Origin: Ruminococcus sp.
GTDB lineage: Bacteria > Bacillota > Clostridia > Oscillospirales > Acutalibacteraceae
Length of the DNA stretch: 64,000 nt
Reading direction: 5' to 3'
NCBI GenBank assembly: GCA_045124035.1
Contig: JBGVLC010000032.1
Span: 30,427-94,426 of the forward strand
Shown here: positions 1 through 64,000 of the stretch, piece by piece
Numbering within the stretch: position 1 is the first letter of the stretch
How the letters are laid out: every line of letters begins with the position of its first letter
The notes under the pieces: model-generated
What the model was told of the DNA's origin: nothing
Seen by the model: the letters and a program-made list of their open reading frames with translations, nothing else
Database searches by the model: none
Translations under genes and position numbers: made by a program

Positions 1-475
1 TGACAGGATGAACTGTCATCGATGCACTTTTCGCTATATAACACTTATCTGATGCCACAGCAAGTGGTATCCCGATAGAGTGTCCCCCGCCAAGTACAAT
101 AGAAACCGACGGCTTTTTCATCCCCGAAATAAGTTCAGCAATAGCGAGCCCTGCTTCGACATCACCACCTGCAGTATTAAGCAATATGAGAAGTCCGTCG
201 ATTCGGTCATCCTCGTCAATAGCAACAAGCTGAGGAAGGACGTGTTCATACTTGGTGGTCTTGTTCGATGACGGCAGGATATAGTGCCCCTCAATCTGTC
301 CGATGATAGTCAGGCAGTAAATAATCGAGTCTCCCCTACACGTAATCACCGAGCCTAGATTTCCGATTCGCTCGTGATAATTATCACCGTTGAATTGGTC
401 AGTAAAGTCCGGTTGAACAGGATTGTCATCACAATCATAGTCGTTTTTCACATTATTGAAATCAGCATTGTTCAT
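1..475 (-). CDS. tepA: ClpP-like translocation-enhancing protein TepA (partial, runs off the window start)
   Basis: Manual translation of the minus strand from ATG at 475 (SD GAGGTG): [51 protein letters not shown], typical of TepA. Confidence 0.85.
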
Positions 476-654
476 TGAATAATGCACCTCCATCGGTAGC
501 ATATCCAAAAAACACAAAATAATGTATACAGCTTGTTTTATTATAACATCATTTAGGATTAGCTTCAAGAAAAATAAGCAATTTTCTCAATTTATTCCAT
601 ATTATAATTTTATTTCTTTCAACTTGTAGTATGCTATAGAATACAAATTATATT

Positions 655-1920
655 ATGGAGGATTGTAAATTGAATCCTAATTTCGTTTATGGAATTATAA
701 TAGCCGTGTGTATTGTGCTCTCTGCATTCTTTTCGTGCGTAGAAACAGCATTTTCATGTGCTAATAAAATCAGACTCAAAGCATCAGCAGATAACGGCAT
801 CAAAAGAGCCGAACGAGCGCTGTGGGTGTGCGACAACTATGACAAGGTGCTCACCGCTATCCTCATAGGCAACAACGTTGTAAACCTCGGATGCTCTTCT
901 ATCGCTACCGTTCTTTGTATGAATCTTTTTCAGAATTACGGAGCCGCTATCGCAACCGGTGCGACAACCCTGCTCGTACTCACATTCGGTGAAGTTATCC
1001 CGAAGTGTTTCGGCAAAGAAGCAAGCGACACTATTGTACTTTATACCGCTGGTTTTCTCATAACATTAAATCATATTTTAACACCGTTTGTTTATTTCTT
1101 TATCGGAATTAAATCCGCTGTTATGAAACTGGCAAATATCAAAAAAGACCAGCCTTCTGTTACTGAAGATGAGCTCAAGTACATCATCGAATCTATCGAA
1201 GAAGAAGGAATCCTCGAGGAACAAGAGAGCGAAATGGTACAGTCAGCGCTTGAATTTGACGAAAAAACAGCTCTTGAAATTCTCACCCCACGAGTGGATG
1301 TTGTACTCATTGACGCTCAGGACGATATAAAAAACATTCATGATATTATCATCAGGGAACGTTACTCCAGAATCCCTGTCTATGAAGAAAACATCGACAA
1401 CATCATCGGTATCCTTCAGACAAGAGACTATCTTGAAGTGTTAAGCAAAGGCGAAACCCCTGATATCAAGGAACTCGTCACCCCTGCACAGTTTATCTAC
1501 AAATCAAGAAAGCTCTCAGACATCCTCGCTGACTTCAAAGAAAAGAGACTTCACATTGCCATTGTCACAGACGAATACGGCGGAATGCTGGGTATCGTCA
1601 CTATGGAAGACCTTCTTGAAGAAATCGTCGGCGAAATATGGGACGAGGATGAAGAAGAAGAACGCACATACACTAAACTCAAAGACGGCCGATATATCGT
1701 CAGCGGTGATATGGATTTATCTGATTTATTCGATATTTTCGAAATCAAAGACGATGATGAAATCGACAGCATTTCTGTCGGCGGATTTATTCTTGAACAG
1801 TTTGGCTCAATCCCAAGAATCAACGAAAGCGTCTCTTATAACAACATCAGAATGACTGTTAAGCGTGTTAAAAACAATCGTATTCTCTCTGCTTTTGTTT
1901 CGAAGATAGACGAAGATTAA
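655..1920 (+). CDS. HlyC/CorC (CNNM) family transporter: DUF21 + 2 CBS + CorC_HlyC domains
   Basis: SAFFSCVETAFS, ILIGNNVVN, FGEVIPK, YSRIPVY, VTDEYGGMLGIVTMEDLLEEIVGEI. Confidence 0.9.
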   Translation: MEDCKLNPNFVYGIIIAVCIVLSAFFSCVETAFSCANKIRLKASADNGIKRAERALWVCDNYDKVLTAILIGNNVVNLGCSSIATVLCMNLFQNYGAAIATGATTLLVLTFGEVIPKCFGKEASDTIVLYTAGFLITLNHILTPFVYFFIGIKSAVMKLANIKKDQPSVTEDELKYIIESIEEEGILEEQESEMVQSALEFDEKTALEILTPRVDVVLIDAQDDIKNIHDIIIRERYSRIPVYEENIDNIIGILQTRDYLEVLSKGETPDIKELVTPAQFIYKSRKLSDILADFKEKRLHIAIVTDEYGGMLGIVTMEDLLEEIVGEIWDEDEEEERTYTKLKDGRYIVSGDMDLSDLFDIFEIKDDDEIDSISVGGFILEQFGSIPRINESVSYNNIRMTVKRVKNNRILSAFVSKIDED

Positions 1921-2317
1921 GCGATGTGATTTTTGAACAGATAAAGCTTATCGGGATTGTCAGTAACCCCCACAAAAAACTATATAGCAAGCTTATCTGT
2001 CCGAAAAAATTAAAACGAAGATGTGAGTAATCCCACACGTTAAGCTTCAACGCTAAATTCACTATCAATCCGCATATCAGCTCAAACGTGGTAATAAGAG
2101 CGCTACCTATAACGCATTTTTGGAAAAGTTTCAGATTTCTGAATTTTCTGAATATATGGAACAAAGATAGAAAGCATATTCCTCCTGTTATCACCATCGA
2201 AATGTGGGTTCTCCTGCGCCACAAAATCTCTAGTAAACCGTAAGTTAACCCACCCGACAAAAACAAAAGAATATTTTCACACAGTTTCAACCAAAAACTT
2301 CTTTTCATAAAAATCAC
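1868..2317 (-). CDS. Small integral membrane protein, putative ABC-transporter-permease (CmpB-like) family
   Basis: FLSGGLTYGLLEILWR, ITTFELICGLIVN, VWDYS..FNFFGQISL motifs; the 3' end overlaps the convergent gene by about 50 nt. Confidence 0.65.
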   Translation of the reverse strand: MIFMKRSFWLKLCENILLFLSGGLTYGLLEILWRRRTHISMVITGGICFLSLFHIFRKFRNLKLFQKCVIGSALITTFELICGLIVNLALKLNVWDYSHLRFNFFGQISLLYSFLWGLLTIPISFICSKITSLNLRLSSKQKQREYDCF

Positions 2318-2344
2318 CCCGATTAGTTTTCACCAATCGGGGTG
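2309..2344 (-). terminator. Intrinsic terminator after rubrerythrin
   Basis: 10-bp stem CACCCCGATT/AATCGGGGTG followed by a T-rich tract on the minus strand. Confidence 0.75.
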
Positions 2345-2363
2345 TTATTATTTGCATTGATTA

Positions 2364-2897
2364 TTAATAGTTTTCAGCTTTGATTCTGAAATATGCTCTT
2401 GGGTGAGCGCAAACAGCACAAACCTCAGGTGCCTCAACGCCAACAACAATGTGACCGCAGTTGCCACACTCCCAGATAACAACAGAACCTTTCTTGAATA
2501 CTTCACCGTTCTTAACATTAGCTAAAAGCTTTCTGTAGCGCTCTTCGTGCTCCTTCTCGATTTTAGCAACGCCCTCGAACTGTAAAGCGATGTCCTCAAA
2601 GCCCTCTTCTCTTGCTTCTTTAGCAAAAGTAGCGTACATATCAGTCCACTCGTAGTTCTCACCTGCAGCAGCAGCTTCCAGGTTCTCCTGTGTTGTACCG
2701 ATACCCTCTAACAGCTTGAACCAAAGCTTAGCGTGTTCCTTCTCGTTTTCAGCTGTAGCAAGGAAAAGCTCAGCAATCTGGTTGTAACCTTCTTTTCTAG
2801 CTTTTGAAGCAAAGTAAGTGTACTTATTTCTAGCTTCTGACTCACCAGCAAAAGCAGCCTTCAGGTTAGCTTCGGTTTTAGTTCCTTTAAGATTCAT
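2364..2897 (-). CDS. rbr: Rubrerythrin
   Basis: [37 protein letters not shown] diiron motifs; C-terminal CxxC..CxxC rubredoxin-like domain. Confidence 0.95.
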
Positions 2898-3519
2898 AAT
2901 TTACCTCCGTATTATTTATAAATTTATTTAATATTAAATTAAATTCATCGTAAGTATAAAGACAGTTAAGAGCGCTTATCATAGCGTTCGTGCTGAGATA
3001 CTCAGGTAGCGACAAAAATCGAAGAAGCTCTTGTCGCTTAACAGCCGAATTATCCATGCCACAAAGTCCGAATTCAAATAAATCCATCTTTGTGATTTCC
3101 CTACTGCCTTGTTCACATCTCACGCCGTTGATAGTAGCACCGCTACTTCTAATAGCTTTAACCAGATTTTCTCTATCTATACCCTCAACGCCGATTTTTC
3201 CTTCTTTTGAAGATTCAGCCTTACGTTTCTCTTTCCCAAAAACAGTTGGGATATAGGCGTGCTTAACTGAAGATTTATCTGCAATTGATTTGAGAAAATT
3301 CCGAAGCACAAAGCCGGCGGAATCAACATCAGTCATAACCAGTATTCCTCGGGTTTTCGCAATATTTCTGATAAGAGACTGAGCCTCCTTATCCTTGAAA
3401 ACACGAAACCCGTTTAATGTTATTATAGGCGATGAAACAACAGTTTGCAACTGTATTTTGTCATATTTACCCTCGACAACAATAACTTCTTTGAGGCTGA
3501 GCTTTTCACTATTTTCCAT
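2887..3519 (-). CDS. rnmV: Ribonuclease M5 (Toprim + DUF4093)
   Basis: [18 protein letters not shown] Toprim motifs; [16 protein letters not shown]. Confidence 0.85.
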
Positions 3520-4561
3520 AATAATCGCCTCGTGCTATAAGAACAAGTTTTGAGATAAGCTTTTCTATCTCAATTCTCGGATTGACGCTTACGCTGACCA
3601 ATCGCTCATTAAGCTCTAAAATAGCATCAATACTATCTCTGAGCGCAACAGTTGAAATACGCTTTGACTGGCGAGCCATTTTATCGAGCACCCACGCTCT
3701 GCCTTTATAAGAAAGTTCATCTGCCATAATCTTAGTAGGCAAACCGCTTTCAAAAGCTATCCTCGCTCTGTACATATCAACATAGGCGTTAGCCAACGTT
3801 ATGAGGATAGTAACAGCTTCTTCGCGCTGATAAAAAAGAACATCGACGATATGCATCGCTTTGTTAAAATCCTGAGCAATAACACAGTCAAACAAATCGA
3901 AAATACGCGCCTGAAGATTCTTTGCAACAAGCATATCTATCATTTCAACGGTAATTTCCTCACCATCTGAAAAAGCTGAAAGCTTCGACACTTCGTTATG
4001 AAGAACTCGCAAATCGTTGCCGCAGTATGAAATCAATCTTGCCGCAACTACAGGACTTATCTTGCTGCCACATTCATTTGCCCACTTGCACACAGTTTTC
4101 TCGAGAGATACTTCCGTGCGTTTGTTAAGCTCAGCAACAGTGCCGTTTTTCTCGATATAGTCTCTGATTTTTTTATACTTTTTAAGCGGCTTTTGAGAAG
4201 GCATCAAAGTCGGCATAGTAAAAATCAGAACAGTAGTATCAGGAATATTCTTGCAAATGTCAAAAAGTGCATCCACATCGCTTTGAGCAAGGGAGTCAAT
4301 ATCAAGGTCGCTGACTTTGACGCAGTTCTTGTCACTCATAAACGGAACCACATCACAGGATACAGACAACGCAGATATATCAACATCACCGGAAAAAGTG
4401 TGGTAATTAAACTCAGGGGGATTATCTCCCATAAGCTTTTTTATCAGAGCTTCGGTGTGCAGTGACACAAGCATTTTTTCATCGCCATCGATAAAATACA
4501 GATTAGAAAACTGCTTTGATGACATATGTTTTTTGAAATCGCTTTCTTTCATCATCGGCAT
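3509..4561 (-). CDS. holA: DNA polymerase III delta subunit
   Basis: LYFIDGDEKML, GNDLRVLHNEVSKL, IFDLFD; lies directly downstream of comEC (TAATG coupling). Confidence 0.85.
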   Translation of the reverse strand: MPMMKESDFKKHMSSKQFSNLYFIDGDEKMLVSLHTEALIKKLMGDNPPEFNYHTFSGDVDISALSVSCDVVPFMSDKNCVKVSDLDIDSLAQSDVDALFDICKNIPDTTVLIFTMPTLMPSQKPLKKYKKIRDYIEKNGTVAELNKRTEVSLEKTVCKWANECGSKISPVVAARLISYCGNDLRVLHNEVSKLSAFSDGEEITVEMIDMLVAKNLQARIFDLFDCVIAQDFNKAMHIVDVLFYQREEAVTILITLANAYVDMYRARIAFESGLPTKIMADELSYKGRAWVLDKMARQSKRISTVALRDSIDAILELNERLVSVSVNPRIEIEKLISKLVLIARGDYYGK

Positions 4562-6852
4562 TACCACACCCCCATTATCATTTCGATATCGCCTTCACAG
4601 GTCAAAATCACTCTTTTGGCAATACAACCCATCTGTTTCATTATGTTATATGCAAATTCTTCCTTCGCACTTATTATAAGAGTTTCGCAGGAAAGAAGTT
4701 CGAAATTGTCACAACATTCACTTAGCACTATCGTATCAGCTGTTCTATAGCGTTGAGGAACATCTTCAATATCAACACCTCTGTCAAAAATCGCAACAGT
4801 GCCGTCAACTGTTTCAAGATACACGGTATACTTCCTACCTGTTTTCACATAAGAAGCCACCGTGCTGTCGTCAACTTTCACTTTAGTCACATCGACAGGA
4901 GTTATGACATTTTCGGATAAGTCTGAAGTATCAACTTCACTTTTAGTATCATACACCAAAACATCATCAATTGCAAATGCTTCTAACAAAACAGCAACAT
5001 TGTTGTGTGCTTTGAAATTATCATTCGGGCAGGAATAAAAGTCTATATCACTCACTGTATTATCAAGTTTATCTATAATTTCATACGCATTACTCTCACT
5101 GCAATCAAAAGTCAGCATCATACCGGTGTTGCCGCTTGAATACATCACAGCACAACCATTTCCAACATCATAGACATAAAGCTGTGACACACCTGTTGAA
5201 ACCATCACAGCACTCAGATATCCATACAAGAAAACTGTCGCTATGCATACAGAAATAATCTTACCCTTGTTTTCACTTCTGAGTACATAATACATCAAAC
5301 ATAACACAAGTGCGAAAATAATAAATATGTACACAAAGTTATAGGTGTTGTGTATATATGAAAACTCAAAACTCGCAACGAACTCAACCACAATGACGAC
5401 TAAATCAGTAATAACATTAGCAAGATAACCGAGTATTGGCAACACAAACTTCACAAGATAAATACAACAAAAGCCAAACAGCGATACTACGGTCATCATT
5501 AAAGGTGCACAATAGTATACTATACAAATCAAAAACGAGATCACAAGCAATATGTTAATCGGAATCGACAACAAAAATGTTGTTATTATCGCCATAGTTG
5601 AAAACGAGTTAAAAAAGAGAATACTTATCGGCAAAGTTGCTACATAGGCACAAACACCGATACAAAACATATCAACAAAGGTTCTTTTAATTTTTGTCGG
5701 TATTTTACGGATATGCTTTAGTAAAAATTCTACAATCTTTGAATCCGACTTAGATTTTTCAGGCTCTTTAGTTCGATTTTTCTTTCTTCTGTAGAATTTT
5801 GCACTCATTTTTGGTGCGAAACATATAATCGCGAAAGTTGACACAAAAGATAGAATCAACCCTACATCTCCAACGCAAAACGGGTTTCCAATCGTCACAA
5901 TAAGTGCGGCAAAACCTAGCGAATTCGGGCTATATGATTGTCGTGAAATCGTCATACCAAACGCATAAACCAAAAGCATAACTGCACTTCTTACAACAGA
6001 AGGGGTATAGCCAGTTATCGCCATATATAAAAGAATAAAACCTACAGCCAACGGAATAAATAAAAATCTCAGGCTAAACATCTTTCGGGAAAAATAAAAG
6101 AATATACAAGCGAGAACAGAAAAATGCATACCCGATACTACTACAAGGTGTGACACTCCCGCTTTGGTGAAGTCCTGTCTCAGCTCACTTTTCATCGCAA
6201 ACTTATCACCCAGAAGCAATGCACTGCAAAGAGAAAAAGCGTCTTCATGAAGAGTTTCTTTCAGCACTTTTCTCATATCCTGACGTATCTTTATCGCACG
6301 AGCATAGAAGCTCTTGTCATCGCAACTTATAAATTTGTAGTCAGGTGTGCCACCTCCTAAGTATCCAACAAAGAAACACTTCTTCGAAATATTAGCATTA
6401 CTTTGTGTAGCATAAAGCTTTACATCAAGTTCAACAGTATCAAACGGGTCTATATAGAAAAAGTCACTATAAGCAATAAAGTTAAAATCACATTCTTCTC
6501 CGTTAAACTCACGACAATTAAAACGATAACTGTATGTGTCATACAATTTTGACGGTTCTTCTTTCAACGTTACTACGGCTGTACCGCTTTTGCCATCATA
6601 CTGTTCAACGAGTTTCTCAAAAACAAATGTGCTGTAACTCAGATTAACCACACATGCAACAATTGCAACAATAGACATCACAGGCAGATATATGGTTTTT
6701 CTGAATTTTGATACACTTAAAAACAGAACAAAAAGCAACAATGATAAAATCGCTATAACAAGTGCTGCTGTTTTTCCAAAATAAAAAACGACTGCCAATA
6801 CTGATAAGTATGTAAGACCTATCTGTGCTAGCAATCGTTTCATAATTTTCAA
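4561..6852 (-). CDS. comEC: ComEC/Rec2 family competence protein
   Basis: ALLLGDK, GVSHLVVVSGMH, PSVVRS, GLILSF Competence-domain motifs; adjacent to holA; degenerate C-terminal beta-lactamase-like region. Confidence 0.85.
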   Translation of the reverse strand: MKIMKRLLAQIGLTYLSVLAVVFYFGKTAALVIAILSLLLFVLFLSVSKFRKTIYLPVMSIVAIVACVVNLSYSTFVFEKLVEQYDGKSGTAVVTLKEEPSKLYDTYSYRFNCREFNGEECDFNFIAYSDFFYIDPFDTVELDVKLYATQSNANISKKCFFVGYLGGGTPDYKFISCDDKSFYARAIKIRQDMRKVLKETLHEDAFSLCSALLLGDKFAMKSELRQDFTKAGVSHLVVVSGMHFSVLACIFFYFSRKMFSLRFLFIPLAVGFILLYMAITGYTPSVVRSAVMLLVYAFGMTISRQSYSPNSLGFAALIVTIGNPFCVGDVGLILSFVSTFAIICFAPKMSAKFYRRKKNRTKEPEKSKSDSKIVEFLLKHIRKIPTKIKRTFVDMFCIGVCAYVATLPISILFFNSFSTMAIITTFLLSIPINILLVISFLICIVYYCAPLMMTVVSLFGFCCIYLVKFVLPILGYLANVITDLVVIVVEFVASFEFSYIHNTYNFVYIFIIFALVLCLMYYVLRSENKGKIISVCIATVFLYGYLSAVMVSTGVSQLYVYDVGNGCAVMYSSGNTGMMLTFDCSESNAYEIIDKLDNTVSDIDFYSCPNDNFKAHNNVAVLLEAFAIDDVLVYDTKSEVDTSDLSENVITPVDVTKVKVDDSTVASYVKTGRKYTVYLETVDGTVAIFDRGVDIEDVPQRYRTADTIVLSECCDNFELLSCETLIISAKEEFAYNIMKQMGCIAKRVILTCEGDIEMIMGVW

Positions 6853-6862
6853 TCCTTAATAA

Positions 6863-7402
6863 TCATTTAAAAAACAACGGTAGTTTCTCCAAAAAGATAA
6901 TATCATCCCTATTAGCAGCATCGCCCTCAGCGAGCACAGCTGCTTTACCTACTAAAACGCCCTGTGTTTCTTTGACAAGATTCTCAAGAGCAGTAAGACT
7001 CTCTCCTGTTGAAATAACATCATCAACAATCAATACTCGCTTACCCTTGAGCTTTTCCACATCTTCCTGACCAAGATAAAGTTTCTGGTCATACTGAGTG
7101 GTGATAGTGTTGACATTTACGGATATAGGGTCACTCATATAAACTTTAGTACCTTTTCTGGCAACAACATAGCGGCCACATCCGATTCGAGCCATTTCAT
7201 AACAAAGCGGAATACTCTTAGCTTCAGCTGTGAGAAGAATATCATGTTGAGGGCAGATATCGAGCAACGCCTTGGCACTTTTCTCAGTTATTTCAACATC
7301 GTCGAATAAAATAAATGCGGCAATATCAAGCTTGTCGCTAACAGGATATTTGATGAGCTCACGCTCAACACCCGCTATAGTAATCTTAAAAGTATCAGCC
7401 AT
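6863..7402 (-). CDS. Type I phosphoribosyltransferase (adenine PRT-like)
   Basis: PRPP-binding motif VLIVDDVISTGES; start moved to ATG at 7402 (MADTFKITIAG), which has a GAGGTG SD. Confidence 0.85.
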   Translation of the reverse strand: MADTFKITIAGVERELIKYPVSDKLDIAAFILFDDVEITEKSAKALLDICPQHDILLTAEAKSIPLCYEMARIGCGRYVVARKGTKVYMSDPISVNVNTITTQYDQKLYLGQEDVEKLKGKRVLIVDDVISTGESLTALENLVKETQGVLVGKAAVLAEGDAANRDDIIFLEKLPLFFK

Positions 7403-7412
7403 AACACACCTC

Positions 7413-7748
7413 TTATGCGATTTTCTCGCCAAGCTTTTTGCCACCAAGAAGATGGAAATGCAGGTGCATAACTGTCTGACCACCGTTTTCTTTGCAGTTG
7501 TTGATGATACGGTAACCATCAAGTTCCAATTCTTTCGCAATAACCGGAATCATCTTGAAGATATGAGCAACTACATCACAGTTACTCTCATCAATATCAT
7601 CAGCACAAGCGATATGCTGTTTTGGAACTATAACAACATGAACAGGAGTCTGAGGGTTGATATCGTGGAATGCTAAAATCTTATCATCCTCGTATACTTT
7701 ATTTGATGGAATTTCACCATTTACGATTTTACAAAAAATACAGTCCAT
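7413..7748 (-). CDS. Histidine triad (HIT) nucleotide-binding protein
   Basis: MDCIFCKI, AFHDINPQ, GGQTVMHLHFHLLGG. Confidence 0.95.
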   Translation of the reverse strand: MDCIFCKIVNGEIPSNKVYEDDKILAFHDINPQTPVHVVIVPKQHIACADDIDESNCDVVAHIFKMIPVIAKELELDGYRIINNCKENGGQTVMHLHFHLLGGKKLGEKIA

Positions 7749-7765
7749 TTTTAACCTCCTGAGTT

Positions 7766-9067
7766 TTATCTGTATCTGCGTCGAGCCTGACGTTTTTTGC
7801 GATTTCTGGCTGTCGAAATTTTCACAGCTAAAACCAGAACAACCAAAGCAACAACAACAGCTATAATAAAAATATTATTCTTTATAAAATGAATAGTCTT
7901 GTGTGCTAAAACGCAAAGCCTGTCGACTTCAATGTCCTCGTTTGAAACTAGCTTTGCTGTGCCAACCAGTTCATCTTCATAGTAAACTGAAATAGTACCA
8001 AAATCCTGACCAAGTTTCACAGGTGCAAGGGTACTTGACGGAACATCGAGCTTCGTTTTCACAAGAGACTTGTCATAGTTATTAGGAAGCAAAGCGGTAA
8101 CAGCGCCGTCAGTTACAATATCTACTGATTTCTCGCCCCACACATAGCCAACGGCAAGTGAAGTCGCCACAGCTCCATCCTCGAGCAAATCAACAAGAGA
8201 AAGATTCTCAAACGCCCATTCATAAAGCTCCTTACTATCGAGCATAGCGTAGTTAATATCTTCCGCATAAGAATATGGCGCTCCAAGTGTCAGGCAAAGA
8301 TACTCATAATCGTCCTTCTTCGCTGTAGTAACAAGACACTTGCCGGCTTCATCAGTGTAGCCGGTTTTACCACTGTTGACATAAGGATAATAATACTGAG
8401 TTTTTTGAGGATTAATCATATAGTTGGTAGTATCGAGTGTTTCAGACATAGAGCTTACTTTATACTGATACGAACCTGTGATTTCCATAAAATAGGGTTT
8501 TTCGATAGCATACTTCGTGATAATCGCCATATCGTGTGCTGTTGAATAGTGCATCGGGTCATAAAGACCGTGAGGGTTGACAAAGTGAGTTCCCTCACAT
8601 CCAAGCTGTCCAGCTTTGCGGTTCATCATATCAACGAAGTTGTCAACAACACCGTCACCGATGTAGTCAGCGAGCACCCAAGCCGCATCGTTACCTGACG
8701 GAATCATCATACCATACAAAAGCTCAAGAACAGAAAATTCTTCGCCAAGGTATCCCTGAAGACCCATAACAGAACTCTCAGGGTCAAGTCCAACAAAAGC
8801 GTCTTCCTTGATAGTGATTTTGGTATTCTCAAGGTCTGGAATATTTTCACAAACCACTATGTAAGTCATAATCTTTGTAAGGGATGCAGGAGGTAGCTGT
8901 TCATTTACATTTTTCTCGTAAACCACAGTTTTGGTATTAAGGTTTTCGAGATACACAGCAGACGATATAGTATCAACATTACATCCATAATCAGCCGCAC
9001 CGACAGCTGTCACAGAAACAGACAGAATAACAATTAAAATAAATAAGAATGATAAAATCTTTTTCAT
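7766..9067 (-). CDS. D-alanyl-D-alanine carboxypeptidase (peptidase S11) with C-terminal TM anchor
   Basis: Signal peptide; SxxK (ASLTK), SGN and KTG motifs; FVNPHGL; C-terminal TM helix and basic tail. Confidence 0.9.
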   Translation of the reverse strand: MKKILSFLFILIVILSVSVTAVGAADYGCNVDTISSAVYLENLNTKTVVYEKNVNEQLPPASLTKIMTYIVVCENIPDLENTKITIKEDAFVGLDPESSVMGLQGYLGEEFSVLELLYGMMIPSGNDAAWVLADYIGDGVVDNFVDMMNRKAGQLGCEGTHFVNPHGLYDPMHYSTAHDMAIITKYAIEKPYFMEITGSYQYKVSSMSETLDTTNYMINPQKTQYYYPYVNSGKTGYTDEAGKCLVTTAKKDDYEYLCLTLGAPYSYAEDINYAMLDSKELYEWAFENLSLVDLLEDGAVATSLAVGYVWGEKSVDIVTDGAVTALLPNNYDKSLVKTKLDVPSSTLAPVKLGQDFGTISVYYEDELVGTAKLVSNEDIEVDRLCVLAHKTIHFIKNNIFIIAVVVALVVLVLAVKISTARNRKKRQARRRYR

Positions 9068-9185
9068 ACGCAAAACCCCTTTTGTCTATATTACAATATA
9101 CTCTAAGATTATTCAAGTTTTTTAGAAAATAAAAAGAAAAAGCCCCAAGCCCTAGCTCGAGGATTTTTCTTATATGGAAATTAAA

Positions 9186-11819
9186 TTACTTAGCAAGAAT
9201 TTCTTTAACGATACCTTCAACAGCAAAGATAGCATCATCAGTAGCAGAAACGTTCTTACCACCAGCCATAGCCATATCAGGTTTACCGCCGCCATTACCG
9301 CCTGCAATCATAGCTACCTTCTTAACGATATCGCCAGCTTTGAGGCCTTTTGCGATAGCTTTCTTAGAACAAGCACAAACAAATGTGAGCTTTTCACCGT
9401 TAACAGCAGCCAATACGATAACGGCATCATCAACCTTATCTGTTACCTTATCACACATAGTCTTGAGCATATCAGGTGTAGTACCAACAAACATACTTGT
9501 GATAACCTTGGTATCCTCGACCATAGGAGCAGAATCAATAAGTGCGTTAATCTGAGCACCAGCTACCTGGGACTTGAGTGACTCGATCTCCTTTGTCTTC
9601 TCTTTGAGTTCCTGAGCAATACGTTCAGCACCAGCAACGATTTCCTTAGGGTTGTTGATATGGAGAATCTGAGAGGTAAGGACAACAGCATTGACAGCGT
9701 TGTTGAGATAATCAAGAACGCCCTTACCAGTAACAGCCTCAATTCTTCTGACACCTGAAGCAACCGAACCCTCCTGCTTGATTTTGAACAAACCGAGAGC
9801 TGATGTGTTGTTAACATGGGTACCACCGCAGAATTCCATTGAGAATTCGCCCGCTTTGACAACTCGTACAACATCTCCGTACTTCTCGCCGAAGAGAGCC
9901 ATAGCACCGAGCTTCTTAGCTTCTTCGATAGGCATTTCTTTTGACTCAACAGCGATGGCTGAAAGTATCATCTCGTTTACTCTCTCTTCAACCTCAATCA
10001 TTTCCTTAGCTGTCAGAGCTGAGAAGTGAGTGAAGTCAAAACGAACGATTTCGTCAGAAACAAGCTGACCAGCCTGCTGAACGTGAGTGCCGAGCTTCTC
10101 TCTGAGTGCTGCCTGCAAGAGGTGAGCTGCAGTATGGTTACGCTTGATATCTTCACGACGAGCTGAGTCAATAGCACAAGTAACATCGTTTGATACAGAA
10201 ATCATACCTTCTTCCACTTCACAAACATGGAGGAAGATAGAGTTATTATCCTTAGAAACGTTGTCAACTAAAACGCTTGCAGACTGAGTCTTGATAACAC
10301 CTGTGTCAGCAACCTGACCACCGCTTTCTGCATAGAAAGGTGTTTTATCGAGCACAACAACAACGCTGTCGCCTGCGTAAGCTTCAGAAACTCTCTCACC
10401 ATCTTTGATGATAGCAAGAATCTTAGATTCAGACTCATAGTCAGTATAACCAACAAACTGTGTAGCACTTATATCAGAAAGGTCAGTAGCATCAGAAACC
10501 CAAGCATCTGCGCCTGCGTTCTTTCGAGCATTACGGGAACGGTTTTTCTGCTCAACAAGGAGATCCTTGAAGCGCTCGATATCAACCTTGATACCCTTTT
10601 CTTCTAAGATTTCACGGGTGAGGTCAATAGGGAAACCGAATGTATCATTGAGTTTGAATGCATCTTCACCGGAAAGCATCTTCACAGAATTATCATCGAT
10701 GATATTCTGGAGCATCTGCAAACCCTGGTCGATAGTTTTAGCGAAGTTTTCTTCTTCAACCTTGATAAGCTTAGTGATGTATTCCTTTTTGTCAACAAGC
10801 TCAGGATAAGCAGAAGCGTTTTCTTTGATAACAGTCTCACAAATCTTGTAGAGGAATGGCTCTTTGTGGCCAAGCAGACGTCCGTGACGAGCGCCACGAC
10901 GGAGAAGTCTTCTAAGCACATAGCCTCTGCCTTCATTAGATGGCATAACGCCATCAGCAATCATAAATGTAGTTGAACGGATATGGTCGGTGATAACACG
11001 AAGTGAGATATCTGTCTTATCAGACTCGCCATACTTCACACCGACAATATCACTGATGTGTTTCATAATATTCTGAACAGTATCTACAAGGAAAAGGTTG
11101 TCAACGCCCTGCATCACACAAGCAAGACGCTCAAGGCCCATACCAGTATCAATGTTAGGATGTTCAAGAGGAGTGTAGTTGTTGTTACCGTCGTTATCAA
11201 ACTGAGTGAACACGAGGTTCCAAACTTCAACAAAGCGGTCACACTCACAGCCTACAGCACAGTCAGGTGAACCACATCCCTTTTCTTCACCACGGTCAAA
11301 GTAAATCTCAGAGCAAGGACCGCAAGGACCTGAACCATGCTCCCAGAAGTTATCAGCTTTGCCGAGTCTCACCATATGAGATGGGTCAACACCGATTTCC
11401 TTTGTCCAGATATCAAAAGCTTCGTCATCTTCTTCATAAATAGAAACATAGAGCTTTTCCTCTGGCATCTCAAGAACCTTTGTGAAAAACTCCCAAGCCC
11501 AAGCTGTAGCTTCGTGCTTGAAGTAATCACCGAATGAGAAGTTACCGAGCATTTCGAAATATGTACCGTGTCGTGCTGTGATACCAACACGCTCGATATC
11601 TGGGGTACGGATACACTTCTGACAAGTAGTCACACGCTTTCTTGGAGGTGTGATTTCGCCTGTGAAGTACTTCTTCATAGGTGCCATACCTGAGTTAATC
11701 AAAAGTAATGAATTATCATCTTTTGGAATAAGTGGGAAACTTGAGAGACGTAAATGTCCCTTAGATTCCATAAAGCTTAAGAATTTTTCTCTAAGCTCGT
11801 TAAGACCTGTCCACTGCAT
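9186..11819 (-). CDS. alaS: Alanine--tRNA ligase
   Basis: NSGMAPMK, HGTYFEMLGNFSFGDYFK, IDTGMGLER, NHTAAHLL, EFCGGTH, GGGKPDMAMAGG. Confidence 0.98.
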   Translation of the reverse strand: MQWTGLNELREKFLSFMESKGHLRLSSFPLIPKDDNSLLLINSGMAPMKKYFTGEITPPRKRVTTCQKCIRTPDIERVGITARHGTYFEMLGNFSFGDYFKHEATAWAWEFFTKVLEMPEEKLYVSIYEEDDEAFDIWTKEIGVDPSHMVRLGKADNFWEHGSGPCGPCSEIYFDRGEEKGCGSPDCAVGCECDRFVEVWNLVFTQFDNDGNNNYTPLEHPNIDTGMGLERLACVMQGVDNLFLVDTVQNIMKHISDIVGVKYGESDKTDISLRVITDHIRSTTFMIADGVMPSNEGRGYVLRRLLRRGARHGRLLGHKEPFLYKICETVIKENASAYPELVDKKEYITKLIKVEEENFAKTIDQGLQMLQNIIDDNSVKMLSGEDAFKLNDTFGFPIDLTREILEEKGIKVDIERFKDLLVEQKNRSRNARKNAGADAWVSDATDLSDISATQFVGYTDYESESKILAIIKDGERVSEAYAGDSVVVVLDKTPFYAESGGQVADTGVIKTQSASVLVDNVSKDNNSIFLHVCEVEEGMISVSNDVTCAIDSARREDIKRNHTAAHLLQAALREKLGTHVQQAGQLVSDEIVRFDFTHFSALTAKEMIEVEERVNEMILSAIAVESKEMPIEEAKKLGAMALFGEKYGDVVRVVKAGEFSMEFCGGTHVNNTSALGLFKIKQEGSVASGVRRIEAVTGKGVLDYLNNAVNAVVLTSQILHINNPKEIVAGAERIAQELKEKTKEIESLKSQVAGAQINALIDSAPMVEDTKVITSMFVGTTPDMLKTMCDKVTDKVDDAVIVLAAVNGEKLTFVCACSKKAIAKGLKAGDIVKKVAMIAGGNGGGKPDMAMAGGKNVSATDDAIFAVEGIVKEILAK

Positions 11820-11914
11820 AGTAATATCTCCTTTTCGGGAATTATCCCATCATTTGTTATTTTTAGGGTGCTTAAGCACACGGTCGACCAGTGGTCGTTC
11901 CTACAATTTTAAAT

Positions 11915-12125
11915 AAAAAAAGCCTGCCCCAACAATGGGACAGGCTGTGCTGCGGTACCACCCAAATTGACAAAGTTACCTTTGCCCTCTTTGATGTCTT
12001 TAACGCAGACATACGCTGTGCTTTCACACAGAGCTCAGGGGTAGCTTGCTGAAATTTCGCCCAAAGCCTCGCACCAGACGGCTTCTCTCTGTAGAGCTTG
12101 AAGTCAGCTTGTCCCATCAACGCCA
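11915..12125 (-). promoter_or_regulatory. T-box riboswitch (Ala) upstream of alaS
   Basis: Minus strand shows AGAGA and GGTG stem I motifs, a candidate GCT (Ala) specifier, the T-box AATTTGGGTGGTACCGC, and a terminator GCCTGTCCC..GGGGCAGGC-TTTTTT. Confidence 0.9.
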
Positions 12126-12142
12126 ATTTATATATCCTCTAG

Positions 12143-12171
12143 ATTATAAAGGTGTTTTCTTTAGTTGTCAA
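12143..12171 (-). promoter_or_regulatory. SigA promoter for the T-box/alaS leader
   Basis: TTGACA-N17-TATAAT on the minus strand. Confidence 0.8.
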
Positions 12172-12197
12172 TAGATTAAATCTGAATATAACTAATT

Positions 12198-13409
12198 TTA
12201 TAATTTCTTTCTGATTACGGAGCCTGCTGGGATTTCCCTGTCAACTTCCATAAAAAGTTTCTGCATAGCGTGAGGTGCTGATTCGACCTCTTCACCATAC
12301 TCATTTTTCAGGTTTTTTGCGACAACCTCAAACGAAATTCCTGATGGAGGAAGAACATCGAGTGTATCGCCACAGAAGAATTTGTTGCGCTGAGTGATAG
12401 TTGCTACTCCATTATCATAACTTTCGCAAACCGCAACCTGATTATAGTGACGGATATATCCACCATTATCGGTAGTCTGTCCAGGCTCTGTGCCAAAGAA
12501 GAAACCTGTTGAATATTCACGATGCGAGATTTTCTCTAGTTCTTCTTTTATCCAAGGCTGCAAAACAAAATCCTCAGGGTCTTTCATATAGTCATTGAGC
12601 GCGTGACGATAAGCATTTGTCGTAACCGCTGTATAGTACGCTGACTTTGCTCTTCCCTCGATTTTGAAACTGCTGATACCGGCTTTGACAAGTTCGTCAA
12701 TGTGGTCAATCATACACAAATCACGGGAATTATAAAGGAAAGTTCCGCCATTATCTTCGATAACAGGGAAATACTGACCCTCTCTGTTTTGTTCATACAA
12801 ATGATACTTCCAACGACAAGGCTGAGCACAGTCACCCCTATTCGCATCTCTTCCCGTCATAAACGAAGAGATAAGACATCTGCCGGAAAACGACACGCAC
12901 ATAGCTCCGTGAACAAAGCACTCGATTTCGAGCTCTTTCGGAATTTTAGCACGCATTTCAGCGATTTCAGGTAAAGTCATCTCACGAGCAAGAACTACCC
13001 TTGAGGCGCCTAAGTTATACCACGCATTTGCGCTTTCATAGTTAATAATTCCGCCCTGAGTTGAAATATGTCGTTCAACATCTGGTGCGTATTTTTTCGC
13101 CATTTCAAACACGCCAAGGTCAGCAATAATAAATGCGTCAACGCCACACTCTTTCGCTCCCATAAGGAAGTCTGGCATACCCTTGACGTCTTCATTACGA
13201 GGAAGGGTGTTGCATGTTAAATAAAGCTTTTTACCTTTAGCGTGTACTTTATCACAAGCTTGTTTTAGTTCTTCTAAAGAAAAATTCTTAGAAGCGGTAC
13301 GCATACCATAACTTGTGCCTGCTACATATATTGCATCTGCTCCGAAAGAAAGCGCAGATGTTAAACATTCCATATCTCCAGCCGGAGATAAAATTTCAGG
13401 TTTAATCAT
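12198..13409 (-). CDS. Peptidase U32 family protein (probable RNA hydroxylation protein)
   Basis: PEILSPAGD, HISTQ, ECFVHGAMCVSFSGRC, NRGDCAQPCR, FKIEGRAKS. Confidence 0.9.
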   Translation of the reverse strand: MIKPEILSPAGDMECLTSALSFGADAIYVAGTSYGMRTASKNFSLEELKQACDKVHAKGKKLYLTCNTLPRNEDVKGMPDFLMGAKECGVDAFIIADLGVFEMAKKYAPDVERHISTQGGIINYESANAWYNLGASRVVLAREMTLPEIAEMRAKIPKELEIECFVHGAMCVSFSGRCLISSFMTGRDANRGDCAQPCRWKYHLYEQNREGQYFPVIEDNGGTFLYNSRDLCMIDHIDELVKAGISSFKIEGRAKSAYYTAVTTNAYRHALNDYMKDPEDFVLQPWIKEELEKISHREYSTGFFFGTEPGQTTDNGGYIRHYNQVAVCESYDNGVATITQRNKFFCGDTLDVLPPSGISFEVVAKNLKNEYGEEVESAPHAMQKLFMEVDREIPAGSVIRKKL

Positions 13410-13412
13410 AAA

Positions 13413-14825
13413 TTATCCTATCAAAGAAAGATTGTACTCATGTTCTGCCATAGTTGTTGCATAGTAAGGGACTGAGCCGTCTTCTACGCTTGAGTGACAG
13501 AAGAAGTAGTAGTTTGTATCGTACGGACCAAGAGCTGCGAGAATAGCCTCTAAACTTGGGTTACAGATAGGGCCTGCCGGCAAGCCGTTGAAATTGTTTG
13601 TGTTGTAAGAGCTCTTGTAAGTGTCGCGGATTGTTTCAGGAACATCCTTGTACTCACGATAAGGATAGTATACAGTACAGTCACAGTTGAGCTGTGCAAC
13701 ACCCATTTCAACGCCATGATCAAGACGGTTATGCAAAATAGATGAAACATAGTACATATCCTCGGTATTAGCCGCCTCAGCCTGAATGATAGAAGCAATA
13801 GTAATAATCTCGTCCATTGAGTAGTCAGACTTCTCGACATACTTATCAAGTGTATACTTCTTAGAACTGCCAAGGTACTTGTCCTTTGTGTTATAAAGTC
13901 TGTACTCAAAGTTGTTGAGCATTTTTGAAATAGTAGTCTCAGGATCTTCATTGAGATAGAAGTCATAAGTATCAGGGAAAAGATAACCCTCGAGCTTATA
14001 GTATCTCTCGTCAGCATTATCAATGTCAGCAAGGAAAGTATATGACTCATCAAAAACATCGCTGTTACACATATCAAGGAACTCCTGAATATCTTCAGTT
14101 ACGCCCTCTTCATGAAGCTTGTTCGCAATCTCGAGAACATTCATACCCTCTGTCAGCTGAACTGTTACGATATCGGTACGGTTGACATTGCTCTGGAGAT
14201 AGTTGATGATAGCCTCGTAGTCCTTGTCGGTCTCGATTTCATACTCACCCTGTCTGAAACCATCAACAGAACTTGTGATGTTCGCATAAAGTATAAAGAA
14301 ATCAGGACGTTCAATAACACCGTTTTGAGCAAGAACATTCGCTACATCTTCCATTGTAGGATCGTCGGGAATGCTGATGATAACAGTCTTAGGGTCATCC
14401 TCGCGATTGATAGCAAGAAGGTCATTTACGCATACAAGAATAACCTGTGAAAGAACGATACCCATAAGAACAACCATACAGAGCCATACCCATTTGAACA
14501 TTTTCTGGTTGCGTTTAGCCTTATTCTTCTCGATACGCTTGTCCTCTTTGCTCTGCTGTTTGAGAGCTTTTTTCGACTCACGCTCGATACGCTTTTTGGT
14601 ATCCGAATCGCTGTATGAGTTGATTTCGATAGTTTTCTTTCTGCGTTTTAGGTGAGATGAAGCTGATGAAATGCTGAATCTTGAATCAGAGTCCTTTTTA
14701 TACTCTCTGACATCGTTATCATCGTTCATAACACTCTTGTCAAAACTACGCTTGAACTCATCGATTTTCTTTCTTCTTGTATTTTCGATTGAACCATCAG
14801 AATAATTATTCTTAAAATCGCTCAT
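13413..14825 (-). CDS. mltG: Endolytic transglycosylase MltG (YceG)
   Basis: Long charged N-terminus plus TM helix; LEGYLFPDTYDF, IASIIQAE, YNT..GLPAGPICNPS, YYFF. Confidence 0.9.
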   Translation of the reverse strand: MSDFKNNYSDGSIENTRRKKIDEFKRSFDKSVMNDDNDVREYKKDSDSRFSISSASSHLKRRKKTIEINSYSDSDTKKRIERESKKALKQQSKEDKRIEKNKAKRNQKMFKWVWLCMVVLMGIVLSQVILVCVNDLLAINREDDPKTVIISIPDDPTMEDVANVLAQNGVIERPDFFILYANITSSVDGFRQGEYEIETDKDYEAIINYLQSNVNRTDIVTVQLTEGMNVLEIANKLHEEGVTEDIQEFLDMCNSDVFDESYTFLADIDNADERYYKLEGYLFPDTYDFYLNEDPETTISKMLNNFEYRLYNTKDKYLGSSKKYTLDKYVEKSDYSMDEIITIASIIQAEAANTEDMYYVSSILHNRLDHGVEMGVAQLNCDCTVYYPYREYKDVPETIRDTYKSSYNTNNFNGLPAGPICNPSLEAILAALGPYDTNYYFFCHSSVEDGSVPYYATTMAEHEYNLSLIG

Positions 14826-14855
14826 AATTATCCTCCTTTAATGATGTTTAAAATA

Positions 14856-15410
14856 TTATGTATGTTTGATATATGAATCACAGACTATTGTGTCAACTTT
14901 CACATCGGTTTTGTCACTAACTATCTCAGGCAGGATGTTATCCGAATAAACAAAACATATCTTTTTGCCCTCATAGTCTTTTAAGAAACGGTCATAACAG
15001 CCTTTTCCATAACCAACACGATTGCCCGATAAGTCGCAACAAAGCGCAGGAATAACACAAACGCTGTTTTCAAAAGAAGTTACTTTCTCACATATCTCAC
15101 TCGGCTCGAGTATTCCGAATTTGCCACTTTTTAATTCTTTTATGGAATTTATATAATAAAACTCCAGAGAATAATCATCATTTGTTTTCGGAACAGCAAC
15201 ACGTTTTTTATTAGCAAGTGCCGCATAAATAACACCACAAGTATCAATTTCGCTGTCGGTTGAAACATAAGTGAGAATCGTATCGCACGTTCTGTACTCC
15301 TGACTTAAAATGAACCTGCTTTGAATTTCGAGCTCCAGCGCACGCTTTCTGTCTTTATCGAGCAGCTGTCGCTTTTGCAACAACTGAGCACGAAGCTGTG
15401 TTTTAGTCAT
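14856..15410 (-). CDS. 5-formyltetrahydrofolate cyclo-ligase
   Basis: MTKTQLRAQLLQKR, GKFGILEP, PALCCDLSGNRVGYGKGCYDRFL; start moved to ATG at 15410. Confidence 0.9.
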   Translation of the reverse strand: MTKTQLRAQLLQKRQLLDKDRKRALELEIQSRFILSQEYRTCDTILTYVSTDSEIDTCGVIYAALANKKRVAVPKTNDDYSLEFYYINSIKELKSGKFGILEPSEICEKVTSFENSVCVIPALCCDLSGNRVGYGKGCYDRFLKDYEGKKICFVYSDNILPEIVSDKTDVKVDTIVCDSYIKHT

Positions 15411-15954
15411 CAAACTGCATCGCCTTTCTGATTTCGTTTGCGCTCTTCTCACCCTTGAGCTTTGTAACAATCGCAAAAGCAAAGTCAGCGGACACACCAG
15501 GACCTTTTCCTGTGATAACATTACCATCAACGACAACCTTTTCGCCTGCTGTTTTAGCTCCTTTGAGTTCACTCTCAAATCCAGGATAACAGGTAGCGTT
15601 CTTGCCATCTAAAATACCGAGTCTGCCAAGAACAAGTGGAGCTGCACAAATCGCACAAAGCAGGAGATTGTTCTCAAAGCAGTATTTAGCAACCTCATTC
15701 GGGGTGGTATTTGCACCACTCGAAAGTGTTTCTGAACCAGGCATACCACCAGGATAAATCGCACCTTCAATTTTTCTCATATCAAGTTCAGTTGATAACA
15801 CATCAGCCTTAACAGTGATGTTGTGTGAACCTGAAACATAGAGTGTGTCATTCACAGAAACAGTGCTGACATCAATTCCTGCTCGTCTTAAGATATCAAC
15901 AGTAGCCAGAGCTTCGATTTCCTCAAAGCCATCAGCTAAAAAACAATATAACAT
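15403..15954 (-). CDS. DJ-1/YajL/ThiJ family glyoxalase III
   Basis: LADGFEEIEA, PGGMPG, CAICAAP, ITGKGPG. Confidence 0.9.
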   Translation of the reverse strand: MLYCFLADGFEEIEALATVDILRRAGIDVSTVSVNDTLYVSGSHNITVKADVLSTELDMRKIEGAIYPGGMPGSETLSSGANTTPNEVAKYCFENNLLLCAICAAPLVLGRLGILDGKNATCYPGFESELKGAKTAGEKVVVDGNVITGKGPGVSADFAFAIVTKLKGEKSANEIRKAMQFDD

Positions 15955-15965
15955 AGTGACCTCCG

Positions 15966-16838
15966 TTATTTCATTGTCGCTGTGTATTTCATCAGTATTT
16001 TGTCAGGATTATAGGATAGCTTTGATTTTCTCAGCCCCTCAATTCCTAAATCTTCTTCTCGATTAAACTGAATGTATTTTTCGTTTGCTTTTGCAAACTC
16101 GTTATTTATCATTGCATAAGCTCCGTCAACATCAAGAGCTTTTTCAAAATGAATATCAAGAACCGAATCGTTGATTTCTGAACCTATAGTCATCGCAACA
16201 GGTCGGCTCTGAACATAGAGAACTCCACCCTTGAGCGACAAAGCTTCAAAATTATCGAGAGCTTCGCGGATAGCAAAAAGCTCACTTTTTGACGCCTGAT
16301 TTTTCATATGCCACATATGCGCAACCATATATGCATCTTCAAAATTCGAGCTATCAAGTGTTTTGTACTCAAAGTCCTCGTTATTACGCTTAAACTTTGA
16401 GATATGATTTCGCTTTGCGTGGAATTTCTTGCCTGGTAATAGTGCAAGATTCTCACGCGAGTATATATAGTCAGCGCTTTCGCGCTCTTCAACAAACTCA
16501 AAAACATCAGGGTAAAGGTGGCTGAGTATCTCAGCATTTGTTTTGTTGAGCATACCGATAAGCGGTTTGATGCCTCGCTCTTTGGCATCATCCATCAAAG
16601 GAGCGAGCATTTCAAGCGGAGGCTTGTTTCCTATCGGGAAGGTATAGCCGCTTATATTTCCTTTTTCGAAATAAGCCTTATAAAACACACCATCTTCGAT
16701 ACATATCCTGATATCATATTCATTGCGCCATAAGTAGGTTGTAGCAAAAGCAATATCACAACCAATCTGACCGCAGTTTCTGGTCAAAGCGACAACTTCA
16801 TCCTTGTCGCAAAGCTTGGGTGTTCTGAATTTGAGCAT
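15966..16838 (-). CDS. DUF2156 (tandem GNAT-like) protein
   Basis: DYIYSRENLALLPGKKFHAKRNHI, HFEKA, NREEDLGIEGLRKSKLSYNP. Confidence 0.85.
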   Translation of the reverse strand: MLKFRTPKLCDKDEVVALTRNCGQIGCDIAFATTYLWRNEYDIRICIEDGVFYKAYFEKGNISGYTFPIGNKPPLEMLAPLMDDAKERGIKPLIGMLNKTNAEILSHLYPDVFEFVEERESADYIYSRENLALLPGKKFHAKRNHISKFKRNNEDFEYKTLDSSNFEDAYMVAHMWHMKNQASKSELFAIREALDNFEALSLKGGVLYVQSRPVAMTIGSEINDSVLDIHFEKALDVDGAYAMINNEFAKANEKYIQFNREEDLGIEGLRKSKLSYNPDKILMKYTATMK

Positions 16839-16850
16839 AAAAACTCCCTC

Positions 16851-17516
16851 TTATAGTTTATTATCTATAATATCAAGTATCTGCGCTGTTATCTCTTCTA
16901 TACTCTTTGGATTGTCACCATCAGCACAGGAAATATGTTCCCAACTAAGCTTTTCAAGAGCATAAAGAGCTGACTTTCTGCATGAAAGGAGGAAGTTCAT
17001 ATTCTTCTCGTGAATATCCTTTTTGCTTTCGTCGCCGTTGTATCTGCCAGTCATAAGTTTCTGAGAAACAGCTGGTGGCATATCAAGATAAATGACAACA
17101 TCAGGTTTCGGCACACAAAGACGATTGTACTCAAAGTCCTCGCACCACTCGATGTAATCATCACGCTCGCTATCCTTCACCTTTGACATCTGATAGATAA
17201 TGTTTGACGTGACATAGCGGTCAGCGACAACATAGTCACATTCTTCGTAGTCCTTTTTCCAGTCCTTGATGAAAGATGCAACACGGTCAACAGCATAAAA
17301 TGTAGAAGCTGCATAGGCGTTGACATCATCAGGGTTGTCGCCCAGTTCTCCGCCCAAGTACATTTTGACAAGTGCAGAAGTATTGCTTTCATAATCAGGG
17401 AAAGTGAGTTTCTTCACCTTGTGTCCCCTGTCTTTTAATATTTGTGTTATAAGTGCGGACTGGGTACCTTTTCCGCTACCGTCGAGTCCCTCTATTACGA
17501 TAAGTTTACTTGCCAT
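16851..17516 (-). CDS. tmk: Thymidylate kinase
   Basis: LIVIEGLDGSGKGTQ P-loop; DRY; PKPDVVIYLD. Confidence 0.9.
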   Translation of the reverse strand: MASKLIVIEGLDGSGKGTQSALITQILKDRGHKVKKLTFPDYESNTSALVKMYLGGELGDNPDDVNAYAASTFYAVDRVASFIKDWKKDYEECDYVVADRYVTSNIIYQMSKVKDSERDDYIEWCEDFEYNRLCVPKPDVVIYLDMPPAVSQKLMTGRYNGDESKKDIHEKNMNFLLSCRKSALYALEKLSWEHISCADGDNPKSIEEITAQILDIIDNKL

Positions 17517-18306
17517 ATTTTTCTCTTACTTCCTTCATTTTACCGCAGGTCATCTTTCCCTCAGGACAAGCACCACGGATACATCTAGGGCCAGAATTTT
17601 TGAAAAGCTGAGGAGCTACCTCTTTGCAAAGTTCAAGCATCTGTTGAGCTACTTCTCTGATCTCCCACTGAGCACGGTTGCAACAACGGTGGTCAAAGAA
17701 GTTGTTGAGACTGCGAACATTGAATGTGCATACAATCTTAGTAGTGCAAGCGTTAGGAAGAACAAAACGAGCATCTTCGTTTGCTTTCTTCAGATATGTT
17801 GAAAAAAGAGCCTTGTTCTCTTCTTTGAAGTTGCTGATGATTTCCTCATCAGTACCATTTATTTCTTTTTCGGAATTTTCCTTTATATATCCAACAACAA
17901 GTGCATCCCTGATTTTTGCATATGCATCGCACTGCAAATCGATAACCTTTTTATATTCTTTGTATGCCTTTTCATTACGCTTAATCTCAGGAGGGGTAAC
18001 AAACTCGAACTTTGTTCCATCAACATAACGCTGAGACTGCTGGCTGTAAGATGCAATACGGTGACGCACAAGCTGATGTGAACAAGCACGCGAAATGCCC
18101 TCAATTCCGAAAGTGAACGAGGCATGCTCCACAGGGCTTGCGTGACCCAGAGCGCTGAGCATATCAAGGAAATCGTTAGTTTTTTCAGGGGTTAATCCCT
18201 CTTTGATATTTTCGATATCTGTTGCGCTGTAACACAACTTTGCAGCCATAGCGACAGTCTGTTCAGGCTGTGGAGTATGCGCTAAAAGTGTGACCTTGAT
18301 ACTCAT
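17506..18306 (-). CDS. thyX: FAD-dependent thymidylate synthase
   Basis: GHASPVEHASFTF, RHRIASYSQQSQRY ThyX motif, EDARFVLPNAC; start moved to ATG at 18306. Confidence 0.95.
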   Translation of the reverse strand: MSIKVTLLAHTPQPEQTVAMAAKLCYSATDIENIKEGLTPEKTNDFLDMLSALGHASPVEHASFTFGIEGISRACSHQLVRHRIASYSQQSQRYVDGTKFEFVTPPEIKRNEKAYKEYKKVIDLQCDAYAKIRDALVVGYIKENSEKEINGTDEEIISNFKEENKALFSTYLKKANEDARFVLPNACTTKIVCTFNVRSLNNFFDHRCCNRAQWEIREVAQQMLELCKEVAPQLFKNSGPRCIRGACPEGKMTCGKMKEVREKYGK

Positions 18307-18522
18307 ATAAACACCTCTTTGAAAATAGACATAGTTACTCATAATATAATTAAGGTTATTATAGCACAAAAGCTCGTCTTATTCAATAGTTTGTAATAAT
18401 TTATATATATTATAAAAACTGTGTGAAGCACAATATATACAAAATAAACATTGACCGAACACTAAATAAATGATAAAATATAATCACTATAATGCCAGAT
18501 AAGGCAAATGGAGGTATTTTTT

Positions 18523-19155
18523 ATGAATTATAGTATTGATCGTGCTCAGGTCAAAGCTAACGCTAAAGCACAGCTTGGTAACAACATTTTCGGAAAAACT
18601 TGGCTTATGGCTTTGGTTGTTGTTCTTATTCAGAGCGCAATTCTTTCAGTTGCATCATACATTCCTGTTGCTTCACTCGTACTTGCAGGCCCTCTTACTA
18701 TTGGTGTTTCACTTGTATTCATGAAGCTTGCAAGAAACCACAACAGCGTTGAATTAAGCGACATTTTCGTAAGTTTTTCTGAGCGTTTCGCAAAGGACTT
18801 CTTACTCGGTCTTATGGTAGCAGTTTTCACATTATTGTGGTCACTTCTTTTCATCATTCCTGGTATCATCAAGTACTACTCATACTCAATGGCTTACTAT
18901 GTTTCTCTTGATCACCCTGAGTGGGGTTGGAAAGAGTGCATCGATGAGAGTATCAGACTCACAAACGGTCACAAAGGCGAACTCTTCGTTCTCGACTTAA
19001 GCTTCATTGGTTGGTACATTGTTGGTTCACTTTGTTTCGGTATCGGCACTCTCTGGGTTGCTCCTTACCACATCACAGCACAGGCTAACTACTACGAAGC
19101 TTTGAAGGCTAACGCACAGCCTGCATACACAGCTCCTGTTGAGCCAACTGTATAA
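18523..19155 (+). CDS. DUF975 family membrane protein
   Basis: LWSLLFIIPGIIKYYSYSMAYY, SIRLTNGHKGELFVLDLSFIGW; GGAGGT SD. Confidence 0.85.
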   Translation: MNYSIDRAQVKANAKAQLGNNIFGKTWLMALVVVLIQSAILSVASYIPVASLVLAGPLTIGVSLVFMKLARNHNSVELSDIFVSFSERFAKDFLLGLMVAVFTLLWSLLFIIPGIIKYYSYSMAYYVSLDHPEWGWKECIDESIRLTNGHKGELFVLDLSFIGWYIVGSLCFGIGTLWVAPYHITAQANYYEALKANAQPAYTAPVEPTV

Positions 19156-19172
19156 TAAGCACATACATAACA

Positions 19173-19203
19173 AAGAGCCGTTTCATACGGCTCTTTTCTT
19201 TTA
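19173..19203 (+). terminator. Intrinsic terminator
   Basis: AAGAGCCGT/ACGGCTCTT stem plus T tract. Confidence 0.8.
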
Positions 19204-19208
19204 CTTTG

Positions 19209-19237
19209 TTGACAATAATCATAAAATACAATATAAT
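19209..19237 (+). promoter_or_regulatory. SigA promoter
   Basis: TTGACA-N17-TATAAT. Confidence 0.8.
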
Positions 19238-19265
19238 TACAGAGTTAAAATATGGAGGTGTAATT

Positions 19266-19670
19266 ATGGATTACAATCAGAATAACAATCAGTACAATCA
19301 GGGAAACTACGAGCAGCCTCAGTACAGCGCTCCACAGTACAGCGCTCCTGAATATGACACACAATATACTCAGAACTACAACCAGCCGACTTATCCTGTT
19401 AAACAGAAAGAAGAAGGCAAAGGTATGGCTATCGCTTCTCTCGTTATTGGTATTTTGTCAGTAACTTGTTGCTGCGGTGGTATTTTACCAAGTATTCTGG
19501 CTATTGTTTTCGGTTTCATTTCAAAATCGCAGAAAAAAGAAAACAATGGTATGGCGCTTGCCGGTATCATTCTCGGTTTTGCTGGTATCGTTATTGGTAT
19601 CGTCTCTCTTGTATATTTATTTGCAACAGGCGCTTATCAGGATCTCATCGACGAAATGATGTACTACTAA
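19266..19670 (+). CDS. DUF4190 family membrane protein with Q/Y/P-rich N-terminus
   Basis: GMAIASLVIGILS..GMALAGIILG; GGAGGT SD; QYSAP repeat. Confidence 0.8.
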   Translation: MDYNQNNNQYNQGNYEQPQYSAPQYSAPEYDTQYTQNYNQPTYPVKQKEEGKGMAIASLVIGILSVTCCCGGILPSILAIVFGFISKSQKKENNGMALAGIILGFAGIVIGIVSLVYLFATGAYQDLIDEMMYY

Positions 19671-19707
19671 ACTCAAAGGGCGGTTTATCCGCCCTTATTT
19701 TTAAGCT

Positions 19708-20109
19708 ATGAAAACTTACACTAAATTTCAAAAAATATTTTTCACACTTCTGCCCTTTGTGATACTTTTGCTTATTTTCTTTGTATGCTATGTCGGTACA
19801 AACTACACCTATCTTCTGCGTCCTTGTCTTTCTTATGAGCTGTTTGACATTCATTGTGCAGGATGTGGGCTCACAAGGTCAGTTACAGCACTTGTAAACG
19901 GAGAAATCTTGCTGTCGCTCAGACAGAACATTTTCCCGATTTTGTTACTCGTAATATCAGCTTTACTATACTCAGAGTTTTTGCTCAAGGTATATGGCAA
20001 AAAAATCCCTTTCACTTTGTTCAAAGAAAAGTATCTTTGGGGATTGCTGATATTTGCTCTGATATACACAGTAAGCAGAAATATCTTCCCTATACTTGCT
20101 CCGATTTAA
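19708..20109 (+). CDS. DUF2752 family membrane protein
   Basis: PCLSYELFDIHCAGCGLTRSVTALVNG..SLRQN motif; C-terminal RNI. Confidence 0.8.
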   Translation: MKTYTKFQKIFFTLLPFVILLLIFFVCYVGTNYTYLLRPCLSYELFDIHCAGCGLTRSVTALVNGEILLSLRQNIFPILLLVISALLYSEFLLKVYGKKIPFTLFKEKYLWGLLIFALIYTVSRNIFPILAPI

Positions 20110-20164
20110 TTTTCAAAGCAGAGTACACATATTTAATTTTTATACAATTTTCGGTGGTGATACT

Positions 20165-20344
20165 ATGGCTAAATCAAGCTGTGAATTTTGTGCATACTAT
20201 ATATACAACGAACACTACGATTGCTATGAATGTATGGTAAACTTAGACGAAGATGACCTTGCAAGATTTATGCAGTCCTCCGTCAACGATTGCAGCTACT
20301 TCAAATTCAGCGACGACTACAAGATAGTTAGGAAACAAAACTGA
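20165..20344 (+). CDS. Small Cys-rich protein (DUF6472-like)
   Basis: SCEFCAYY..YECMVNLDEDD..F..C.YF..DDYKIVRKQ; GGTGGTG SD. Confidence 0.7.
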   Translation: MAKSSCEFCAYYIYNEHYDCYECMVNLDEDDLARFMQSSVNDCSYFKFSDDYKIVRKQN

Positions 20345-20345
20345 T

Positions 20346-20915
20346 ATGAAAAATGGAAAAATCAAAACATACTTACAACTACTTCTGTCTTTTATGAAGA
20401 TAGGCGTTGTCACTTTTGGTGGTGGCTACGCCATGATTCCTATAATCGAAAACGAAACCTCGAAGAAAAGAAAATGGATAAGCGAAAACGACCTCATTGA
20501 TGTTGTAGCAATTTCGGAGTCAACTCCGGGTCCTATCGCTATTTGTGCCGCTTCTTTCATCGGCTACAAAGTTTCGGGTTTTATCGGAGCTATGTGTGCA
20601 ACACTCGGAGTCGTCCTTCCATCTTTTGTCATCATCTATCTCATATCGTTGTTCTTGCAGGAATTTTCGACATATGACATTGTTAGATACGCGTTCACCG
20701 GTATAAGAGCAGGTGTGCTTGCACTTATTATCAAAGCGGTCATTTCGATGTACAAAAAAGCTCCGAAACATATTCTTTCATACATCATAATGTCACTTTC
20801 GTTCTTGCTTGTTGTGTTCTTCTCAACAAACGTCCTTGTCATTATACTTTCAAGCGCTGTTATCGGAATTGTCGCTTCAATTGTTGAGAGAAAGAGAGGC
20901 AGAGAGCTCAGATGA
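20346..20915 (+). CDS. Chromate transporter family (CHR), half-size subunit 1
   Basis: KIGVVTFGGGYAMIP, ESTPGPIAI. Confidence 0.9.
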   Translation: MKNGKIKTYLQLLLSFMKIGVVTFGGGYAMIPIIENETSKKRKWISENDLIDVVAISESTPGPIAICAASFIGYKVSGFIGAMCATLGVVLPSFVIIYLISLFLQEFSTYDIVRYAFTGIRAGVLALIIKAVISMYKKAPKHILSYIIMSLSFLLVVFFSTNVLVIILSSAVIGIVASIVERKRGRELR

Positions 20916-21484
20916 TTTACCTCATACTTTTTCTCGAGTTTTTTAAGATTGGTGCGTTCACCTTTGGCGGTGGATACGCTATGATTCCGTTCATCCAGGA
21001 AACAGTCCTCAAACACGAATGGCTTTCCACAAGTGAACTTGTCGACTTCATCGCAGTCAGCGAAAGCACCCCAGGAGCATTCGCTGTGAACATCTCAACA
21101 TATGTAGGCTCACAGGTCGGAGGATTTTTCGGCGCTGTTTGTGCAACACTCGGCGTTGTGCTCCCTGCTTTTCTTCTTATCCTTGTCATCGCAAAAATAT
21201 ATGACAAGTTCAAAAACAGCAAAACTGTTCAAGGTGCGATGTTCGGGCTGAAATCTGTTGTTGTCGGACTTATCGGAGCGACAGTTGTGTCGATCGCGAT
21301 TGAACTGTTCTTTTCTGACGGATTCACAGCATCAGTCATAACCACATCAACTTTCTGGTTCTCGCTTGTTGTATTTGGAATTATGACATTTTTACTTCTT
21401 AAAAAGAAATTTAACCCTATTCTCATCGTTGTGTTATCCGCCCTGTCGGGTATCATCGCAGGATACGCAGGATTAATCCCATAA
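20912..21484 (+). CDS. Chromate transporter family (CHR), half-size subunit 2
   Basis: KIGAFTFGGGYAMIP, ESTPGAFAVN; ATGA overlap with subunit 1. Confidence 0.9.
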   Translation: MIYLILFLEFFKIGAFTFGGGYAMIPFIQETVLKHEWLSTSELVDFIAVSESTPGAFAVNISTYVGSQVGGFFGAVCATLGVVLPAFLLILVIAKIYDKFKNSKTVQGAMFGLKSVVVGLIGATVVSIAIELFFSDGFTASVITTSTFWFSLVVFGIMTFLLLKKKFNPILIVVLSALSGIIAGYAGLIP

Positions 21485-21521
21485 AAATCAGCACAGCCTG
21501 AAAAATGGCTGTGCTTTTTGT

Positions 21522-22304
21522 TTACAGTTCTTTTTTGATTGAGTCGAGTGCACCTTTTTCTATTCTGCTGACTTGAGCCTGACTTATGCCGATTTCGTTC
21601 GCTACTTCCATCTGGGTTTTTCCCTTGAAATATCGAAGGGCAAGTATCTTCTTTTCGCGGTCGGATAGTTTCCTTATTGCTTCTTTTATTGCGATTTCGT
21701 CGAGCCAATCGTTATCATCACACTTATCACCCACCTGATCCATAACATAAATCGTGTCGTTTCCTTCAGAAAAAACAGGTTCGTAAAGTGAGACAGGCTC
21801 AACTATCGCTTCAAGTGCCAACACAACTGTTTCTTTTTCGACATCCATAATTTTTGCTATTTCTTCAACTGTCGGCTCTTTTCCGTTTTTCGTGGTCAGT
21901 TCCTCTTTTATCTGCATAGCACGATACGCTGTATCACGCATCGAACGTGAAACGCGGATAGCGTTGTTATCCCTGAGATAACGTCTCAACTCACCACACA
22001 CCATAGGCACTCCATATGTTGAAAAACGAACATCAAGACTCGGGTCAAAATTATCGATAGCTTTGATGAGACCGATAACTCCAACCTGAAACAAGTCGTC
22101 CATATTTTCCCCTCGATTTACAAACCGCTGAATGACTGATAAGACCAATCTAAGATTGCCGTTTATCATTTTTTCTCTGGCAACCTGAGCTTCGTGTTTC
22201 GAACCATTTTTGATGATACTGAGCAACTCACGTTTTTCTTTTTCGCTTAGAACTTTGAGCTTTGCTGTGTTCACTCCGCAGATTTCAACTTTATTATACT
22301 GCAA
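21522..22304 (-). CDS. sigG: RNA polymerase forespore sigma factor SigG
   Basis: NKVEICGVNTAKLKVL N-terminus, GNLRLVLSVIQRF, VSRSMRDTAY, GKTQMEVANEIGISQAQVSRIEK. Confidence 0.95.
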   Translation of the reverse strand: MQYNKVEICGVNTAKLKVLSEKEKRELLSIIKNGSKHEAQVAREKMINGNLRLVLSVIQRFVNRGENMDDLFQVGVIGLIKAIDNFDPSLDVRFSTYGVPMVCGELRRYLRDNNAIRVSRSMRDTAYRAMQIKEELTTKNGKEPTVEEIAKIMDVEKETVVLALEAIVEPVSLYEPVFSEGNDTIYVMDQVGDKCDDNDWLDEIAIKEAIRKLSDREKKILALRYFKGKTQMEVANEIGISQAQVSRIEKGALDSIKKEL

Positions 22305-22310
22305 CAAAAA

Positions 22311-22363
22311 TCCCCCTTGGTAGCACTTAACTTAAGTATTACCAAAGGGGTGTTTTTTCATTC
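22311..22363 (-). promoter_or_regulatory. SigF/SigG-type promoter of sigG, embedded in a hairpin that also covers the sigG RBS
   Basis: GAATG-N15-GGTAATACTTA; hairpin CCCCTTTGGTAATACTTA..TAAGTGCTACCAAGGGG followed by ATTTTT. Confidence 0.65.
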
Positions 22364-22365
22364 AA

Positions 22366-23628
22366 TTATTCATCTTCAAGCAGAGCCTGTGTATCGACCT
22401 TGGTGTCAGCAGTCTGAACAGCTTTGAGCTTTCGCTGAATCTGGCGGGTGCGAACTCCGGCAAGTGTATCAAGGTCGTTTGTGACCATATTGATATGCTG
22501 TTGAGCTTTGGCAAGCACATCAGCAAAGGTGTCAAATTCTTTCTTGACGTTGCCAAGAACCTCCCACACTTCTGCACTACGCTTCTGAACCGCTAGAGTT
22601 TTAAAGCCCATTTGAATAGAATTGAGAAGAGCCGCCATAGTGCTTGGTCCTGCGATATTCACCTTGTAGTCACGCTGTAAAATTTCAACCATACCTCTGT
22701 TCACAACCTCGCTGTAAAGTCCTTCAAACGGAAGGAACATAATAGCGAACTCGGTTGTATTAGGTGGGTCAATATACTTGTCGTGGATATCTTTTGCTTC
22801 TTTTTTGATGGTGTTCATCAGAACCTTTGCAGCAGCATCAACAGCCTCCTTAGAACCTGAATCATATGCATCTTTGAGTTGAGCGTAAGTATCTCCAGGG
22901 AACTTTGAGTCGATCGGAAGATAGATAAATCCATCATCTTTTGCAGGAAGTTTGACCGCAAACTCAACAACATCGCGTGAGCCATGCTTGGTCGCAACAT
23001 TTTCGGCATACTGTTCAGGAGCGAGAATTTCTTTGAGGATAGAGCCTAGCTGAATTTCACCAAGTATTCCTCGGGTTTTAACATTGGACAAAACTTTCTT
23101 CAAATCACCAACGCCTGTTGCGAGATTCTGCATCTCGCCAAGGCCCTTGTATACCTGTTCAAGTCGCTCAGAAACAAGCGCAAAAGACTTGTTCATCTTG
23201 TCTTCTAATGTTTTCTGGAGCTTTTCGTCAACCGTCTGGCGCATTTTCTCCAGCTGCTTATTGTTATCTTCCTGAATGTAGTTAAGCTTATGTTCAACGC
23301 TTCTTCGAATCAGCTCGAGCTTTTGTTCATTTTCGAGAGAAAAAGTTTTGAGTCGCTCTTCGATAGCTTTTGAGTTATCACGCTGAGCTCTCTCGAAGTT
23401 CTGTTGATTTTGAGAAATCATATCGCCCATATTTTTCACAGTTTGTGAAGTTGACTGGATAAGTTCCTGACGAACCTGACTCAAAGCCTGCATATTCTTT
23501 TGCTCAAAGTCAGACATATCAGGTTTTTGGTTTCGACTTTTCATAATCATAATGACCGCTACAGTGGTTAAAATCAAAGAAAAAACCGCTACTACGAGGG
23601 TCAAAATATTCAAAATTTCTTGTTGCAT
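22366..23628 (-). CDS. rmuC: DNA recombination protein RmuC
   Basis: NVKTRGILGEIQL, PIDSKFP, FAIMFLPFEGLY, GPSTMAALLNSIQMGF. Confidence 0.92.
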   Translation of the reverse strand: MQQEILNILTLVVAVFSLILTTVAVIMIMKSRNQKPDMSDFEQKNMQALSQVRQELIQSTSQTVKNMGDMISQNQQNFERAQRDNSKAIEERLKTFSLENEQKLELIRRSVEHKLNYIQEDNNKQLEKMRQTVDEKLQKTLEDKMNKSFALVSERLEQVYKGLGEMQNLATGVGDLKKVLSNVKTRGILGEIQLGSILKEILAPEQYAENVATKHGSRDVVEFAVKLPAKDDGFIYLPIDSKFPGDTYAQLKDAYDSGSKEAVDAAAKVLMNTIKKEAKDIHDKYIDPPNTTEFAIMFLPFEGLYSEVVNRGMVEILQRDYKVNIAGPSTMAALLNSIQMGFKTLAVQKRSAEVWEVLGNVKKEFDTFADVLAKAQQHINMVTNDLDTLAGVRTRQIQRKLKAVQTADTKVDTQALLEDE

Positions 23629-23704
23629 ATAATACTCCTAAGTTTTCAAAAATATATTATTATTTTATCATTTTTGAAAACCTCAGTCAACAAGATATCA
23701 TTAC

Positions 23705-24631
23705 CTATGAAACAAAACTTGTTTTTATATATTTCTCACATTCTTTAGGCGAATAAACAAATTCGTCAACATGGTCGCCCTCATAAAAATATTTTATAGG
23801 ACTTACCGTAGGTTCACCCTCAAAAGTATCGATGATAATAAGCTTTATCTTCATTTTTGATGGTATGATGCTTTTGATATAAACGCTAGCTAGATCTCCA
23901 ACTCTCACCCCTTCTTTGAGCTCGGAAAGTCCAGCAAGGTTTGGTGCAAGTTCAACAAAAGCTCCGTAGTTTTCGACTGAACGCACAACACCTGAAACCG
24001 TCTCACCAACAGTAAAAAGCTTCGCATTTTCTTCCCATGTACCGAGAAGTTCTTTGTGGCTGAGACTTATCCTGCCGTTTTCGATTGACTTTATCACAGC
24101 TTTTATATCCATCCCGACAGAAAATCTCTCTTTTGGATGCTCAATGCGTGAAATTGAAATCGTATCAATCGGCATAAGTGCAACGATTCCACAACCGATA
24201 TCGGCAAACGCACCAAAGCTCTCAAGGTGGGTAATTCTGGCGCCAATAACATCACCAACTGAGAGTGTGCTTATGTAATCATCAAGACATCTGCGTTGTG
24301 CCTTTTCACGCGATAAAATCGCAAGTGGTGCACCCGTATCAGTAGTTGTGAAGTCTGTTATAACAAAGCTTACAGGGCGATTGACACGAGATATGACCGC
24401 TATATCCCTAACAGTCCCCTCTCTGATACCTAGCGCACCTTCTTCGCGTGGGATAATCCCTTTGATCAGACCCAAATCAACTGTCAAATTGTGCTTTGCA
24501 TCACATAATGTAGCTTTTGCTTCAAGTATTTTCCCCTGCGTTTTCGCCTCTCTCATCGCTGATATTGAAGACAGGTTTTTCAAATTTTCGTGAGTATTAA
24601 TAAGCTTTCCCTCTGGTAAATAGGGTGTCAT
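23705..24631 (-). CDS. S1 RNA-binding domain protein (about 3 S1 repeats)
   Basis: ITHLESFGAFADIG, VRSVENYGAFVEL. Confidence 0.8.
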   Translation of the reverse strand: MTPYLPEGKLINTHENLKNLSSISAMREAKTQGKILEAKATLCDAKHNLTVDLGLIKGIIPREEGALGIREGTVRDIAVISRVNRPVSFVITDFTTTDTGAPLAILSREKAQRRCLDDYISTLSVGDVIGARITHLESFGAFADIGCGIVALMPIDTISISRIEHPKERFSVGMDIKAVIKSIENGRISLSHKELLGTWEENAKLFTVGETVSGVVRSVENYGAFVELAPNLAGLSELKEGVRVGDLASVYIKSIIPSKMKIKLIIIDTFEGEPTVSPIKYFYEGDHVDEFVYSPKECEKYIKTSFVS

Positions 24632-24794
24632 TTTGTGTCCTCCTTAGGCTTTCTCTTTATAAATTTTTATGACAAGTAGCTCCTATATATACCAAAGATG
24701 ACAATGAACATTCTTTGAAAATTTAAACTTAGGTATTGAAAAGATATAAAATTTATATTAGAATTAGAAGAGTTTTAGGAAAGGAAACTGCAAA

Positions 24795-25508
24795 ATGAAA
24801 AAATTATTATTAATTTTACTTGCACTTGTGATGTGTATGACATTTGTCACAGGTTGTGGCAACGATGTTGTATTCTCAGGTGAAACAGAATTACAGGGCG
24901 GAGTTTCTGCCGACGACGGAGGTAACAAAGAAATGAACACAGACGCATTACTTAACATCAACGATATCAAAACTGTTGACAATCCTGTTGTTGACGATGA
25001 TTATGCAACAAAAGATCCACAAAAGGGTGAAACTGTTGCTGTTATCCACACAAGTATGGGCGACATCTCTATGAGATTTTTAGACGAGGTAGCTCCTCTT
25101 GCTACTAACAACTTCATCGCTCTCGCTGAAGCTGGCAGATATGACAACACTATCTTCCACAGAGTTATCAACAACTTTATGATTCAGGGTGGCGACTATA
25201 CAAACTTCAACGGCACAGGCGGTGTTTCAGCTTATGGTGTTGAGTTTCCTAACGAGGTTTCTGAATACGCTTCAAACGTAAGAGGTTCAGTTGCTATGGC
25301 TAACGCTGGTCCTGACACAAACGGCAGCCAGTTCTACATCAACCAGTGCTACAACGACAACGCATATCTTGACGGCGGTTACACAGTATTCGGCTGGGTT
25401 TATGAGGGTATGGACGTTGTTGACGCTATCGCAAATGTTCAGACAGCTGCAGGTGACAGACCTGTTGAAGATGTTACTATCGAGTACATCGAAGTTTTAG
25501 AATATTGA
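24795..25508 (+). CDS. Cyclophilin-type peptidyl-prolyl isomerase, lipoprotein
   Basis: Lipobox VTGC; FHRVINNFMIQGGD, AMANAGPDTNGSQFYI. Confidence 0.92.
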   Translation: MKKLLLILLALVMCMTFVTGCGNDVVFSGETELQGGVSADDGGNKEMNTDALLNINDIKTVDNPVVDDDYATKDPQKGETVAVIHTSMGDISMRFLDEVAPLATNNFIALAEAGRYDNTIFHRVINNFMIQGGDYTNFNGTGGVSAYGVEFPNEVSEYASNVRGSVAMANAGPDTNGSQFYINQCYNDNAYLDGGYTVFGWVYEGMDVVDAIANVQTAAGDRPVEDVTIEYIEVLEY

Positions 25509-25572
25509 TTTAAAACTAAAACCTTCCCTGAGATAATCGGGGAAGGTTAATTTTCAAAGGAGAATTATTTCT

Positions 25573-26421
25573 ATGTCTGATAAGCCTATCGTAGCCATAA
25601 TGTATGACTTCGACAAAACTTTGTGCACCAAAGATATGCAAGACTACAACTTCATCCCTAGTCTTTCAATGACATCAAAAGATTTCTGGGCTGCTGCTAA
25701 CGGATTTGGTTTTGCTGAACATATGGACTCAATTCTTGCTTATATGTACACAATGGTTCAAAAGTCAAAAGAAAAAGGAATTCCGCTTAACCGCGAAACT
25801 TTAGTCAAAAACGGCAAGGACATTGAATTTTATAACGGTGTTACCGAGTGGTTCGACCGAGTCAACCAGTATGGTGCTATCGTGGGTGTAAGCGTTGAAC
25901 ACTACATCATTTCATCAGGACTCAAAGAAATCATCGAAGGTTCATCAATCAGCAAAAAGTTCAAAGAGATTTTTGCGTGTGAGTTCTACTATGACGAAAC
26001 AGGACACGCTGTGTGGCCGAAAACTGCGGTTAACTACACAAATAAAACCCAATTCGTTTATCGAATCAACAAAGGTGTGCTCGATGTTGCAAATGATATC
26101 GACCTCAACCGTTCGATGCCTGATGACTCAAAACGCGTACCTTTCTCAAATATGATTTACATAGGCGACGGTCTTTCCGATGTTCCATGTATGAAAATGA
26201 TGAAAGCATACGGCGGTCAGTCAATCGCTGTTTATACCGACTCTAACAAAGAGAAGGTTGAGCAGTTACTCATCGAAGACAGAGTTGACTACATCTTCCC
26301 TGCTGACTATTCAAAAGACAGCCGACTCGATAAAACAATGAAAAACATCCTCAAGAAAATGGCTATCGAAAACGCTCTGACAGACGAAAATAATCGTCAG
26401 CTCAAAAGCATAGGAAAATAA
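25573..26421 (+). CDS. HAD-like hydrolase
   Basis: MYDFDKTL motif I, ISSG motif II, YIGDGLSDVPC motif IV. Confidence 0.85.
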   Translation: MSDKPIVAIMYDFDKTLCTKDMQDYNFIPSLSMTSKDFWAAANGFGFAEHMDSILAYMYTMVQKSKEKGIPLNRETLVKNGKDIEFYNGVTEWFDRVNQYGAIVGVSVEHYIISSGLKEIIEGSSISKKFKEIFACEFYYDETGHAVWPKTAVNYTNKTQFVYRINKGVLDVANDIDLNRSMPDDSKRVPFSNMIYIGDGLSDVPCMKMMKAYGGQSIAVYTDSNKEKVEQLLIEDRVDYIFPADYSKDSRLDKTMKNILKKMAIENALTDENNRQLKSIGK

Positions 26422-26440
26422 TTTGTTCTGCAAAAGAAAT

Positions 26441-26474
26441 AAGACCTCACTGTGAAAAGTGAGGTCTTTTTTTA
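26441..26474. terminator. Bidirectional terminator between convergent genes
   Basis: AAGACCTCAC/GTGAGGTCTT stem flanked by A and T tracts. Confidence 0.8.
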
Positions 26475-26481
26475 TGTGAAA

Positions 26482-27729
26482 TTATCTTTTCTGGATTCTA
26501 CCGCGGTTTTTGATAGCGCGGATAACGCTCGAAGTTAGCATCCAGATAGTAGCTACAATAATAACCGACAAGAGTATACACACTATGATTGTGTAGATAA
26601 GTTTTGAACCTGTGTCAGCACTTTCAATATCAGAAATCTCAGCTGATGATGAACAAGCCTTTACAAACTTTTCCTGCATATACACATAAACATCGCTTGG
26701 GATGTTGGAGAATGTATAGCATTTCTCAAGATACTCGTCAGGAGGATAGATAAGCTCGCAATTTTTCACTTCATCATCGAGTAATTCGTACGCTCCGCTG
26801 TTAGGAGTTGCGTAGCCGATATATTCAGCATTTGCGAGAGCTATCTCAGGTTCACACATAAAGTTGATAAACAGCTCCGCATACTCCTTGTTCTGACAAG
26901 AAGTCGGAATACACATCGCATCAACAAAGAGGTTGCTTCCCTCCTGTGGCAAGCAATATGTCAGGTCAGGGTTATTACTCATCATTGAATAAATATCACC
27001 GGCATAATACGGAGCGATAGCCGCCTGCGACCCCTCCATCTCAGTAAACACCTGATCCATAACATATTTTTTGAGAAGTGGTTTCTGTTCAACCAGCTTT
27101 TGCGTAGCTCTGTCAATATCTTCTTTAGTAAACGACTCAGAGCCAGGGTCAATAGGCGGATCGCAAAGCTGCATTGAAATCGCCATTGAGTCACGCGAGT
27201 TGTTGAACATCAGGATTTTTCCTTTATAATCCTCGTTCCAAAGGTCACAAAAGCCCTTGACCGAACCTTCTTCAATCATCTTTTTATTATATCCCAAAGC
27301 TACCACACAAGTAGTATATGGAACTGAATACTCACCTGTCGGGTCATACGACGATGTCCTGTATCTTTCCATAATATACTTGTAGTTAGGGACATTGTTC
27401 ATATCAATCTTTTCAAGATATCCTTCACTTCGAAGTTTGCTGATCATATAATCAGACGGAATAATAACATCGTAAGATGAGTTTGAATTCGTAAGTATGT
27501 TATAGAGCTCTTCGTTAGTCTCAAAGTTGGTGTAGTTAACCTTGATGTTGTAAGTTTTTTCAAACTCTTCAATAACATCAAGAGTTCCGTCATCACCGTT
27601 ACTGATATACTCGCCCCAGTTATACACATTGATTTCGCCTTCATATCCACCCGTGTCACCACAGCCAACAAGTGTAAGCGGCAAAAGAGCAAATAAAAGG
27701 CATAAAATAACGCATATTTTCTTTTTCAT
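26482..27729 (-). CDS. potD: Spermidine/putrescine-binding lipoprotein with an extra C-terminal TM helix
   Basis: Lipobox LVGC; NVYNWGEYI, YDVIIPSDYM, PQEGSNLFVDAMCIP; hydrophobic C-terminal segment. Confidence 0.9.
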   Translation of the reverse strand: MKKKICVILCLLFALLPLTLVGCGDTGGYEGEINVYNWGEYISNGDDGTLDVIEEFEKTYNIKVNYTNFETNEELYNILTNSNSSYDVIIPSDYMISKLRSEGYLEKIDMNNVPNYKYIMERYRTSSYDPTGEYSVPYTTCVVALGYNKKMIEEGSVKGFCDLWNEDYKGKILMFNNSRDSMAISMQLCDPPIDPGSESFTKEDIDRATQKLVEQKPLLKKYVMDQVFTEMEGSQAAIAPYYAGDIYSMMSNNPDLTYCLPQEGSNLFVDAMCIPTSCQNKEYAELFINFMCEPEIALANAEYIGYATPNSGAYELLDDEVKNCELIYPPDEYLEKCYTFSNIPSDVYVYMQEKFVKACSSSAEISDIESADTGSKLIYTIIVCILLSVIIVATIWMLTSSVIRAIKNRGRIQKR

Positions 27730-27755
27730 TTTCTACTCCAATAAACAAATTATAC

Positions 27756-28541
27756 TTAAGCTCTCTTCTCCTCTTTGCTACCCTTAATGTTAATAAGAAC
27801 AAGAATAACAAGAATAGCTACGAACAAAAGAGCCGAAAGTGCGTTAGCTTTAGGGTTGATACGCTGATGTGTCATCGTATAAATCTGGATAGGCAAGGTC
27901 TGGAACTGACTGCCTCGTGTGAAGTATGTAATAACAAAATCATCAAGCGAATAAGTGAAGCTGATGAGCATACCGGAAAAAATACCAGGCATAATCTCAG
28001 GTAATACAACCTTGAAGAACGCTTTGACAGGACTGCAACCAAGGTCAAGTGCTGCCTCATAAATACTGATATCCATTCGCCTTAAACGCGGAGTAACATT
28101 CAAAATAACATATGGCGTACAAAAGCCTATATGAGCAAGAAGTACAGTCACAAAGCCCATCTCAAACCCCAGCGCTGTGCCCGCAAGTGTGAACAAAAGC
28201 ATAAGCGACACACCTGTTACAATTTCAGGGTTAATAATAGGAATGTTAGAAACATTCTGGATAACTTTCTTGAATCCACCCTTGAAATTAAAAATACCAA
28301 TCGCTGCAAGTGTTCCAAGTACCGTCGCAAAAAGCGAAGCCAGTAAAGCTACAAGCAAACTGTTGTAAAGACTTCCCATAATCTGTGAGTCCTGAAACAG
28401 CGCTACGTACCACTTGAGTGTAAAGCCTTTCCAGACAGAAGTCTTTCCGTCGTTGAAACTGTACAGAATAAGGTAGATAAGCGGCAGATACAAAAACGCC
28501 ATAATGAGTCCGAAATAAATCTTGTGAGAAAGCTTTTTCAT
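27756..28541 (-). CDS. potC: Polyamine ABC permease
   Basis: FLYLPLIYLILYSFN, EAALDLGC, SLDDFVIT. Confidence 0.9.
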   Translation of the reverse strand: MKKLSHKIYFGLIMAFLYLPLIYLILYSFNDGKTSVWKGFTLKWYVALFQDSQIMGSLYNSLLVALLASLFATVLGTLAAIGIFNFKGGFKKVIQNVSNIPIINPEIVTGVSLMLLFTLAGTALGFEMGFVTVLLAHIGFCTPYVILNVTPRLRRMDISIYEAALDLGCSPVKAFFKVVLPEIMPGIFSGMLISFTYSLDDFVITYFTRGSQFQTLPIQIYTMTHQRINPKANALSALLFVAILVILVLINIKGSKEEKRA

Positions 28542-29329
28542 ACTCCAACCGCCTCCTCGTCACCAAATCTGTTCATAAAGACTAAGAAGCCTAAGATAAC
28601 TATCATCAGAACAAGTGCTATAGCAGAACCAGTATGGTGGTCTGACTGGAACACACGCTCGATGACATCACCAATCATAAATTGTGTACCGCCTAAGTAC
28701 TGAGCTACCAGGAATGTGCTCGCAGTCGGCACAAAAACCATAGTAACACCCGAGATAATACCCGGTGTGCTAAGCGGTAATATTACATTTTTGAATACAT
28801 AAAACTTACTTGCACCCAAATCCTGAGCTGCTTCAATAAGTGAGTTGTCGATTTTACTCATAACTGTATGGAGAGGTAAAATCATAAATGGCAGGAATTC
28901 ATACACCATACCAAGAATGGTAGCACCTGAATTACCAATAAGCGATATGTCGATACCGAAGAAATTGAGCAAGGTATCAAGCGGACCGTGGTTTTGCAGA
29001 ATCAGAACCCACGCGTAAATTCGAAGCAAGAAATTCATCCACATCGGCACCATAATAAACATTATTATCATACCCTGTCTGTGTTCATCGCATCGAGAAA
29101 TCATAAAGCTCAACGGATACGCAAGCACAAGACAAATAAATGTGGATATAAGCGCTATCCAAAGAGAATACAGGAAAACCTGAGAATAATCCGACGCGCT
29201 GATGAATGAATCGAAAGTGAAGTTTCCGCTTTCATCGGTAAAGGCATAGTAGACAACCATTGCAATCGGAACAATGGTAAAAAGAAGCATCCACAGCATA
29301 TATGGGTAAGCTGTCTTTTTAGATTTCAT
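28538..29329 (-). CDS. potB: Polyamine ABC permease
   Basis: [31 protein letters not shown]. Confidence 0.9.
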
Positions 29330-30737
29330 CGGCTTCTCCTTCCTCTTCGATTATTGTGAAGGTAGCCTTTGAAAAGTCAAAACTGATAGGAACATAGGTT
29401 GCAACCTGCTCATCCTGATCGCTTTGCATAAGCCATTTTCTTTCATCTGATTCGAGGATAATCTCGTTATGTTCACCTTTCCAGATAACTGACTCGATGA
29501 ACACTTCGTCCAAGTCACCAACACCATCTCCGGCAATATGAAGGCCGCTCGGAGGCAAGGTGATATGAATCTTCGTTCCCTCTTCAAAGAAGTGATCTTT
29601 TATCTCAACTTCATTGCCCTCGATAGAAACCGTTGAAGTGTTGTTTTCTTCGTCACTATATAAAACAGTAGTGTAAATCTCGTTGTTAGGCAAGAAGAAC
29701 ATCTTTGGCATAATGTGGATATTATACGGGTCGATAGTCATACCGATGGTTGAACCAACCTTCTGACAAACTGTTGAATGAATAATCCACTGGCACTTGT
29801 TGCATTTGACGCTCATTTCATAGTGAACACCCTTGAACACAGCATCCTCAACTGTACCAACAAGCACAGCCTGTGACGGGTCAACAACCTCGATATCCTC
29901 AGGACGGATAACAACATCAACAGGAGTGTTCTTGCCAAAGCCTTTATCAACACAAGGAATGTCAAACCCAAGGATATTAACCTTGCAATCCTCAAGCATA
30001 ACGCCATTGATGATATTCGCTTCGCCGATAAAGTCAGCAACGAAAGCATTAGCAGGTTCGTTATATATATCTGTAGGAGTGCCAATCTGAGCGATGGAAC
30101 CGTTGTTCATAACAACAACTCGGTCACTCATAGTAAGAGCCTCTTCCTGATCATGAGTTACATAAACGAAAGTTTTCTTGGTTTTCTGCTGAATCTGCTT
30201 GAGCTCAATCTGCATATCTTTTCTCAGTTTTAAATCAAGAGCACCCAGCGGTTCGTCAAGCAATACAACATCCGGGTCGCACACAAGAGCACGCGCGATA
30301 GCAACACGCTGTTGCTGACCACCAGAAAGATTGTTGATTTTACGCTTCTCATAACCTTTGAGGTCAACGATAGCGAGCATATGCTTGACTTTGTTTTCTA
30401 TTTCAGCCTTACCCAGCTTTTTCAACCTGAGTCCAAATGCAATATTATCATAAACATTAAGGTGCGGGAACAGAGCATACTTCTGGAAAACAGTATTAAC
30501 ATTACGCTTATATGGCGGAAGGTCATTGATACGCTGTGAGTCAAAATACACATCACCGCTTTTAGGTTCAATAAAACCGCCGATAATTCGAAGTGTAGTA
30601 GTTTTTCCGCAACCTGACGGACCGAGCAACGTAATAAACTCTTTATCATATATATCGAGATCGATTCCGTTAAGTATGACTTCGTTTCCGTAGTCAAAGA
30701 AGATATTCCTAAGGGACACTATAGTTTTCTTGTCCAA
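29319..30737 (-). CDS. potA: Polyamine ABC ATPase with an extended C-terminus
   Basis: [31 protein letters not shown]; likely TTG start at 30737 with a GGGGG SD. Confidence 0.92.
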
Positions 30738-30787
30738 CTTTCTACCCCCAATCTGTTTCTTACAGAAATACAAATTTCGTCAAATAA

Positions 30788-30816
30788 ATTATATTATCAA
30801 CATCTATTTTTGTCAA
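30788..30816 (-). promoter_or_regulatory. SigA promoter of potABCD
   Basis: TTGACA-N17-TATAAT. Confidence 0.8.
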
Positions 30817-31225
30817 CGAATTTATAACGATAACAACAGACAAAATCTTACAAAAATTTAGCATAGTGCTATTTTAAAGCGTTACTATACACTACAAACA
30901 AATACAAGATAGTATTTTTGATTAAGATGTATATATTTTTTCGAATATTGAGATGTTTCTTTTTTCTAAGTTCGAATTAAAAGCTATTTGTTTGTGATTA
31001 TCAACAATTCAGCGTGGTTCATTTTGTGCACTTTGTCCCAAGTTTGAACTTTCAGCAAGCTTCGTCATTTTTATTCCAATAGATTGAGGTAAAAGTGCAC
31101 ATTATTCTGGTTACATTTTTGTTAATAATATGCATTTAATAATTGTATAAAAGAAGTTATAATTAACCTAGGGTATTTTGTGCCCTTTCGGTACAATTTA
31201 TTATTTTTTTGAAAGGAAGATTGAT

Positions 31226-34200
31226 GTGAAAAACTTCAAAAGAACGCTCAGTTTATTGCTCAGCATCCTGATGGTTGTTTCTATGCTCACAATAGTTGCA
31301 ACAGCTCAGACATTCGCAGCAGAGACTGAGACAGCACAGACAAGCGCTGTTAAAAGTGCGGACAGTTTCTCATGGGATAACGCTTCTGTTTATTTCCTGC
31401 TTACTGACCGTTTTGTTAACGGCAACACTTCAAACGACCACTCTTACAACCGTCTTATCAACAGAGACGGCTCAGTTGTAACAGCTTCACAGCTCAACTC
31501 AACTGCTGCTACTTTCCACGGCGGTGACTTCAAGGGTATCACAAACAAAATCAAAGAGGGTTACTTTGATGACCTCGGCGTTAACGCACTTTGGATTTCA
31601 GCTCCTTATGAGCAGATTCACGGTTATGTTATCGTTGGTGAGGGTAAAAGAGACTCTGTAAAGCACTACGCTTATCACGGCTACTATGCTATGGACTACA
31701 CACAGACCGACGCTAACTTCGGTACTGCTGCTGAGTTCAAAGAGATGGTAGATACAGCTCACGAACACGACATCAGAATCGTTCTTGATATCGTTATGAA
31801 CCACCCTGGTTACAACACAATCTACGATATGAACGAGTACGGTTTCGGTTCATTTATGGCTTCTTACGGCGGTGTTGACTACGCTCTTGATCAGTACTAC
31901 AACTGGAAAAACAACGCTAACTATCACCGTTCAATCGACTACAACTCATCAGCTTCAAAAGCTTTATGGGAAAACTGGTGGGGTACAAGCTGGCTTCGTT
32001 GCGGTATCGCAGGCCACACACCATTCGGCGGTGACGACCTCACAAAATCTGCCGGCGGTGAACTCCCTGACTTCAAAACTGAGTCAAATCAGACTGTAAA
32101 CGTTCCTACTTTCCTCCAGAACAAGTGGAAGAAAGAAGGCAGATATGACAAAGAAATGGCTGACCTCAACGCATTCTTCGCTAAGGGCAACTCTAAGACA
32201 GTTCGTAACTACCTCGTTGCTTGGCTTGCTGAATGGGTTAGAGAGTACGGTGTTGACGGCTTCAGATGTGATACAGCTAAGCACGTTGAACTTCCATCTT
32301 GGAAGGCTCTCTCTGACGAGTGTACAAAAGCTCTCAACGAGTGGAGATCTAACAATAAGGGCAAGGTTGAAGCTGCTTCATGGACAGATGATTTCTGGAT
32401 GACAGCTGAGGACTACGGCTCAGGTCTCAACAAAGACAGCTACTTCACAAATGGTGGTTTTGATTCAAAAATCAACTTCTCATTCACTGGTGGCGGCGGT
32501 GTTCCAAACGCAGGCTCTATCAACAACACATACTCACAGTACGCAAGCAAGATCAACTCTGATCCAAACTTCAACGTACTTTCTTATATTTCTTCACACG
32601 ATACTGCGCTTTGCCGTGGTGATATGATTTATCAGGGTTCAGCATTCCAGCTCATGCCTGGTGCTATCCAGATTTTCTATGGTGACGAATCAAACCGTCC
32701 ATACTTAAACGATCCACTCGGCGATTCAATCAAAGATCACCAGCTTCGTTCAGATATGAACTGGAACTCACTTGACAAAAACGTTCTTGCTCATTGGCAG
32801 AAGGTTGGTCAGTTCAGAAACAACCACGTTGCTGTAGGTGCTGGTTCACACAACTCAATCACAGCAACAAGCGGCACTGCTTTCGTAAGAGATTACAACA
32901 AGAACGGCGTTACAGATACAGTATTCGCTGTAATCGCTGCTAACAAGAACACAAACGTTACTCTCACAGTTGGTTCTTATGTTTCTGACGGCACTCTCCT
33001 CAAGAACACATACGACGATTCAACAGCTACAGTATCAGGCGGCAAGGTTACATTCAACTCAGGCGCTAACGGTACTATCCTTGTTGAAATCGCAGGTGCT
33101 TCAACAACTCCTGACGTTTCTGTTTCTAACTCAGGCGGCAACTTTGCTGATACACTTTCAATCACAGCAACATTAAACGAGTTCGCTACTTCAGGTACAT
33201 ACCAGATCGGCAACGCTGCTCCTGTAACATTCACAGGTTCAAAGACATTCACAATCGGCGCTGATATGGCATTTGACCAGTCTGTTACAATCAAGTTCAC
33301 AGCTACTAACGGCACTGAAACAAAAGAGCGTTCTTACACATATACAAAGATTGACCCAACTGCAACACCATTCAAGTTCCCAACAGAGCGCACAACTTAC
33401 CTGCTCGATACAGCAGGCTGGGGTAAGGCTAACTGCTACGCTTGGATCACAGGTGGCGCTAACAATGGTCAGTGGCCTGGTCTCGCTATGAAAGAAGCTG
33501 GCGAATACGAAGGCAAGAAGGTTTACTCATACGAAGTTCCTGCTTCTATGACAAACGTTATCTTCAACAACGGCACTACTCAGACAGACGACCTCACTTT
33601 CCAGGCATACTCTTACTTCGACAACGGCTCAAAGACATGGGTAAAGGTTGATGTTCCAACACCACAACCAACACAGCCTATCCCAACACAGCCTGTTCCA
33701 ACTCAGCCAGTACCAACACAGCCTGTTCCAACTCAGCCTGTTCCAACTCAGCCTATCCCAACACAGCCAACATCAAGCGAGACAATCATCCTTGGTGACG
33801 CTGATATGGACGCTTGGGTTTCAGTTATGGACGCAACACTCATCCAGTACCATGTTGCTGATCTCAGAAAGCTCACAGCTAACGGTATGATTGCTGCTGA
33901 TGTTGATGGAGATAAGAAGGTTACTGTTCTTGATGCGACAATCATCCAGCTCTGGCTCTCACAGCTTACAAATGATTATCCAATCAACAAGCCTGTTCAG
34001 GGTACTGTAGAGCCTACAACACCTACACCAACACAGCCTGTTCCAACACAGCCTGTTCCAACTCAGCCAGTACCAACACAGCCTGTCCCAACAACTCCTG
34101 TTCCTACAGAACCACCTGTATCAGACAAGAATGTTGTATATGTTGATATGGGTTACCAGTGTTCAGCTACTGCTTACTACTGGGCTGATGGCAGCGTAGG

Positions 34201-34660
34201 TTCAGTTACATGGCCAGGCGTTGCTATGACAAATGTTTCTGGCAGCATCTACAAGGTTGAAGTTCCAAAGGACTGCAACATGATCATCTTCTCTAACAAT
34301 GGTGCTTCACAGACAGGCGACCTCACAATTCCTGGTGACAACTACATCTACCAGAACGGTAACTGGGCTCCTTACACAGGTCCTACACCTCCAGGTCCAA
34401 CTCCAAGCGGTGAATACATCTACTTCAGAGGTAGCTGGGGTAATGTTAACATCTACTACTGGAGCGATTCTAACATCACAATGACAACATGGCCAGGCGT
34501 TGCTATGGAATCAGTTGGCAACGGCGTTTTCAGAGCACAGATTCCAAGTGATGCTACAATGGTTATCTTCAACAACGGCGGTGACCAGACTGGCGACATT
34601 CCACTTCAGGGCTTCAACAAGATTTATGACAACGGCTCTTGGAGTGACTACACAGGTTAA
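31226..34660 (+). CDS. Secreted multimodular GH13 alpha-amylase: catalytic domain + Ig-like + starch-binding module + PT linker + dockerin + PT linker + 2 starch-binding (CBM26-like) modules
   Basis: GTG start with GAAAGGAAG SD; signal peptide; GH13 catalytic motifs DGFRCDTAKH, WMTAEDY, YISSHDT; dockerin GDADMDAWVSVMDATLIQ / ADVDGDKKVTVLDATIIQ; three Y.W..WPG..M..IF.N.G.QT.D modules. Confidence 0.92.
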   Translation: MKNFKRTLSLLLSILMVVSMLTIVATAQTFAAETETAQTSAVKSADSFSWDNASVYFLLTDRFVNGNTSNDHSYNRLINRDGSVVTASQLNSTAATFHGGDFKGITNKIKEGYFDDLGVNALWISAPYEQIHGYVIVGEGKRDSVKHYAYHGYYAMDYTQTDANFGTAAEFKEMVDTAHEHDIRIVLDIVMNHPGYNTIYDMNEYGFGSFMASYGGVDYALDQYYNWKNNANYHRSIDYNSSASKALWENWWGTSWLRCGIAGHTPFGGDDLTKSAGGELPDFKTESNQTVNVPTFLQNKWKKEGRYDKEMADLNAFFAKGNSKTVRNYLVAWLAEWVREYGVDGFRCDTAKHVELPSWKALSDECTKALNEWRSNNKGKVEAASWTDDFWMTAEDYGSGLNKDSYFTNGGFDSKINFSFTGGGGVPNAGSINNTYSQYASKINSDPNFNVLSYISSHDTALCRGDMIYQGSAFQLMPGAIQIFYGDESNRPYLNDPLGDSIKDHQLRSDMNWNSLDKNVLAHWQKVGQFRNNHVAVGAGSHNSITATSGTAFVRDYNKNGVTDTVFAVIAANKNTNVTLTVGSYVSDGTLLKNTYDDSTATVSGGKVTFNSGANGTILVEIAGASTTPDVSVSNSGGNFADTLSITATLNEFATSGTYQIGNAAPVTFTGSKTFTIGADMAFDQSVTIKFTATNGTETKERSYTYTKIDPTATPFKFPTERTTYLLDTAGWGKANCYAWITGGANNGQWPGLAMKEAGEYEGKKVYSYEVPASMTNVIFNNGTTQTDDLTFQAYSYFDNGSKTWVKVDVPTPQPTQPIPTQPVPTQPVPTQPVPTQPVPTQPIPTQPTSSETIILGDADMDAWVSVMDATLIQYHVADLRKLTANGMIAADVDGDKKVTVLDATIIQLWLSQLTNDYPINKPVQGTVEPTTPTPTQPVPTQPVPTQPVPTQPVPTTPVPTEPPVSDKNVVYVDMGYQCSATAYYWADGSVGSVTWPGVAMTNVSGSIYKVEVPKDCNMIIFSNNGASQTGDLTIPGDNYIYQNGNWAPYTGPTPPGPTPSGEYIYFRGSWGNVNIYYWSDSNITMTTWPGVAMESVGNGVFRAQIPSDATMVIFNNGGDQTGDIPLQGFNKIYDNGSWSDYTG
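33668..33772 (+). repeat. 15-nt tandem repeat encoding a PTQP(V/I) linker (7 units)
   Basis: ccaacacagcct(g/a)tt-type units visible; the protein reads PTQPIPTQPV... Confidence 0.9.
34028..34117 (+). repeat. Second PTQPV linker repeat (about 6 units)
   Basis: PTQPV x4, then PTTPV and PTEPP. Confidence 0.9.
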
Positions 34661-34687
34661 TTTTTAATCTGAATAAGTACAATATTT

Positions 34688-34720
34688 CGGCAGACGGCGA
34701 AAGTCGTCTGCCGTTTTTTT
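34688..34720 (+). terminator. Intrinsic terminator after the amylase
   Basis: CGGCAGACGGC-GAAA-GTCGTCTGCCG followed by T7. Confidence 0.9.
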
Positions 34721-34837
34721 ATGCCATTAGTTATTACTTGTCCTAAAAATCACCATATCCCCCAAACAAATTGACAAATACTCAAAATGCTATATAATGT
34801 TATATGTATAATAGTAATAGTGGGTTATTATGAGTAA

Positions 34838-35707
34838 TTGAAAATAACTCAACTTCTACCACATATGGAGGTTATAGAATTGTTCCAGATTTATAATGAG
34901 CATAAGGGCTTCTGGAAGCAGATTTTCCTGCTTGCAAAAAATGAACTTATCAAAACCTACAAAGGTGCTGTTATCGGTCCTTTCTGGGCTGTTATCAAAC
35001 CTGCGTTCACTTTGTTTGTATACTGGTTTGCGTTCACCTGCGGTATCAAAGAGCTCGGTGCTGTTGATGTAACCATCAATGGTGAATTCGTCAACACCTT
35101 TGACCGCTTCACATTTATGATAGTTGGTTTCATCCCTTGGTTCTTTATGACTGACAGCATCACACAGGGCGCGAAATCTATCAGAATGAACCGCCAGTTT
35201 GTCACCAAGGTTCACTTCCCTGTTTCTACCATCGTTACTTTCACTTCGATGGCAAGACTCTACGTCCACTTCCTGCTTGCAGCTTTGATGTACCTTTACG
35301 TTACACTTGTCTCAGGAGTTGGATTCAGCTTATATAATCTGCAGTTTTTCTTATACTGCCCGCTTATGTTCATCTTCTTCGTTGCTCTTGCGTGGTCAAC
35401 AGCTCCTATGTCAGCCTTCTCAAGAGACTTCGAGAATATGATTGTGTCAATTATGTCCGGTATTTTCTGGATTTCCGGTATTATTTACTCAAGCTACGAA
35501 TTCACTAGCGGTCCGCTGAAATACCTTATGCTTTTGAACCCTATCAACTTCTTTGCTAACGGATACAGAAACGCTTTCCTCTATGAAAGATGGTTCTTTG
35601 AATATCCGCTTGAGCTTATCATCTTCCTTATCGAACTTGTGGTGGTTGTCTTCCTTGGTGTATTTAACTACAACCGACTCAGAAAATCACTCCCTGACGT
35701 ACTGTAA
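34838..35707 (+). CDS. ABC-2 permease for teichoic acid/polysaccharide export (TagG/Wzm-like)
   Basis: YKGAVIGPFW, GFIPWFF, FVTKVHFP, LNPINFFANGYR; TTGACA-N16-TATAAT promoter at 34771-34798. Confidence 0.88.
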   Translation: MKITQLLPHMEVIELFQIYNEHKGFWKQIFLLAKNELIKTYKGAVIGPFWAVIKPAFTLFVYWFAFTCGIKELGAVDVTINGEFVNTFDRFTFMIVGFIPWFFMTDSITQGAKSIRMNRQFVTKVHFPVSTIVTFTSMARLYVHFLLAALMYLYVTLVSGVGFSLYNLQFFLYCPLMFIFFVALAWSTAPMSAFSRDFENMIVSIMSGIFWISGIIYSSYEFTSGPLKYLMLLNPINFFANGYRNAFLYERWFFEYPLELIIFLIELVVVVFLGVFNYNRLRKSLPDVL

Positions 35708-35721
35708 TTTAGGAGGATAAT

Positions 35722-36453
35722 ATGTCACAATCAATTATTTCATTCAAAAATGTCAGCAAGGAATATATCCTTTATAAAAACGAACAAGAGAGATTCAAGG
35801 CACTTTTCAGAAAGCCAAAGAACCCTAAGATAAACAAAGCTCTCAAAAACGTAAGCTTTGAAATCGGCAAGGGTGAATCTGTTGGTATCATCGGCGATAA
35901 CGGTGCCGGTAAATCAACTATCCTCAAGCTCATCACAGGCGTTGCTTTTCCTAGCGAAGGTGAGGTCGAAGTTCAGGGCAAGGTTGCAGCTTTGCTTGAG
36001 CTTACAGCTGGCTTCTCAATGGAAATGACAGGCAGAGAGAATATTTATCTCAAGGGATACATCCTCGGCCTCAATGATGAATACATCCGCACTATTGAAG
36101 AAAGAGTTATCGATTTTGCTCAGCTTGGCGACTATATCGACCAGCCGGTTCGAACATACTCAAGTGGTATGAGACTCCGTCTTGGTTTTGCTATCAACAT
36201 CAACATCGAGCCTGACATTCTTGTTGTCGACGAGGCTTTGGCTGTTGGTGATGCCTCATTCAAGAAAAAATGTAAAGATAAAATCAGCGAAATCATCAAA
36301 AGCGGTGTTACTGTTTTATATGTAAGCCATAACGAAAACAGTGTTGCCGAAGTGTGTAATCGAGCTATCTTCCTCAAAAAAGGTCAGCTTGTTTTTGACG
36401 GTGATATTCCTACAGCTTTCGAAAAATACAAGGAAAGCAAAGTGAAAAAATAA
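35722..36453 (+). CDS. ABC ATPase TagH/Wzt-like
   Basis: GDNGAGKST, TYSSGM, DEALAVGD. Confidence 0.9.
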   Translation: MSQSIISFKNVSKEYILYKNEQERFKALFRKPKNPKINKALKNVSFEIGKGESVGIIGDNGAGKSTILKLITGVAFPSEGEVEVQGKVAALLELTAGFSMEMTGRENIYLKGYILGLNDEYIRTIEERVIDFAQLGDYIDQPVRTYSSGMRLRLGFAININIEPDILVVDEALAVGDASFKKKCKDKISEIIKSGVTVLYVSHNENSVAEVCNRAIFLKKGQLVFDGDIPTAFEKYKESKVKK

Positions 36454-36483
36454 TTCCCTTTTAGAATTAACACGAGGTACTGT

Positions 36484-38280
36484 ATGCTCAGTGATTTCTT
36501 CGAAAATGAGATATTTATGTCTTGCGAGTATATAAAATCACACAACCTTTCTCTCAAAGAAGGCTCGGTTGTCAACATAATCGGCGACAACATTTTGTGT
36601 GATTATCTCTCAGCGACGCTCTACTCTCTCAACAATAAAACTGAATATAGTTACACCGTGTATCAGCTCAAAAATGCTGATGCTCTTTCAAGCACTGTTT
36701 CAAAGCAGTGCTTTTTGTACTGTTTTGATGCAAGAGTTGAAAACGAACACAGTATGCGCGATTTTAAGAAGTCTCTCGACTATGCAACAAATATTAAAGA
36801 TGCTCAGTTCATTGCGATGATTATTGTGCCACAACTAGCAAAGCGCGAGGATGTTCATTCGCTATGCGAAATGGAGCTGTCTGTAGTCTCAACCGATTAC
36901 CTCAGAGAAATCGAAAGCACTCTTTCATCGTACTGTGATAAACTCAACATCAAAGAAATCCGATTTGACAACTTCCTGATTGAAGACAGTGAGCATAATC
37001 TTTTGAACATCAGCAAAATTGTCAAAGAAGCAATGAGCACAAATTGCGTCAACATAAACTCAAGTGATGCGTTCGATGTTGTGTCGGCCTGCAGTATGAG
37101 TGATGCTGTGAATGCAGTTTTCACCGTCATCGAAGAAGGAAAGTACGGCAACATATATAATATGTCCGGTGAACCAATGTCATTATATGATGCTAAATCC
37201 TTCGTATATGAAACGCTTTGTCCATATGGAATCAAGCTTACTTTCACCGATAACGATACACCCACGAAAAAATCGTACAGAGTGCTTGACACCGGAAAAC
37301 TCACTTCTCTGTCCTATTCCCCGTTGTGTAATAACGAAACACGACTTGTGTATGCTATATCCGATATCGTCAAAGATAAATATGATATCATAAACGATAA
37401 GATAGACGAACTGTACAACGGAAAGCTTCAGTACATCCGCGATATGGAACTCGAGCTCTTACGCGTTGTTGACAGAATATGTCGCAGTAATAACATTCAG
37501 TACTTTCTGTCAGGAGGTACAATGCTGGGAGCTGTGCGACACAAAGGCTTCATTCCTTGGGATGATGATATCGACATCGCAATGCTCAGGGAAGACTACA
37601 TAAGATTCAAAGAAATATGTCAGACTCAGCTTCCTGAGAAATATCAATACCAGTCGTTCACAAACCGCGACGGTTATCACTATTTCTTCGACAAAATAAC
37701 TATCAAAGATACTTATTTTTCGACAATGTATTCTGACAAATTCGATATGCTCAAGGGAATTTCCATTGACATATTCGTTTTTGATAAAACATCCGACAAA
37801 AAGTTCTTCCAGAAGCTTCATTTCAAAACGCTGATGGCACTGAGACTTATGATGAATGTCAGATGGATAAACAAGCCGAGAAAAGACAAGAGCTATCTGC
37901 TATCCAAAATCCTTTTGCCGATACTCAGGATTTTCTCTATGGACACATACTCTAAGATATATGATAAGGTGCTAAGACGATATGAAAAGCGTAACACCCA
38001 GACCGTTTTGCCTCCTGCAACCGATCACAAATGGCGTGGTGTTATGCCAAAGAGATGGTTCGAAAATGTTGTTGACGCACCATTCGAAAACGTCTCCTCG
38101 TACATTCCGACAGGATACGACAACTATCTTAAACTGTGGTACTGCGAAGATTATATGGAGCTGTTACCACTGAGCAACCGAGTCGGCTCACACGACTTTT
38201 ATCGACTCGATATCGGAAATGAAATCAAATCTGAAACTGATGAACTTTCCCACTATAACCACAAAGGCGAATTGCTGTAA
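36484..38280 (+). CDS. Fusion of a degenerate NAD-dependent epimerase-like N-terminal domain and a LicD family phosphotransferase
   Basis: C-terminal YFLSGGTMLGAVRHKGFIPWDDDIDIAMLREDY and ISIDIF; N-terminal GKYGNIYNMSGE resembles extended-SDR C-terminal motifs but no GxxGxxG is seen. Confidence 0.75.
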   Translation: MLSDFFENEIFMSCEYIKSHNLSLKEGSVVNIIGDNILCDYLSATLYSLNNKTEYSYTVYQLKNADALSSTVSKQCFLYCFDARVENEHSMRDFKKSLDYATNIKDAQFIAMIIVPQLAKREDVHSLCEMELSVVSTDYLREIESTLSSYCDKLNIKEIRFDNFLIEDSEHNLLNISKIVKEAMSTNCVNINSSDAFDVVSACSMSDAVNAVFTVIEEGKYGNIYNMSGEPMSLYDAKSFVYETLCPYGIKLTFTDNDTPTKKSYRVLDTGKLTSLSYSPLCNNETRLVYAISDIVKDKYDIINDKIDELYNGKLQYIRDMELELLRVVDRICRSNNIQYFLSGGTMLGAVRHKGFIPWDDDIDIAMLREDYIRFKEICQTQLPEKYQYQSFTNRDGYHYFFDKITIKDTYFSTMYSDKFDMLKGISIDIFVFDKTSDKKFFQKLHFKTLMALRLMMNVRWINKPRKDKSYLLSKILLPILRIFSMDTYSKIYDKVLRRYEKRNTQTVLPPATDHKWRGVMPKRWFENVVDAPFENVSSYIPTGYDNYLKLWYCEDYMELLPLSNRVGSHDFYRLDIGNEIKSETDELSHYNHKGELL

Positions 38281-38291
38281 GGAGATATATT

Positions 38292-39005
38292 ATGGTATTT
38301 TCAGTTATTTTAGCAGGTGGCACAGGAAACCGTATGGGCAACACAGACAAACCCAAGCAGTTCCTCACCATCAAAGACAAGCCTATTATCATTCACACAA
38401 TAGAAAAGTTCCTTTCAGAACCTAAGTTTGAGAAAATCATCGTTCTCTCCCCTTCTATGTGGATCGACCACACGAAGCGTATTATTACCAGATACATCGG
38501 CGAGTGTGACAAAATCGCAGTCATCGAAGGTGGTGACACCCGAAACGAAACCATTATGAATTCTATTGACTATATTGAGAAGAACTACACACTTGATGAC
38601 GATACTATCATCGTCACTCACGACAGCGTTCGTCCTTTTGTTACCCATAGAATCATAAAGGAAAATATTGAGGCCGCTAAAACTTTCGGTGCTTGTGATA
38701 CAGTTATCCCTGCTACAGATACTATCGTTGAGAGTATCAACGGTAACACTATTTCTGACATCCCTGAAAGAAAGAATATGTATCAGGGCCAGACTCCTCA
38801 GTCTTTCAAGGCTAAGAATCTCAGAGAGCTTTATCGCTCACTCACAGATACAGAGCGTGATATTCTGACCGATGCTGCGAAAATCCTCGTTATGAAAGGT
38901 CAGAACGTTCACCTTGTTCAGGGCGAAACATACAACATTAAAATCACATACCCTTATGACCTCAAAATTGCAAGGTCACTTTTAGAGGATGAAATAAATG
39001 ATTAA
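38292..39005 (+). CDS. tarI: Ribitol-5-phosphate cytidylyltransferase (IspD/TarI)
   Basis: ILAGGTGNRMG..PKQFL, HDSVRPF, QGQTPQSF, NIKITYPYDL; adjacent to tarJ. Confidence 0.88.
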   Translation: MVFSVILAGGTGNRMGNTDKPKQFLTIKDKPIIIHTIEKFLSEPKFEKIIVLSPSMWIDHTKRIITRYIGECDKIAVIEGGDTRNETIMNSIDYIEKNYTLDDDTIIVTHDSVRPFVTHRIIKENIEAAKTFGACDTVIPATDTIVESINGNTISDIPERKNMYQGQTPQSFKAKNLRELYRSLTDTERDILTDAAKILVMKGQNVHLVQGETYNIKITYPYDLKIARSLLEDEIND

Positions 39006-40020
39006 CACTATCTACAGGCTGAGCGCTCAAAGACGCTTTGAAATCGCTTTTGAGGACATCAGCTTCACTGACAACTGCATAGTCAGACCGACTCATCTTT
39101 CTATATGTAACGCTGACCAGCGCTACTATCAGGGCACGAGAGATGCCAAGGTTATGAAAGAAAAGCTCCCGATGGCACTCATACATGAAGGCGTCGGCGA
39201 GGTTGTTTTTGATAAAAGCGGTACTTTCAAACAGGGCGATATGGTTGTTATGATTCCGAACATCCCTACATCAGAGGACGAAATCATCGCAGAAAACTAT
39301 CGTGAAACCAGCAAGTTCTGCGCAAGCTCAACCGACGGTTTTATGCAGGAACTCATTGAGATTCCACAAGATCGCCTTGTAAAGCTTCCGAAGAATATCA
39401 ACCTTGATGTTGCCGCTTTCACCGAAATCGTCAGCGTTAGCGTTCACGCTATCTCCCGCTTTGACTCTATCGCACACAAGAGACGTGATGCGGTTGGTGT
39501 ATGGGGCGATGGAAACTTAGCTTTCATAACATCGCTTTTCCTTAAGAAGATGTTCCCTGATATCAAGGTTTATGTTTTCGGTATCAACCGAGATAAACTC
39601 AACGATTTCTCGTTTGTTGACGAAACTTTCCTCACTACCGATATCCCAAGTGAGCTGAGAATTGACCACGCTTTCGAGTGTGTCGGAGCGAATGGTTCAC
39701 CTATCGCTATCGAACAAATTATCAGCTACATCCGTCCTGAGGGTACTATAGCTATTATGGGCGTATCGGAGTATCCAGTTCCTGTAAACACAAGAATGAT
39801 ACTCGAAAAAGGACTGCGAATGTTCGGCACAAGCCGAAGTGGTAGAGTAGATTTCGAGAAAACTATTGAGCTTTATATAAAGCATCCTGAAATCGTCAGC
39901 TACCTCACCCACATCGTTGGAAACACAGTTGAGGTGAACAACTTCGCTGACATTTCCAAAGCTTTTGAACTCGACACTCGAAAGCCATTTGGCAAAACAG
40001 TAATGCATTGGAACCTATAA
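38998..40020 (+). CDS. tarJ: Ribulose-5-phosphate reductase / ribitol-5-phosphate dehydrogenase
   Basis: SICNADQRYYQG, LPMALIHE, VWGDGNL, DHAFECVG, GTSRSGRVDF. Confidence 0.9.
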   Translation: MINTIYRLSAQRRFEIAFEDISFTDNCIVRPTHLSICNADQRYYQGTRDAKVMKEKLPMALIHEGVGEVVFDKSGTFKQGDMVVMIPNIPTSEDEIIAENYRETSKFCASSTDGFMQELIEIPQDRLVKLPKNINLDVAAFTEIVSVSVHAISRFDSIAHKRRDAVGVWGDGNLAFITSLFLKKMFPDIKVYVFGINRDKLNDFSFVDETFLTTDIPSELRIDHAFECVGANGSPIAIEQIISYIRPEGTIAIMGVSEYPVPVNTRMILEKGLRMFGTSRSGRVDFEKTIELYIKHPEIVSYLTHIVGNTVEVNNFADISKAFELDTRKPFGKTVMHWNL

Positions 40021-40025
40021 ATAGC

Positions 40026-40062
40026 AACAGGCACACATAACTTTTATGTATGCCTGTTTTTT
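40026..40062 (+). terminator. Intrinsic terminator after tarJ
   Basis: ACAGGCA..TGCCTGT stem plus T tract. Confidence 0.75.
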
Positions 40063-40063
40063 G

Positions 40064-40092
40064 TTGACAACTTGGGTTTAGTTTGCTATAAT
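40064..40092 (+). promoter_or_regulatory. Consensus SigA promoter for the tRNA-Leu locus
   Basis: TTGACA-N17-TATAAT. Confidence 0.85.
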
Positions 40093-40114
40093 ATTGAGGT
40101 TAAATATTATGTTA

Positions 40115-40300
40115 GCAGGTATGGCGGAATTGGTAATAGAGCGACCGCTGCCTGTGGCAGATAAAGGGAGCGATATGCTGTCTGAAATAACGAGCATCGG
40201 CGAAGTACTTCAGCACGAGACAGGGCGACTATATTTCAGACCGGACGACGCATAGCGTCTGTGTTGCTGTTGTTTATCTATGTTACCATTCGCTCTTAAT
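40115..40300 (+). other. tRNA-Leu 5' fragment (19 nt) followed by a structured insert of about 165 nt
   Basis: GCAGGTATGGCGGAATTGG, then hairpins CTGCC/GGCAG, GTCTGAAATA/TATTTCAGAC and GACGC/GCGTC. Confidence 0.6.
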
Positions 40301-40311
40301 TCAATTAATAT

Positions 40312-40394
40312 GCAGGTATGGCGGAATTGGCAGACGCGTATGGTTCTGTCTACGCCCCCTCGGTGGACTTGCAAATTAAGTTCACTATCCTGCA
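40312..40394 (+). pseudogene. tRNA-Leu-like element: conserved 5' half, replaced 3' half
   Basis: GCAGGTATGGCGGAATTGGCAGACGCGTATGGTTC matches the intact tRNA from position 8; the element ends in TCCTGCA and has no TTC T-loop or CCA. Confidence 0.6.
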
Positions 40395-40472
40395 TAAATA
40401 ATGTGGATTAAGCGAAACGCTCCACCTCGGACACTCCGGCCGTGTAAAATCTACGGAGTAAAAATTTAATAT

Positions 40473-40559
40473 GCACCTGTGGCGGAATTGGCAGACGCGT
40501 ATGGTTCAGGTCCATATCTTTTCACGAAGGTGCAGGTTCAAGTCCTGTCAGGTGCACCA
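40473..40559 (+). tRNA. tRNA-Leu(CAG)
   Basis: Acceptor stem GCACCTG/CAGGTGC, anticodon stem TATGG/CCATA with loop TTCAGGT, long variable arm, GGTTCAAGTCC T arm, encoded CCA. Confidence 0.95.
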
Positions 40560-40562
40560 GTA

Positions 40563-40602
40563 TGAGTGTTCATAACGTATTTAAGTTATGAACACTCTTT
40601 TT
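40563..40602 (+). terminator. Terminator after the tRNA
   Basis: GAGTGTTCATAAC/GTTATGAACACTC stem plus T tract. Confidence 0.85.
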
Positions 40603-40663
40603 TATTCAAATTCTTCTAATATGTATGCGTGAGCAGGTTATGTGCCTGCTCACTTTTTTGTTA

Positions 40664-41054
40664 TTATGCTGACTTTCTTGGGATATACTCAACCTCAACA
40701 CCTATGCGTGTGTCGGCTTTGTAATTTTCATCTTCGGGCAACATTGGAATGTTAATAAACCCGACAAAGCGGTAGTATATAACAAGTTCTTGAGTATAGC
40801 ATTTGTTTCCGCCTTGCTTTTCGTGAACATCAATATGGTCAATGAGTTCTCGAAGCATTGGTGCTGTAAGAATTCTCATTTCCATAAACTTTCGGACAGC
40901 TTTGATGAAATCATCTTTGTCTTGCTTCATTTCACCGATTTTGGAAAGACGTTCTCTGTACTCAGCAATGTTGCTTTTTAGTTCAAGTCGCTCTGTTTCA
41001 TATTTACGGAGCAACTCCATAAACATCTCGTCGCTGACTTTGCCTGTTACATTA
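40664..41054 (-). pseudogene. C-terminal remnant of a large serine recombinase (DUF4368-type tail)
   Basis: NVTGKVSDEMFMELLRKYETE..LRELIDHIDVHE..QELVIYYRFVGFI; an in-frame stop lies just upstream, and the catalytic and recombinase domains are absent. Confidence 0.75.
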
Positions 41055-41343
41055 ACTTACGTTTAGGCGCAGGTATGTCATCGCATATTAACATTTCTAA
41101 AAAGTCATCCGTTATTCTCATCTGCGTTTGACGTTTATATCTTACTTTAAGTTTCCCATCAACTTTCACAGGCTCACAAAAGTCTTTTTTACTGATTGTA
41201 AAATATCCGCTGTCATTTCTGCGAGAATAGGGAGTGTAAATAACAGTATCCTCACCACTCAGTTCATCTTTAGCAATGGTGATCACATAAATAAGCTTGC
41301 CATCATACCGCTTGTAGTAGCCAGCATACCTCGCTTGTTGTAT
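41047..41343 (-). pseudogene. Start-less fragment resembling DUF1653
   Basis: GYYKRYDGKLIYVITIAKDELSGEDTVIYTPY..F..PVKVDGK; the frame is open up to the stop of the upstream gene, with no SD-supported in-frame start. Confidence 0.4.
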
Positions 41344-41592
41344 TTATTGTTCATTGTGTTTATCCTTGAGTTTTAAAAGTATATATTCATAACTATCTCT
41401 GTTATGGGGAATCAGACAATTGGTGCAATCTTTTGTTTTGTTATCAATCAAGGTGTAATTTCCGCCACATTCAGACAGAGAATACAGAGGGCAATAACAA
41501 AACAAGCAGTTGAAGTTATCATCATTTTCCATCTTATGGCAAGGGAAATATTCACACTCGTAGTTTCTGAAAAATTTAGAACTGTTATTCAT
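41344..41592 (-). CDS. Cysteine-rich small domain protein
   Basis: FFRNYECEYFPCH..FNCLFCYCPLY..CGGNY..KDCTNCLIPH. Confidence 0.85.
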   Translation of the reverse strand: MNNSSKFFRNYECEYFPCHKMENDDNFNCLFCYCPLYSLSECGGNYTLIDNKTKDCTNCLIPHNRDSYEYILLKLKDKHNEQ

Positions 41593-41604
41593 GGAGCACT
41601 CCTG

Positions 41605-44250
41605 TCATTCAATCAGACCGTATTTTATTTTTATTCGGTCAAGTTTTTCAAGCATCGGTTCTGATACAAGCAAAAGAAATAAAGCCGTTGAAAAACCGTG
41701 AATCAAATCCATCGGCAAACCTGTCACATAGTAAGCAAACAACATCTCAAAATTTACTGACTGCGGTGAAATCATCAAAGCCGCCGCAGGGTTCATTATA
41801 CCACCGTATATTACAACCGCACACAAAACGCCAAACACAGCAAGTGACATTCTTGTTCTTCTGAGCCATCCTTTTTTGAACAGTACACCTGCCAAAAACC
41901 CAATTATACCCATCGCAAACATCTGCCAAGGTGTCCATGGACCTTGTGAAAACAACATATTTGATGTAAGCATTGTAACAGCACCTACTAAAAATCCTGT
42001 TTCTCCACCCAAGGCTACACCTGCAATTATTGTCAAAGCCATAACTGGTTTGAACTGCGGCAGCATAAAAAACAGGCTTCGTCCTGCAACTGCTATGCCA
42101 CACAGCACAGCTATTGTAACAAGCTCTCTTGCTTTTGGTTTTCTGCCCTCAAAGACGAGCACAAATGGTAACATACACTCGAGTAGCACAAGCAGGGCAA
42201 TTATGTTGTAATAGTCATCATCAAGATAGAACACACCGCAAAAAATTGTAAGTGGTATGAAAAGTAAAATCAGAACTGAAGCAGTAATAGTTCGTCTGTT
42301 TAGTTTTCGATGTTGTTTATCAGTTTGCACCATAATCGGTGCTGGACTTCTTCGACCTATCGAGAGTATAAACACCGACAAAGCCACAAACAAGACTATA
42401 TATAATTTCAGCTGACCAAAACCTTGTTCACTTATACCTGATGAATTCACCATTGAAGATAATTCTGTTATCCCTGTTGCATATAAAAATACAGCAAAAG
42501 CAACAAGCATTGAAACACAAGCTATCAGCTTTCGCCACAATGGAAGTGGCTTTGGTTTGAAGCTTACACTTCTTTTTGAGACTTGCGGTAGTGGTGTTAT
42601 CGTTTCATCTTCTTCTGCTTCTTCTTTGATTTCTGCACCACAGCAATATGTAATATCTTCAACTGTTACAGCCTTTGGTATAAGGTGGCGAGCCATACGA
42701 TTTGCAGGAGTAGTGTAAAAGCTGTTGCCCGAGAAAAACTCTCTTGGTGTGCCTTCTGCAACAATATTGCCGTCAAAAAACATTCCGCAACGGTGAGCAT
42801 ATTCAGCACAAAAGCTTACATCGTGGCTGACCATAAGAATTGTCACACCTTGCTTTAACAGCTTTTTCAGAATATTTGCAAAGCTGACTTTAAATTCCGC
42901 ATCAAAACCTTTTGTCGGTTCATCTAAAAGCAACACATCAGGAGAAGTAAGCAACACTTTTGCAAGGGCTGTACGCTGTTGTTCACCGCCTGAGATGTCA
43001 TAAGGATGACGGTCAAGAAAAGCTGAAAGCTCACATAATTTTACTACACGGGCAACCTGCTCGTCCTTTTCTTCCTTTGTCATTTTAGCACCTTTGAACA
43101 CTTCATATAAATCTTCTCGAACAGTGCGTTTCACAAAAAGTGTCTGGGGATTCTGAGGAAGATGTGCAAGCTTTCCTTTTATTTTCACATCTCCTCTGTA
43201 TGATGGCAGTATTCCTGAAATTACTTTTAATGCAGTTGTTTTTCCTGCACCATTACCACCTAGTAATGCATAGAAATCGCTTTTTCTGAGTTCAAGTGAA
43301 AAACCTTTGACCACATCAGGTGAGTCTTTCTCGTATCGAAACCAGATGTTATCAACTCTCAAAGCTACATCTTCACTTTGAATTAAATCGTCTTTTTTAT
43401 AAAGCTCCCTGAGGGGCTTTTCTTTATTTCTGCTGTTTAAAAAATCACTGCCATCACGCACAGTAAGAGGACAACTTAAATCTGTCTCAACTCCTGCCCA
43501 TACACGCATAGCAGTTGGCATAGCAAGAAACATTGAGTTTTCTTTTTCTTTGAGAGTCAGTCCGACTTTCTGAGGAACATCATCACAGATTATTTCGCCT
43601 TTTTCCATAACAACAACCCTAGTTGCATAGACAAAAGCTTCTTCGAGGCGGTGCTCTGTGAGTATAACAGTTGTGCCGAGTTCTCGGTTGATTCTGCCGA
43701 GAAGTGCCAAAAAGTCGGTTGCCGCAATCGGGTCAAGCTGTGCTGTAGGTTCATCAAGCACCAGCACGCTTGGTTGCATAGCCATAACAGAAGCTAAACT
43801 TAACAGCTGTTTCTGTCCGCCTGACAGTTCGCTGACGTTTTTATAAAACCATTTTTCAATTCCGAAAAAAGCCGCTACTTCTGCAACTCGTCTGCGGATT
43901 GTCGGCGTATCATAGCCTAAACTTTCAAGACCGAACGCAAGCTCATGCCACACCTTATCGGTTACAACCTGATTTTCGGGTGACTGCATAACAAAGCCGA
44001 TTTTCTGAGATTGAGTGCGTGCGTCAACGTCATCAAGTTTATACCCATCAAAAAGAATGTCACCTGTTAAAGTTCCGTGTGGTTTAAGGCAGGTTTTCAA
44101 ATGCCTTAAAAGAGTTGATTTACCACAACCTGACGGACCACAAAGCACTAAAAATTCACCTTGTGTTACCTCAAAAGAAATGCTTTTGAGTGCTCTTTGC
44201 TCCTGCTCAGGATACGAAAAGCTCACATTTTTGAATATATAGTTTTCCAT
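41605..44250 (-). CDS. ECF transporter: tandem ATPase (A-A') fused to a C-terminal S component (CbrT-like, cobalamin)
   Basis: Two Walker A motifs (GPSGCGKST, GGNGAGKTT), LSGGQ and ISGGE signatures; C-terminal multi-TM region with PQFKPVMAL..GFLVGA..SNMLFSQGPWTPWQMFAMG. Confidence 0.88.
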   Translation of the reverse strand: MENYIFKNVSFSYPEQEQRALKSISFEVTQGEFLVLCGPSGCGKSTLLRHLKTCLKPHGTLTGDILFDGYKLDDVDARTQSQKIGFVMQSPENQVVTDKVWHELAFGLESLGYDTPTIRRRVAEVAAFFGIEKWFYKNVSELSGGQKQLLSLASVMAMQPSVLVLDEPTAQLDPIAATDFLALLGRINRELGTTVILTEHRLEEAFVYATRVVVMEKGEIICDDVPQKVGLTLKEKENSMFLAMPTAMRVWAGVETDLSCPLTVRDGSDFLNSRNKEKPLRELYKKDDLIQSEDVALRVDNIWFRYEKDSPDVVKGFSLELRKSDFYALLGGNGAGKTTALKVISGILPSYRGDVKIKGKLAHLPQNPQTLFVKRTVREDLYEVFKGAKMTKEEKDEQVARVVKLCELSAFLDRHPYDISGGEQQRTALAKVLLTSPDVLLLDEPTKGFDAEFKVSFANILKKLLKQGVTILMVSHDVSFCAEYAHRCGMFFDGNIVAEGTPREFFSGNSFYTTPANRMARHLIPKAVTVEDITYCCGAEIKEEAEEDETITPLPQVSKRSVSFKPKPLPLWRKLIACVSMLVAFAVFLYATGITELSSMVNSSGISEQGFGQLKLYIVLFVALSVFILSIGRRSPAPIMVQTDKQHRKLNRRTITASVLILLFIPLTIFCGVFYLDDDYYNIIALLVLLECMLPFVLVFEGRKPKARELVTIAVLCGIAVAGRSLFFMLPQFKPVMALTIIAGVALGGETGFLVGAVTMLTSNMLFSQGPWTPWQMFAMGIIGFLAGVLFKKGWLRRTRMSLAVFGVLCAVVIYGGIMNPAAALMISPQSVNFEMLFAYYVTGLPMDLIHGFSTALFLLLVSEPMLEKLDRIKIKYGLIE

Positions 44251-45113
44251 TTTCTATCCTCCACAGTGTTGAGCACAACAGGTGTTATGCATAGTCCAAA
44301 GTAAATAAAATAAAAAGGTATGGTTGTAATATTGAAAGCTGAGTATCGTATATCCGGAAAATATCTGAAACCAAAGGCAGATACTATAACTCCAGCCAGA
44401 AGATACAGAAAACAGAACACAAACCATACAAGTACGTATTTATCCCTATCCTCAAAACGATAAATAGAAAACGCTGTTCTGCCCTTTAAGCCGTAACCTC
44501 GGCTTTTCATACTGTCAGCAGTTTCGATTGCATTCTCAAGCGACCACGTTATCATAATCGACATAATTGTTATTGCAGTTTTTGTGCGACTGATAAGACT
44601 TCCGCTTGATATATCTCTGCCGATACATCTTTGTGCATCTGCTACATTTTTCATCTGAGTTTTGAATTTCGGTACAAAACGTAAGGTCATACTGAGCACT
44701 AACGATAATGCGGGTATAACCTTGCCGAAAAGATAAATAAACTTATCAGATGTCATAACGCAGTTGAAAGCCGAAAACCACAACAGCAAAGTTATAATCA
44801 TACCGCCTGACGAAAAACCATAGAGTATGCTTTCAAGTGTCAGCGGATTACCGTTTGAAAAATACAGCAAAATAGTTTTGCCCTCGTGATTAAAAGCAGG
44901 GTTAATGAACGCCGTGAGTAAGACAAGTGGTAAGCAGAATTTCAGCAAAAAGCCTACACTTTTCTTTCCCTGTGTGCTGATAACATAAACGACAGCACAC
45001 AAGAGTGAAATAAGCTGTGCAAACGGATGGTTGATTACCATTGAAAATCCGATTGTAAGCGTAAAATATATTAAATTAACAAAAGGATGATACTTAGAAA
45101 AAGAATCACGCAT
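44223..45113 (-). CDS. ECF transporter T component (CbiQ/EcfT)
   Basis: YHPFVNLIYF, MTLRFVPKF, LENAIETADSMKSRGYG. Confidence 0.9.
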   Translation of the reverse strand: MRDSFSKYHPFVNLIYFTLTIGFSMVINHPFAQLISLLCAVVYVISTQGKKSVGFLLKFCLPLVLLTAFINPAFNHEGKTILLYFSNGNPLTLESILYGFSSGGMIITLLLWFSAFNCVMTSDKFIYLFGKVIPALSLVLSMTLRFVPKFKTQMKNVADAQRCIGRDISSGSLISRTKTAITIMSIMITWSLENAIETADSMKSRGYGLKGRTAFSIYRFEDRDKYVLVWFVFCFLYLLAGVIVSAFGFRYFPDIRYSAFNITTIPFYFIYFGLCITPVVLNTVEDRKWKTIYSKM

Positions 45114-45116
45114 ATT

Positions 45117-46244
45117 TTATCCCATCCAATCGCAACCTACATCTTTACCTAAATCACAGGTGTATCGCCATTCAACAACTTCACCTTGCACAAGCTGATA
45201 ACGAGAGCAACCATAGTTTGGATACCAACCATTAACCCTGTAAGTCCAACCTGATAGATTACCACAATCAAACTCATACAGGTTATGGATACCCTCTATG
45301 TACGCACTGTTATAAATCGGAGTCCATGATGATTCAAGGTGTATATTATTTTCTTTACACACACGCTGAAGAACATCAAACACAGACTCGCCCTCAAAGA
45401 AAGTAACTGTTGTCGCAGGTAAAATCACACCATTTGATGGTACAAGTTCTAATTTATCAGGGTCCAGGTCTTCAAGATTATTGAGTATAGTTGAACACTC
45501 AATAGAAAATGTGCAGGTATATGTTTTTTCGTTATTTATATCTTGATTTTCAGGTTCTACAGGTCTTGGTTTACCCTGTGGTATAGGGTCTGTTTTATAC
45601 TTATCCTGTTCTGAGTCACTTCCGTCGGAATATACTCTGCCACCTGACTGCAAAGAACCACTCAGGTATTCATCAGTCTTTACATCATCTGAATCGTTCT
45701 TTGTTTTATCTTTGTCAGACGAAACCACTTTGTTCTCTGTTGCTTGTTGCTGTGTAGTGTCAGGAGTTATGATACAACTTTCAACGATTTTATTAACAGA
45801 AATATTCAGGATACTCTCTTTTGTTCCTGTGAGCGACACCGAATAAACGGGCTTATCATCCGAATATGCTGTTGCACTAAGGCAGTCCCACTTCTCGTTC
45901 AGATAAACAGAAAGTAACATCGGAAATCCGAAATCCTCTTTCTGTGAAAACTCGATTATTATTCCATCTTTATTCTTAATATCAGTTAAAAGATTTATAT
46001 CTTTCGTTTCAACAATATCGCTACCAAAAACTGTCCATTCATAAGAATAGTCACCCGACTTACCCGTAAAAGTAGCGATTGCATTTTCGTCTTTAATGTG
46101 ATTTAAAACACTTTTTTCAATTATTCCGTCTTCGGGAATCGCTATGTCAGATTGTAAATCAACCTGAGAAAAGTTACCCTCACACGCACATAGTAAAAAT
46201 AACAACACTATACTTATCAGTATGCTTAAAAACTTTTTCATCAC
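45117..46244 (-). CDS. Lipoprotein with a C-terminal DUF4430 domain (putative cobalamin-binding)
   Basis: Lipobox LCAC; GESVFDVLQRVC, YIEGIHNLYEFDCG..SGWTYRVNGWYPNYGCSRY, WRYTCDLGKD. Confidence 0.82.
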   Translation of the reverse strand: MMKKFLSILISIVLLFLLCACEGNFSQVDLQSDIAIPEDGIIEKSVLNHIKDENAIATFTGKSGDYSYEWTVFGSDIVETKDINLLTDIKNKDGIIIEFSQKEDFGFPMLLSVYLNEKWDCLSATAYSDDKPVYSVSLTGTKESILNISVNKIVESCIITPDTTQQQATENKVVSSDKDKTKNDSDDVKTDEYLSGSLQSGGRVYSDGSDSEQDKYKTDPIPQGKPRPVEPENQDINNEKTYTCTFSIECSTILNNLEDLDPDKLELVPSNGVILPATTVTFFEGESVFDVLQRVCKENNIHLESSWTPIYNSAYIEGIHNLYEFDCGNLSGWTYRVNGWYPNYGCSRYQLVQGEVVEWRYTCDLGKDVGCDWMG

Positions 46245-46892
46245 TTATTCACCAACAACAATTTTTCCGTTTTTGACTTTCAATGTTTTCTGTATCATCG
46301 CAAGGCTCTCTTTTTCGTCTGATGCTGCAAAAACAGCATCCTCAACTATGAGGTCAAAGACTTCGTCTGTTCTTGCACCACCTTTTATACGGAAATTCAT
46401 TCTATAAACAACATTGTCTTTTTCTTCGAGTAACTCCTGACTGAATGAATTTTTGCCACCTGTTGTATCGAGATACATAATATTGATAAGTCCCGATTTA
46501 TTGCATTGTTCTACATTACAGCTAAACTCAGGGAGCTTGACATCTTCACCTGATGTTGCATTGTTATAAACATAAACATTTCCTTCTTCAAGTCCCAAAA
46601 ACTCAAGTTTTGAATTGTCAAAAGAAATGCTCGAACTGAAAGCAGGATATTTTGCTTCTCCAAGACTTGTAACAGTAACATCAAGAGATACTGTATCATC
46701 TTGTGACAAACTTATCTTCTGCGGTGTTTCAACAATCAGGGTAGGTTTTGACCTGAAAATATCATCCTTTTTAAAAACAAGAAATATAATCAGTAATATA
46801 ACAAGAATAATTGCAATTAAGATGATAATAATTCTTTTCTTTTTTTTAGAGTTCTTAACTTCTTTATTAAGAGTTTCAACCTTTTCTTCCAT
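46245..46892 (-). CDS. Membrane-anchored cohesin-like protein
   Basis: KKKKR followed by a strongly hydrophobic helix, then a beta-rich domain with the cohesin pattern V.LDVTV..AFSSSISFDNSKLEFLGLEEG..GLINIMYLD..VYRMNFRIK. Confidence 0.7.
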   Translation of the reverse strand: MEEKVETLNKEVKNSKKKKRIIIILIAIILVILLIIFLVFKKDDIFRSKPTLIVETPQKISLSQDDTVSLDVTVTSLGEAKYPAFSSSISFDNSKLEFLGLEEGNVYVYNNATSGEDVKLPEFSCNVEQCNKSGLINIMYLDTTGGKNSFSQELLEEKDNVVYRMNFRIKGGARTDEVFDLIVEDAVFAASDEKESLAMIQKTLKVKNGKIVVGE

Positions 46893-46956
46893 ACAAAACC
46901 TCCTGATTATACCATTTAAAGGGCAGAGAAATTCTCCGCCCTTTAAATAAACTTAC

Positions 46957-49749
46957 TTAGTTTGCTAAAGCTGCCGCTTTTGTAACTACCTGATAATCTG
47001 TGCCATTTACAAATGATTCTACGATACCAAGTGCATCGAATGTATTTACACGGCTGTCTGAGTTTACGTTGAGTGCTAAAATCTCGTTGTCATGTGGAGC
47101 ATCGCTCTTTCTGAGCCACGCATCAACGGCTGAAAGTGCATCCTGTGCGTTTACAATGCCATCAAAATTCGCATCACCAAACTGCAACGCCTCAGCTTTT
47201 GTATCTTCAATTTCAAAGTTTGACTTGTCTGCAAAATTCTGCATATCAATTGATGCAGGTACAATAGCCACATAAGACGAAACACCTGTTTTACTGCTTA
47301 TCTCAGGACTGTATTTGAAGTCAACAGCATTTGTGCCATCGTTATATGTAACCTTTGTCTGTTCATCAACTGATGTAACAGAAAGAGCCACAGCTTTTTT
47401 GCTTGATGGGATAAGGTCAACGTCATCACCCTGATAGAGGCAAATTGCGTTGAACGATACACCCTGTACAACATTCACGCTACCGCTTGCTTTGTCTGTT
47501 TTTACAACAATAATTGAGTCAGGATTAGTTGAGTCAGAGTTAAGCTTTACTGACATACCTGTTAAAGAGATATCGAGAACATCACCGGCTTTTGCTGTAT
47601 CAACCCTGAACTTAACTGTGAACAGATCAGCAGGGAAAGATGTACCTGTACCTGTAACTGTAATATCGTTGTTATTATTTGCATCAAAGTAAACTACTCT
47701 GAGCTTTCTTGTAGAATTTTCAACATACCAGTTGATTTCACCGCCATTTAAGCAGTTATTTGCAACAACATCTTCTACTGCAACACCACTTGGAATGTTC
47801 ATAACATAGTCGATAAGTTTATAAGCTCCATTGTTGTCCCACTGATTGATGCTGATTACACCATTGAATGTTGCACCTTTTGTGTCTTCGATTTCAGCAG
47901 GCACAGAAAGTGTAGCTGTCAAATCACCTTTTACAGGTGTTACAACTTCTTCAAATGTAACATCAGACATATTGTAAAGTGATGTTTTACCTGTAACTAA
48001 ACGCTTGTAAGCAATAAGAGCATAGCAAGCCTGATCGGTTGCCATTGCGTTTGAATCACCAGACTGAGCGTGCTTGAACATAGCATCATCTTCTACGTAA
48101 TAAGAAAGAAGATTATCAACAGCAGAATTGCCGTCTTTAATAAATCTTATGTCAGTATCAGGATTAATGCCCCAAGTTGTACAAGCAACGATAATCTGAG
48201 CCGCACTTTCAGATGTTTCGCCTGTGCCATATAAGAATCCACCGGTTGAAAGCTGTTCTCTCGATAAACGGTCAAATGCTTTTTGTGCCGCATTTGTTAC
48301 ATCAGCTTTGTCACGATATGGGTACAAAGCCTGTAATGCCATACCTGTAATATCGGTATTCATAGATGAACCTGACATAGCCCAACCACCATCAGCAAGC
48401 TGTTTTTCAAGAAGATAATCAACGCACTGCTGACGGATTGTTTCATCCTCTGTCATATAATTGTTTGTATCTAATGCGATAAGTGTATAGATAACACCGT
48501 TGATACCCTGTTTCTTAACCCAGGAAAAGTCACTGTAATTAGCTGTTAAGTCCCAGTTACCAACAGAAGTTGCATCTTTACCAATAGATGATAAAGCAAG
48601 GATAACACGTGAATTATCTGTTGATTTTGATTTATGTAATGCACCATTTAAGTTAATTGATTCAGCCTTGCTGTTAACATACTCAACAATGCGGTCATAG
48701 TAAGCTTCAAAATACTCATCACCTGTGTTGAAGTACTCGCCACGAGCAAGACAAAGAACTGTCCATTCACCTGCATTTGTACCAAAGGCAGGCTCTGTTA
48801 CTGTATCAGCAAGCTGAGCTAAAGTTGCATTTAATACAGCACTGACATCCTGTGGCTGACGAACAGGTGTATCTTTACCTTTTACAGTAATGCTTGCAAA
48901 AGCAGGAGCAGATACGATTGCACTTGGATATTCTGCACCGTAACCACCATTACACCAGAGATACCAAGTGCCTGATTTAAGTGCAGGGATAGTAGCTACA
49001 CCACTGCTGTCAGTTGTTACTGTGCCCATAGCTTCGCCTAATGTTTTGCCGTAAGAGACCGAGCAGTCAGCTACCTCACTAAGTGCTAATTCGCCACCAA
49101 AACCGCCACCGCTTCTGACTAAACTAATAGGAAGCTCTTTGTCAGCGTCTACTTCATATGAGTGAGTAATCTCACCATTTGCATCTGCAAAATAGTTAAA
49201 ACCTGCCGCTGAGTCCATCCAGAACTCCCAGCTTGTATAGCCTGCGATGTCGTAAAAATCACCTGATTTAAGGCTTAAATTATCCGCTGTTGCACCCCAA
49301 CCCGGAGAAAGCTCAGGATATATACCATTGAGGTAGTAATTTAAGTTGCAGTCAGGAAAACCAAAAAGTCCTTCCTGAAAGAAGATACTGCTTGGACTAC
49401 CCGAAACAACAACATCGCTCCAATCAAGACCAAAAAGCTCTTCGTGAGTGTAAATATATAAGTGAAGTGCTGTTACATCATATTTACCGTCACCATCACC
49501 ATCATAATAGAAGTCTGATAATCCGTATTCATCTAAACTGATATTTTCAAGTGCAGACATTGGCACTTCTGCGTAAGCAATAGGTTTATCGTTTTTGTCG
49601 TTGACAAACTCCCCGTCAAAGCTTATTGAAATATAAATGCTGTCTTTTTCTGTTGCAAACACTGTGAAAGGCAAAGCAGTGACTATCATTAAAACAGTAA
49701 GCAACAAACAAAGTAGTTTTTGTGTTATGTTTTTACTTTTTGTTTTCAT
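46957..49749 (-). CDS. Secreted surface protein: DUF4430-like domain + Ig-like + prenyltransferase/squalene-cyclase-type alpha/alpha barrel + cohesin-like + dockerin
   Basis: Signal peptide; NYYLNGIYP..WGATADNLSLKSGD; EWTVLCLAR, QGINGVIYTLIALD, QLADGGW..DITGMALQAL, ATDQACYAL; two Ca-binding loops GDANFDGIVNAQDA and NVNSDSRVNTFDA. Confidence 0.75.
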   Translation of the reverse strand: MKTKSKNITQKLLCLLLTVLMIVTALPFTVFATEKDSIYISISFDGEFVNDKNDKPIAYAEVPMSALENISLDEYGLSDFYYDGDGDGKYDVTALHLYIYTHEELFGLDWSDVVVSGSPSSIFFQEGLFGFPDCNLNYYLNGIYPELSPGWGATADNLSLKSGDFYDIAGYTSWEFWMDSAAGFNYFADANGEITHSYEVDADKELPISLVRSGGGFGGELALSEVADCSVSYGKTLGEAMGTVTTDSSGVATIPALKSGTWYLWCNGGYGAEYPSAIVSAPAFASITVKGKDTPVRQPQDVSAVLNATLAQLADTVTEPAFGTNAGEWTVLCLARGEYFNTGDEYFEAYYDRIVEYVNSKAESINLNGALHKSKSTDNSRVILALSSIGKDATSVGNWDLTANYSDFSWVKKQGINGVIYTLIALDTNNYMTEDETIRQQCVDYLLEKQLADGGWAMSGSSMNTDITGMALQALYPYRDKADVTNAAQKAFDRLSREQLSTGGFLYGTGETSESAAQIIVACTTWGINPDTDIRFIKDGNSAVDNLLSYYVEDDAMFKHAQSGDSNAMATDQACYALIAYKRLVTGKTSLYNMSDVTFEEVVTPVKGDLTATLSVPAEIEDTKGATFNGVISINQWDNNGAYKLIDYVMNIPSGVAVEDVVANNCLNGGEINWYVENSTRKLRVVYFDANNNNDITVTGTGTSFPADLFTVKFRVDTAKAGDVLDISLTGMSVKLNSDSTNPDSIIVVKTDKASGSVNVVQGVSFNAICLYQGDDVDLIPSSKKAVALSVTSVDEQTKVTYNDGTNAVDFKYSPEISSKTGVSSYVAIVPASIDMQNFADKSNFEIEDTKAEALQFGDANFDGIVNAQDALSAVDAWLRKSDAPHDNEILALNVNSDSRVNTFDALGIVESFVNGTDYQVVTKAAALAN

Positions 49750-49769
49750 AAAAAATTTCCTTTCTTGTT

Positions 49770-49997
49770 TTACACAAGTTTCTTTTTTGTTTTTCTTTTC
49801 TTCGTTTTCTTAGGAACTAAGGATTTAGGCTCTTTAAGACCAGCCGTTTCCAAAGCTCTTGGCCACGGACCGAGAAAGGCTTTTATTCGTGAACGTGTTA
49901 CTTCATCGAAATCATCCTTGTGCGGAAGTCTACCAAGTTCCCTATTTTTCTCTATTAAAAGTTCTACCGCCCAGGACTTTTTCTCTTCAGTTGTCAC
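49770..49997 (-). CDS. 75-aa basic protein resembling a stand-alone homing-endonuclease-associated repeat
   Basis: GTG start with AGAGGAGG SD; ELGRLPHKDDF..IKAFLGPWPRALETAGL; Lys-rich tail. Confidence 0.6.
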   Translation of the reverse strand: MTTEEKKSWAVELLIEKNRELGRLPHKDDFDEVTRSRIKAFLGPWPRALETAGLKEPKSLVPKKTKKRKTKKKLV

Positions 49998-50105
49998 ATT
50001 TATCCCTCCTCTAAAAGCAAGTGCCTCGCACGGGTTTTGTGCAGACAGTGCATATTTTCTGTACTTTTCATTCCCGAGTATGATCTTACAGCTTCCTATA
50101 AAAGT

Positions 50106-50146
50106 AAAAAAATACTCTCCCAACATAAAGGTCGGAAGAGTACAAC
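50106..50146 (-). terminator. Second intrinsic terminator in the B12 leader
   Basis: TACTCTTCCGAC-N6-GTTGGGAGAGTA followed by T7. Confidence 0.65.
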
Positions 50147-50185
50147 AGATTTAAAGCACGCCAAAACAGCTTTGAATTACACATA

Positions 50186-50240
50186 TAAAAAAGAGTGCCA
50201 ACCCAAAGCCGCCAAAAGCGGTAAATCGGTTGCACTCTTC
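50186..50240 (-). terminator. Riboswitch expression-platform terminator
   Basis: AAGAGTGCAACC...GGTTGGCACTCTT-TTTT with an internal CCGC/GCGG hairpin. Confidence 0.7.
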
Positions 50241-50269
50241 TCACCAAAGTTGTGTTTAACCTAAAAAAG

Positions 50270-50445
50270 AAACGGCAGGTCTCCTGACTTATGATACTGT
50301 GTACTACACCTAAAAGCACTCCTTCTCAGGATATCCCCAATGGCTCTTGTGCCTTTTATATCAAATACAGTAATGGCGGTTGTTCCGGATTCGAACCGGA
50401 TTCCCTTTTACATTTACTCAGCTTACAACTTTTCAAACCGTATCT
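50270..50445 (-). promoter_or_regulatory. Cobalamin riboswitch
   Basis: AAAAGGGAATCCGGTTCGAATCCGGAACAACCGCCATTACTGTA...GCCATTGGG...GAAGG...AAGTCAGGAGACCTGCC, matching the B12-element consensus. Confidence 0.92.
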
Positions 50446-50471
50446 TCTTATATCGATATTTAATTTTAGTT

Positions 50472-50500
50472 ATTATACCATAGATAGAATCAATTTTCAA
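50472..50500 (-). promoter_or_regulatory. SigA promoter of the B12 operon
   Basis: TTGAAA-N17-TATAAT with an extended TG. Confidence 0.7.
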
Positions 50501-50510
50501 TATGTAAAAA

Positions 50511-51188
50511 TCATTCTATCCGATATTTCATACAAGGTCTGCCGCCAGTTTCGTAGTTGATCTCACTGACCACTCTACCCGACTGAGCAAGATAATTCAT
50601 ATATCTTCTAACTGTTACACTCGTAAGATTTACCTTTTCGGCAATTTCGTCGCCTGTGAACCAAACGTTTTTATTGGCTTTCAGATATTCCATAATCAGT
50701 TCAAGGGTTTTTTCCTGAATACCTTTCGGGAAAAGAGCATCGCTCTTTTTGCGTGAATTTTCGATAATGTGGTCAATGCTTTTTTGGTTTAATGTATCAA
50801 TATCCTTGAGCGCATTGTTTTGTGCGATATATTTTTCAAGTGCCATTTGGAAACGGTCAAAGGTAAAGGGCTTTACGAGATAATCCACAATACCAAGGTG
50901 CAATGCTTCTTCTAAAGACTCACGCTCTTTTGCTGCAGTCACCATAATAGCATCTACGACAATTTGTTTGTTGCGGATCTGTCTGAGCGTCTCAAAGCCG
51001 TCCATTTTGGGCATAAACACATCCAAAATCAAAAGATCTGCCGTGTTATTTTCAAGGAAATCAAGAGCACTCAGACCGTCATTACATTTGCCGACAATTT
51101 CAAAGTTCTTGTTTCTCTTTATGTATTGTTCGTTTATCATTGCGACCATCGGGTCGTCTTCTACGATCAAAACCTTATACATTGCCAT
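50511..51188 (-). CDS. CitB/DcuR/MalR family response regulator
   Basis: VLIVEDDPMV, LLILDVFMP, DYLVKPFT; C-terminal HTH SVTVRRYMNYL. Confidence 0.9.
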   Translation of the reverse strand: MAMYKVLIVEDDPMVAMINEQYIKRNKNFEIVGKCNDGLSALDFLENNTADLLILDVFMPKMDGFETLRQIRNKQIVVDAIMVTAAKERESLEEALHLGIVDYLVKPFTFDRFQMALEKYIAQNNALKDIDTLNQKSIDHIIENSRKKSDALFPKGIQEKTLELIMEYLKANKNVWFTGDEIAEKVNLTSVTVRRYMNYLAQSGRVVSEINYETGGRPCMKYRIE

Positions 51189-52782
51189 TCTCCTTCACAA
51201 AACTTACCGAGAAAGAACTGCCCACGCCCTCTTGTGATTCCACCGTGATTTTTCCGCCGAAGTTTTCTACCATTGATTTTACTTGATGAAGTCCCGTGCC
51301 TCTACCATCACCTTTGGTAGAAAATCCGTTTTCAAAGATAAGTTCCATATCCTCATTTTTAATACCGCTACCTGTATCGTCAACAGTAATCAGCACAGCT
51401 CCGGGTTTGGAGTAAATACCGAACATCAGTTCTTTATGTTTATTGTAGTCGGTGCTTTTATTCATTGCGTCAAAGGCATTATCAAGAAGGTTGCCGATAA
51501 CGGTTATCAGCATTTCGGAGGGAAGATTCATATCTGCCGGAGAATAATAACATCCCTCACGCAGTACAAAATTTATGTTGAGTTCGGAGGCTCTTGCGAT
51601 TTTTCCGATGAGAAGTGCCGCAACAGCAGGCTCGCTTACAGCATTCATAACCTTACTGATATTTTCACGCTGAACCATAGTGATGTTTTGGATGTATGAA
51701 CTTGCATCATCATACATTTCCATCTGAATAAGACCGAGAATAACGTGAAGCTTATTTGTGAAATCGTGATTGTTTGCTCTCATAGAATCAACAAGATACC
51801 GTGTTCCCGAAAGTTCTTCCATTAGTTTTGTATATTCGGCTCGGTTATGAAGAATGGCGATTATGCCTACAGTAACTCCATCTTCCTTAATCGGTACACG
51901 GTCAAGAATGATATCCGTCTTTGCAAGATTGATGTTCCTTTCCTTGTCGCCGCTTTTTATGTTACGGGAAAGAATATCATCACCGATAATATCCACACTT
52001 TGTCCAACAAGGTTATTAAGCGGATGATCGAAAAGCATACGAATAGCAGATTCATTGGCAAACTGTATGACGCCGTTTGTATCAAAAGCGATGATACCTT
52101 CCGCCAAGGTTTCAAGGATATTGTCACGCATTCTATACATCGCCGTGAATACATCAGGTTCGTATCCCATAAGGCTCTTTTTGATTTTACCCGAAAGTTT
52201 TCCCGCAATAATGAGTTCAATGAGAATGGCTACTACAGTGATAATCAGGAAGATAAACAACATCTGTGCCGTTTCTGCTTTGATGTTTTTCGTCAGCATA
52301 ATCGCCATAACCACGCCGACGTATTCTCCGTCCTCGTCATACACCGCAGCATAAGCACGGCGCTGATTTCCTGATGGGCCGCTTTCGTTCACAGCGTAGT
52401 AACCGTCCGTATTGCTTTTAAAATCGGGCATATTTCCGTCATATCTTGTTCCGATCAAAGTGTGGTTGGAGTGATACATACGAACGCCGTCTTTGTTTAC
52501 AACGGAGATGACGTCAATATCGTCAAGAGTATCCTTCAAGGCATCAAGATATTCAACGATAACAGTCTCTTCTTCGATGCTCTTACCCGTCATCATTGGA
52601 GAATTAGCAATCGCTTCGGCTACGTTTTGTAGATTTTGGTCGCGCTTCTCCGTTTCAAAATGAATATTGATAAGCGTTCCCGCAACACCTAAAATCAGTG
52701 CCAATGAGAGAATCAAAATAAGCTGAGTCCGAAAGAACAATTTTTGAATACCGCTGAGCGATATTCTTTGCCTGTCAGCCAT
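51175..52782 (-). CDS. CitA/DcuS family sensor histidine kinase
   Basis: Two TM helices around a Cache-like domain; PAS-like region; MRANNHDFTNKLHVILGL H-box; GNLLDNAFDA, DDTGSGI, GFSTKG, GTGL. Confidence 0.9.
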   Translation of the reverse strand: MADRQRISLSGIQKLFFRTQLILILSLALILGVAGTLINIHFETEKRDQNLQNVAEAIANSPMMTGKSIEEETVIVEYLDALKDTLDDIDVISVVNKDGVRMYHSNHTLIGTRYDGNMPDFKSNTDGYYAVNESGPSGNQRRAYAAVYDEDGEYVGVVMAIMLTKNIKAETAQMLFIFLIITVVAILIELIIAGKLSGKIKKSLMGYEPDVFTAMYRMRDNILETLAEGIIAFDTNGVIQFANESAIRMLFDHPLNNLVGQSVDIIGDDILSRNIKSGDKERNINLAKTDIILDRVPIKEDGVTVGIIAILHNRAEYTKLMEELSGTRYLVDSMRANNHDFTNKLHVILGLIQMEMYDDASSYIQNITMVQRENISKVMNAVSEPAVAALLIGKIARASELNINFVLREGCYYSPADMNLPSEMLITVIGNLLDNAFDAMNKSTDYNKHKELMFGIYSKPGAVLITVDDTGSGIKNEDMELIFENGFSTKGDGRGTGLHQVKSMVENFGGKITVESQEGVGSSFSVSFVKENGNV

Positions 52783-53012
52783 TTGTTTTCCTGCTTTCAT
52801 ACCTTTACCATCCCTGATATCAATCCCTAAGTTCGAGTTATTATATCATAATTGAACGTTTTTTTCAATTTCCTAACCTTTTAAAAGGACTTTTGAAAGT
52901 AAAAAAAGTGGGTAAAAACGTCTATATATGTTTCTATTTTTCAAAAAATTGTTTTCTATACTTTTCGGTGCTATCCTATTTGCGAAATCAAAAAACGCAA
53001 AGGAGATATGTT

Positions 53013-53300
53013 ATGGGATCTATTTTTGAAACGGTTATGCTTGTTTGTTTTGGTTTTTCTTGGCCACTGAATGTCATTAAAGCATACAAAGCAAAAACAG
53101 CAAAAGGAACGAGCCTGCCGTTTATTTTGCTTATCATCACCGGTTACATAGCAGGCATTTCTGCAAAGCTTATTTCGGGACAGATCAATTACGTGTTGAT
53201 TGCTTACATTTTGAATTTGGCAATCGTATCTTTGAACGTAATTGTATATTTCCGCAACGTTTCGCTTGACAAGAAGCGTTTGCAAGGTATGGAGGCATAA
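53013..53300 (+). CDS. 95-aa three-TM PQ-loop/SemiSWEET-like membrane protein
   Basis: AGGAG SD; MLVCFGFSWPLNVIKAYKAKTAKGTSLPF..three hydrophobic helices. Confidence 0.6.
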   Translation: MGSIFETVMLVCFGFSWPLNVIKAYKAKTAKGTSLPFILLIITGYIAGISAKLISGQINYVLIAYILNLAIVSLNVIVYFRNVSLDKKRLQGMEA

Positions 53301-53302
53301 CA

Positions 53303-53890
53303 ATGAGAGAAGCAGAAATTCAAAACTACACAAAACTCAATGAACTTGCCGAGCAAGGCGGTATTGTAATCTTCGGGGACGGTAAAGATAAGGATATTCC
53401 CACTTGCGAACTACGTCAGGCCTTTGCTGTAGAATCAAAGGTCTATAACCGCAGTTTTGATAATCTGTCCGTCAATGAGGCTGTGAGCGTATATAAAAAG
53501 GTAGTCAGCCCTCTTGAACCCGAAACGGTGCTGATACATCTCGGAGAGGCAGACCTTTCAACCCTTGGATTGAACCTTACCGAGTTTGACAATAAGTATC
53601 TGGAGTTGATTAAGGTTATCAAGACACAGAACAAGAAGTGCCGAATTGCGGTGATTTCCTTAAAAAATTATGACAGCGTTCCGCAGATAGCTGAGCTGAA
53701 TAAACACCTGAAATATATTGCCGATTCCGAAAAATGTGAGTATGGCGATATTGCAACAAAGAAAGTGTGGAATCCGAAGGCATCTATGGAAGTCGCATCT
53801 TTCGTGTATTCAATTGGCTTTGTTCATCCCCTCAAAAATAAGCGTCCTTTATATGACCTTGTAAAAATGCTGTTTTGCTACGAAGAATAA
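53303..53890 (+). CDS. SGNH/GDSL-fold protein, apparently lacking catalytic residues
   Basis: IVIFGDG (block I, with G in place of S), VLIHLGEAD (block III, with GEAD in place of GxND). Confidence 0.6.
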   Translation: MREAEIQNYTKLNELAEQGGIVIFGDGKDKDIPTCELRQAFAVESKVYNRSFDNLSVNEAVSVYKKVVSPLEPETVLIHLGEADLSTLGLNLTEFDNKYLELIKVIKTQNKKCRIAVISLKNYDSVPQIAELNKHLKYIADSEKCEYGDIATKKVWNPKASMEVASFVYSIGFVHPLKNKRPLYDLVKMLFCYEE

Positions 53891-53895
53891 AAAAA

Positions 53896-53935
53896 TACGG
53901 CGTCAGGGAGATTTATTTCTCTCTGTCGCCGCTTT
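53896..53935. terminator. Bidirectional terminator
   Basis: CGGCGTCAGGGAGA/TCTCTCTGTCGCCG imperfect stem between convergent genes. Confidence 0.65.
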
Positions 53936-53938
53936 CGT

Positions 53939-54289
53939 TTAATTATAGATTATATCTTGGTTTACGATTTCTGTTGCTCTGCTACGGATATTATTCATTC
54001 GCCCAACCCAATCCATTTGATTGTCTGCTTTAAGTTGCTCAGTAACACTCTCTTTTTCGGCGAGTTGTTTCACAAGTAGTTGATACATATTTTCAGCTTG
54101 TTCGTTGATATCTGCGAGGTAATCTATGAGCTTACAGCTTGTGAGCAAGTTATAATATCTGACCTTGTGGTGGTTCAGCAAAAACCTTTTATGTCGCTGT
54201 CCCCATACTCCGATTTCTTTGTTTTCCTGCTCAGGTAATGTGAGATTAGGGATAAGATAATCACCCTGCATTGTATATGTAATTTCCAT
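53939..54289 (-). CDS. tnpV: TnpV family transposon-encoded protein
   Basis: YTMQGDYLIPNL, IGVWGQRHKRFL, EQLKADNQMDWVGRMNNIRSRATEIV. Confidence 0.9.
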   Translation of the reverse strand: MEITYTMQGDYLIPNLTLPEQENKEIGVWGQRHKRFLLNHHKVRYYNLLTSCKLIDYLADINEQAENMYQLLVKQLAEKESVTEQLKADNQMDWVGRMNNIRSRATEIVNQDIIYN

Positions 54290-54291
54290 TT

Positions 54292-54468
54292 TTAGTCCTC
54301 CTTAACTTTAACTCGTTTTAGTTTTGCATTTGCTATTTTGATTATTACTTCATCTAACAAATCTGTATATTTACCCTCGGTAATCAGCTTGTTTCTGAAG
54401 TCGTTCAGATTATTCAATAACATTCGTCGTTCTTCACAGGTGAGATAGATATGATACTTGTTTCTCAT
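54292..54468 (-). CDS. 58-aa hypothetical protein of the type seen in Firmicute ICE modules (not in the ORF track)
   Basis: Manual translation: MRNKYHIYLTCEERRMLLNNLNDFRNKLITEGKYTDLLDEVIIKIANAKLKRVKVKED; GGAGG SD; ATGA overlap with the upstream gene. Confidence 0.65.
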   Translation of the reverse strand: MRNKYHIYLTCEERRMLLNNLNDFRNKLITEGKYTDLLDEVIIKIANAKLKRVKVKED

Positions 54469-54773
54469 TCTCTTTCCTCCGCTAACAAGTTGTTATAAAG
54501 AGTTTTGGTATCTACAAATGTATCATAAACAAACCTTGCACCAAGTCTGAACCCAACCATAAAGCTATCCAGTTCAGACTTTCCGAGAATAACACTTGAA
54601 GCATCAACAAAGGATGCAAACACTTTCTTTTCTTCACCTGTAAGTTTCTCATTCAATAAGCTTTCGCTATTTGCAAGGATAGTCATCTGCTTTTGTATGT
54701 GACTGTCTTTCTTAACTGAACGAGCCTGCGGGTCGATATTTCCGTAGAATAACTCTTCTATAATATTTTTCAC
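54465..54773 (-). CDS. DUF6809-like small protein
   Basis: NIIEELFYGNI..F..GFRLGARF; GGAGG SD. Confidence 0.75.
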   Translation of the reverse strand: MKNIIEELFYGNIDPQARSVKKDSHIQKQMTILANSESLLNEKLTGEEKKVFASFVDASSVILGKSELDSFMVGFRLGARFVYDTFVDTKTLYNNLLAEERE

Positions 54774-55146
54774 CTGTAATTCCTCCGATTACACTAATAT
54801 TCTACGAAGAATTTGAAAGAGTCCCTTATGTGCGAGCGAGAAAAGTGTGTAACTGCCGATAAAACCTATATTAAAATAAATCCGTTATTAACACTCGCAC
54901 CAAATCAGATACCTCTATTGATACAAAAGTGTCAATAGAGGTATCGTCGTTTTATCGTTAATTTATAGCGAAAAGATAAGTAAATAAGCAGAGAATAAAA
55001 AACAAGCGTTGCAGTTTGAAGGAGTAAGTCTATGTTATCCCTCATCCGCAACGCTTTTTTGTTGTGATTTTTATGTGATTTTGTAATTAAGCCGGTGAAA
55101 TTTTCAATCCTATCGCTAATAGATTGAATAACAGTCAAAGTTTCAA

Positions 55147-55770
55147 TTATACGCGATCCTTTATAAGAAGCGCTTTTCCGTTTTGTACAAATACCTCTGC
55201 AATTTTTCCGCTAATAACTTCGTTGCTTACAGCATACTGATATTCGCAGGTGATTTCTGCGTTATCAAGTGGATACTTAGCATTTCTGATAGTTACGCCT
55301 TTGGCTGTGCCTGTGATATTAAGAAGTGAGAAGAAAGCATACGAATCATCAATGAAAGCAGGCTCCTTTGATACTATTTCCATTTCTGAATAATCATCAA
55401 TGATTTTGCCTTTCTTGCCGAGCGACTCAAGGTGAAGAAGTATAGACACATTTCCTAGTGTGTGGTCAAGCCTTCCTCCAATTACACCAATCAAAAGAAA
55501 TTCATCAAAACCTCTTTTGATAGCTTCTTTAACGGCATAGACTGTGTCAGTATCATCTTTTTCACATGGAAGCACTATCGTTTCAACATCAAGATTAGGG
55601 TTCTCATGTGAATCGAAATCACCGACAATCAAGTTCGGAGAAACACCTAACCCTTTCAAGTGCTTTAGCCCGCTGTCGCAGAACACAACAAAATCATCGT
55701 TGTGCAAACAGTTTTTGATATATTCATAATTGTTTATGTCAGCACCGCCGACAATTACACATCGTTTCAT
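55147..55770 (-). CDS. thiN: Thiamine pyrophosphokinase
   Basis: CDSG, VGDFDS, EKDDTDT, GGRLDHTLGN, VSNE. Confidence 0.92.
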   Translation of the reverse strand: MKRCVIVGGADINNYEYIKNCLHNDDFVVFCDSGLKHLKGLGVSPNLIVGDFDSHENPNLDVETIVLPCEKDDTDTVYAVKEAIKRGFDEFLLIGVIGGRLDHTLGNVSILLHLESLGKKGKIIDDYSEMEIVSKEPAFIDDSYAFFSLLNITGTAKGVTIRNAKYPLDNAEITCEYQYAVSNEVISGKIAEVFVQNGKALLIKDRV

Positions 55771-56579
55771 CTTGCCACCTCTGAATATTTACCTGATAAA
55801 TCAAAATTGTGCATCATAGGCCCGGAACCTTGTCCTAAATCAAGCTGAGCTGAAAGTGCATCGGAAATATAGTCCTTGGCTCTCTTTACGGACATAGCAA
55901 GGTCAAAGCCCTTTGCAAGGTTGGAGGCAATGGCACTCGACAGCGTACAGCCTGTGCCGTGGGTGTTGGGATTGTTGATACGCTTGCCTTCAAACCATAC
56001 CATTTCACCGTTTGCATACAAAAGGTCGTTAGCATCGTTGATACTGTGACCGCCTTTGAGCAGGACGGCACAGCCGTATGTATCACCGATTAATTTTGCC
56101 GCAGAAAGCATATCTTCTTTGCTTTCAATAGCCTTTCCCGAAAGCACCTGTGCTTCGGGGATATTCGGCGTAACGAGGGTTGCAATGGGCAGAAGTTTCT
56201 CTACTAAGGTTTGTACCGCATCGGTCTTCATCAAAGAAGAGCCGCTGGTTGCTACCATAACAGGGTCTACGACTATGTTTTTTGCTTTATAATATCTTAT
56301 TCTGTCTGCAATTATCGATATCAACTCGCAGGAGGATACCATACCGATTTTTACGGCATCGGGATAAATATCCTCGAATACCGCATTTAATTGTTTGCTC
56401 AGGAAGTCGGGTGTTGACTCCTGAATCGCTCTTACGCCGATTGTGTTCTGTGCCGTTAGTGCCGTAATCGCACTCATAGCATAAATACCATTCATCGTCA
56501 TTGTTTTCAAATCCGCCTCTATACCGGCGCCTCCACTGCAGTCTGAGCCTGCAATGGTCAATGCTGTTTTCATTTTCAT
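55767..56579 (-). CDS. thiD: HMP/HMP-P kinase
   Basis: LTIAGSDCSGGAGIEADLKT, VDPVMVATSG, LKGGH, HGTGCTLSSA. Confidence 0.95.
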   Translation of the reverse strand: MKMKTALTIAGSDCSGGAGIEADLKTMTMNGIYAMSAITALTAQNTIGVRAIQESTPDFLSKQLNAVFEDIYPDAVKIGMVSSCELISIIADRIRYYKAKNIVVDPVMVATSGSSLMKTDAVQTLVEKLLPIATLVTPNIPEAQVLSGKAIESKEDMLSAAKLIGDTYGCAVLLKGGHSINDANDLLYANGEMVWFEGKRINNPNTHGTGCTLSSAIASNLAKGFDLAMSVKRAKDYISDALSAQLDLGQGSGPMMHNFDLSGKYSEVAR

Positions 56580-56660
56580 AAAAAATCTCCTTTCAATATC
56601 AGCATCGTTTTATATAGCGGCATAATGTGGTGCCCCCAATCTGCCGCTTGAAGCCTACGG

Positions 56661-57320
56661 TTATAAACCGTAAGCAAACTTCCAAAAATGTTCTGTCTGT
56701 GTAAAGTTCTCAATAAAGCAATCCGAAATGGAGAGTAGTTCCGCTTGCTTCGTCTCGTGAGAATCAAATACCGCAACGGTTATAAACCCATCAGCTTTTG
56801 CTGTTTTGGCTGCGTAATAAGCATCCTCAAAGACAACCGTATCTGCCTTTGTTGTTCCAAGATACTCCATCGCCTTTTGGAAAATTATAGGCTCATCTTT
56901 TCCAAACCCTACTTCAGTACAAGTAAAGATTTCTGAAAAATACTTATCCATATCACAACGCTTTAGAGCTGCCTCAACCTGATAGCGGTCAGTAGCAGTA
57001 GCAATGCACATTTTCACGTTCATACTTTTCAAAAGCTCAAGAAACTCAATTACACCTTCCTTTGGCTGTACCGTATGAAAATAAAAATTTTCTACTGTCT
57101 TATTGATACCGTCCATAATTTCCTGAGTATCAAGTTTCAAGTTGTACTTTTCAGCGATGTAAATGGCTGATTGTGTTAAACTCATTGACTTTAGTGAGTT
57201 TTGCAAGTTTTCTTTTGGTTGTATTCCTAAAGAAGAAAGATAGGCTTCTCCCGCTGTTTCCCAAACAAACATAGAATCAAAAAGAGTTCCGTCAAAGTCA
57301 AATATTGCACCTTTTAACAT
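56661..57320 (-). CDS. HAD family phosphatase within the thi operon
   Basis: IFDFDGTL, IATAT, KDEP, VFEDA. Confidence 0.85.
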   Translation of the reverse strand: MLKGAIFDFDGTLFDSMFVWETAGEAYLSSLGIQPKENLQNSLKSMSLTQSAIYIAEKYNLKLDTQEIMDGINKTVENFYFHTVQPKEGVIEFLELLKSMNVKMCIATATDRYQVEAALKRCDMDKYFSEIFTCTEVGFGKDEPIIFQKAMEYLGTTKADTVVFEDAYYAAKTAKADGFITVAVFDSHETKQAELLSISDCFIENFTQTEHFWKFAYGL

Positions 57321-57949
57321 AAATTCAGTTCCTTTACTCTCGCTTTGAGTTCTTCTGTTGCCTTTTTCGGGTCATCGGCTTTCATTATCGCTGAAACAAC
57401 ACAGATTCCTGAAATAGAGATCCCGTCAAGAACATCAATGTTATCTTTATTTAGTCCACCGATTGCATTGACGGAAATCGGTACAGCGTTACAAATATCA
57501 TTTAAAGTATCGGTAGACGTAAGCACGGTTTTCACCTTTGTTGTAGTTGGATAAATCGCACCAACACCGAGATAGTCAGCACCCTGTTCAAATGCTTCCT
57601 TTGCCTGTTCAACTGTTTTGGTTGTTGCGCCTACGATTTTGTTTTCTCCCATCAGTTTGCTTGCTATGGCAACGGGCATATCACTTTGTCCAACGTGAAC
57701 ACCCTCAGCATCTATAGCAAGTGCTACATCAACTCTGTCGTCAATAATTAGAGGAACATTGTACTTCTGCGTGATATTATGTACTTTCTGAGCAAGCTCA
57801 ATGTATTCGCGGGTTGTTTTATCTTTTTCACGAAGTTGCATAAGTGTAACACCACCCTGCAATGCCTTTTCAACACGACTAAGAAATTCCTGCTCAGTAT
57901 AGTTAGAACTGTCGGTTATAAAATATAAACTTGTATCAAACTTTTTCAT
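57314..57949 (-). CDS. thiE: Thiamine-phosphate synthase
   Basis: LYFITD, QLREK, IIDDRVD, GVHVGQSD, YPTTTK, AIGG; start moved to ATG at 57949. Confidence 0.95.
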   Translation of the reverse strand: MKKFDTSLYFITDSSNYTEQEFLSRVEKALQGGVTLMQLREKDKTTREYIELAQKVHNITQKYNVPLIIDDRVDVALAIDAEGVHVGQSDMPVAIASKLMGENKIVGATTKTVEQAKEAFEQGADYLGVGAIYPTTTKVKTVLTSTDTLNDICNAVPISVNAIGGLNKDNIDVLDGISISGICVVSAIMKADDPKKATEELKARVKELNLC

Positions 57950-57959
57950 TTTCTTTACC

Positions 57960-59213
57960 TCACACATACAGATAATCATTCAGGACAGGCTGTAAACCTT
58001 CATCCGCCATATCTTCGTACATCTTATTTAGGCTACGATTATCGTCAATCTCAAACTGTTCATCGCCCTGTACTTCATCAGTTTCAGCTCCGTTATATTT
58101 AGAATCGTGGTCGCCTATTCCTGTGGAAACTCCGGCAGAAACTTTTGTTGCGGCGATTTTCACAATGCCGTTTCTAAATTTTGCACTTTCCCTTGATGAC
58201 ACTGTAATTCCAACATAAGGCAGGAAAATACGGTAGGCACAAATCACCTGACAAAGCTCACTTTCACCTACATCTAACGGGTTGATTTTATCGTTATTGA
58301 TAATGGGTCTGAGTCTTGGGCAAGACAGCGACATCTCTGCGTGAGGATATTTTCTTTGTAAAAAATATACATGTAAAGCACTTGCAAGTGCATCTTTTCT
58401 AAAATCAGATAAACCTAAAAGAGCCGAAAAAGCAACTCCACGCATACCGCCTTTGAGTGCACGCTCTTGTGCATCAAAGCGATATGGCCACACACGTTTA
58501 TGTCCGAAAAGATGAAGAGTTTCGTATTTATCGGAATCATAGGTTTCTTGAAACACAGTGATGTAATCAGCTCCGCATTCGTGCAAGTATTTATATTCAT
58601 CAGTATTAACAGGGTAAATCTCAAGACCGACCATACGGAAATATTTGCGTGCTAATTTACAAGCCTCGCCGATATATTCCACATTACTCTGACCTCTGCT
58701 CTCACCTGTCAGAATAAGAATTTCTTCCATACCACTATCAGCAATAACTTTCATCTCTTTTTCAATCTGCTCCATACTAAGCTTCATTCTCTTTATATGG
58801 TTATAGCAGTTAAATCCACAATATACACAATAATTCTCACAGTAGTTTGCTATGTAAAGAGGAGTAAAAAGATACACAGTATTACCGAAATGTTTACTTG
58901 TTTCAAGTCTTGCACGTTGTGCCATTTGCTCCAGAAACGGCTTAGCCGCCGGAGATAAAAGTGCCTTAAAATCTTCGATAGTACACACATCGTGCTGGAG
59001 TGCCGCCTTTACATCAGTAGCAGTATATTTGCTGTAATCGTAAGACTTCATCTGCTCTACAACCTTTGAACAAACATCGGATTCAATAATCTCCATACCA
59101 TCCATATACTCCATATGATTAGTACGAAAAGAGGGCTCATTTTCAAGTCTGTGTTTTTTCAAGAGAGCCTTAGAAGATAAATGCTTAGAATCTACAAAAA
59201 ATTGGTTCTCCAT
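57960..59213 (-). CDS. thiH: 2-iminoacetate synthase (radical SAM)
   Basis: LFTPLYIANYCENYCVYCGF, FQETY, SLSCPRLRP, SAGVSTGIG..QFEIDDNRS. Confidence 0.95.
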   Translation of the reverse strand: MENQFFVDSKHLSSKALLKKHRLENEPSFRTNHMEYMDGMEIIESDVCSKVVEQMKSYDYSKYTATDVKAALQHDVCTIEDFKALLSPAAKPFLEQMAQRARLETSKHFGNTVYLFTPLYIANYCENYCVYCGFNCYNHIKRMKLSMEQIEKEMKVIADSGMEEILILTGESRGQSNVEYIGEACKLARKYFRMVGLEIYPVNTDEYKYLHECGADYITVFQETYDSDKYETLHLFGHKRVWPYRFDAQERALKGGMRGVAFSALLGLSDFRKDALASALHVYFLQRKYPHAEMSLSCPRLRPIINNDKINPLDVGESELCQVICAYRIFLPYVGITVSSRESAKFRNGIVKIAATKVSAGVSTGIGDHDSKYNGAETDEVQGDEQFEIDDNRSLNKMYEDMADEGLQPVLNDYLYV

Positions 59214-59222
59214 ATTTTCACC

Positions 59223-59993
59223 TTAATTTCTCAAAAATCCTGTTAATGGGTCTGAAGCAGATGCACCACGAGTAAGCACTCTGCCAAGACCGGAAAGATA
59301 TGCTTTTCGTCCTGCTTCAATAGCATTCTTGAAAGCAGAAGCCATCATCGGAAGATCTCCTGCTGTTGCAAGAGCTGTATTAGCCATAATAGCAGAAGCA
59401 CCCATCTCCATAGCTTCACAAGCCTGTGAAGGTCTGCCGATACCCGCATCTACAATAATTGGCACATCAATTTCATCAATAAGAATCTGAATGAACTCTT
59501 TTGTCGCAAGACCCTTGTTAGAACCGATAGGCGAAGCCAAAGGCATCACAGAAGCTGCACCTGCATTCACTAAATCTCTTGCGACGTTCAAATCGGGATA
59601 CATATACGGCATAACCACAAAGCCCTCTTTAGCAAGGATTTCGGTTGCTTTTATAGTTTCCTGATTATCAGGCAAAAGATATTTTGAATCACGCATGATC
59701 TCAATTTTTACAAAATCACCACAGCCAAGCTCACGTGCTAAACGAGCAATTCGCACAGCTTCTTCCGCATTTCTTGCGCCCGATGTATTAGGAAGCAAAG
59801 TAATTCCCTGTGGAATATAATCGAGTATATTTTCCTGTTCTTTTGTGTTAGCTCTGCGAACTGCAAGAGTGATTATCTCGGCACCTGCATCCTTTACTGC
59901 CGCTTCAATCAGCTTCATAGAATACTTACCGGAACCGAGAATAAAACGGGAATTAAACTCGTGTCCGCCAATAATCAATTTGTCATTATTCAT
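59223..59993 (-). CDS. thiG: Thiazole synthase
   Basis: [43 protein letters not shown]. Confidence 0.97.
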
Positions 59994-60011
59994 TTTTATA
60001 TCCTTCTTTCA

Positions 60012-60647
60012 TTAAGTTTCAAATTCACCTACTAAAATACGCAGGACAGTATGTGCCTGATGTGCGGCACAAAGCATAACTCGGGATGAAACAAGACTGC
60101 CTTCTGATTGCACGTCACTTTCTTCATCTCCGCACAGATAAAACCTGCTCATAACCTTTCGCGTCTTAATGGTGTTTGCACTGCCCATTCCTGCCATACC
60201 TGATGCCGCTACAAGAAACTTGTCCGACATTTTTTCAAGAACAAGATTTGTAAGCATAGCCTTGCATTCTGCATCATCAAAGGCTTCGCAGATAATATCT
60301 GCATTTCCAAGAAGCTGTTCTGCGTTATTTTCAGTAATACGAACACAATGGGTTTCAACTGTAGTGAATGGAGCAATTTCACGCAGATTGTGAGCTAAAG
60401 CATCTGTTTTATTCATTCCTATTTGATTAGCTTTATATTGCTGTCGGTGAAGATTCGTGATATCTACTTTGTCAAAGTCAATCAGAATCAGCTTACCAAC
60501 ACCTGCACGAGCAAGAGCAACAGCTATATTTGAACCAAGTCCTCCAAGACCGCAAATCGCAACTGTTGCAGATGTAAATTTTCTTTGTATATCTTCACTG
60601 TGCCTTTCGCACAAAGCCTTGTACCATTCTTCTTTTGTAGGAATCAG
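60012..60647 (-). CDS. thiF: Sulfur-carrier protein ThiS adenylyltransferase
   Basis: CGLGGLGSN, DFDKVDITNLHRQ, ICEAFD; probable CTG start 7 nt after a GGAGGT SD. Confidence 0.9.
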   Translation of the reverse strand: MIPTKEEWYKALCERHSEDIQRKFTSATVAICGLGGLGSNIAVALARAGVGKLILIDFDKVDITNLHRQQYKANQIGMNKTDALAHNLREIAPFTTVETHCVRITENNAEQLLGNADIICEAFDDAECKAMLTNLVLEKMSDKFLVAASGMAGMGSANTIKTRKVMSRFYLCGDEESDVQSEGSLVSSRVMLCAAHQAHTVLRILVGEFET

Positions 60648-60648
60648 C

Positions 60649-60843
60649 TTAACCACCTCCCACAAAGCTGACAACCTCAACATTGTCACCATCACACAGC
60701 AGAGTATCTGCGTACTGTGATTTTGGAACTATATCGCCATTGCGTTCAACTGCGATCCTTTTTGGGTCGTAATTTGTGGTTGCAAGGTATTCTGCTACTG
60801 TCTTACCTGCAATATCCAGTTCCACGCCGTTGATTTTAACCAT
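60649..60843 (-). CDS. thiS: Sulfur carrier protein
   Basis: 64 aa ending VVSFVGGG. Confidence 0.95.
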   Translation of the reverse strand: MVKINGVELDIAGKTVAEYLATTNYDPKRIAVERNGDIVPKSQYADTLLCDGDNVEVVSFVGGG

Positions 60844-60862
60844 AAAAACACCTCCAAAACAA

Positions 60863-61015
60863 CAAAAAAGGAAGCTACCGATTTGGTAACTTCCTTAATA
60901 TACTTCGTTATTCCTAATATCCTTGTATCAGGCATCCCTACGTTGGCATTATCCAAATCAGGTTCTCGGTCGAAGGTCACACCTTCCTCTCAGCCTGTAA
61001 CACAAGCTCCCGTTT
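60863..61015 (-). promoter_or_regulatory. TPP riboswitch with terminator (upstream of thiS)
   Basis: CGGGAGC..GGCTGAGAGG..GACC..AACCTGATTTGGATAATGCCAACGTAGGG; terminator AGGAAGTTACC/GGTAGCTTCCT-T6. Confidence 0.95.
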
Positions 61016-61046
61016 ATTTAATTGTCAAAAAAACTATACTCTAATA

Positions 61047-61649
61047 TCAATTATAAGGACGAACTCTAAATATAGCTCCCACTGATTCGCAGATTTCTCG
61101 ACACTTTTCCTGTTCTTCCTTAGTTGTTACAACGTCCACAACTGTCATCATAACAGAGGGAACATATTCAGTACAATCCTTTGTAAACTGAAGCATAGCA
61201 TCAAAGGACTCTATTCCAAATTTAGGGCGAACCACCTCAAGGTAATCTTCCTTATTGGTAGCATTGAGACTTATAGAAACTGCGTCAATAAGTCCCTTGA
61301 GTTTAGGTGCTGTAGATTTCTCCCATATCAAATCAGCAAGACCATTTGTATTGATTCGGATTCTAATATCACTTTTTGATTTGATATATTTTGCTACTTC
61401 AAGCAAATCATAAAGACGCTCTGTAGGTTCACCAAAACCGCAGAATACAACCTCTTCATAATTTGCTAAATCCCACGTATCTAAGCTATCACAAATTTCT
61501 TGTACAGTTGGTTCTCTTTCAAGCCACAGCGAATCCGACTCAAAAACGTGGTCTTTTTTATTGCGTACGCAGAATGTACATGCACAGGGACAACGATTGG
61601 TTATATTAACGTATAGTCCCGTTGTGACAGGGTATGTAATTGTCATCAT
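61047..61649 (-). CDS. Radical SAM protein (TIGR04100-like, partner of a small membrane protein)
   Basis: LYVNITNRCPCACTFCVR (CxxxCxxC), VVFCGFGEPT, RINTNGL, ISLN. Confidence 0.85.
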   Translation of the reverse strand: MMTITYPVTTGLYVNITNRCPCACTFCVRNKKDHVFESDSLWLEREPTVQEICDSLDTWDLANYEEVVFCGFGEPTERLYDLLEVAKYIKSKSDIRIRINTNGLADLIWEKSTAPKLKGLIDAVSISLNATNKEDYLEVVRPKFGIESFDAMLQFTKDCTEYVPSVMMTVVDVVTTKEEQEKCREICESVGAIFRVRPYN

Positions 61650-62158
61650 CGCAGATTCCCTCCATATATTTTTGATTTAAGTTTCATTTTATCGGCGGTA
61701 AGTCCAAAAGCAATAAAAACAATAGCACTTGCTACCGACTGTGTAACAGATGCAGGAATTCCAGCCAGTGGAGAAACAAAATTGCCATATATCAAGGACT
61801 CATATAAATAGTATCCGCCTGCACACACCATCGTAGCCGGCAAAACAGCCAATGAATTTCTCAAGTTTATAACCTTGTCTTTCTTGCTTGAAAAGAGCAA
61901 AACAGTAAGTGCTTTGATTATAACAGAACCCGGTGCCCAAACAGCAAATCCGGTAAGACAGTCTGCAAGAAACGCTCCACCTGCACCTACCACCATAGCA
62001 TAGTGCCAAGGCAATAAGCAAGCAGCAAGATATATTAAACCGTCACCTACGTGGATATATCCATTATTTGTTGGAATATGCAGATATGCGGTGACAACGA
62101 AAACCAAGGCAGTAAAAAAGCCGGTTATACACATAAGTTGTACTTTTTTATTTTTCAT
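61646..62158 (-). CDS. ECF-type S component (TIGR04002-like)
   Basis: 170 aa, hydrophobic; GYIHVGDGLIYLAACLLP, GAFLAD, WAPGSVIIK. Confidence 0.8.
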   Translation of the reverse strand: MKNKKVQLMCITGFFTALVFVVTAYLHIPTNNGYIHVGDGLIYLAACLLPWHYAMVVGAGGAFLADCLTGFAVWAPGSVIIKALTVLLFSSKKDKVINLRNSLAVLPATMVCAGGYYLYESLIYGNFVSPLAGIPASVTQSVASAIVFIAFGLTADKMKLKSKIYGGNLR

Positions 62159-62243
62159 AATATATTTTTCACCTCAAACTTTTCTAAGGTTCGTTATAAC
62201 TAACAATCTATAGATGTGAAGCAGTTGGTTTGATTTGCGTAAA

Positions 62244-62392
62244 ATAAAAAGGAAACTACCTATTTGGTAATTTCCTTAAAAATCAGTTTCCATGATACGT
62301 TGTATCATGCATCCCTACGTTGGCATTATCCAAATCAGGTCCTAGGTCGAAGGTCACACCTTCCTCTCAGCCTGTAACACAAGCTCCCGTTT
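62244..62392 (-). promoter_or_regulatory. TPP riboswitch with terminator (upstream of the S component)
   Basis: Aptamer nearly identical to the 60933-61015 copy; terminator AGGAAATTACC/GGTAGTTTCCT-T5; promoter TTGAAA-N17-TATAAT at 62409-62437. Confidence 0.95.
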
Positions 62393-62608
62393 CTTAAATT
62401 TTGGTTACATTATACACCGCAAAACTGCATATTTCAAGAGGTTTTTAAAGTTATAGAGTTACTTTATCAAAGTACTCACTTGTATGTGTCTGTTTAGGCG
62501 CACCATCGTCGTCACGGACTCAAAAGATCGTACAACTATTTTTATGATGAAATGGTCGCATAACCTTAATATAACTCCTCTGACCTTTGTTACATTTTTT
62601 ACTAGCTA

Positions 62609-63190
62609 TTATATTTCTGTGCATCTTACTACAATTCTTGTTCTCCCACTATATGTGCAGGTATATAAGATAAGATCATCACCCGTATCTTTCACAAGCT
62701 CAGTATCAGTAGGATGTAGGATTTCAACAGACGTTACGGTATACATGTTTTTTGTTCCTTCCATATCAGTAAACATCACCATTGAATCCAAACTAAGTTC
62801 TCCAATATAACCAAAGTGGCTTTTATAATTATGTGCACATATTACAAGGTTATCTGTTTTAATCGAACCATAATAACGGCAAGGAGCAACTCTGAGTCTA
62901 GAATAATCACATTCTGACATAACAGGAAGTGTTACATTCAACTCAGGGATATCAAGATATCCGATATAATCATTGCCCTCTATATCTACAACTTTCATTT
63001 CTGTGTCAAATGGGTCAATCTCGTCATTAGTCTGATTATTGTCCACTGTATCAATAATAGCATCCATCACTCGATTTGACTGTTCTTGTGCTTTTTTATT
63101 TTCGAAATTGTTGTACAAAAAGAGAGCTACTGCGAAAAGAATCAGTATTAATCCCAACGTTACAAGAGTTATTCCGATTTTTCTTTTCAA
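62609..63190 (-). CDS. Sortase (class D-like)
   Basis: N-terminal TM helix; catalytic His (CAHN), LILYTC, RIVVRC. Confidence 0.88.
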   Translation of the reverse strand: MKRKIGITLVTLGLILILFAVALFLYNNFENKKAQEQSNRVMDAIIDTVDNNQTNDEIDPFDTEMKVVDIEGNDYIGYLDIPELNVTLPVMSECDYSRLRVAPCRYYGSIKTDNLVICAHNYKSHFGYIGELSLDSMVMFTDMEGTKNMYTVTSVEILHPTDTELVKDTGDDLILYTCTYSGRTRIVVRCTEI

Positions 63191-63213
63191 GAATTTATCC
63201 CCTATCTTCTAGC

Positions 63214-64000
63214 CTATTCATTTTCTTTTTTACCGAAGTTCAGCATAGCCCAACCGATGCTGAAAAAGATAAGACCTAAAATGACACAAACCGGTACAGG
63301 CCAATTAAGTTGTCCTGTCTGAACAAGTTTATCGTTACTGTCTTCAGGTTGGGTCGGTATAGTTTCTTCGGTTTCATCCGACTTGTTTGTAATGTTAACT
63401 GTGTTTGATGATGTTTCATAATACACAGTATAATCTTCAGGGACTTCTGTTTCGACTACGCTCCAAATATATTTTTTCGGTAGATTATCCCATCTGTAAT
63501 ACCAATTATTAGCTGAGTTTAACTCTATTTTTTCATACTCCTGATAATCACGCAGTAAGACAACTGTAATGCTTTGTGGAATAGTTTTATCAGTATTCCA
63601 TTTTTTCATAACACTTATATAAGTGTTATCGCCATCTGTCAATCTAGCTCGAATTTTAGGTGATGCCTCAACGTTGTTTTCATATGTTTCATTATGAATA
63701 TCATATGTAGGGACGCTGATAAGAAAAGGTGTTGTAACATAATCAGACAATTCGCTTTGTACAGGAACGATAAGATATAGTCCGTGTTCAAGGTTATCAA
63801 AAACCAGTGTACCATTTTCGTTTGTGCTTTTCTCTGTGTAAGGTTGAGAACAGGAATATGAAAAATATGCAAGGTGTATAGGATTATAAGAATCCTGTAA
63901 ATCTGACAAGTCAACTCCTGCCTTATCGTAAGGTGAAATCATATCATATCTTATACCCTTTGAGTCTTTGCGTGCTTTTGCAACATGATATAATTTAAAA
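63214..64000 (-). CDS. Cna-B domain sortase substrate (partial; the frame is open to the window end)
   Basis: ISVMKKWN..PQSITVVL..LNSANNWYYRWDNL..WSVVE..VPEDY; sorting signal LVQTG + QLNWPVPV + TM helix + basic tail. Confidence 0.82.
   Translation of the reverse strand, partial: FKLYHVAKARKDSKGIRYDMISPYDKAGVDLSDLQDSYNPIHLAYFSYSCSQPYTEKSTNENGTLVFDNLEHGLYLIVPVQSELSDYVTTPFLISVPTYDIHNETYENNVEASPKIRARLTDGDNTYISVMKKWNTDKTIPQSITVVLLRDYQEYEKIELNSANNWYYRWDNLPKKYIWSVVETEVPEDYTVYYETSSNTVNITNKSDETEETIPTQPEDSNDKLVQTGQLNWPVPVCVILGLIFFSIGWAMLNFGKKENE

Follow-up and report, generated by a model that had tools for sequence, protein, structure and literature searches.

An 83-nt pseudo-cloverleaf upstream of tRNA-Leu(CAG) in a Ruminococcus sp. 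is probably the junction of a mobile element inserted in a tRNA anticodon loop

The locus discussed here is in a window (the whole stretch of DNA that was analysed, 64,000 nt) from the draft genome of a Ruminococcus sp., referred to below as G000. The genes upstream of it, for a LicD protein, an IspD-like protein and an alcohol dehydrogenase, are ordinary, and there are dockerin and cohesin amylase genes in the surroundings, which suggest an organism like Ruminococcus bromii. A sigma-70-type promoter at 40064..40092 on the forward strand, which we take to be chromosomal, matches the consensus at 12 of 12 positions and has a TG extension. It now heads an array, all on the forward strand, comprising an A unit, a B unit, a leader and a tRNA gene, and is present at the same position upstream of the A unit in G013, G018, G041 and G140.

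The A unit (40115..40311) consists of the first 19 nt of tRNA-Leu (40115-40133), a structured RNA of about 110-130 nt in the position of the D loop (about 40134-40262) and a tail. The B unit starts with positions 1-35 of a tRNA-Leu(CAG) of what we call type i, with acceptor strand GCAGGTA (40312..40346), and continues with a segment that is not tRNA (40347..40402), homologues of which were found in 17 units. The pseudo-cloverleaf of the original prediction, at 40312-40394, takes its "new 3' half" from this segment. Next is the leader (40403..40472), with a P1 hairpin (GTGGA at 40403-40407 with TCCAC at 40421-40425), the motif CCUCGG, a P2 hairpin (40433-40438 with 40454-40459) with the loop CCGUGUAAAA, and an A/T-rich linker.

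The tRNA-Leu(CAG) gene itself (40473..40559) is of a different allele, type iii, with acceptor strand GCACCTG and a different variable arm. It is the single tRNA that ARAGORN finds in the window, scores 52.4 bits with the Rfam tRNA model, and is the only intact tRNA-Leu(CAG) found in G000. It is followed by two terminator-like hairpins (40564..40653, forward strand), in repeated sequence that is also present beside other tRNAs and on contig C22. Beyond these, on the reverse strand and thus convergent with the tRNA, there is a 120-aa C-terminal remnant of a large serine recombinase (LSR) with a DUF4368 domain (40664..41026).

The original prediction was that the 83-nt unit shares its upstream flank and 5' part with the intact tRNA, and this is so: 40305-40346 is repeated at 40466-40507 with 39 of 42 bases identical, flank included (repeat family D2), and the first 19 nt of tRNA-Leu at 40115-40133 make a third copy (repeat family D1). 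The predicted fold also holds up, as the minimum free energy structure includes both the acceptor-like closure and the long 3' hairpin. At -31.1 kcal/mol it is well below the shuffled sequences (-22.6 +/- 2.9; z -2.98), of which 1 in 200 had an equally stable fold.

It was further suggested that the unit is a tRNA mimic, acting as a decoy or a processing signal. If it were functional, selection would keep it, for instance to decoy RNase P, a synthetase or a T-box, or to guide the processing of the downstream tRNA. The stable fold speaks for this, as does its place in one transcription unit with the only tRNA-Leu(CAG), and in the genus B-type units are present in about 40 of 151 genomes. However the 83-nt unit has no T-loop and no CCA end, is not called by ARAGORN, and does not match the Rfam tRNA model even at E <= 10; it was for this reason, and for the lack of covariation described next, that we rejected it as a tRNA or tRNA-like gene.

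For comparison we defined a B-type unit as a tRNA 5' half up to the anticodon loop followed by the conserved non-tRNA segment, and aligned 17 of them. Over the three proposed helices 68% of cells are paired, as against 67% in shuffles, and 136 of 500 shuffles reach 68%. The T-arm-like helix (helix 3) is paired in just 51% of cells, and the acceptor-like helix (helix 1) has no compensatory or double-sided changes at all. In the only copy with a changed 5' strand, which derives from the other allele (G009b), the acceptor-like helix does not follow the change and loses pairs 4 and 5. The sole pairing that is kept is a 4-bp hairpin in the segment downstream of the tRNA half, paired in 96% of cells, and there the changes are one-sided only. 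The earlier argument that pairing had outlived the replacement of the sequence is thus true of this single sequence but not across its homologues. There are also many species in which the tRNA has its leader and no B-type unit. We consider it very unlikely that the unit is a mimic, as the junction model set out below accounts for every feature.

The hairpins in the spacer between the pseudo-cloverleaf and the intact tRNA are indeed present and have an origin of their own. We compared about 45 tRNA-Leu loci from the genus plus one from another family. In the simplest of them (G142, G042, G141, G017, G155, G159 and G127) there is a promoter, a leader of about 65 nt and an uninterrupted tRNA, and the leader precedes tRNA-Leu in most of the 45 genus loci, those with uninterrupted genes included. 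It lies directly upstream of both tRNA-Leu(CAG) and tRNA-Leu(TAG) across the genus and in the genome from the other family. An alignment of 41 leaders (A2) gives the P1 hairpin, an invariant CCUCGG and the P2 hairpin with its loop, CCGUGUAAAA, also invariant. The spacer hairpins are this normal leader of tRNA-Leu genes in the genus and not products of decay of a scar. The spacer alone is not unusually stable (z -1.36). In the window the leader precedes the tRNA that we think was brought in by the element.

With regard to the P2 stem, the consensus fold picked only invariant pairs because MAFFT misaligns the variable P2 strands, and P2 was therefore scored by script. There are 34 distinct versions of the stem among the 41 leaders, and the matched helix averages 6.1 bp as against 5.1 bp with mismatched partners; the covariation support is modest because most versions are CU-rich and mismatched partners pair fairly well too. 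The CCUCGG motif and the P2 loop could also pair with each other, which would give a pseudoknot with P2. None of the A body (40134-40262), the B unit or the leader matches an Rfam family at E <= 10.

The main evidence on the nature of the unit is from relatives with an A unit and an intact tRNA. In G013, G018, G041 and G044 the sequence is colinear with the window from the upstream gene and stops being so exactly at 40346, and the tRNA 3' halves of these genomes align with another contig of G000, C31. A pattern search of G000 for the type-i 3' end gave two copies, both on C31. The start of each is in the anticodon loop, and we call the roughly 120 nt before it X. In G013, G018 and G044 a short downstream stretch also aligns with C31, mostly at copy 2. 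The window sequence from 40312 to 40346 joined to the C31 3' half is exactly the intact tRNA of G013, and X ends in 19 nt that match the reverse complement of 40347-40365 at 17 of 19 positions. The arms at both G000 junctions abut a TC dinucleotide (40345-40346 on the forward strand in the window; U33-C34 of the tRNA), and these 2 nt are all that the junctions share as a core. The host tRNA is rebuilt at neither junction, as there is no tRNA call at the 83-nt unit and neither of the C31 junctions is called as an intact tRNA. Each C31 unit has a promoter-like sequence (TTGTAA, 16 nt, TACAAT, with a TG) and a terminator-like hairpin after the 3' half.

Since colinearity ends at 40346 and the 3' halves of the relatives align to C31, we interpret the 83-nt unit as attL and the C31 units as attR-type junctions of insertions in the anticodon loop. 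The 5' half of the resident type-i gene (40312..40346) would be the B arm of attL and 40347..40402 its P' arm, derived from the element. Overall we put at roughly 80% the probability that the pseudo-cloverleaf is attL, left by a mobile element that entered the anticodon loop of a resident tRNA-Leu(CAG), most likely by means of an LSR acting at TC.

In G000 attL is on contig C32 (70738-70791) and attR on C31 (about 25080-25160), which are separate contigs, and the two may have been rearranged since insertion. Synteny of the downstream flank is confined to short matches of 48-136 nt and the end of a neighbouring dockerin-domain gene. At gene level there were only short non-coding matches 3' of the displaced 3' half and a generic similarity of dockerin modules. 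Exact-pattern scans of genome and viral collections for a free attP (P-TC-P') gave no match.

Other explanations of the same arrangement need to be considered. One is local tandem duplication of the leader and tRNA by slippage or unequal crossing-over, with decay of the upstream 3' half and no mobile element. The copies do have a regular 161-nt spacing, in the window and in G009, and by eye the P' segment partly resembles the leader. However decay would not keep 35 of 35 bases of the 5' half with the 3' half replaced at one sharp point, and the exact missing 3' half is found elsewhere, beside an inverted copy of the junction sequence. Further, the 5' half of the unit and the downstream tRNA are different alleles, types i and iii, and there are recombinase and relaxase genes adjacent in relatives. 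These facts make duplication highly improbable.

Another is a split tRNA. In Nanoarchaeum there are split tRNA genes in which the halves are joined by the splicing endonuclease at a bulge-helix-bulge formed by complementary extensions, and one could imagine the 5' half with P' and the 3' half with P annealing by their 17-19-nt complementary stretches into a two-piece tRNA-Leu in the same way. The complementary extensions, the promoter-like and terminator-like sites that the 3' halves have of their own, and the exact match of the joined halves to an intact tRNA all fit such a scheme. But any recombinase site with dyad symmetry will have complementary arms of this kind, there is an intact tRNA-Leu(CAG) in the genome, and no 3' half was found in G012. 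The splicing endonuclease that split halves need is not known from bacteria. We regard this as extremely improbable, the least probable of the alternatives.

Two further candidates were considered and rejected. The inverted repeats brought to mind a transposon with TGT...ACA ends and a 2-bp target duplication, but in relatives the neighbouring enzyme is a serine recombinase, and in G019 the arms are 9 nt from the core and not at the very ends. The segments are not long enough to be a group I intron or a split intron of tRNA-Leu, and there is no match to an Rfam intron model.

The C31 region has other features that we record here. X with the tRNA 3' half occurs there as two direct copies, and the 20 kb that separate them (G000:C31:4840-25000; L096, L097) have genes like those of defence islands, for an SNF2-type helicase, a DUF2779/Cas4-like protein, a WYL regulator, an AAA (MoxR-like) protein with a VWA metallopeptidase, and a DnaB-like helicase, with a Fic protein gene just upstream, and resemble a further island. 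The T-arm and acceptor end of tRNA-Leu also recur, as short inverted copies, 40-70 nt 3' of displaced halves (L106 at about 1690-1720, and L113); these copies are probably junctions of another type of element that uses the T-loop region.

The recombinase evidence is best seen in G019, where a single contig (G019:C3) has promoter, leader, 5' half, P', leader, tRNA, LSR, relaxase and DUF927-like protein in that order, and P plus the 3' half about 22.5 kb further on in the same orientation. The LSR is of 569 aa, convergent to the tRNA, and has Resolvase, Recombinase and Zn-ribbon domains. G042 has the G019 site uninterrupted, with the same promoter, leader and tRNA, and colinearity of the two ends at tRNA position 39. 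The half-sites of G019 differ in sequence from those of G000 but have the same geometry, with inverted arms of 13 nt that are both 9 nt away from the same TC. The shared core of G019-type junctions is 6 nt. LSRs of the G019 family, or remnants of them, adjoin the tRNA in G071 (99% identity), G066 (71%), G050 (74%) and G012, and in G095 one with 65% identity is beside tRNA-Leu(TAG). In G060, which has a P' like that of the window, the adjacent LSR is 58% identical and broken by a stop.

These observations bear on the possibility that the junction is as we describe but was made by a tyrosine recombinase whose overlap region is the anticodon loop. Tyrosine integrases do classically use this loop as one of their sublocations in tRNA genes, and the 6-nt shared core of G019-type junctions would suit such an enzyme. 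Against this, window-type junctions share TC only, the half-sites are long inverted repeats centred on TC, and the enzyme gene adjacent to the tRNA in G019, G071, G066, G050, G095 and G060 is a serine recombinase. Among the genes of the G019 contig scanned with Pfam there was no tyrosine integrase, nor were there phage structural genes. A tyrosine recombinase is in our view unlikely, and an LSR remains the preferred enzyme.

In the six relatives just listed the cognate LSR is near the att site. In the case of G000 the LSR is assigned by analogy with these relatives because no LSR of the G019 family remains there: there are only distant paralogues, the best with 39% identity (partial) or 31% over nearly full length, and the remnant adjoining the window tRNA is of the other, DUF4368 type, a family different from that linked to the anticodon loop. 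Relatives of the DUF4368 remnant have Recombinase, Zn-ribbon and DUF4368 domains, plus Resolvase in a neighbouring frame, and those in L003 and L010 are both frame-split.

The DUF4368 family has its own association with tRNA genes. The segment 40560-41054, comprising the terminator region and the DUF4368 fragment, is repeated as an 84% identical copy at G000:C22:12148-12647. DUF4368-family recombinases lie 3' of several tRNAs in the genus; in G001 the gene is convergent to tRNA-Leu, in G016 to tRNA-Pro. In the two genes of this family whose reading frame was examined, those of G001 and C22, the coding sequence is divided between two frames. This suggests a second family of serine-recombinase elements that lands 3' of tRNA genes.

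Bringing this together, the free element would have, in order, a promoter and the leader-like X, P-TC-P', a leader and a tRNA-Leu(CAG). On recombining with the anticodon stem-loop, the element would split the resident gene at TC (U33-C34), so that the chromosomal promoter, leader and 5' half would then precede P', the leader and the tRNA of the element. The element would not rebuild the tRNA that it cuts; its own complete tRNA-Leu(CAG), with leader, would be just inside its left end and would land behind the chromosomal tRNA promoter. The outward-facing promoter of the element would end up before the orphaned 3' half, and this old 3' half with its matching P half-site would be what is on C31 as attR. 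We infer the crossover position, the exchange of promoters and the functional replacement of the old tRNA from the arrangement of the parts. That the type-iii tRNA at 40473-40559 was carried by the inserted element is likewise what the arrangement implies, and an attL-type unit is upstream of a type-iii tRNA in 13 of the 14 genomes whose loci were examined.

The 83-nt unit is then best read as an insertion scar of serial integration and not as a working tRNA mimic, and its fold as a by-product of putting the 5' strand of a real tRNA next to a partly palindromic recombinase site and flanking DNA of the element. The original prediction had offered a scar of repeated integration as one of its options, and it is this option that is borne out by the finding of the breakpoint, the matching other half, the inverted-repeat half-sites and the recombinase genes.

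With regard to repeated insertion, G009 has two B units, the second with a type-iii 5' strand, and also holds P plus a type-iii 3' half, the pattern that a second insertion into the tRNA of the first element would leave. The A unit of the window (40115-40311) is another, older layer, a 5' fragment with a structured RNA in its D loop.

The A body, which follows the 19-nt tRNA fragment, was also looked at in its own right. From 26 copies (alignment A3) RNAalifold predicts 26 pairs, and at 14 of these there are compensatory changes. Several genomes of the genus have more than one copy, with up to 9 matches, and in G129 the element forms a tandem array of four 112-nt units preceded by a promoter. 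In G135, G145, G092, G022 and G166 it cleanly interrupts the D loop of a B-type unit. Homologues are given in alignment A3 and at L088:416-861. The A body is possibly a small RNA not described before, or else a mobile RNA element. A reading frame of 48 codons across the A unit, from 40110, was considered as a small protein gene and rejected, as by eye the homologues in L002 and L009 have stops in frame.

A broader proposal can be made, for which we see the chances as about even. It is that a family of mobilizable elements with LSRs, in Ruminococcus-like Clostridia of the gut, has the anticodon loop of tRNA-Leu as its target, that insertion there destroys the gene and places a tRNA-Leu of the element behind the host tRNA promoter, and that later copies insert into the tRNA of the previous element. 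In that case the only tRNA-Leu(CAG) of the host would be one supplied by the element, and this dependence would amount to a tRNA-based addiction with serial gene replacement.

The junction scar is itself ordinary, and what the locus documents is of moderate interest. Insertions of this type explain why there are several tRNA-Leu(CAG) alleles and stacked 5' fragments in the genus, and this is relevant to the annotation of tRNA genes and genomic islands in its genomes. The locus also provides natural attB/attP pairs for new LSRs, which are sought as tools for genome engineering.

It remains to compare the locus with known systems. In classical islands and prophages with tyrosine integrases the attP carries the 3' part of the tRNA, the gene is restored on integration, and a leftover 3' fragment is found at the far end. 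Our locus resembles these in having a tRNA as landing site, direct repeats of part of the tRNA, and tandem accretion at one tRNA, but differs in that the leftover beside the live tRNA is a 5' half and that the gene is cut and not restored.

The integrative mobilizable elements of Firmicutes that use serine recombinases (the Tn4451 family and others, reviewed in PMC5704250) are closer in several respects. They share with our locus direct junction repeats that are very short, an insertion point within a gene and not at its 3' end, and a core of LSR and relaxase, and the dyad-symmetric attP, 2-bp shared core and unrestored gene that we describe fit elements of this type. The G019-type element, with its relaxase, looks like an integrative mobilizable element. 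The targets disrupted by the elements in that review are protein genes that are dispensable to the host, whereas the target here is a tRNA gene, the loss of which appears to be offset by the tRNA of the element.

The nearest parallel to that aspect is the tRNA-dependent lysogeny of actinobacteriophages (Guerrero-Bustamante and Hatfull 2024, PMC10865867), in which attB is inside a host tRNA gene that is not rebuilt, and a phage tRNA of the same isotype compensates; these are temperate phages of Mycobacterium with a tyrosine integrase and a core of about 10 bp. As in that system, the host tRNA of the window is rebuilt at neither junction, and a tRNA-Leu(CAG) is directly inside attL in both the window and G019, that of the window being the only intact copy found in G000. 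In contrast the associated enzyme is an LSR and the core is of 2 bp (window) or 6 bp (G019), the neighbouring genes in G019 are for a serine recombinase, a relaxase and a DUF927-like protein and not those of a temperate phage, and the hosts are gut Clostridia. A further difference is that the replacement tRNA is directly beside attP, from where it would take over the chromosomal promoter. The locus thus shares the logic of tRNA-dependent lysogeny but is not a member of that system as defined. Disruption and replacement with addiction has so far been described only for tyrosine-integrase phages of actinobacteria, and if it is true here, the strategy extends to another class of recombinase, another type of element and the gut Clostridia.

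Follow-up and report, generated by a model that had tools for sequence, protein, structure and literature searches.

The operon described here is proposed to be the single B12-repressed corrinoid uptake system of a Ruminococcus sp., with a capture protein tethered by its own cohesin-dockerin pair, a reading to which a probability of about 75% is assigned. The interpretation is largely supported, and the support is for the greater part comparative. Operons combining toroid, DUF4430 and ECF components were already predicted to serve B12 scavenging in the in silico study of Burroughs, Balaji, Iyer and Aravind (2007; PMC1796856), which inferred this role for SLBB + toroid + CbiO/CbiQ operons. B12 scavenging by operons of this kind had thus been foreseen, and the part that appears new is the cohesin-dockerin tether, of which no published description was found.

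The operon occupies the minus strand of the window (the whole 64,000-nt stretch analyzed) in a genome of 2.1 Mb and comprises seven tightly packed genes, with intergenic spacing of -28 to 64 nt, behind a promoter-like site and a cobalamin riboswitch (Table 1). The co-directional series headed by these two elements, the gene order from a small ORF to a Cys-rich protein and the absence of glycoside hydrolases among the operon genes had all been read from the DNA beforehand, and Pfam and fold assignments agree with that reading. The synteny expected in other species was also found: gene order is the same in 80 of 80 fetched loci with enough flank, and because it is identical in all of them the arrangement is far beyond chance.

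Table 1. Coordinates (positions in the window), strand and supporting evidence of the operon features; residues refer to the 930-aa protein.
Feature	Residues	Position	Strand	Evidence
Sigma-70-type promoter-like site, TTGAAA-17-TATAAT, extended TG		50472..50500	-	11/12 matches
Cobalamin riboswitch aptamer RF00174		50257..50457	-	Rfam 86.7 bits, E 5e-20, full-length model
Expression platform		50105..50240	-	1 or 2 terminator-like hairpins, each followed by a U-tract
Small cytoplasmic protein, single HNH_repeat, Lys-rich tail		49770..49997	-	Pfam PF18780, E 1.2e-8
930-aa secreted capture protein (putative): signal peptide, N-domain, Ig-like domain, toroid, cohesin-fold module, X module, dockerin		46957..49749	-	
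N-terminal alpha+beta domain, fold unassigned	37-190	49180..49641	-	AF2 pLDDT 93
Ig/prealbumin-like beta-sandwich	197-290	48880..49161	-	AF2/Foldseek; weak CarboxypepD_reg and DUF4198 matches
Alpha/alpha toroid	300-590	47980..48852	-	All-helical in AF2 model
Internal cohesin-fold module	610-760	47470..47922	-	Foldseek, >20 solved cohesins, E 1e-7 to 1e-5, TM 0.6-0.76
X module, beta-sandwich directly before dockerin	765-851	47197..47457	-	AF2 secondary structure
Dockerin, Ca-binding loop repeats DANFDGIVNAQD and NVNSDSRVNTFD	855-915	47005..47187	-	Pfam, PDB dockerin matches
215-aa type-II membrane protein		46245..46892	-	Pfam Cohesin 30.7 bits (cut-off 24.1)
375-aa lipoprotein, lipobox Cys21		45117..46244	-	Pfam DUF4430 56.3 bits
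EcfT, CbiQ family, transmembrane coupling component		44223..45113	-	Pfam CbiQ 39.9 bits
881-aa fusion: EcfA, EcfA', two extra TM helices, CbrT-like S component		41605..44250	-	Pfam ABC_tran x2 and ECF-ribofla_trS
82-aa Cys-rich protein, zf-like		41344..41592	-	PF04071, 82.4 bits

The promoter-like site stands 15 nt upstream of the riboswitch, which is the sole cobalamin riboswitch of the genome (gathering score of RF00174, 31.5). The element precedes the operon in 6/6 orthologous loci tested and occurs in the variant loci L082, L083, L087, L088 and L089; it was undetectable in the compact human-gut variant L081. Terminator-like hairpins at about 50235-50190 and 50143..50112 separate the aptamer from the first ORF, and their folding has a z-score of -6.5 versus shuffles. 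The expression platform would act as a transcriptional OFF switch, the riboswitch permitting read-through of the leader terminators when intracellular cobalamin is low.

The small first ORF was listed mechanically as 49770..50126 (118 aa), and the alignments with homologues from about 70 loci begin no earlier than about residue 44 of this frame; therefore the true start is most likely the GTG at 49997, which gives 75 aa and follows an RBS (AGGAGGG) at 50010-50004. The basic ORF with a Lys-rich tail noticed earlier is thus present but shorter than listed, and it also occurs in the variant operons L083 and L089. The Cys-rich gene is an optional last gene, found at the same position in just 6 of the fetched loci.

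The 930-aa protein (AF2 mean pLDDT, 83.7) has more than 1100 homologues, with relatives in 198 species genomes, and itself lacks a membrane anchor. The N-domain varies among relatives, being swapped in P0041, and gave only weak Ig-type Foldseek matches. A relationship of this domain with DUF4430 was considered and rejected, since the DUF4430 signal is absent in 45 homologues and the structural matches are of the weak Ig type. The alpha/alpha toroid, which went unnoticed in the earlier reading, has weak Pfam matches to SQHop_cyclase_C and Prenyltrans. From context and the literature it is likely the corrinoid-binding domain, an analogue of the transcobalamin alpha-domain; transcobalamin itself was absent from the PDB profile matches and from the top 50 Foldseek matches. 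The cohesin-like module predicted within the chain is upheld by its fold and by the sequence of the orthologous module in G319 (Pfam Cohesin, 24.9 bits).

In the 375-aa lipoprotein, an N-domain of unassigned fold precedes a DUF4430/SLBB domain at the C-terminus (residues 285-362, nt 45159-45392). The latter is homologous to the transcobalamin beta-domain, and in TCN proteins DUF4430 forms the C-terminal domain (PMC4350170, PMC1796856). The secreted toroid protein and this lipoprotein would each supply one half of a transcobalamin-like binder, B12 binding being suggested by the context and the 2007 prediction, while the domains themselves are evident.

ECF transporters are classically described without extracytoplasmic binding proteins. 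By homology, EcfT and the 881-aa fusion form a dedicated ECF importer whose S component (residues about 700-881) is CbrT-like. The fusion scores 340 bits with TIGR04520 ECF_ATPase_1 (above the 315-bit cut-off) and 325 bits with TIGR04521 ECF_ATPase_2 (slightly below the 330-bit cut-off), and the sole PDB match of its S part is CbrT (6FNP_A, E 9e-6). ECF-CbrT of Lactobacillus delbrueckii (PDB 6FNP; Santos et al., 2018, PMC5997447) is a proven importer of B12 and cobinamide. Common to both systems are EcfT, a pair of ATPase domains and an S component of the CbrT type, and both occur in B12-auxotrophic Firmicutes; unlike ECF-CbrT, the operon fuses EcfA, EcfA' and S in one chain with two extra TM helices, dedicates the module to the operon, and supplements it with capture proteins outside the cell and with a cohesin-dockerin pair. 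The host genome encodes proteins with B12-binding domains, among which an 803-aa frame may be MetH. Judged by its genome, the organism is a corrinoid auxotroph; CbiB and CobS were not found in it, and in one variant the operon is followed by cobT and cobU.

The predicted modules of the tether proved genuine by Pfam or fold, as did DUF4430. The dockerin, placed earlier at 46990-47185, lies at nearly that position with both Ca-loop repeats intact; it scores 19.9 bits by hmmscan, below the cut-off of 22.9, and 25.6 bits in a six-frame search, and most orthologues of the 930-aa protein carry PF00404. The TM-anchored cohesin-like protein foreseen downstream has a Lys-rich N-terminus on the cytoplasmic side, a single TM helix (residues about 20-41) and one extracellular cohesin (residues 48-215), with a Pfam score above the cut-off. 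It has 64 non-redundant homologues, and wherever an orthologous locus extends far enough to cover its gene (80 loci fetched), that gene comes after the one for the dockerin. The dockerin receptor may be either the TM-anchored or the internal cohesin, a choice that sequence does not decide, and others among the eight cohesin hits of this host could also receive the operon dockerin; the cohesin of the 215-aa protein is proposed as the most likely receptor. Comparative genomics suggests that the X-dockerin would most likely plug, with Ca2+, into this single cohesin, so that the capture protein would stay on the membrane next to the lipoprotein and the importer, where bound corrinoid would be handed to the S component. 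More speculatively, the internal module may in addition bind dockerins of other copies and thereby multimerize the capture layer.

In 8/20 host genomes exactly one dockerin occurs genome-wide, that of the operon, and cohesins are confined to the adjacent TM-cohesin (about 210 aa) plus, in two of these genomes, the internal module carried by the dockerin protein itself. The pair appears self-contained because these genomes hold no other dockerin or cohesin; it would be private to the operon, with no need for the amylosome scaffoldins of the host. X module and dockerin form the portion common to the 930-aa protein and a compact 491-aa variant (29% identity, E 1e-17), and the compact variants L081 and L086 retain just toroid, X-dockerin and TM-cohesin. 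The cohesin of L081 is homologous to that of the 215-aa protein (E 5e-16), and in L082 a homologous cohesin (E 1e-30) is fused to a DUF4430 domain (70% identity). Relatives with a self-anchored toroid protein lack both dockerin and cohesin gene, the anchor being a lipobox in L083, a C-terminal TM helix in L084, L085 and L087, and an LPXTG-like signal in L088. The core of the original prediction, cellulosome-type hardware that tethers a capture protein beside lipoprotein and importer, is supported by every computational test applied: the B12 context (conserved riboswitch, CbrT-like S component, corrinoid auxotrophy of the host), the cohesin and dockerin modules, the pairing and this swapping of anchors.

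An alternative that we regard as improbable retains B12 uptake and denies the pairing: the dockerin would dock amylosome or wall scaffoldins, or the internal modules of other copies to give soluble oligomers, and the 215-aa cohesin would receive another protein or be an Ig-like spacer. The host does encode 58 dockerin and 8 cohesin hits including multi-cohesin proteins, the 930-aa chain combines cohesin fold and dockerin as does R. bromii Amy4 (PMC4611034), and variant L089 has a dockerin with no cohesin gene in the operon. Docking of this kind is hard to reconcile with the eight genomes devoid of partners outside the operon. The membrane cohesin, moreover, persists in each of the three architectures, those of L081 and L082 among them, whereas the internal module is missing from L081, L086 and L082. 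The operon dockerin is also unlike the amylosome-type dockerins of the genome, where it ranks second in divergence among the 58 (mean identity of 24% with the rest versus a median of 40%) and lacks a helix motif common to 56/58.

Another cargo seems very unlikely, be it a different tetrapyrrole such as heme or corrinoid precursors only. Heme uptake was proposed for the Lactobacillus sakei lsa1836-1840 ECF operon, which encodes the same accessory protein types (bioRxiv 10.1101/864751), but the operon is under cobalamin riboswitch control, as are most of its relatives, the match of the S part is to CbrT, and in ECF-CbrT B12 met no competition from hemin (PMC5997447); precursors alone would be useless to a host missing CbiB and CobS. 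The least probable reading makes the 930-aa protein a surface enzyme or a protease-trap-like protein with a terpene-cyclase-like or thioester-domain-like toroid, capturing no ligand and co-transcribed with the importer for another reason. The toroid family profile indeed matches squalene-hopene cyclases (E 1e-11), the best whole-model Foldseek matches are TEP1, complement C5 and C3b (alpha-2-macroglobulin ranks 26), and NCBI labels fragments of relatives "terpene cyclase/mutase family protein". Yet the cyclase DxDD aligns to (D/N)xDI in the family, the CGEQ thioester motif was not seen in the 930-aa sequence, the protein is extracytoplasmic and distant from isoprenoid substrates, and the toroid gene of relatives always adjoins DUF4430 and ECF genes, usually after a B12 riboswitch.

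Among known systems, the transcobalamin-like surface proteins of CbiO/CbiQ operons (PMC1796856) and L. sakei lsa1836-1840 share with the uptake operon a secreted toroid protein, a secreted or lipid-anchored DUF4430 protein and ECF T and A genes; they too are found in B12 non-producers and B12 scavenging was proposed. Their descriptions include Gram-positive wall anchors and Ig, FIVAR, fasciclin and propeller fusions and do not mention dockerin or cohesin, whereas here the toroid protein would be anchored indirectly, via an operon-encoded cohesin. Bacteroides BtuG and BtuH (PMC8941943) resemble it in functional idea, as high-affinity corrinoid binders on the surface of gut bacteria, encoded in uptake loci under riboswitch control and supplying a transporter; their folds are unrelated, and they belong to Gram-negative systems with TonB-dependent BtuB, direct lipid anchors and no cohesin-dockerin pair.

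The X-dockerin/cohesin pairs of cellulosomes and amylosomes (R. flavefaciens CttA/ScaB XDoc and ScaE; R. bromii Sca2/Sca5, PMC4611034) likewise join an X module and Ca-loop dockerin to a single surface-anchored cohesin for tethering rather than catalysis. The host is itself an amylosome-type Ruminococcus, with a dockerin-bearing GH13-CBM26 amylase in the same window. Unlike those pairs, the operon has its cohesin held by an N-terminal TM helix instead of sortase or SLH anchors, comprises one cohesin and one dockerin with no carbohydrate-active enzyme, is under vitamin riboswitch control, and is present also in genomes otherwise devoid of cohesins and dockerins. The word scaffold used in the original prediction overstates this architecture, single cohesins providing a one-to-one tether and not a multi-enzyme scaffoldin. 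The R. bromii study (PMC4611034) noted, and left unexplained, a dockerin on a "putative terpene cyclase", which may be a compact variant of the system described here.

The seven genes of the operon lie in one direction on the minus strand, with intergenic distances of -28 to 64 nt, behind a promoter-like site and a cobalamin riboswitch (see table). The original prediction had placed a B12 riboswitch at the head of the series and no glycoside hydrolase within it, and both points hold: the RF00174 match spans model positions 1-189 of the aptamer, lies above the gathering threshold of 31.5 bits and is located upstream of B12-related genes, and profile searches detected neither a glycoside hydrolase nor a CBM in the operon. 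This is the one cobalamin riboswitch of the whole 2.1-Mb, 99%-complete genome. It was found upstream of the operon in 6/6 orthologous loci tested, as well as in five relatives of different architecture (L082, L083, L087, L088 and L089). The hairpins that follow the aptamer fit a transcriptional OFF switch, a direction that we infer. Relatives of the 930-aa secreted protein are encoded in 198 species genomes (species-genome scan), and the gene order read in the original prediction (small ORF, dockerin protein, TM-cohesin, DUF4430 lipoprotein, EcfT and A-A'-S fusion) is kept in all 80 loci fetched, the order being read wherever the flank was long enough.

Coordinates of the features discussed (nucleotide positions count along the window unless a locus, genome or protein is named)
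Feature	Position	Strand	Remarks
Promoter-like site TTGAAA-17-TATAAT	50500..50472	minus	upstream of aptamer
Cobalamin riboswitch aptamer RF00174	50457..50257	minus	86.7 bits, E 5e-20, full length
Terminator-like hairpins with U-tracts, one or two	~50235-50190 and 50143..50112	minus	between aptamer and first coding sequence
Small HNH_repeat protein, probable 75 aa	49770..49997	minus	GTG 49997 behind AGGAGGG
Signal peptide	residues 1-33 of 930-aa protein		AF2 model
Alpha+beta N-domain	residues 37-190 of 930-aa protein		AF2 model
Ig/prealbumin-like sandwich	residues 197-290 of 930-aa protein		AF2 model
Alpha/alpha toroid, all-helical	residues 300-590 of 930-aa protein		AF2 model
Cohesin-fold beta-sandwich	residues 610-760 of 930-aa protein		AF2 model and Foldseek
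X module, second sandwich	residues 765-851 of 930-aa protein		AF2 model
Dockerin	residues 855-915 of 930-aa protein		AF2 model, Ca loops read from sequence
DUF4430 lipoprotein	45117..46244	minus	375 aa
Cys-rich protein, 82 aa	41344..41592	minus	PF04071; 12 nt past ECF fusion gene
Compact variant operons	L081:6663-12341, L086:8001-13655		491-aa toroid-X-dockerin, 185-aa TM-cohesin, 166-aa DUF4430, EcfT, separate A-A' and S
HNH_repeat ORF in variant operons	L083:6910-7134, L089:897-1136		L083 without cohesin-dockerin
L089 toroid locus	L089:1108-3541		complete dockerin of more ordinary type
Two-component system	50511..52800	minus	directly upstream of operon promoter
tRNA gene	40473-40556	plus	directly downstream of operon
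Two short recombinase- or mobile-element-like ORFs	within 40473..41286	minus	just downstream of operon
Second DUF4430 lipoprotein, 161 aa	own genome (G000), C21:29522-30561	plus	followed by 185-aa multi-pass membrane protein
GH13 alpha-amylase, 1160 aa	31178..34660	plus	dockerin and three CBM26
TPP riboswitches, tandem loci	60918..61023 and 62295..62400	minus
Thiamine-thiazole genes	57960..61649		ThiF, ThiG, ThiH-like radical SAM
T-box leader	11933..12129	minus	98.9 bits
Alanyl-tRNA synthetase	9186..11819

Two modules of the 930-aa protein and the adjacent 215-aa protein carry the argument. The AlphaFold2 (AF2) model of the former, built from 40 orthologues, has a mean pLDDT of 83.7. Type I dockerins (PF00404) consist of two repeats of ~22 residues, each with an EF-hand-like calcium loop bearing D/N at positions 1, 3, 5 and 12 and followed by a helix; both loops, DANFDGIVNAQD and NVNSDSRVNTFD, are intact in the operon protein, which scores 19.9 bits in hmmscan (cut-off 22.9) and 25.6 bits in a six-frame search, and PF00404 matches most of its orthologues. 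Cohesins (PF00963) are recognized by a profile score above the curated cut-off or by the nine-stranded jelly-roll fold. The 215-aa protein, with a Lys-rich N-terminus and one TM helix, matches Pfam Cohesin at 30.7 bits against a cut-off of 24.1. The internal module at residues 610-760 has no Pfam Cohesin match; by Foldseek it resembles more than 20 solved cohesins in the PDB (E 1e-7 to 1e-5, target TM 0.6-0.76), and the orthologous module encoded in genome G319 reaches the cut-off with 24.9 bits. The dockerin and the two cohesin-like modules of the original prediction are thus borne out, the membrane-anchored cohesin by profile and the internal one by fold and by its orthologue. The two cohesins align end to end in hhalign at a non-significant E of 0.04 and have no BLAST match to each other. 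PDB sequence searches returned nothing useful for the 215-aa protein or the DUF4430 lipoprotein.

In cellulosomes and amylosomes, a cohesin-bearing scaffoldin integrates dockerin-bearing carbohydrate-active enzymes. The window itself encodes a GH13 amylase to which three CBM26 modules and a dockerin are attached, and the organism is therefore an amylosome-type Ruminococcus related to R. bromii; genome-wide, 58 dockerin and 8 cohesin matches were counted. The operon does not have the composition of these complexes: its cohesins are single, it lacks carbohydrate-active enzymes and its dockerin is an outlier to the 56 amylosome-type dockerins of the host. It is the second most divergent of the 58 (mean identity 24% vs. 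a median of 40%) and, together with one other only, lacks the D[A/V/S][T/S]xx[Q/R] helix motif. Exactly one dockerin occurs in 8 of 20 host genomes, in a frame of ~930-1150 aa that is the operon's protein, and the sole cohesin matches of these eight are the adjacent ~210-aa TM-cohesin and, in two, an internal module of the large protein. These genomes have no cellulosome or amylosome, so that the dockerin and cohesin modules have only each other as partners.

The way in which the toroid protein is anchored in related operons points in the same direction. The dockerin and the operon cohesin are both missing where the toroid protein carries a lipoprotein signal (L083), a C-terminal TM helix (L084, L085 and L087) or an LPXTG-like signal (L088), and the relative P0240 has SLH repeats and no dockerin; both modules are present in the window, L001-L080, L081, L086 and L090, where the toroid has no anchor of its own. 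In L082 a cohesin (34% identity to that of the window, E 1e-30) is fused to a DUF4430 domain (70% identity), and what is left of the dockerin at the end of the toroid protein is a single repeat, DLNGDGIVNAQD. The compact variants L081 and L086 retain toroid, X-dockerin and a TM-cohesin and have neither the N-domains nor the internal cohesin module, which makes the membrane cohesin the constant partner. One locus breaks the pairing rule: L089 has the riboswitch, the HNH-repeat ORF and a toroid protein with a complete dockerin, and no cohesin gene between the latter and the DUF4430 lipoprotein. Cohesin-dockerin pairs are defined by specific Ca2+-dependent binding; taken together, the eight genomes, the swapping of anchors and the L082 fusion support, by comparison of sequences, a self-contained and probably dedicated pair of this kind. 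The protein clusters of the compact variant have 3,000-4,500 members in public sequencing runs, and no cobalamin riboswitch was detectable at these operons. The R. bromii amylosome paper (PMC4611034) records, without comment, a 'putative terpene cyclase' that bears a dockerin, and this protein of strain L2-63 may correspond to the compact variant.

The toroid is confirmed as such by the AF2 model and by profile search. Its weak Pfam matches are to SQHop_cyclase_C and Prenyltrans, and a family profile built on 39 diverse members retrieves from PDB sequences squalene-hopene cyclase (SHC), with an E of 1e-11, and otherwise only further terpene cyclases and alpha-2-macroglobulin-type proteins; the relatives detected are terpene cyclases and TED-type toroids. 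Class II terpene cyclases of the squalene-hopene cyclase family depend on a catalytic DxDD(TA) motif. Opposite D374-V-D-D-T-A of SHC, the profile alignment places D-P-D-I-T-A in the family consensus and N-T-D-I-T-G in the window protein, and since DxDD is replaced by (D/N)xDI, cyclase activity is unlikely. Transcobalamin, intrinsic factor and haptocorrin were found neither among the PDB matches of the toroid profile nor among the top 50 Foldseek matches, and the proposed kinship to the transcobalamin alpha-domain would be contextual.

The N-domain of the 930-aa protein is folded confidently (pLDDT 93), and neither structure nor Pfam searches gave it a convincing relative. A divergent DUF4430 domain was suspected here because of a common pattern, 'Y.(L/V)NG.YP...GD', and found no support: hhalign gave an E of 0.04 over 33 columns only, Foldseek of the AF2 model returned weak generic Ig matches only, and 0 of 45 homologues match DUF4430 in Pfam. 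The relatives P0041, P0051 and P0052 share 82-84% identity with the window protein across the C-terminal ~640 residues, from toroid to dockerin. In P0041, the sole one compared residue by residue, the N-terminal ~265 residues are unrelated to it, and the N-domain is therefore a swappable module, possibly a determinant of specificity.

The importer genes encode the parts of an ECF transporter: an EcfT of the CbiQ family (Pfam CbiQ, 39.9 bits) and an 881-aa EcfA-EcfA'-S fusion with two ABC ATPase domains (ABC_tran twice; TIGR04520 at 340 bits, cut-off 315; TIGR04521 at 325 bits, slightly below its cut-off of 330) and a membrane S component (ECF-ribofla_trS, 36.8 bits). The single PDB match of the S region is CbrT (6FNP chain A, E 9e-6 over 171 residues), a modest similarity in S-component sequence by which the fusion would be CbrT-like. 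ECF-CbrT transports cobalamin and cobinamide, not hemin (PMC5997447). The 375-aa lipoprotein ends in a DUF4430 domain (56.3 bits). In transcobalamin-family proteins DUF4430 makes up the C-terminal domain (beta, SLBB) (PMC4350170; PMC1796856), and the lipoprotein thus has the beta-domain of a transcobalamin-like binder. Its residues 22-200 form a conserved domain without a Pfam match; a cohesin takes the place of this N-terminal half in L082, and it is absent from L081 and L088. The host genome encodes proteins with B12-binding domains, one of which, in a frame of 803 aa, is a candidate MetH, and neither CbiB nor CobS was found in the genome; the host therefore needs complete cobamides from outside. 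A second DUF4430 lipoprotein is encoded elsewhere in the genome, at a locus with no cobalamin riboswitch, and the membrane protein beside it looks like a solitary S component.

Bacterial SLBB proteins were described as secreted, as frequently joined to an alpha/alpha toroid or having one encoded alongside, and as present in CbiO/CbiQ operons of B12 non-producers, where they probably scavenge B12 (Burroughs et al., 2007; PMC1796856). The present operon has the same kind of importer and both types of capture protein. In a related operon of L. sakei, alpha-like and beta-like proteins are secreted separately (bioRxiv 10.1101/864751). The importer and the two types of capture protein thus belong to a kind already known, although hardly studied by experiment; the new part is the cohesin-dockerin pair, and the operon that carries it is widespread. 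No paper was found in the literature linking dockerin or cohesin with cobalamin uptake, DUF4430 or ECF; B12 goes unmentioned in the papers on the R. bromii amylosome and in two recent surveys of cellulosomes.

From the domain identities, the regulatory element, the gene order and the self-contained pair, all directly observed, we infer a series of binding and hand-off steps. At low B12, transcription would read through the leader, and the secreted toroid protein would plug, via its X-dockerin, into the TM-anchored cohesin and so come to lie next to the DUF4430 lipoprotein and the ECF complex. The toroid and the DUF4430 domain, like two halves of transcobalamin, would then capture a corrinoid and hand it on to the CbrT-like S component, through which it would be imported at the expense of ATP. 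A more tentative proposal, given a probability of about one in four, goes further. Docking would assemble a split transcobalamin by bringing the toroid protein up to the DUF4430 beta-domain, which is joined directly to the cohesin in one relative (L082), and the two would close around the corrinoid; the internal cohesin-fold module would accept dockerins from further copies, and the product would be a Ca2+-dependent, riboswitch-controlled, multi-copy B12-capture layer. As the operon encodes its own cohesin, it would on this proposal be a self-sufficient cassette able to move among gut Clostridia, including those without a cellulosome.

Its distribution is patchy. Among 300 genomes sampled evenly across the order, a single one, from another family, has a homologue of the 215-aa cohesin, and none of those sampled from the window's own family does. 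The MAGs behind the fetched loci bear the labels Ruminococcus, Acutalibacteraceae, Faecousia and Lawsonibacter, and also Lachnospiraceae-type names, labels that are unreliable; the loci stand at 50-60% identity, save the two closest (L001, 98%; L002, 84%). With the unreliability of MAG labels in mind, this patchiness suggests a self-sufficient cassette spread laterally. A tRNA gene and recombinase-like fragments downstream of the operon fit a patchy spread across families.

ECF transporters are textbook importers that function without extracytoplasmic binding proteins, and to our knowledge extracellular corrinoid capture by Gram-positive gut anaerobes is essentially uncharacterized. The operon, which ruminant and hindgut Clostridia carry in ~200 species genomes and whose compact relatives are very abundant in public sequencing runs, points to a defined capture apparatus for B12, whose proteins are candidates to explain gut competition for B12 analogues. 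If true, this would be a clear example of a cohesin-dockerin pair, private and one-to-one, that serves nutrient uptake, and the pair could be an orthogonal connector in protein engineering. Dockerin counts are often taken as evidence of cellulosomes; a pair that occurs where the genome has no further cohesin or dockerin is a warning against equating the two.

The small genes at either end of the operon differ in conservation. The first ORF, as mechanically called, has 118 aa and overlaps the second leader hairpin; its homologues align from residue ~44 onward only, and the true product is therefore most likely the shorter one. It contains a single HNH_repeat motif (Pfam E 1e-8) and a Lys-rich basic tail, has no signal peptide and is taken as cytoplasmic. 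Its gene follows the riboswitch and precedes the first capture gene, and occurs in ~70 orthologous loci as well as in variant operons; a PDB sequence search and PHROGs gave no relative. The Cys-rich gene, without a match in PHROGs, lies at the same position in just 6 fetched loci (L004, L006, L007, L008, L010 and L038). The two-component system next to the operon comprises a sensor kinase (sCache_3, PAS and SPOB_a) and a response regulator (HTH_11), with synteny in L032 and L037 only. Elsewhere in the window, two TPP riboswitches precede thiamine-thiazole genes, and a T-box leader lies upstream of alanyl-tRNA synthetase.

Follow-up and report, generated by a model that had tools for sequence, protein, structure and literature searches.

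A dockerin-bearing toroid protein as the probable surface capture component of a riboswitch-controlled corrinoid uptake operon

Introduction

BtuG and BtuH are the characterised extracellular B12 capture proteins of Bacteroides. In Firmicutes, to our knowledge, characterisation is limited to the membrane transporter ECF-CbrT.

A class of bacterial extracellular B12 scavengers that combine an SLBB domain with a toroid was predicted in 2007 (Burroughs, Balaji, Iyer and Aravind; Biol Direct 2:4, PMC1796856). In the literature searched, we found no biochemical test of these transcobalamin-like binders and no binding data for their bacterial members. The locus described here resembles this class in many traits. 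A secreted alpha/alpha toroid is combined with a beta-grasp domain that may be of the SLBB type. A second SLBB (DUF4430) protein and transporter genes of the CbiO/CbiQ type are in the same operon. Likewise, the host appears to lack B12 biosynthesis, B12 scavenging is the predicted function, and the cell-surface anchors are variable. However, the N-terminal domain fused to the toroid (D1) is not a recognisable DUF4430, and the canonical DUF4430 is carried by a separate lipoprotein. The anchor also differs. It would consist of a dockerin and an operon-encoded membrane cohesin; the words dockerin and cohesin have 0 occurrences in PMC1796856. Finally, the protein has an extra cohesin-fold module, and the S-component of the transporter is fused to the ATPases.

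Transcobalamin, intrinsic factor and haptocorrin (PDB 2BB5, 2PMV and 4KKI) are extracellular B12 carriers made of an alpha/alpha barrel and a small beta-grasp domain. Their beta domains are among the structural neighbours of D1, and some relatives of the protein under study (P0001) present a toroid and then DUF4430. Conversely, the toroid of P0001 does not match PF01122, the family of the transcobalamin alpha domain, and no beta domain follows it in the chain. P0001 has 930 aa, four extra modules and a presumed cell tether, its B12 binding is a prediction, and it would be coupled to an ECF importer instead of receptor-mediated endocytosis.

The lsa1836-1840 operon of L. sakei also encodes an ECF S, A-A' and T set with two secreted proteins (Verplaetse et al., 10.1101/864751). 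By HHpred, Lsa1839 is transcobalamin beta-like and Lsa1840 alpha-like, and both were proposed to form an extracellular scavenger jointly in trans. In that operon the toroid makes up a protein of its own, as it does in same-genus relatives of our host. In contrast with the present locus, that operon was assigned to heme uptake and, as described, has no dockerin, cohesin, D1-D2 pair or cobalamin riboswitch. The ECF-CbrT transporter of Lactobacillus delbrueckii (6FNP; Santos et al. 2018, PMC5997447) is similar in its S-domain, EcfT and EcfA-A'. It transports cobalamin and cobinamide, not hemin, and hemin does not compete. ECF-CbrT works with no extracellular binder and relies on an ECF module that is shared, whereas the operon studied here has a dedicated module, an S-component fused to the ATPases and three co-encoded surface proteins.

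Type I cohesin-dockerin pairs, from cellulosomes or not (for example 4DH2, 3UL4 and 2XDH), share with our locus the C-terminal two-repeat dockerin, the membrane-anchored cohesin-fold partner and a dockerin-rich host. In those pairs the cargo is a carbohydrate-active enzyme, whereas here it is a presumed vitamin binder, and the pair is co-encoded inside a riboswitch-controlled transporter operon. The concept of a B12 catcher is not new. Only the cohesin-dockerin anchoring and the extra N-terminal module appear to be undescribed.

Results

The gene of P0001 occupies positions 46957..49749 of the window, that is, the whole stretch of 64,000 nucleotides that was analysed. The first-pass annotation had rightly placed a 930-aa protein there. 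The strand, which it left unstated, is the minus strand, and all the features given below lie on it. A cobalamin riboswitch precedes the operon, which has six genes, and that of P0001 comes second. The first encodes a small protein with an HNH repeat, and those after P0001 a membrane-anchored cohesin, a lipoprotein with DUF4430, EcfT and a fusion of EcfA-A' ATPases with a CbrT-like S-component. P0001 has at least 1535 homologues, its relatives are encoded in at least 433 species genomes, and the gene order is kept in all related loci long enough to show it. The first gene (49770..49997) encodes a small basic protein of about 75 aa with an HNH_repeat domain (PF18780, E 1.2e-8). It starts with GTG, with GGAGGG 6 nt upstream, and is present in 70 of 83 related loci.

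The cobalamin riboswitch aptamer (RF00174) is at 50257..50457. It scores 86.7 bits (gathering score 31.5) over the full length of the model (1-189), and is the only one in the genome. Eight of nine orthologous operons tested also have a cobalamin riboswitch upstream. The same is true for the three split operons of same-genus relatives examined (3/3). An intrinsic terminator, a stem-loop and then a U-run, follows at 50182..50242 (MFE -28 kcal/mol, z -3.86 against shuffles), and it is likely the expression platform of the riboswitch. Just upstream of the aptamer, a consensus scan located a putative promoter at 50472..50500, with TTGAAA, 17 nt and a TG-extended TATAAT (11/12 matches). Neither CbiD nor CobS was found in the host genome (99% complete), which encodes two proteins with B12-binding domains. 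With these markers and a single cobalamin riboswitch, the host, a gut Clostridia bacterium, looks like a B12 auxotroph.

The last two genes encode the transporter. EcfT, the transmembrane component of the CbiQ family, is at 44223..45113 (PF02361, E 4.7e-10). The 881-aa fusion of EcfA-EcfA' ATPases and a CbrT-like S-component is at 41605..44250; it scores 340 bits with TIGR04520 (cut-off 315) and matches PF07155 and PF12822 at residues 707-860. The sole PDB match of the S-domain (C-terminal 226 aa) is chain A of 6FNP, the structure of ECF-CbrT (E 3e-6), in an alignment that spans residues 10-177 of the 182-residue CbrT. The set that marks an ECF-CbrT system, a CbrT-like S-component with EcfT and EcfA-A', is present in the operon.

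P0001 consists of a signal peptide, a beta-grasp domain (D1), a beta-sandwich (D2), an alpha/alpha toroid (D3), a cohesin-fold module (D4), a beta module (D5) and a type I dockerin. The AlphaFold2 model of the whole protein has a pLDDT of 83.9 and a pTM of 0.44, and the packing of the domains in it is uncertain. The signal peptide (residues 1-33, 49651..49749), as read from the sequence, has a basic N-terminus, then a hydrophobic helix (residues 6-25) and finally the cleavage motif VFA, with the cut between TVFA and TEKD. D1 covers residues 35-195 (49165..49647), and its separate model reaches a pLDDT of 87.8 and a pTM of 0.86. D2 (residues 196-295, 48865..49164) is all-beta in the model and prealbumin-like, with weak matches to SpaA, CarboxypepD_reg, bMG3 and DUF4198. 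The toroid follows at residues 296-600 (47950..48864), with 12 helices in the AlphaFold2 secondary structure. D4 (residues 601-760, 47470..47949) was assigned by Foldseek, where its matches are cohesins, including 2XDH (E 5.7e-8, TM 0.70) and 2VO8. Its profile similarity to the operon's own cohesin is weak (P 0.008). D5 (residues 761-850, 47200..47469) is a beta-sandwich spacer by the secondary structure of the model.

The type I dockerin (PF00404; residues 858-915, 47005..47178) has two repeats with canonical Ca2+ loops, DANFDGIVNAQD and NVNSDSRVNTFD, in agreement with the type I pattern of two 22-residue repeats with DxNxDGxxxxxD loops. Its PF00404 score is above the cut-off in the six-frame genome search (25.6 bits) and below it in the protein scan (19.9 bits), and profiles match dockerin structures with E 0.004. 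With 36% invariant columns, the dockerin core is the most conserved module. The next gene (46245..46892) encodes a 215-aa protein with an N-terminal transmembrane helix and a cohesin domain (PF00963, E 4.2e-7), the best-scoring cohesin of the genome. In 72 of the 83 loci it is the very next gene, and its absences coincide with contig ends. From this gene order, the 215-aa cohesin is the presumed receptor of the dockerin. Nevertheless, the dockerin could dock elsewhere, because the genome holds about 58 dockerins and about 8 cohesin modules.

The helical region reported at about 47980-48850 corresponds to residues 300-590. The QxxDGGW-type repeats attributed to it are two QxxxGG[WF] motifs, EKQLADGGW at 454 and REQLSTGGF at 503. 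The first-pass annotation had also noted that no DxDD motif is evident. This is correct, and DDxxD and CxEQ were likewise not found. Among 50 family members, 49 match PF00432, 33 match PF13243 and six match the TED domain weakly, while none matches PF01122 at E<=1. The toroid of P0001 itself stays below the gathering thresholds of PF13243 (17-21 bits against 26.1) and PF00432 (16-19 against 26.5), and its profile matches squalene-hopene-type cyclase structures (E 8e-6). Invariant columns make up 28% of it, second among the regions compared after the dockerin core.

We considered two enzymatic or trap-like identities for the toroid, and both are very improbable. A class II terpene cyclase or prenyltransferase does not agree with the lack of DxDD and DDxxD and with the Pfam scores under the gathering thresholds. 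A thioester protein of the alpha-2-macroglobulin/C3 type does not agree with the lack of CxEQ. Complement C3 and C4 are the top matches of the whole-protein Foldseek list, which consists mostly of them and of cohesins. These alignments reflect shared domain types only, since they have a TM of 0.17 and an rmsd >30 A. The toroid is presumed to be a corrinoid-binding barrel and not an enzyme.

The first-pass annotation had compared D1 with the DUF4430 motif of the neighbouring lipoprotein. Both quoted strings are present: NYYLNGIYP...WGATADNLSLKSGD at residues 137-164 of P0001 (nt 49258-49341), and WTYRVNGWYPNYGC..L..GE at residues 333-354 of the 375-aa lipoprotein. In the family, the conserved D1 motif is NLNYYLNGxYP...GWGATxD...GDF, with a DGDGDG loop. 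By sequence, the resemblance to DUF4430 is not above chance. BLASTP gives E 3.8 over 8 residues. The hhalign of the family profiles aligns exactly this motif, with P 0.008-0.017 and a probability <5%. D1 has no Pfam match, residues 30-200 do not match DUF4430 even at E<=10, PF14478 is absent from the whole of P0001 in the Pfam scan, and profile searches give no link between D1 and DUF4430.

At the level of the fold, the likeness persists marginally. The best PDB match of the D1 model in Foldseek is the DUF4430 protein 3U7Z (E 0.013, prob 0.96). The next are rat transcobalamin, haptocorrin and the isolated transcobalamin beta domain, within a range of E 0.013-0.4. None of these matches is at E<0.001, and other beta-grasps, Urm1 and SAMP1, are close behind. 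The strand order in the model is b1, b2, helix, hairpin, b3, b4 and b5. A beta-hairpin after the main helix is a hallmark of the transcobalamin-like SLBB clade (PMC1796856).

D1 and D2 are also found far from this operon. The D1 family includes at least 519 clusters at 50% identity. The D1-D2 pairing is kept in most homologues, and D2 is the constant companion of D1. Among the 138 relatives listed, 77 have D1-D2 only and 27 have D1 fused to a toroid; some present arrays of up to five D1-D2. Toroid-less D1 proteins have no ECF genes alongside in 80 metagenome loci, and a cobalamin riboswitch is present at one of eight such loci tested. D1-D2 is thus a cassette of many surface proteins, most of them without a B12 context. 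In P0001, it may serve as a second lid or a pre-capture site.

The canonical DUF4430, a transcobalamin-beta-like SLBB domain, is at the C-terminus of the 375-aa lipoprotein (45117..46244; PF14478, E 4.5e-15, residues 285-362), whose lipobox LCAC was read from the sequence. This domain is 66-89% identical in the best 120 of 2589 relatives, and the gene was seen in each of the 67 loci long enough to include its position. Nine representative relatives carry D1-D2-toroid-DUF4430 in one chain, which is the transcobalamin order. In the four of these that were scanned, PF14478 is above the cut-off after the toroid (4/4). Same-genus relatives encode the toroid on its own, beside two DUF4430 proteins. 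Because some relatives present D1-D2-toroid-DUF4430, the lipoprotein in trans is the likelier partner of the toroid in P0001. Gene order and fusions point to it as the most likely one.

Discussion

The first-pass annotation had proposed a bacterial analogue of transcobalamin or intrinsic factor. A B12 role is well supported by the context, namely the riboswitch, the CbrT-like S-domain, the lack of CbiD and CobS in a genome with B12-binding-domain proteins, and a toroid that has no cyclase motifs. On the other side, the toroid matches prenyltransferase and squalene-cyclase families and not PF01122, and experiments on the homologous L. sakei operon connected it with heme instead of B12. With moderate confidence, we propose that P0001 captures corrinoids (B12) outside the cell, tethered to its surface, as part of an uptake system controlled by the riboswitch.

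The system might work as follows. When B12 is scarce, the riboswitch would let transcription pass the terminator. The signal peptide would export P0001, and the C-terminal type I dockerin would attach it to the product of the next gene, the membrane-anchored cohesin. The toroid would act as a binding barrel, like the transcobalamin alpha domain, with the corrinoid held against a small beta-grasp (SLBB) domain. This partner would most likely be the canonical DUF4430 of the adjacent lipoprotein, in trans. Finally, the dedicated ECF transporter would receive the ligand at its CbrT-like S-domain and import it with ATP as the energy source.

The first-pass annotation had left two options: both halves of a transcobalamin in one chain, in reversed order, or a barrel that pairs in trans with the lipoprotein. 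The second fares better, with the toroid-DUF4430 fusions and the conserved neighbour gene in its favour. In the first, D1 would be a divergent SLBB/DUF4430 domain that closes over its own toroid and clamps B12, and the lipoprotein would be a downstream relay only. This arrangement seems unlikely to us, although several observations agree with it. They include the D1 matches to 3U7Z and to transcobalamin and haptocorrin beta domains, the hairpin after the main helix and the D1-toroid fusions (27/138 among the relatives listed). The hhalign also puts NYYxNGxYP...GD in register with W.Y.VNG.YP...GD of DUF4430. In the split operons of same-genus relatives, the equivalent position, that of the first secreted protein, is taken by a recognisable DUF4430-sandwich-dockerin. 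An arrangement with the toroid C-terminal to SLBB was also noted by Burroughs and colleagues (PMC1796856). Nevertheless, the Foldseek values of D1 are marginal and generic beta-grasps score similarly, Pfam, hhalign and profile searches give no link with DUF4430, and D1-D2 is mostly toroid-less, at loci without ECF genes and with a riboswitch in one of eight tested. D1 also appears redundant as the beta half, since D1-D2-toroid relatives carry a canonical DUF4430 after the toroid.

Two further explanations concern the ligand itself. It is very improbable that the system takes up another tetrapyrrole, such as heme, or only a corrinoid precursor, instead of complete B12. In the L. sakei preprint, heme uptake is indeed connected with an ECF operon whose secreted proteins resemble the alpha and beta domains of transcobalamin (10.1101/864751), and ECF transporters for heme are known (PMC7299338). 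However, a cobalamin riboswitch controls this operon and precedes 8/9 orthologous loci, and the S-domain resembles CbrT, where hemin does not compete. A precursor would not suffice either: without CobS, B12 cannot be finished from cobinamide, so the host needs complete cobamides. The least probable explanation is that P0001 binds no vitamin. Its toroid would be a terpenoid or prenyl enzyme that is secreted, or the whole protein would serve as a trap of the alpha-2-macroglobulin/C3 kind, or as a structural or adhesive part of a cellulosome whose gene happens to be in this operon. The toroid family matches, the C3/C4 hits, the weak matches to TED (6/50 members) and of D2 to bMG3, and the dockerin-rich genome are compatible with it. 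Conversely, P0001 has neither DxDD/DDxxD catalytic motifs nor a CxEQ thioester, its toroid scores below the Pfam thresholds, and the C3/C4 alignments are poor. The conserved order with DUF4430 and CbrT-type ECF genes and the riboswitch at 8/9 loci also argue against it.

A bolder extension of the capture role, which we regard as doubtful, is that D1-D2 represents an unrecognised, Pfam-less branch of transcobalamin-like SLBB domains that binds corrinoids. The operon complex would then have three binding modules (D1, the toroid and the DUF4430 lipoprotein) that pass the vitamin to the ECF importer. If so, Gram-positive gut bacteria would deploy multivalent B12 'sponges', with up to five copies in surface proteins of 3000 residues. 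The operon would encode a self-contained, riboswitch-controlled capture complex assembled by cohesin and dockerin, and the internal cohesin-fold module might chain several catcher molecules.

Little is understood of the ways in which Gram-positive gut bacteria compete for scarce cobamides. This operon family, found in Clostridia of animal guts (at least 433 species genomes), offers a compact and testable system. It allows us to ask whether a bacterial toroid and DUF4430 pair binds B12 in the manner of transcobalamin, by which route the ligand is handed over to the ECF S-component, and whether a cellulosome connector has been reused as the anchor of a vitamin catcher. The answers would also bear on the proposal that the transcobalamin of animals was acquired from such bacteria.

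Operon organization and transporter

The open reading frame of P0001, the secreted 930-residue protein, spans positions 46957-49749, as the first-pass annotation had it. It lies on the minus strand within a tightly packed operon. The most upstream element of this operon is a sigma-70-like promoter (50472-50500, minus strand). A full-length cobalamin riboswitch (50257-50457, minus strand; 86.7 bits) places the operon under riboswitch control. It is followed by a terminator hairpin with a U-run (about 50182-50242, minus strand; z = -3.86 against shuffled sequences).

The first gene after the riboswitch encodes a small, very basic HNH_repeat protein of about 75 amino acids (49770-49997, minus strand; PF18780, E = 1.2e-8). 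It carries no signal peptide and is kept in 70 of 83 related loci. The homologue P0028 (1011 aa) combines PF18780 and a dockerin within one protein. P0001 is the second gene of the operon. Next come genes for a 215-aa protein, which combines a cohesin domain with a transmembrane helix at its N-terminus, for a 375-aa lipoprotein that has DUF4430 as its last domain, and for a CbiQ-family EcfT. The last gene (41605-44250, minus strand) encodes a protein of 881 residues, in which two ECF ATPases are fused to an ECF S-component. By eye, residues about 570-700 of this fusion appear to hold some four extra hydrophobic helices, between the ATPase domains and the CbrT-like S-domain; no family model covers them.

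Searched against the PDB, the last 226 residues of the fusion match only ECF-CbrT (6FNP chain A, E = 3e-6), and the alignment spans nearly all of that chain. ECF-CbrT carries both cobalamin and cobinamide, without competition from hemin (PMC5997447). We rejected the reading of the CbiQ/CbiO genes as a cobalt-ion transporter because the S-domain resembles CbrT rather than CbiM/N.

Other features were noted elsewhere in the window. These are a T-box leader (11933-12129, minus strand) and two TPP riboswitches (60918-61023 and 62295-62400, minus strand) near thiamine-biosynthesis genes, with ThiH-, ThiG- and ThiE-like ORFs at 56-60 kb. A tRNA (40473-40556, plus strand) adjoins a 120-aa ORF (40664-41026, minus strand).

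Domain anatomy of P0001

We modelled P0001 with AlphaFold2 from 59 homologues (pLDDT 83.9, pTM 0.44). In the layout drawn from the model and the domain searches, the signal peptide (residues 1-33) is followed by D1 (35-195), which is mixed alpha/beta. D2 (196-295) forms a beta-sandwich; its matches (prealbumin-like, bMG3 and DUF4198) are weak. D3 (296-600) has twelve helices. D4 (601-760) shows a cohesin fold (Foldseek 2XDH, E = 5.7e-8, TM 0.70), D5 (761-850) is all beta, and a two-repeat type I dockerin closes the chain (858-915). The Foldseek list for the whole protein is dominated by cohesins and complement C3/C4.

The D3 domain belongs to the prenyltransferase / squalene-cyclase superfamily and folds as an alpha/alpha toroid. 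PF00432 matches 49 of 50 family members and PF13243 matches 33 of them, so the helical barrel described in the first-pass annotation is correct. It contains only two QxxxGG[WF] repeats. Against the PDB, the family profile finds squalene-hopene-type cyclase structures (E = 8e-6); these profile searches returned squalene-cyclase-type structures only. None of the 50 members matches PF01122, to which Pfam assigns the transcobalamin alpha domain. A motif scan of the toroid found no DxDD, DDxxD or CxEQ, which confirms the earlier remark that a cyclase motif is missing. The enzyme reading of the toroid (cyclase or prenyltransferase) and the thioester-trap reading were both dropped because their motifs are absent.

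Comparison of D1 with DUF4430

The first-pass annotation had likened the N-terminal region of P0001 to the DUF4430 domain of the neighbouring lipoprotein through a short shared motif. By sequence, D1 is not a DUF4430-like beta domain. BLASTP between the two gives E = 3.8 and covers YxxNGxYP only, and Pfam finds nothing on D1 even at E<=10. Using hhalign against DUF4430 alignments (neighbouring genes, and 120 further homologues), P was 0.008-0.017 and the probability below 5%. The alignment is confined to that same motif, which is in register. No match to D1 was obtained by hhalign in the DUF4430-dockerin protein of a same-genus relative. A word-seeded profile search with D1 returned fragments of its own family only, and an exhaustive HMMER profile search found no bridge between D1 and PF14478 besides their co-occurrence in one chain.

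By fold, D1 is probably DUF4430-like, if marginally so. A separate model of residues 35-195 (pLDDT 87.8, pTM 0.86) is a beta-grasp with a beta-hairpin following the main helix. Such a hairpin insert is the defining trait of the transcobalamin-like SLBB clade (Burroughs et al.). The top PDB match of the model is the DUF4430 protein 3U7Z (E = 0.013, prob 0.96), then rat transcobalamin, haptocorrin and the isolated human transcobalamin beta domain. Right behind these rank generic beta-grasps (Urm1, SAMP1), and no match is better than E = 0.001.

An insertion of D1 carries a DGDGDG loop (residues 83-88; 49485-49502, minus strand), in which D83 and D87 are invariant and D85 and G88 nearly so. From its sequence, the loop looks like a Ca2+ site of the DxDxDG type.

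The D1-D2 cassette in other proteins

The D1-D2 span (48865-49647, minus strand) has no Pfam model. When 1.84 billion representatives were searched exhaustively with a profile, at least 519 D1 clusters at 50% identity were found. We annotated 138 new proteins (P0335-P0472) among 150 listed, with HMMs built from the P0001 family. D2 comes after D1 in nearly every case, which makes the pair a cassette. The family HMMs detect no other module in 77 of the 138, and some proteins carry arrays of two to five D1-D2 copies, reaching 3000 residues. The accompanying modules are SLH, CWB2, dockerin, Big_2, He_PIG or Flg_new, and the cassette lies mostly outside any B12 context. Beside toroid-less D1 proteins, no ECF gene occurs in 80 metagenome loci, and one of eight such loci tested has a cobalamin riboswitch. 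The cassette is therefore of general use in surface proteins and has been recruited into B12 systems.

A toroid is also present in 27 of the 138 proteins, nine of which have the order D1-D2-toroid-DUF4430. All four of these nine that were scanned with Pfam have PF14478 above cut-off, and SLH anchors replace the dockerin in them. These relatives share with transcobalamin the order of barrel, then beta domain; D1-D2 is an additional N-terminal module. This order makes the canonical DUF4430 the likely natural partner of the toroid; here it is carried by the neighbouring lipoprotein.

On the metagenome contig of locus L162 (4451-13977), a 1789-aa surface protein with D1, Flg_new and SLH is encoded directly after a cobalamin riboswitch (36.5 bits). 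The next gene encodes a 1241-aa protein, which is matched by our own DUF4430 HMM and not by Pfam. This locus may represent another B12-regulated use of D1, one without a toroid.

Conservation and split relatives

P0001 has at least 1535 homologues, with relatives in 433 species genomes. The 80 best-matching loci are all from MAGs of gut Clostridia (Faecousia, Acutalibacteraceae, Ruminococcus, Oscillospiraceae, Lachnospiraceae). Across 83 loci, the order small protein / 930-aa protein / cohesin / DUF4430 / EcfT / ATPase-S holds as far as each contig reaches, and eight of nine related loci tested have a cobalamin riboswitch. Invariant columns are most frequent in the dockerin core (36%) and the toroid (28%), the best-conserved modules, followed by D1 (19%) and D2, D4 and D5 (8-11%).

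The three same-genus relatives examined present a split operon (L084, 7035-13627; L085; L086; genomes G002, G007 and G001, respectively), preceded by a weaker cobalamin riboswitch (36-49 bits). One gene encodes a 320-aa DUF4430-like / cadherin-like / dockerin protein, and another a 377-aa toroid with its own dockerin. The DUF4430 lipoprotein, EcfT and the ATPase-S fusion complete these operons, which lack the cohesin gene. None of the 40 nearest genomes contains D1. Two MAGs match the fused 930-aa form at 98% and 84% identity, whereas the remaining 78 listed loci, several of which are assigned to other families, reach only 50-60%. Both observations suggest, from sequence comparison, that the fused operon was gained horizontally and replaced the split form.

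Proposed role in cobalamin uptake

The riboswitch control, the domain anatomy, the CbrT-like importer, the conserved gene order and the auxotrophy markers observed here lead us to favour, as probable, a surface-docked B12 catcher whose toroid and DUF4430 partner act in trans and feed the ECF importer. Pairing in trans with the lipoprotein was one of two options in the first-pass annotation. It agrees with the relatives in which DUF4430 follows the toroid and with the conserved neighbour gene. The other option was a reversed transcobalamin within one chain, D1 being the beta half. The marginal fold match of D1 speaks for it. The lack of a sequence link and the mostly B12-free contexts of D1-D2 speak against it, and we consider it rather unlikely. 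A trans-acting pair of alpha-like and beta-like proteins beside an ECF transporter in L. sakei has been proposed to handle heme (10.1101/864751). Another tetrapyrrole as the ligand of P0001 is very improbable to us, given an S-domain that resembles CbrT, where hemin is no competitor. Readings of P0001 as a non-binder, such as those suggested by the cyclase-type and complement matches of a chain without the corresponding motifs, are at least as remote.

In the favoured reading of a docked catcher, P0001 would be exported and would dock through its dockerin onto the membrane cohesin. The toroid and the DUF4430 domain of the lipoprotein would then clamp the corrinoid like the two halves of transcobalamin. 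The corrinoid would be handed to the S-domain and imported. D1-D2 might provide a further lid or pre-capture site, or have some other use.

The general design of the operon is already covered by Burroughs, Balaji, Iyer and Aravind (2007; PMC1796856). They described bacterial secreted fusions of SLBB and alpha/alpha toroid in either order, in operons with a second SLBB protein and CbiO/CbiQ genes, from hosts without B12 synthesis. They predicted a scavenging role and raised a bacterial origin of animal transcobalamin as a possibility. The first-pass annotation was thus largely correct in what it observed; its interpretation is partly supported and was largely anticipated in print. In the searchable literature, we found nothing relevant on dockerins with cobalamin, and no biochemical B12-binding test for any bacterial member. 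Nor did we find there a description of the dockerin with an operon-encoded membrane cohesin as anchor, of the internal cohesin-fold module, or of D1-D2 as a distinct, Pfam-less family.

The host genome (G000; 2.1 Mb, 99% complete) has 59 dockerin-family matches, 58 of them above the family cut-off. Its cohesin modules, about eight in all, include two that share a 1079-aa protein with a dockerin, encoded on contig C24. The organism is therefore of the cellulosome or amylosome type. The top-scoring cohesin of the genome is the operon's own. CbiD and CobS, markers whose absence is consistent with B12 auxotrophy, are both missing, yet two B12-binding-domain proteins are encoded. No other cobalamin riboswitch is present, and this operon is the only riboswitch-marked uptake locus. 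Therefore, the host appears to rely on imported, complete cobamides.

Follow-up and report, generated by a model that had tools for sequence, protein, structure and literature searches.

Several described systems come close to the locus studied here. In Streptococcus and other Firmicutes, a regulator, a kinase and a permease are encoded together in the PdxR-PdxK-PdxU layout (PMC5320631, PMC11619246). A second point of reference is the S-component HmpT of L. brevis, also called PdxU2 (PDB 4HZU chain S), which owes its first name to a prediction of HMP transport and was afterwards shown to take pyridoxamine (PMC4860826, PMC9997740). Thirdly, the genes of the transporters CytX, ThiXYZ, YkoEDC and ThiT stand directly behind TPP riboswitches (PMC6593275).

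The window analysed here is a stretch of 64,000 nucleotides from a Ruminococcus sp. assembly, in which the genes of an ECF-type S-component and a small radical SAM enzyme lie behind a TPP riboswitch and upstream of a thi operon. Pfam places the S-component together with HmpT/PdxU2 in PF07155, and the ambiguity between HMP and vitamin B6 as substrates applies to it as well. Unlike HmpT/PdxU2, to which it is 24% identical, it falls into a separate subfamily, TIGR04002, with its own invariant GYxHxGD motif. Like CytX, ThiXYZ, YkoEDC and ThiT it is a transporter gene directly behind a TPP riboswitch, but it is from another protein family, most of its orthologues are without TPP control and it is accompanied by a radical SAM partner. 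With the PdxR-PdxK-PdxU locus, the orthologues of the pair share a divergent MocR regulator, a PdxK-family kinase and a PF07155 S-component, while adding a radical SAM gene as the third gene of the operon; the window locus, in contrast, is without kinase and regulator and has a TPP riboswitch in place of MocR control. ThiC and the radical SAM enzyme of the window would both belong to thiamine operons and both rely on radical chemistry, but there is no sequence relationship between them: in ThiC, which has about 430-600 aa, the cluster motif is C-terminal, and the 200-aa window enzyme carries an N-terminal CX3CX2C motif.

The NCBIfam models TIGR04002 and TIGR04100 are 'hypothetical equivalogs' without assigned function, in agreement with a preliminary description of this DNA. 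A literature search returned no paper naming TIGR04100, TIGR04002 or TIGR04038, and none linking a radical SAM enzyme to pdxK or pdxU. From sequence comparisons, we lean towards the reading that duplication of the thi leader brought a salvage pair of the B6 type into the TPP regulon, that its S-component would import HMP as well, and that the radical SAM enzyme would be no HMP synthase.

Anatomy of the locus and identity of the pair

The promoter, the first riboswitch, the S-component gene, the radical SAM gene and the thi genes were all recovered on the minus strand as the preliminary description had listed them (Table 1), and the thi gene that it had called 'N' encodes thiamine diphosphokinase (TPK). 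Beyond that description, a second TPP riboswitch with its own terminator was found between the radical SAM gene and thiS. Both aptamers lie above the RF00059 gathering score of 54.3 bits, and a terminator hairpin with a T-run follows 18-22 nt past each of them. For the second riboswitch, the search for a separate promoter gave no good candidate. The sigma-70-type promoter, the only strong one for the pair, probably drives the entire thi operon, and the operon region is uninterrupted in one 102-kb contig. The two genes of the pair share a 4-nt ATGA overlap, indicating translational coupling.

Table 1. Features of the riboswitch-controlled pair and the thi operon, with positions in the window
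Feature	Position	Strand	Evidence
Sigma-70-type promoter, TTGAAA-17-TATAAT	62409..62437	-	11/12 matches
TPP riboswitch aptamer copy 1, before the S-component gene	62295..62400	-	RF00059 63.4 bits, E 4.2e-10, full model
Intrinsic terminator hairpin and T-run, expression platform of riboswitch 1	62249..62277	-	12-pair stem then TTTTATTTT
ECF S-component, 170 aa	61646..62158	-	TIGR04002, PF07155
Small radical SAM enzyme, 200 aa	61047..61649	-	TIGR04100, PF04055
TPP riboswitch aptamer copy 2, before thiS	60918..61023	-	RF00059 61.2 bits, E 1.5e-9
Terminator hairpin of riboswitch 2	60868..60896	-	12-pair stem then TTTTGTTGTT
thiS	60649..60843	-	TIGR01683, 79 bits
thiF	60012..60695	-	NF006395 274 bits; TIGR02354 273 bits
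thiG	59223..59993	-	PF05690, E 5e-101
thiH (2-iminoacetate synthase)	57960..59213	-	TIGR02351, 509 bits
thiE	57314..57979	-	TIGR00693, 227 bits
HAD-family hydrolase	56661..57320	-	PF13419, E 1e-25
thiD (HMP/HMP-P kinase)	55767..56579	-	TIGR00097, 343 bits
Thiamine diphosphokinase (TPK)	55147..55770	-	TIGR01378, 145 bits

Family signature and predicted fold class the first protein of the pair as the S-component of an ECF transporter. It scores 160.8 bits on TIGR04002 (cut-off 120) and matches PF07155 with an E value of 7.5e-21. By sequence, its closest solved relative is L. brevis HmpT/PdxU2 (4HZU_S, E 2.3e-5), and the same chain was the best Foldseek match of the AF2 model (pLDDT 90.5; TM 0.74-0.76), the top 24 matches all being ECF S-components. 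An ecfA-ecfA'-ecfT module followed by truA is present elsewhere in the genome (G000:C33 12494-15023). Its two ABC ATPases match the ECF ATPase domains of the relative L109 with E values of 1e-47 and 6e-37, and its T component, a 270-aa membrane protein with an Ala-Arg-Gly motif, was identified by motif and synteny only.

The second protein is assigned to the radical SAM superfamily by its motifs and its predicted core fold. It scores 297.3 bits on TIGR04100 (cut-off 262) and 215 bits on TIGR04038, and matches PF04055 with an E value of 4e-16. The CX3CX2C cluster motif is formed by C20, C24 and C27; this motif and the GGE-like SAM-binding stretch F69-C-G-x-G-E-P75 are conserved to at least 94% across 93 homologues. 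In the case of the AF2 model (pLDDT 88.8), the fold search returned only generic radical SAM cores (TM 0.6-0.69) and matched no specific family, and no PDB sequence was matched at E 0.01. As both proteins exceed the curated cut-offs of their models and their genes are adjacent, they form a TIGR04002/TIGR04100 pair.

Usual genomic context and vitamin B6 status of the carriers

The context of the pair was analysed in a class sample of 399 Clostridia genomes. The TIGR04100 cut-off was rejected as a definition of the pair, since TatD-linked homologues pass it too (271 bits for L021 and L022); pairs were therefore defined by adjacency to the S-component gene. In this sample the S-component gene stands directly before the radical SAM gene in 14 genomes. 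A gene for a kinase of family NF005491 (280 bits) lies just upstream of the pair in 11 of these 14, and kinase and radical SAM genes occur together without the S-component in 3 more genomes. An S-component scan across one genome per species found 575 relatives; at the 80 closest S loci, the kinase was found in 59, a divergent MocR in 54 and the radical SAM gene in about 72. The usual layout is a MocR/PdxR-like regulator gene divergent from a pdxK-like 'pyridoxamine kinase' gene, followed by the S-component and radical SAM genes, the latter usually overlapping or abutting the stop codon of the preceding S-component or kinase gene. This arrangement is common in Oscillospirales and other Clostridia and gives the TIGR04002/TIGR04100 pair, which many gut Clostridia carry, a concrete, testable home.

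The window departs from this layout, as neither MocR nor kinase adjoins the S-component gene. A kinase homologue and a MocR are encoded elsewhere in the genome (G000:C9 and G000:C10, respectively). The MocR orthologue (76% identical) adjoins a different PF07155 S-component both here and in the sister species, whose genome is referred to as G403 in the following.

The carriers of the pair appear to depend on vitamin B6 salvage. PdxS was present in 0/14 pair carriers and in 103/385 other genomes (p 0.025 without phylogenetic correction), and PdxJ was absent from all 16 genomes tested. Altogether no de novo PLP synthesis was found in any of the 14 carriers tested, the genome of the window included. 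We infer the B6 assignment of S-component, kinase and radical SAM enzyme from this genome context and from 4HZU_S, a distant relative at 24% identity. Originally, the S-component would have taken up B6 vitamers and the kinase would have phosphorylated them at the 5' position, as their counterparts do in PdxR-PdxK-PdxU loci; the substrate of the radical SAM enzyme would be the same small vitamer, free or phosphorylated, and neither AIR nor a precursor of HMP.

PdxH was likewise not found in the genome of the window, and about 93% of salvage-only genomes are without it (PMC9997740). A radical SAM enzyme inside a B6-salvage operon is a natural candidate for this gap. In anaerobes, HemN stands in for HemF, a radical SAM enzyme thus taking the place of an O2-dependent one. 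Similarly, YhcC/MnmL replaces the O2-dependent flavin oxidase MnmC in anaerobes (PMC13228596). Such cases offer a possible logic for a radical SAM enzyme in PdxH-less anaerobes, by pure analogy and with no homology of YhcC/MnmL or HemN to the window enzyme. Following it, the TIGR04100 enzyme would be an oxygen-independent counterpart of PdxH that converts PNP and/or PMP to PLP in strict anaerobes, a speculative proposal to which we give a low chance of being correct. The PNP or PMP may be supplied by the neighboring PdxK-like kinase, which would phosphorylate vitamers that the S-component brings in, in hosts with neither de novo PLP synthesis nor PdxH, and in the lineage of the window this B6 module may have been rewired to thiamine control. 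As no further set of Cys residues that could hold an auxiliary cluster is conserved among the 93 homologues, the enzyme, if an oxidase, would need to work like DesII, without such a cluster. An auxiliary-cluster dehydrogenase of the BtrN or anSME type was rejected on the same observation.

Family relationships of the radical SAM enzyme and the supply of HMP

In the family at large a different neighbor is frequent. In the class sample, 41 of the 93 family members sit after TatD, some of them in the order metG-tatD-radical SAM (L021, L022, L027), and in one genome (G041) TatD and the radical SAM enzyme are fused. The sister family of TIGR04100 is the TatD-associated TIGR04038. Nearly all conserved residues are common to both clades, and the radical SAM enzymes of the sister clade are often found in PdxS-positive genomes. 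Together with the TatD linkage, this means that the family chemistry may be unrelated to vitamins.

These relationships would fit a view in which the radical SAM enzyme has a protein, RNA or DNA as its substrate and does a housekeeping job on this macromolecule, as do other minimal radical SAM enzymes of about 200 aa such as the activases, or modifies the S-component or the kinase, its linkage to these two being synteny without shared substrate chemistry. The predicted structure, a bare radical SAM core with no substrate-binding extension, would also suit such a role. We nevertheless regard it as quite improbable. The S- and kinase-linked enzymes form their own subtree with a clade-specific Cys22, at a modest SH-aLRT of 92 that is below the tool's threshold of 95. 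Within it, the clade of the window enzyme (SH-aLRT 99) contains five other members, all of them kinase-linked. Moreover, the radical SAM gene follows the S-component or the kinase in most of the 80 closest loci, and the kinase-radical SAM arrangement persists where the S-component is absent. Such tight linkage argues for a function shared with the salvage genes.

Regarding HMP, no PF01964 candidate for thiC was detected in the draft assembly, which is 99.2% complete, and no TenA was found in the genome. The absence of thiC and tenA, which the preliminary description had reported for the window next to the presence of thiD and thiE, thus extends to the whole assembly. With thiazole synthesis, ThiD and ThiE but no ThiC, the genome corresponds to the 'Ah' type of PMC6593275. 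From this it had been proposed that a pyrimidine or a product of thiamine breakdown enters through the S-component and is converted to HMP by the radical SAM enzyme, as an alternative to ThiC. The position of the pair behind a TPP riboswitch at the head of a thi operon would fit this proposal. So would the distribution among ThiE-positive genomes with the pair beside a thi operon, about half of which (7/15) are without thiC, a count taken from MAGs that are possibly incomplete and not corrected for phylogeny; the comparable share in published gut genomes is about 16% (PMC6593275).

The wider distribution of the pair, however, largely refutes this proposal, and we consider it very improbable. 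Firstly, the sister species G403, whose locus is about 89% identical at the DNA level, shows exactly the arrangement of the window, riboswitch-S-radical SAM-riboswitch-thiSFGHE-HAD-thiD, and then thiC. ThiC and the pair therefore co-occur in one operon and are not alternatives. Among seven searchable genomes with the riboswitch-S-radical SAM-riboswitch-thi arrangement, three have a full thiC and one a partial thiC. Secondly, the expected anti-correlation with thiC did not appear, as thiC occurs in 5/14 pair carriers and in 136/385 other Clostridia genomes (odds ratio 1.02). Thirdly, ThiE is lacking in many genomes that have the pair and that could therefore make no use of HMP. ThiE is absent from 5 of the 14 carriers, whose genomes are 96-100% complete, and from 23 of 29 MAGs in which the pair is not beside a thi operon; some of these ThiE-less carriers have a radical SAM enzyme 75-78% identical and an S-component 66% identical to those of the window. 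The usual context with a pdxK-like kinase and MocR, mostly without a TPP riboswitch, also speaks against a bypass of ThiC. Finally, the radical SAM enzyme has no ThiC-family match, and its TPP-controlled versions carry six group-specific substitutions, none at invariant columns. From the earlier interpretation, thiD and thiE without thiC and the TPP control of the pair are retained, and the radical SAM enzyme as the source of HMP is not; a tempting but wrong annotation as a ThiC bypass is thereby removed.

The organism of the window is best read as an auxotroph for HMP or thiamine whose operon has lost its terminal thiC. That TPK, and not thiC, follows thiD in the window is most simply explained by a loss of thiC after the capture of the pair.

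Riboswitch duplication and probable capture into the thi regulon

Only three TPP riboswitches were detected in the genome of the window, located before the pair, before thiS and before a ThiT homologue. The two aptamers of the locus are 94.8% identical to each other, while copy 2 is 99% identical to the thiS copy of G403. As orthologous copies are closer than paralogous ones, the duplication predates the split from G403. Orthologous copies of riboswitch 1 were found at L112, L115-118, L120 and L130 as well as in G403. For the 80 closest S loci a riboswitch model, R1, was used, with which true matches scored 83-101 bits and the best noise 14 bits; its RNAalifold structure is poor (6 base pairs), so that R1 is essentially a sequence profile.

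Homologous pairs generally stand without a TPP riboswitch, a pattern that the preliminary description had itself named, together with a thiC elsewhere in the genome, as speaking against its model. None was found by an Rfam scan of the 13 other pair loci of the class sample, with flanks of up to 5 kb, and a whole-genome RF00059 search of 17 genomes placed none at a pair locus except that of the window. Among the 80 closest S loci, a riboswitch precedes the S-component gene in six, to which L112 and the window have to be added. The TPP control that had been described for the pair is thus real and is kept in a small clade in which identity to the S-component of the window goes as low as 76%.

Intermediate stages of this change can be seen in relatives. 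At 20 of the 80 closest S loci, the riboswitch of a thi operon comes right after the radical SAM gene, and in several lineages the MocR-kinase-S-radical SAM locus is directly upstream of a riboswitch-controlled thi operon. In the small clade of the window, the locus has lost both kinase and MocR, and the S-component gene is preceded by a duplicate of the thi promoter and riboswitch. The promoter of the pair is homologous to the one before the thiS riboswitch in relatives without the upstream riboswitch copy. Altogether this makes a clean case of regulatory rewiring, from a protein regulator to a duplicated riboswitch and promoter.

It could be argued that the pair still serves B6 salvage only, that it came to lie behind a TPP riboswitch as a side effect of the rearrangement duplicating the thi leader and that it has no role for thiamine or HMP, MocR-controlled B6 uptake being secured by the second S-component beside MocR. 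The predicted B6 auxotrophy of all tested carriers and the canonical MocR-kinase-S-radical SAM context agree with this, as does the orthologous MocR that faces another PF07155 S-component in both the window's genome and G403. Neither protein of the TPP type shows substitutions at invariant sites, the S-component having three group-specific substitutions, all at other columns. This lack of specificity-changing substitutions in the S-component fits dual specificity and equally fits no role for thiamine. Lastly, L112 keeps riboswitch, S-component and radical SAM genes followed only by TPK, with no de novo thi genes in the 8 kb seen; if L112 is without thiD or thiE, HMP uptake would not explain the retention of the unit there.

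We find this alternative unlikely, though it has to be taken seriously. An intact riboswitch with a high score (83-100 bits) before the S-component gene is kept throughout the small clade together with promoter and terminator, which looks like maintained regulation and not like an accident. In addition, TPP-only control of a B6 importer would be costly in a B6 auxotroph. A thiC-less genome also needs a source of HMP for thiD and thiE, and apart from ThiT the S-component is the only TPP-regulated candidate importer in the genome, so that it may import a pyrimidine.

In the reading that we favour, capture by leader duplication would have left the pair expressed only at low TPP. The most likely benefit would be that a PdxU/HmpT-like S-component takes up HMP, a close structural analogue, for use by ThiD and ThiE, and it would thus be the HMP importer of a genome that is now without thiC. 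The lack of TenA and the presence of an ECF module agree with this, as does, weakly, the share of thiC-less genomes among those with ThiE and the pair beside a thi operon. The radical SAM enzyme would be carried along through translational coupling, without acting as an HMP synthase. The old question about HmpT/PdxU, whether PF07155 S-components transport B6 vitamers as well as HMP, is thereby raised again; it bears on how vitamin cross-feeding in gut communities is modelled.

Two minor observations concern other genes of the thi operon. The start of thiF is uncertain, as its longest open reading frame overlaps thiS. In the case of the HAD-family hydrolase, the position in the operon is kept in relatives, with a HAD-thiD fusion in one of them (L110), and the enzyme presumably provides the thiamine-phosphate phosphatase step that feeds TPK.

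Organization of the locus and its relation to thiC

The preliminary description of this locus, i.e. a promoter, a TPP riboswitch, a gene for an ECF S-component (S), a small radical SAM gene (rSAM) joined to it by an ATGA overlap and a set of thi genes, was confirmed in full by ORF listing, Pfam/TIGR and Rfam. The S and rSAM reading frames share 4 nt, and the cluster motif of rSAM is C20-x3-C24-x2-C27. The protein also matches TIGR04038, a TatD-associated family, with 215 bits. Additionally, a second TPP riboswitch that had escaped the description was found before thiS, and it is followed by thiS, thiF, thiG, thiH, thiE, a HAD hydrolase gene, thiD and a thiamine diphosphokinase (TPK) gene. A 12-pair terminator hairpin follows each of the two aptamers. 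The whole assembly holds just three TPP riboswitches, the third one preceding a ThiT homologue. The HAD hydrolase gene keeps its place between thiE and thiD in relatives, one of which (locus L110) has it fused to thiD. Together with TPK at the operon end, this gene suggests a route from ThiE via a TMP phosphatase and TPK to TPP.

Features of the window (positions on the whole stretch)
Feature	Position	Strand	Evidence
Sole strong promoter, TTGAAA-17-TATAAT	62437-62409	minus	11/12 matches
TPP riboswitch before S	62295-62400	minus	Rfam, 63.4 bits
S, ECF S-component, 170 aa	61646-62158	minus	PF07155, E 7.5e-21; TIGR04002, 160.8 bits (cut-off 120)
rSAM, 200 aa	61047-61649	minus	PF04055; TIGR04100, 297 bits (cut-off 262)
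Second TPP riboswitch, between rSAM and thiS	60918-61023	minus	Rfam, 61.2 bits
HAD hydrolase between thiE and thiD	56661-57320	minus	
Sortase-like gene and surface protein	62609-63999	minus	
Cobalamin riboswitch	50257-50457	minus	86.7 bits
EcfT/CbiQ-like gene	about 44223-45113	minus	
881-aa ABC ATPase/S-component fusion	41605-44250	minus	
T-box leader	11933-12129	minus	98.9 bits

It had been proposed that S imports a precursor which rSAM converts to HMP, so that the pair would replace the missing thiC. The whole-genome search bore out the absence of thiC, as neither ThiC nor TenA was detected in the assembly of the organism (99.2% complete, 38 contigs; one draft assembly). To obtain a broader view, 399 Clostridia genomes, each at least 90% complete, were searched for the rSAM family and ThiC. 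ThiC was present in 5/14 genomes carrying the pair vs 136/385 others (odds ratio 1.02, p = 1, uncorrected for phylogeny); therefore, the predicted anticorrelation between the pair and thiC is absent.

In the sister species (G403), the locus is 88.6% identical to that of the window over 6.7 kb of DNA, S is 98% identical, and the layout is riboswitch-S-rSAM-riboswitch-thiSFGHE-HAD-thiD, directly followed by thiC; this 440-aa ORF begins before thiD has ended. The pair thus coexists with thiC in the operon of the sister species, thiC taking the place after thiD that TPK holds in the window. Seven genomes with a riboswitch before S could be searched: thiC was found in G402, G403 and G404 and partially in G405, and was not detected in G401, G411 or the genome of the window. 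This indicates that the TPP-controlled arrangement arose in thiC-positive organisms. A gain of thiC in the G403 lineage is a possible alternative; the simplest reading is that the window lineage lost thiC after the arrangement had arisen.

The usual neighbourhood of the pair

Homologues of rSAM above 200 bits occurred in 93 of the 399 genomes, the remaining matches being noise below 46 bits. Every locus was fetched and its neighbour genes were classified. S lies directly 5' of rSAM in 14 genomes, that of the window included, and in 11 of these 14 pairs a 274-300-aa gene for a PdxK-family kinase (NF005491 'pyridoxamine kinase', 280 bits, cut-off 231) lies directly upstream of S. Three more genomes carry kinase-rSAM without S. 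No TPP riboswitch was found at the 13 other pair loci (Rfam, flanks up to 5 kb), and a whole-genome search with RF00059 in 17 genomes with an S- or kinase-linked rSAM gave no riboswitch at a pair locus other than that of the window.

TatD adjoins rSAM in 41/93 homologues, in three loci (L021, L022, L027) as metG-tatD-rSAM, and in G041 both are fused in one 463-aa ORF matching both families (L086 4025-5416, G041:C9). This Rosetta-stone fusion argues that the TatD-linked sister clade works with a TatD-type hydrolase. Maximum-likelihood analysis placed the rSAMs linked to S or the kinase in one subtree with modest support (SH-aLRT 92, tool threshold 95) and most TatD-linked ones in the other. The clade of the window rSAM itself reaches 99, its other five members all being kinase-linked. 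Single members of the S/kinase clade that have neither S nor kinase nearby show an aldo-keto reductase or an HD-domain protein after rSAM (L018 2159-3142, L017 2094-2597); this aldo-keto reductase family includes the pyridoxal reductase PdxI.

To extend the comparison, 13 S-components were aligned (alignment A1, with an invariant GYxHxGD motif) and scanned against one genome per prokaryotic species, yielding 575 relatives; the analysis went on with the best 80 loci, at 58-98% identity. Gene content was assigned by jackhmmer seeded with the window's own proteins, and riboswitches by a TPP model built from 25 Rfam-confirmed aptamers (complete true matches 83-101 bits vs noise at 14 bits). Among these best 80 of 575, the canonical locus consists of a MocR regulator (GntR HTH plus aminotransferase-like domain) divergent from kinase, S and rSAM, with MocR in 54/80, the kinase in 59/80 and rSAM in about 72/80. 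This is the layout of the PdxR-PdxK-PdxU vitamin B6 salvage loci (PMC5320631, PMC11619246), to which the canonical locus adds rSAM. The pair of the window is orthologous to the S-rSAM tail of these MocR-kinase-S-rSAM loci. The solved protein nearest to S is 4HZU chain S (sequence E 2.3e-5; fold match TM 0.74-0.76 for an AF2 model with pLDDT 90.5), an L. brevis S-component first named HmpT, with predicted HMP uptake, and later PdxU2, for pyridoxamine (PMC4860826, PMC9997740).

A duplicated thi leader in front of the pair

In 20/80 loci (best 80 of 575), a TPP riboswitch and thiSFGHE-HAD start right after rSAM, most of them still with MocR and kinase upstream. Thus, the thi operon has long adjoined the salvage locus in several genera. 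Two loci (L121, L122) have lost the kinase and show MocR, then S-rSAM, then riboswitch-thi. In the window, in L112 and in six further loci (L115-118, L120, L130), MocR is lost too and a second riboswitch stands before S. By alignment, the promoter of this upstream copy corresponds to the one found before the thiS riboswitch in L109 and L130; no good promoter was found at the thiS-proximal copy in the window or G403. Altogether, the pair was captured by a duplicated thi leader. The two aptamers of the window are 94.8% identical to each other, and 93.8% and 99% identical to their G403 orthologues, i.e. as close or closer than the paralogues, and the expression platforms of both species cluster according to position, so the duplication is older than the divergence of the two species.

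The MocR orthologue survives in both genomes, 76% identical to that of L121 and L122. Outside the window (G000:C10 42177-43853) it faces a different PF07155 S-component of 167 aa, and likewise in G403. This protein is 35% identical to S, scores 80 bits with TIGR04002, below the cut-off, and is likely a B6 importer to which MocR control has passed. A solitary PRK07105 kinase gene (269 bits) lies on a further contig of the window's genome; with only 35-39% identity to the locus kinases, it is a paralogue.

Two relatives show further rearrangements. In L113 (3892-4492; rSAM 83% identical), a promoter and a homologue of the riboswitch's terminator hairpin are kept before S and the TPP aptamer is gone, which looks like a secondary loss of the TPP sensor. 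In L112 (4249-6253), the order is TPP riboswitch, S, rSAM and TPK, as if the stretch from the second riboswitch to thiD, inclusive, had been deleted from an operon like that of the window.

Vitamin status of the carriers and possible functions

PdxS was found in 0/14 pair genomes vs 103/385 others (p 0.025, uncorrected for phylogeny), PdxJ in none of 16 genomes tested, and PdxH was not detected in the window's genome by phmmer and tblastn (query: a seed sequence validated against Pfam). ThiE is absent from 5/14 pair genomes, all five 96-100% complete; in three of these, rSAM is 75-78% and S 66% identical to those of the window. It is also absent from 27/48 MAGs with close S relatives, among them 23 of the 29 whose pair does not adjoin a thi operon, although these MAGs may be incomplete. 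The carriers' background is thus B6-auxotrophic and often ThiE-less, and every carrier tested fits a dependence on B6 salvage. As HMP is useless without ThiE, the function of the pair at the family level is not the supply of HMP that had been suggested.

We infer that B6 vitamers would be salvaged by S and the kinase. HMP closely resembles these vitamers in structure and is probably a second substrate of S, which would explain why TPP control was kept across species; S would then be the HMP importer of the thiC-less window genome. TPP-type pairs differ from other pairs at 3 (S) and 6 (rSAM) positions, none of them invariant.

In the case of rSAM, the AF2 model (pLDDT 88.8) is limited to the partial TIM-barrel core of radical SAM enzymes, and Foldseek returned generic cores alone (SkfB, NifB, viperin, TYW1, BlsE, MoaA, DesII; TM 0.6-0.69). 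Conserved residues are C20/C24/C27, FCGxGEP, R98, N100, N102, D122, S125, S127, N129, Y136, D172, R195 and R197, all common to the TatD-linked clade; Cys22 is restricted to the S- and kinase-linked clade. The homologue alignment shows no further set of conserved cysteines that could hold an auxiliary cluster. The enzyme may act on a B6 vitamer or vitamer phosphate. Among specific ideas, the most attractive is that it could be an O2-independent substitute for PdxH. A putative PNP oxidase is often part of published PdxR regulons (PMC5320631), PdxH is missing from about 93% of salvage-only genomes (PMC9997740), and the replacement of the flavin oxidase MnmC by the radical SAM protein YhcC under anaerobic conditions is a precedent (PMC13228596). 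The TatD-linked sister clade calls for caution over this idea.

Some other elements of the window deserve mention. Directly upstream of the promoter, a 193-aa sortase-like gene with a TLxTC-type motif lies beside the gene of a surface protein with a C-terminal LVQTG sorting signal and membrane anchor; both belong to a pilus or adhesin locus with no relation to the pair. A cobalamin riboswitch and a T-box leader were also detected. An 881-aa protein combines two ABC ATPase domains with a C-terminal PF07155 S-component domain, and an EcfT/CbiQ-like gene lies just upstream; the two appear to form a dedicated ECF transporter of fused type. The orthologue of the 881-aa protein in L109 lies 1.6 kb from the MocR-S-rSAM locus, the distance in the window being 17 kb.
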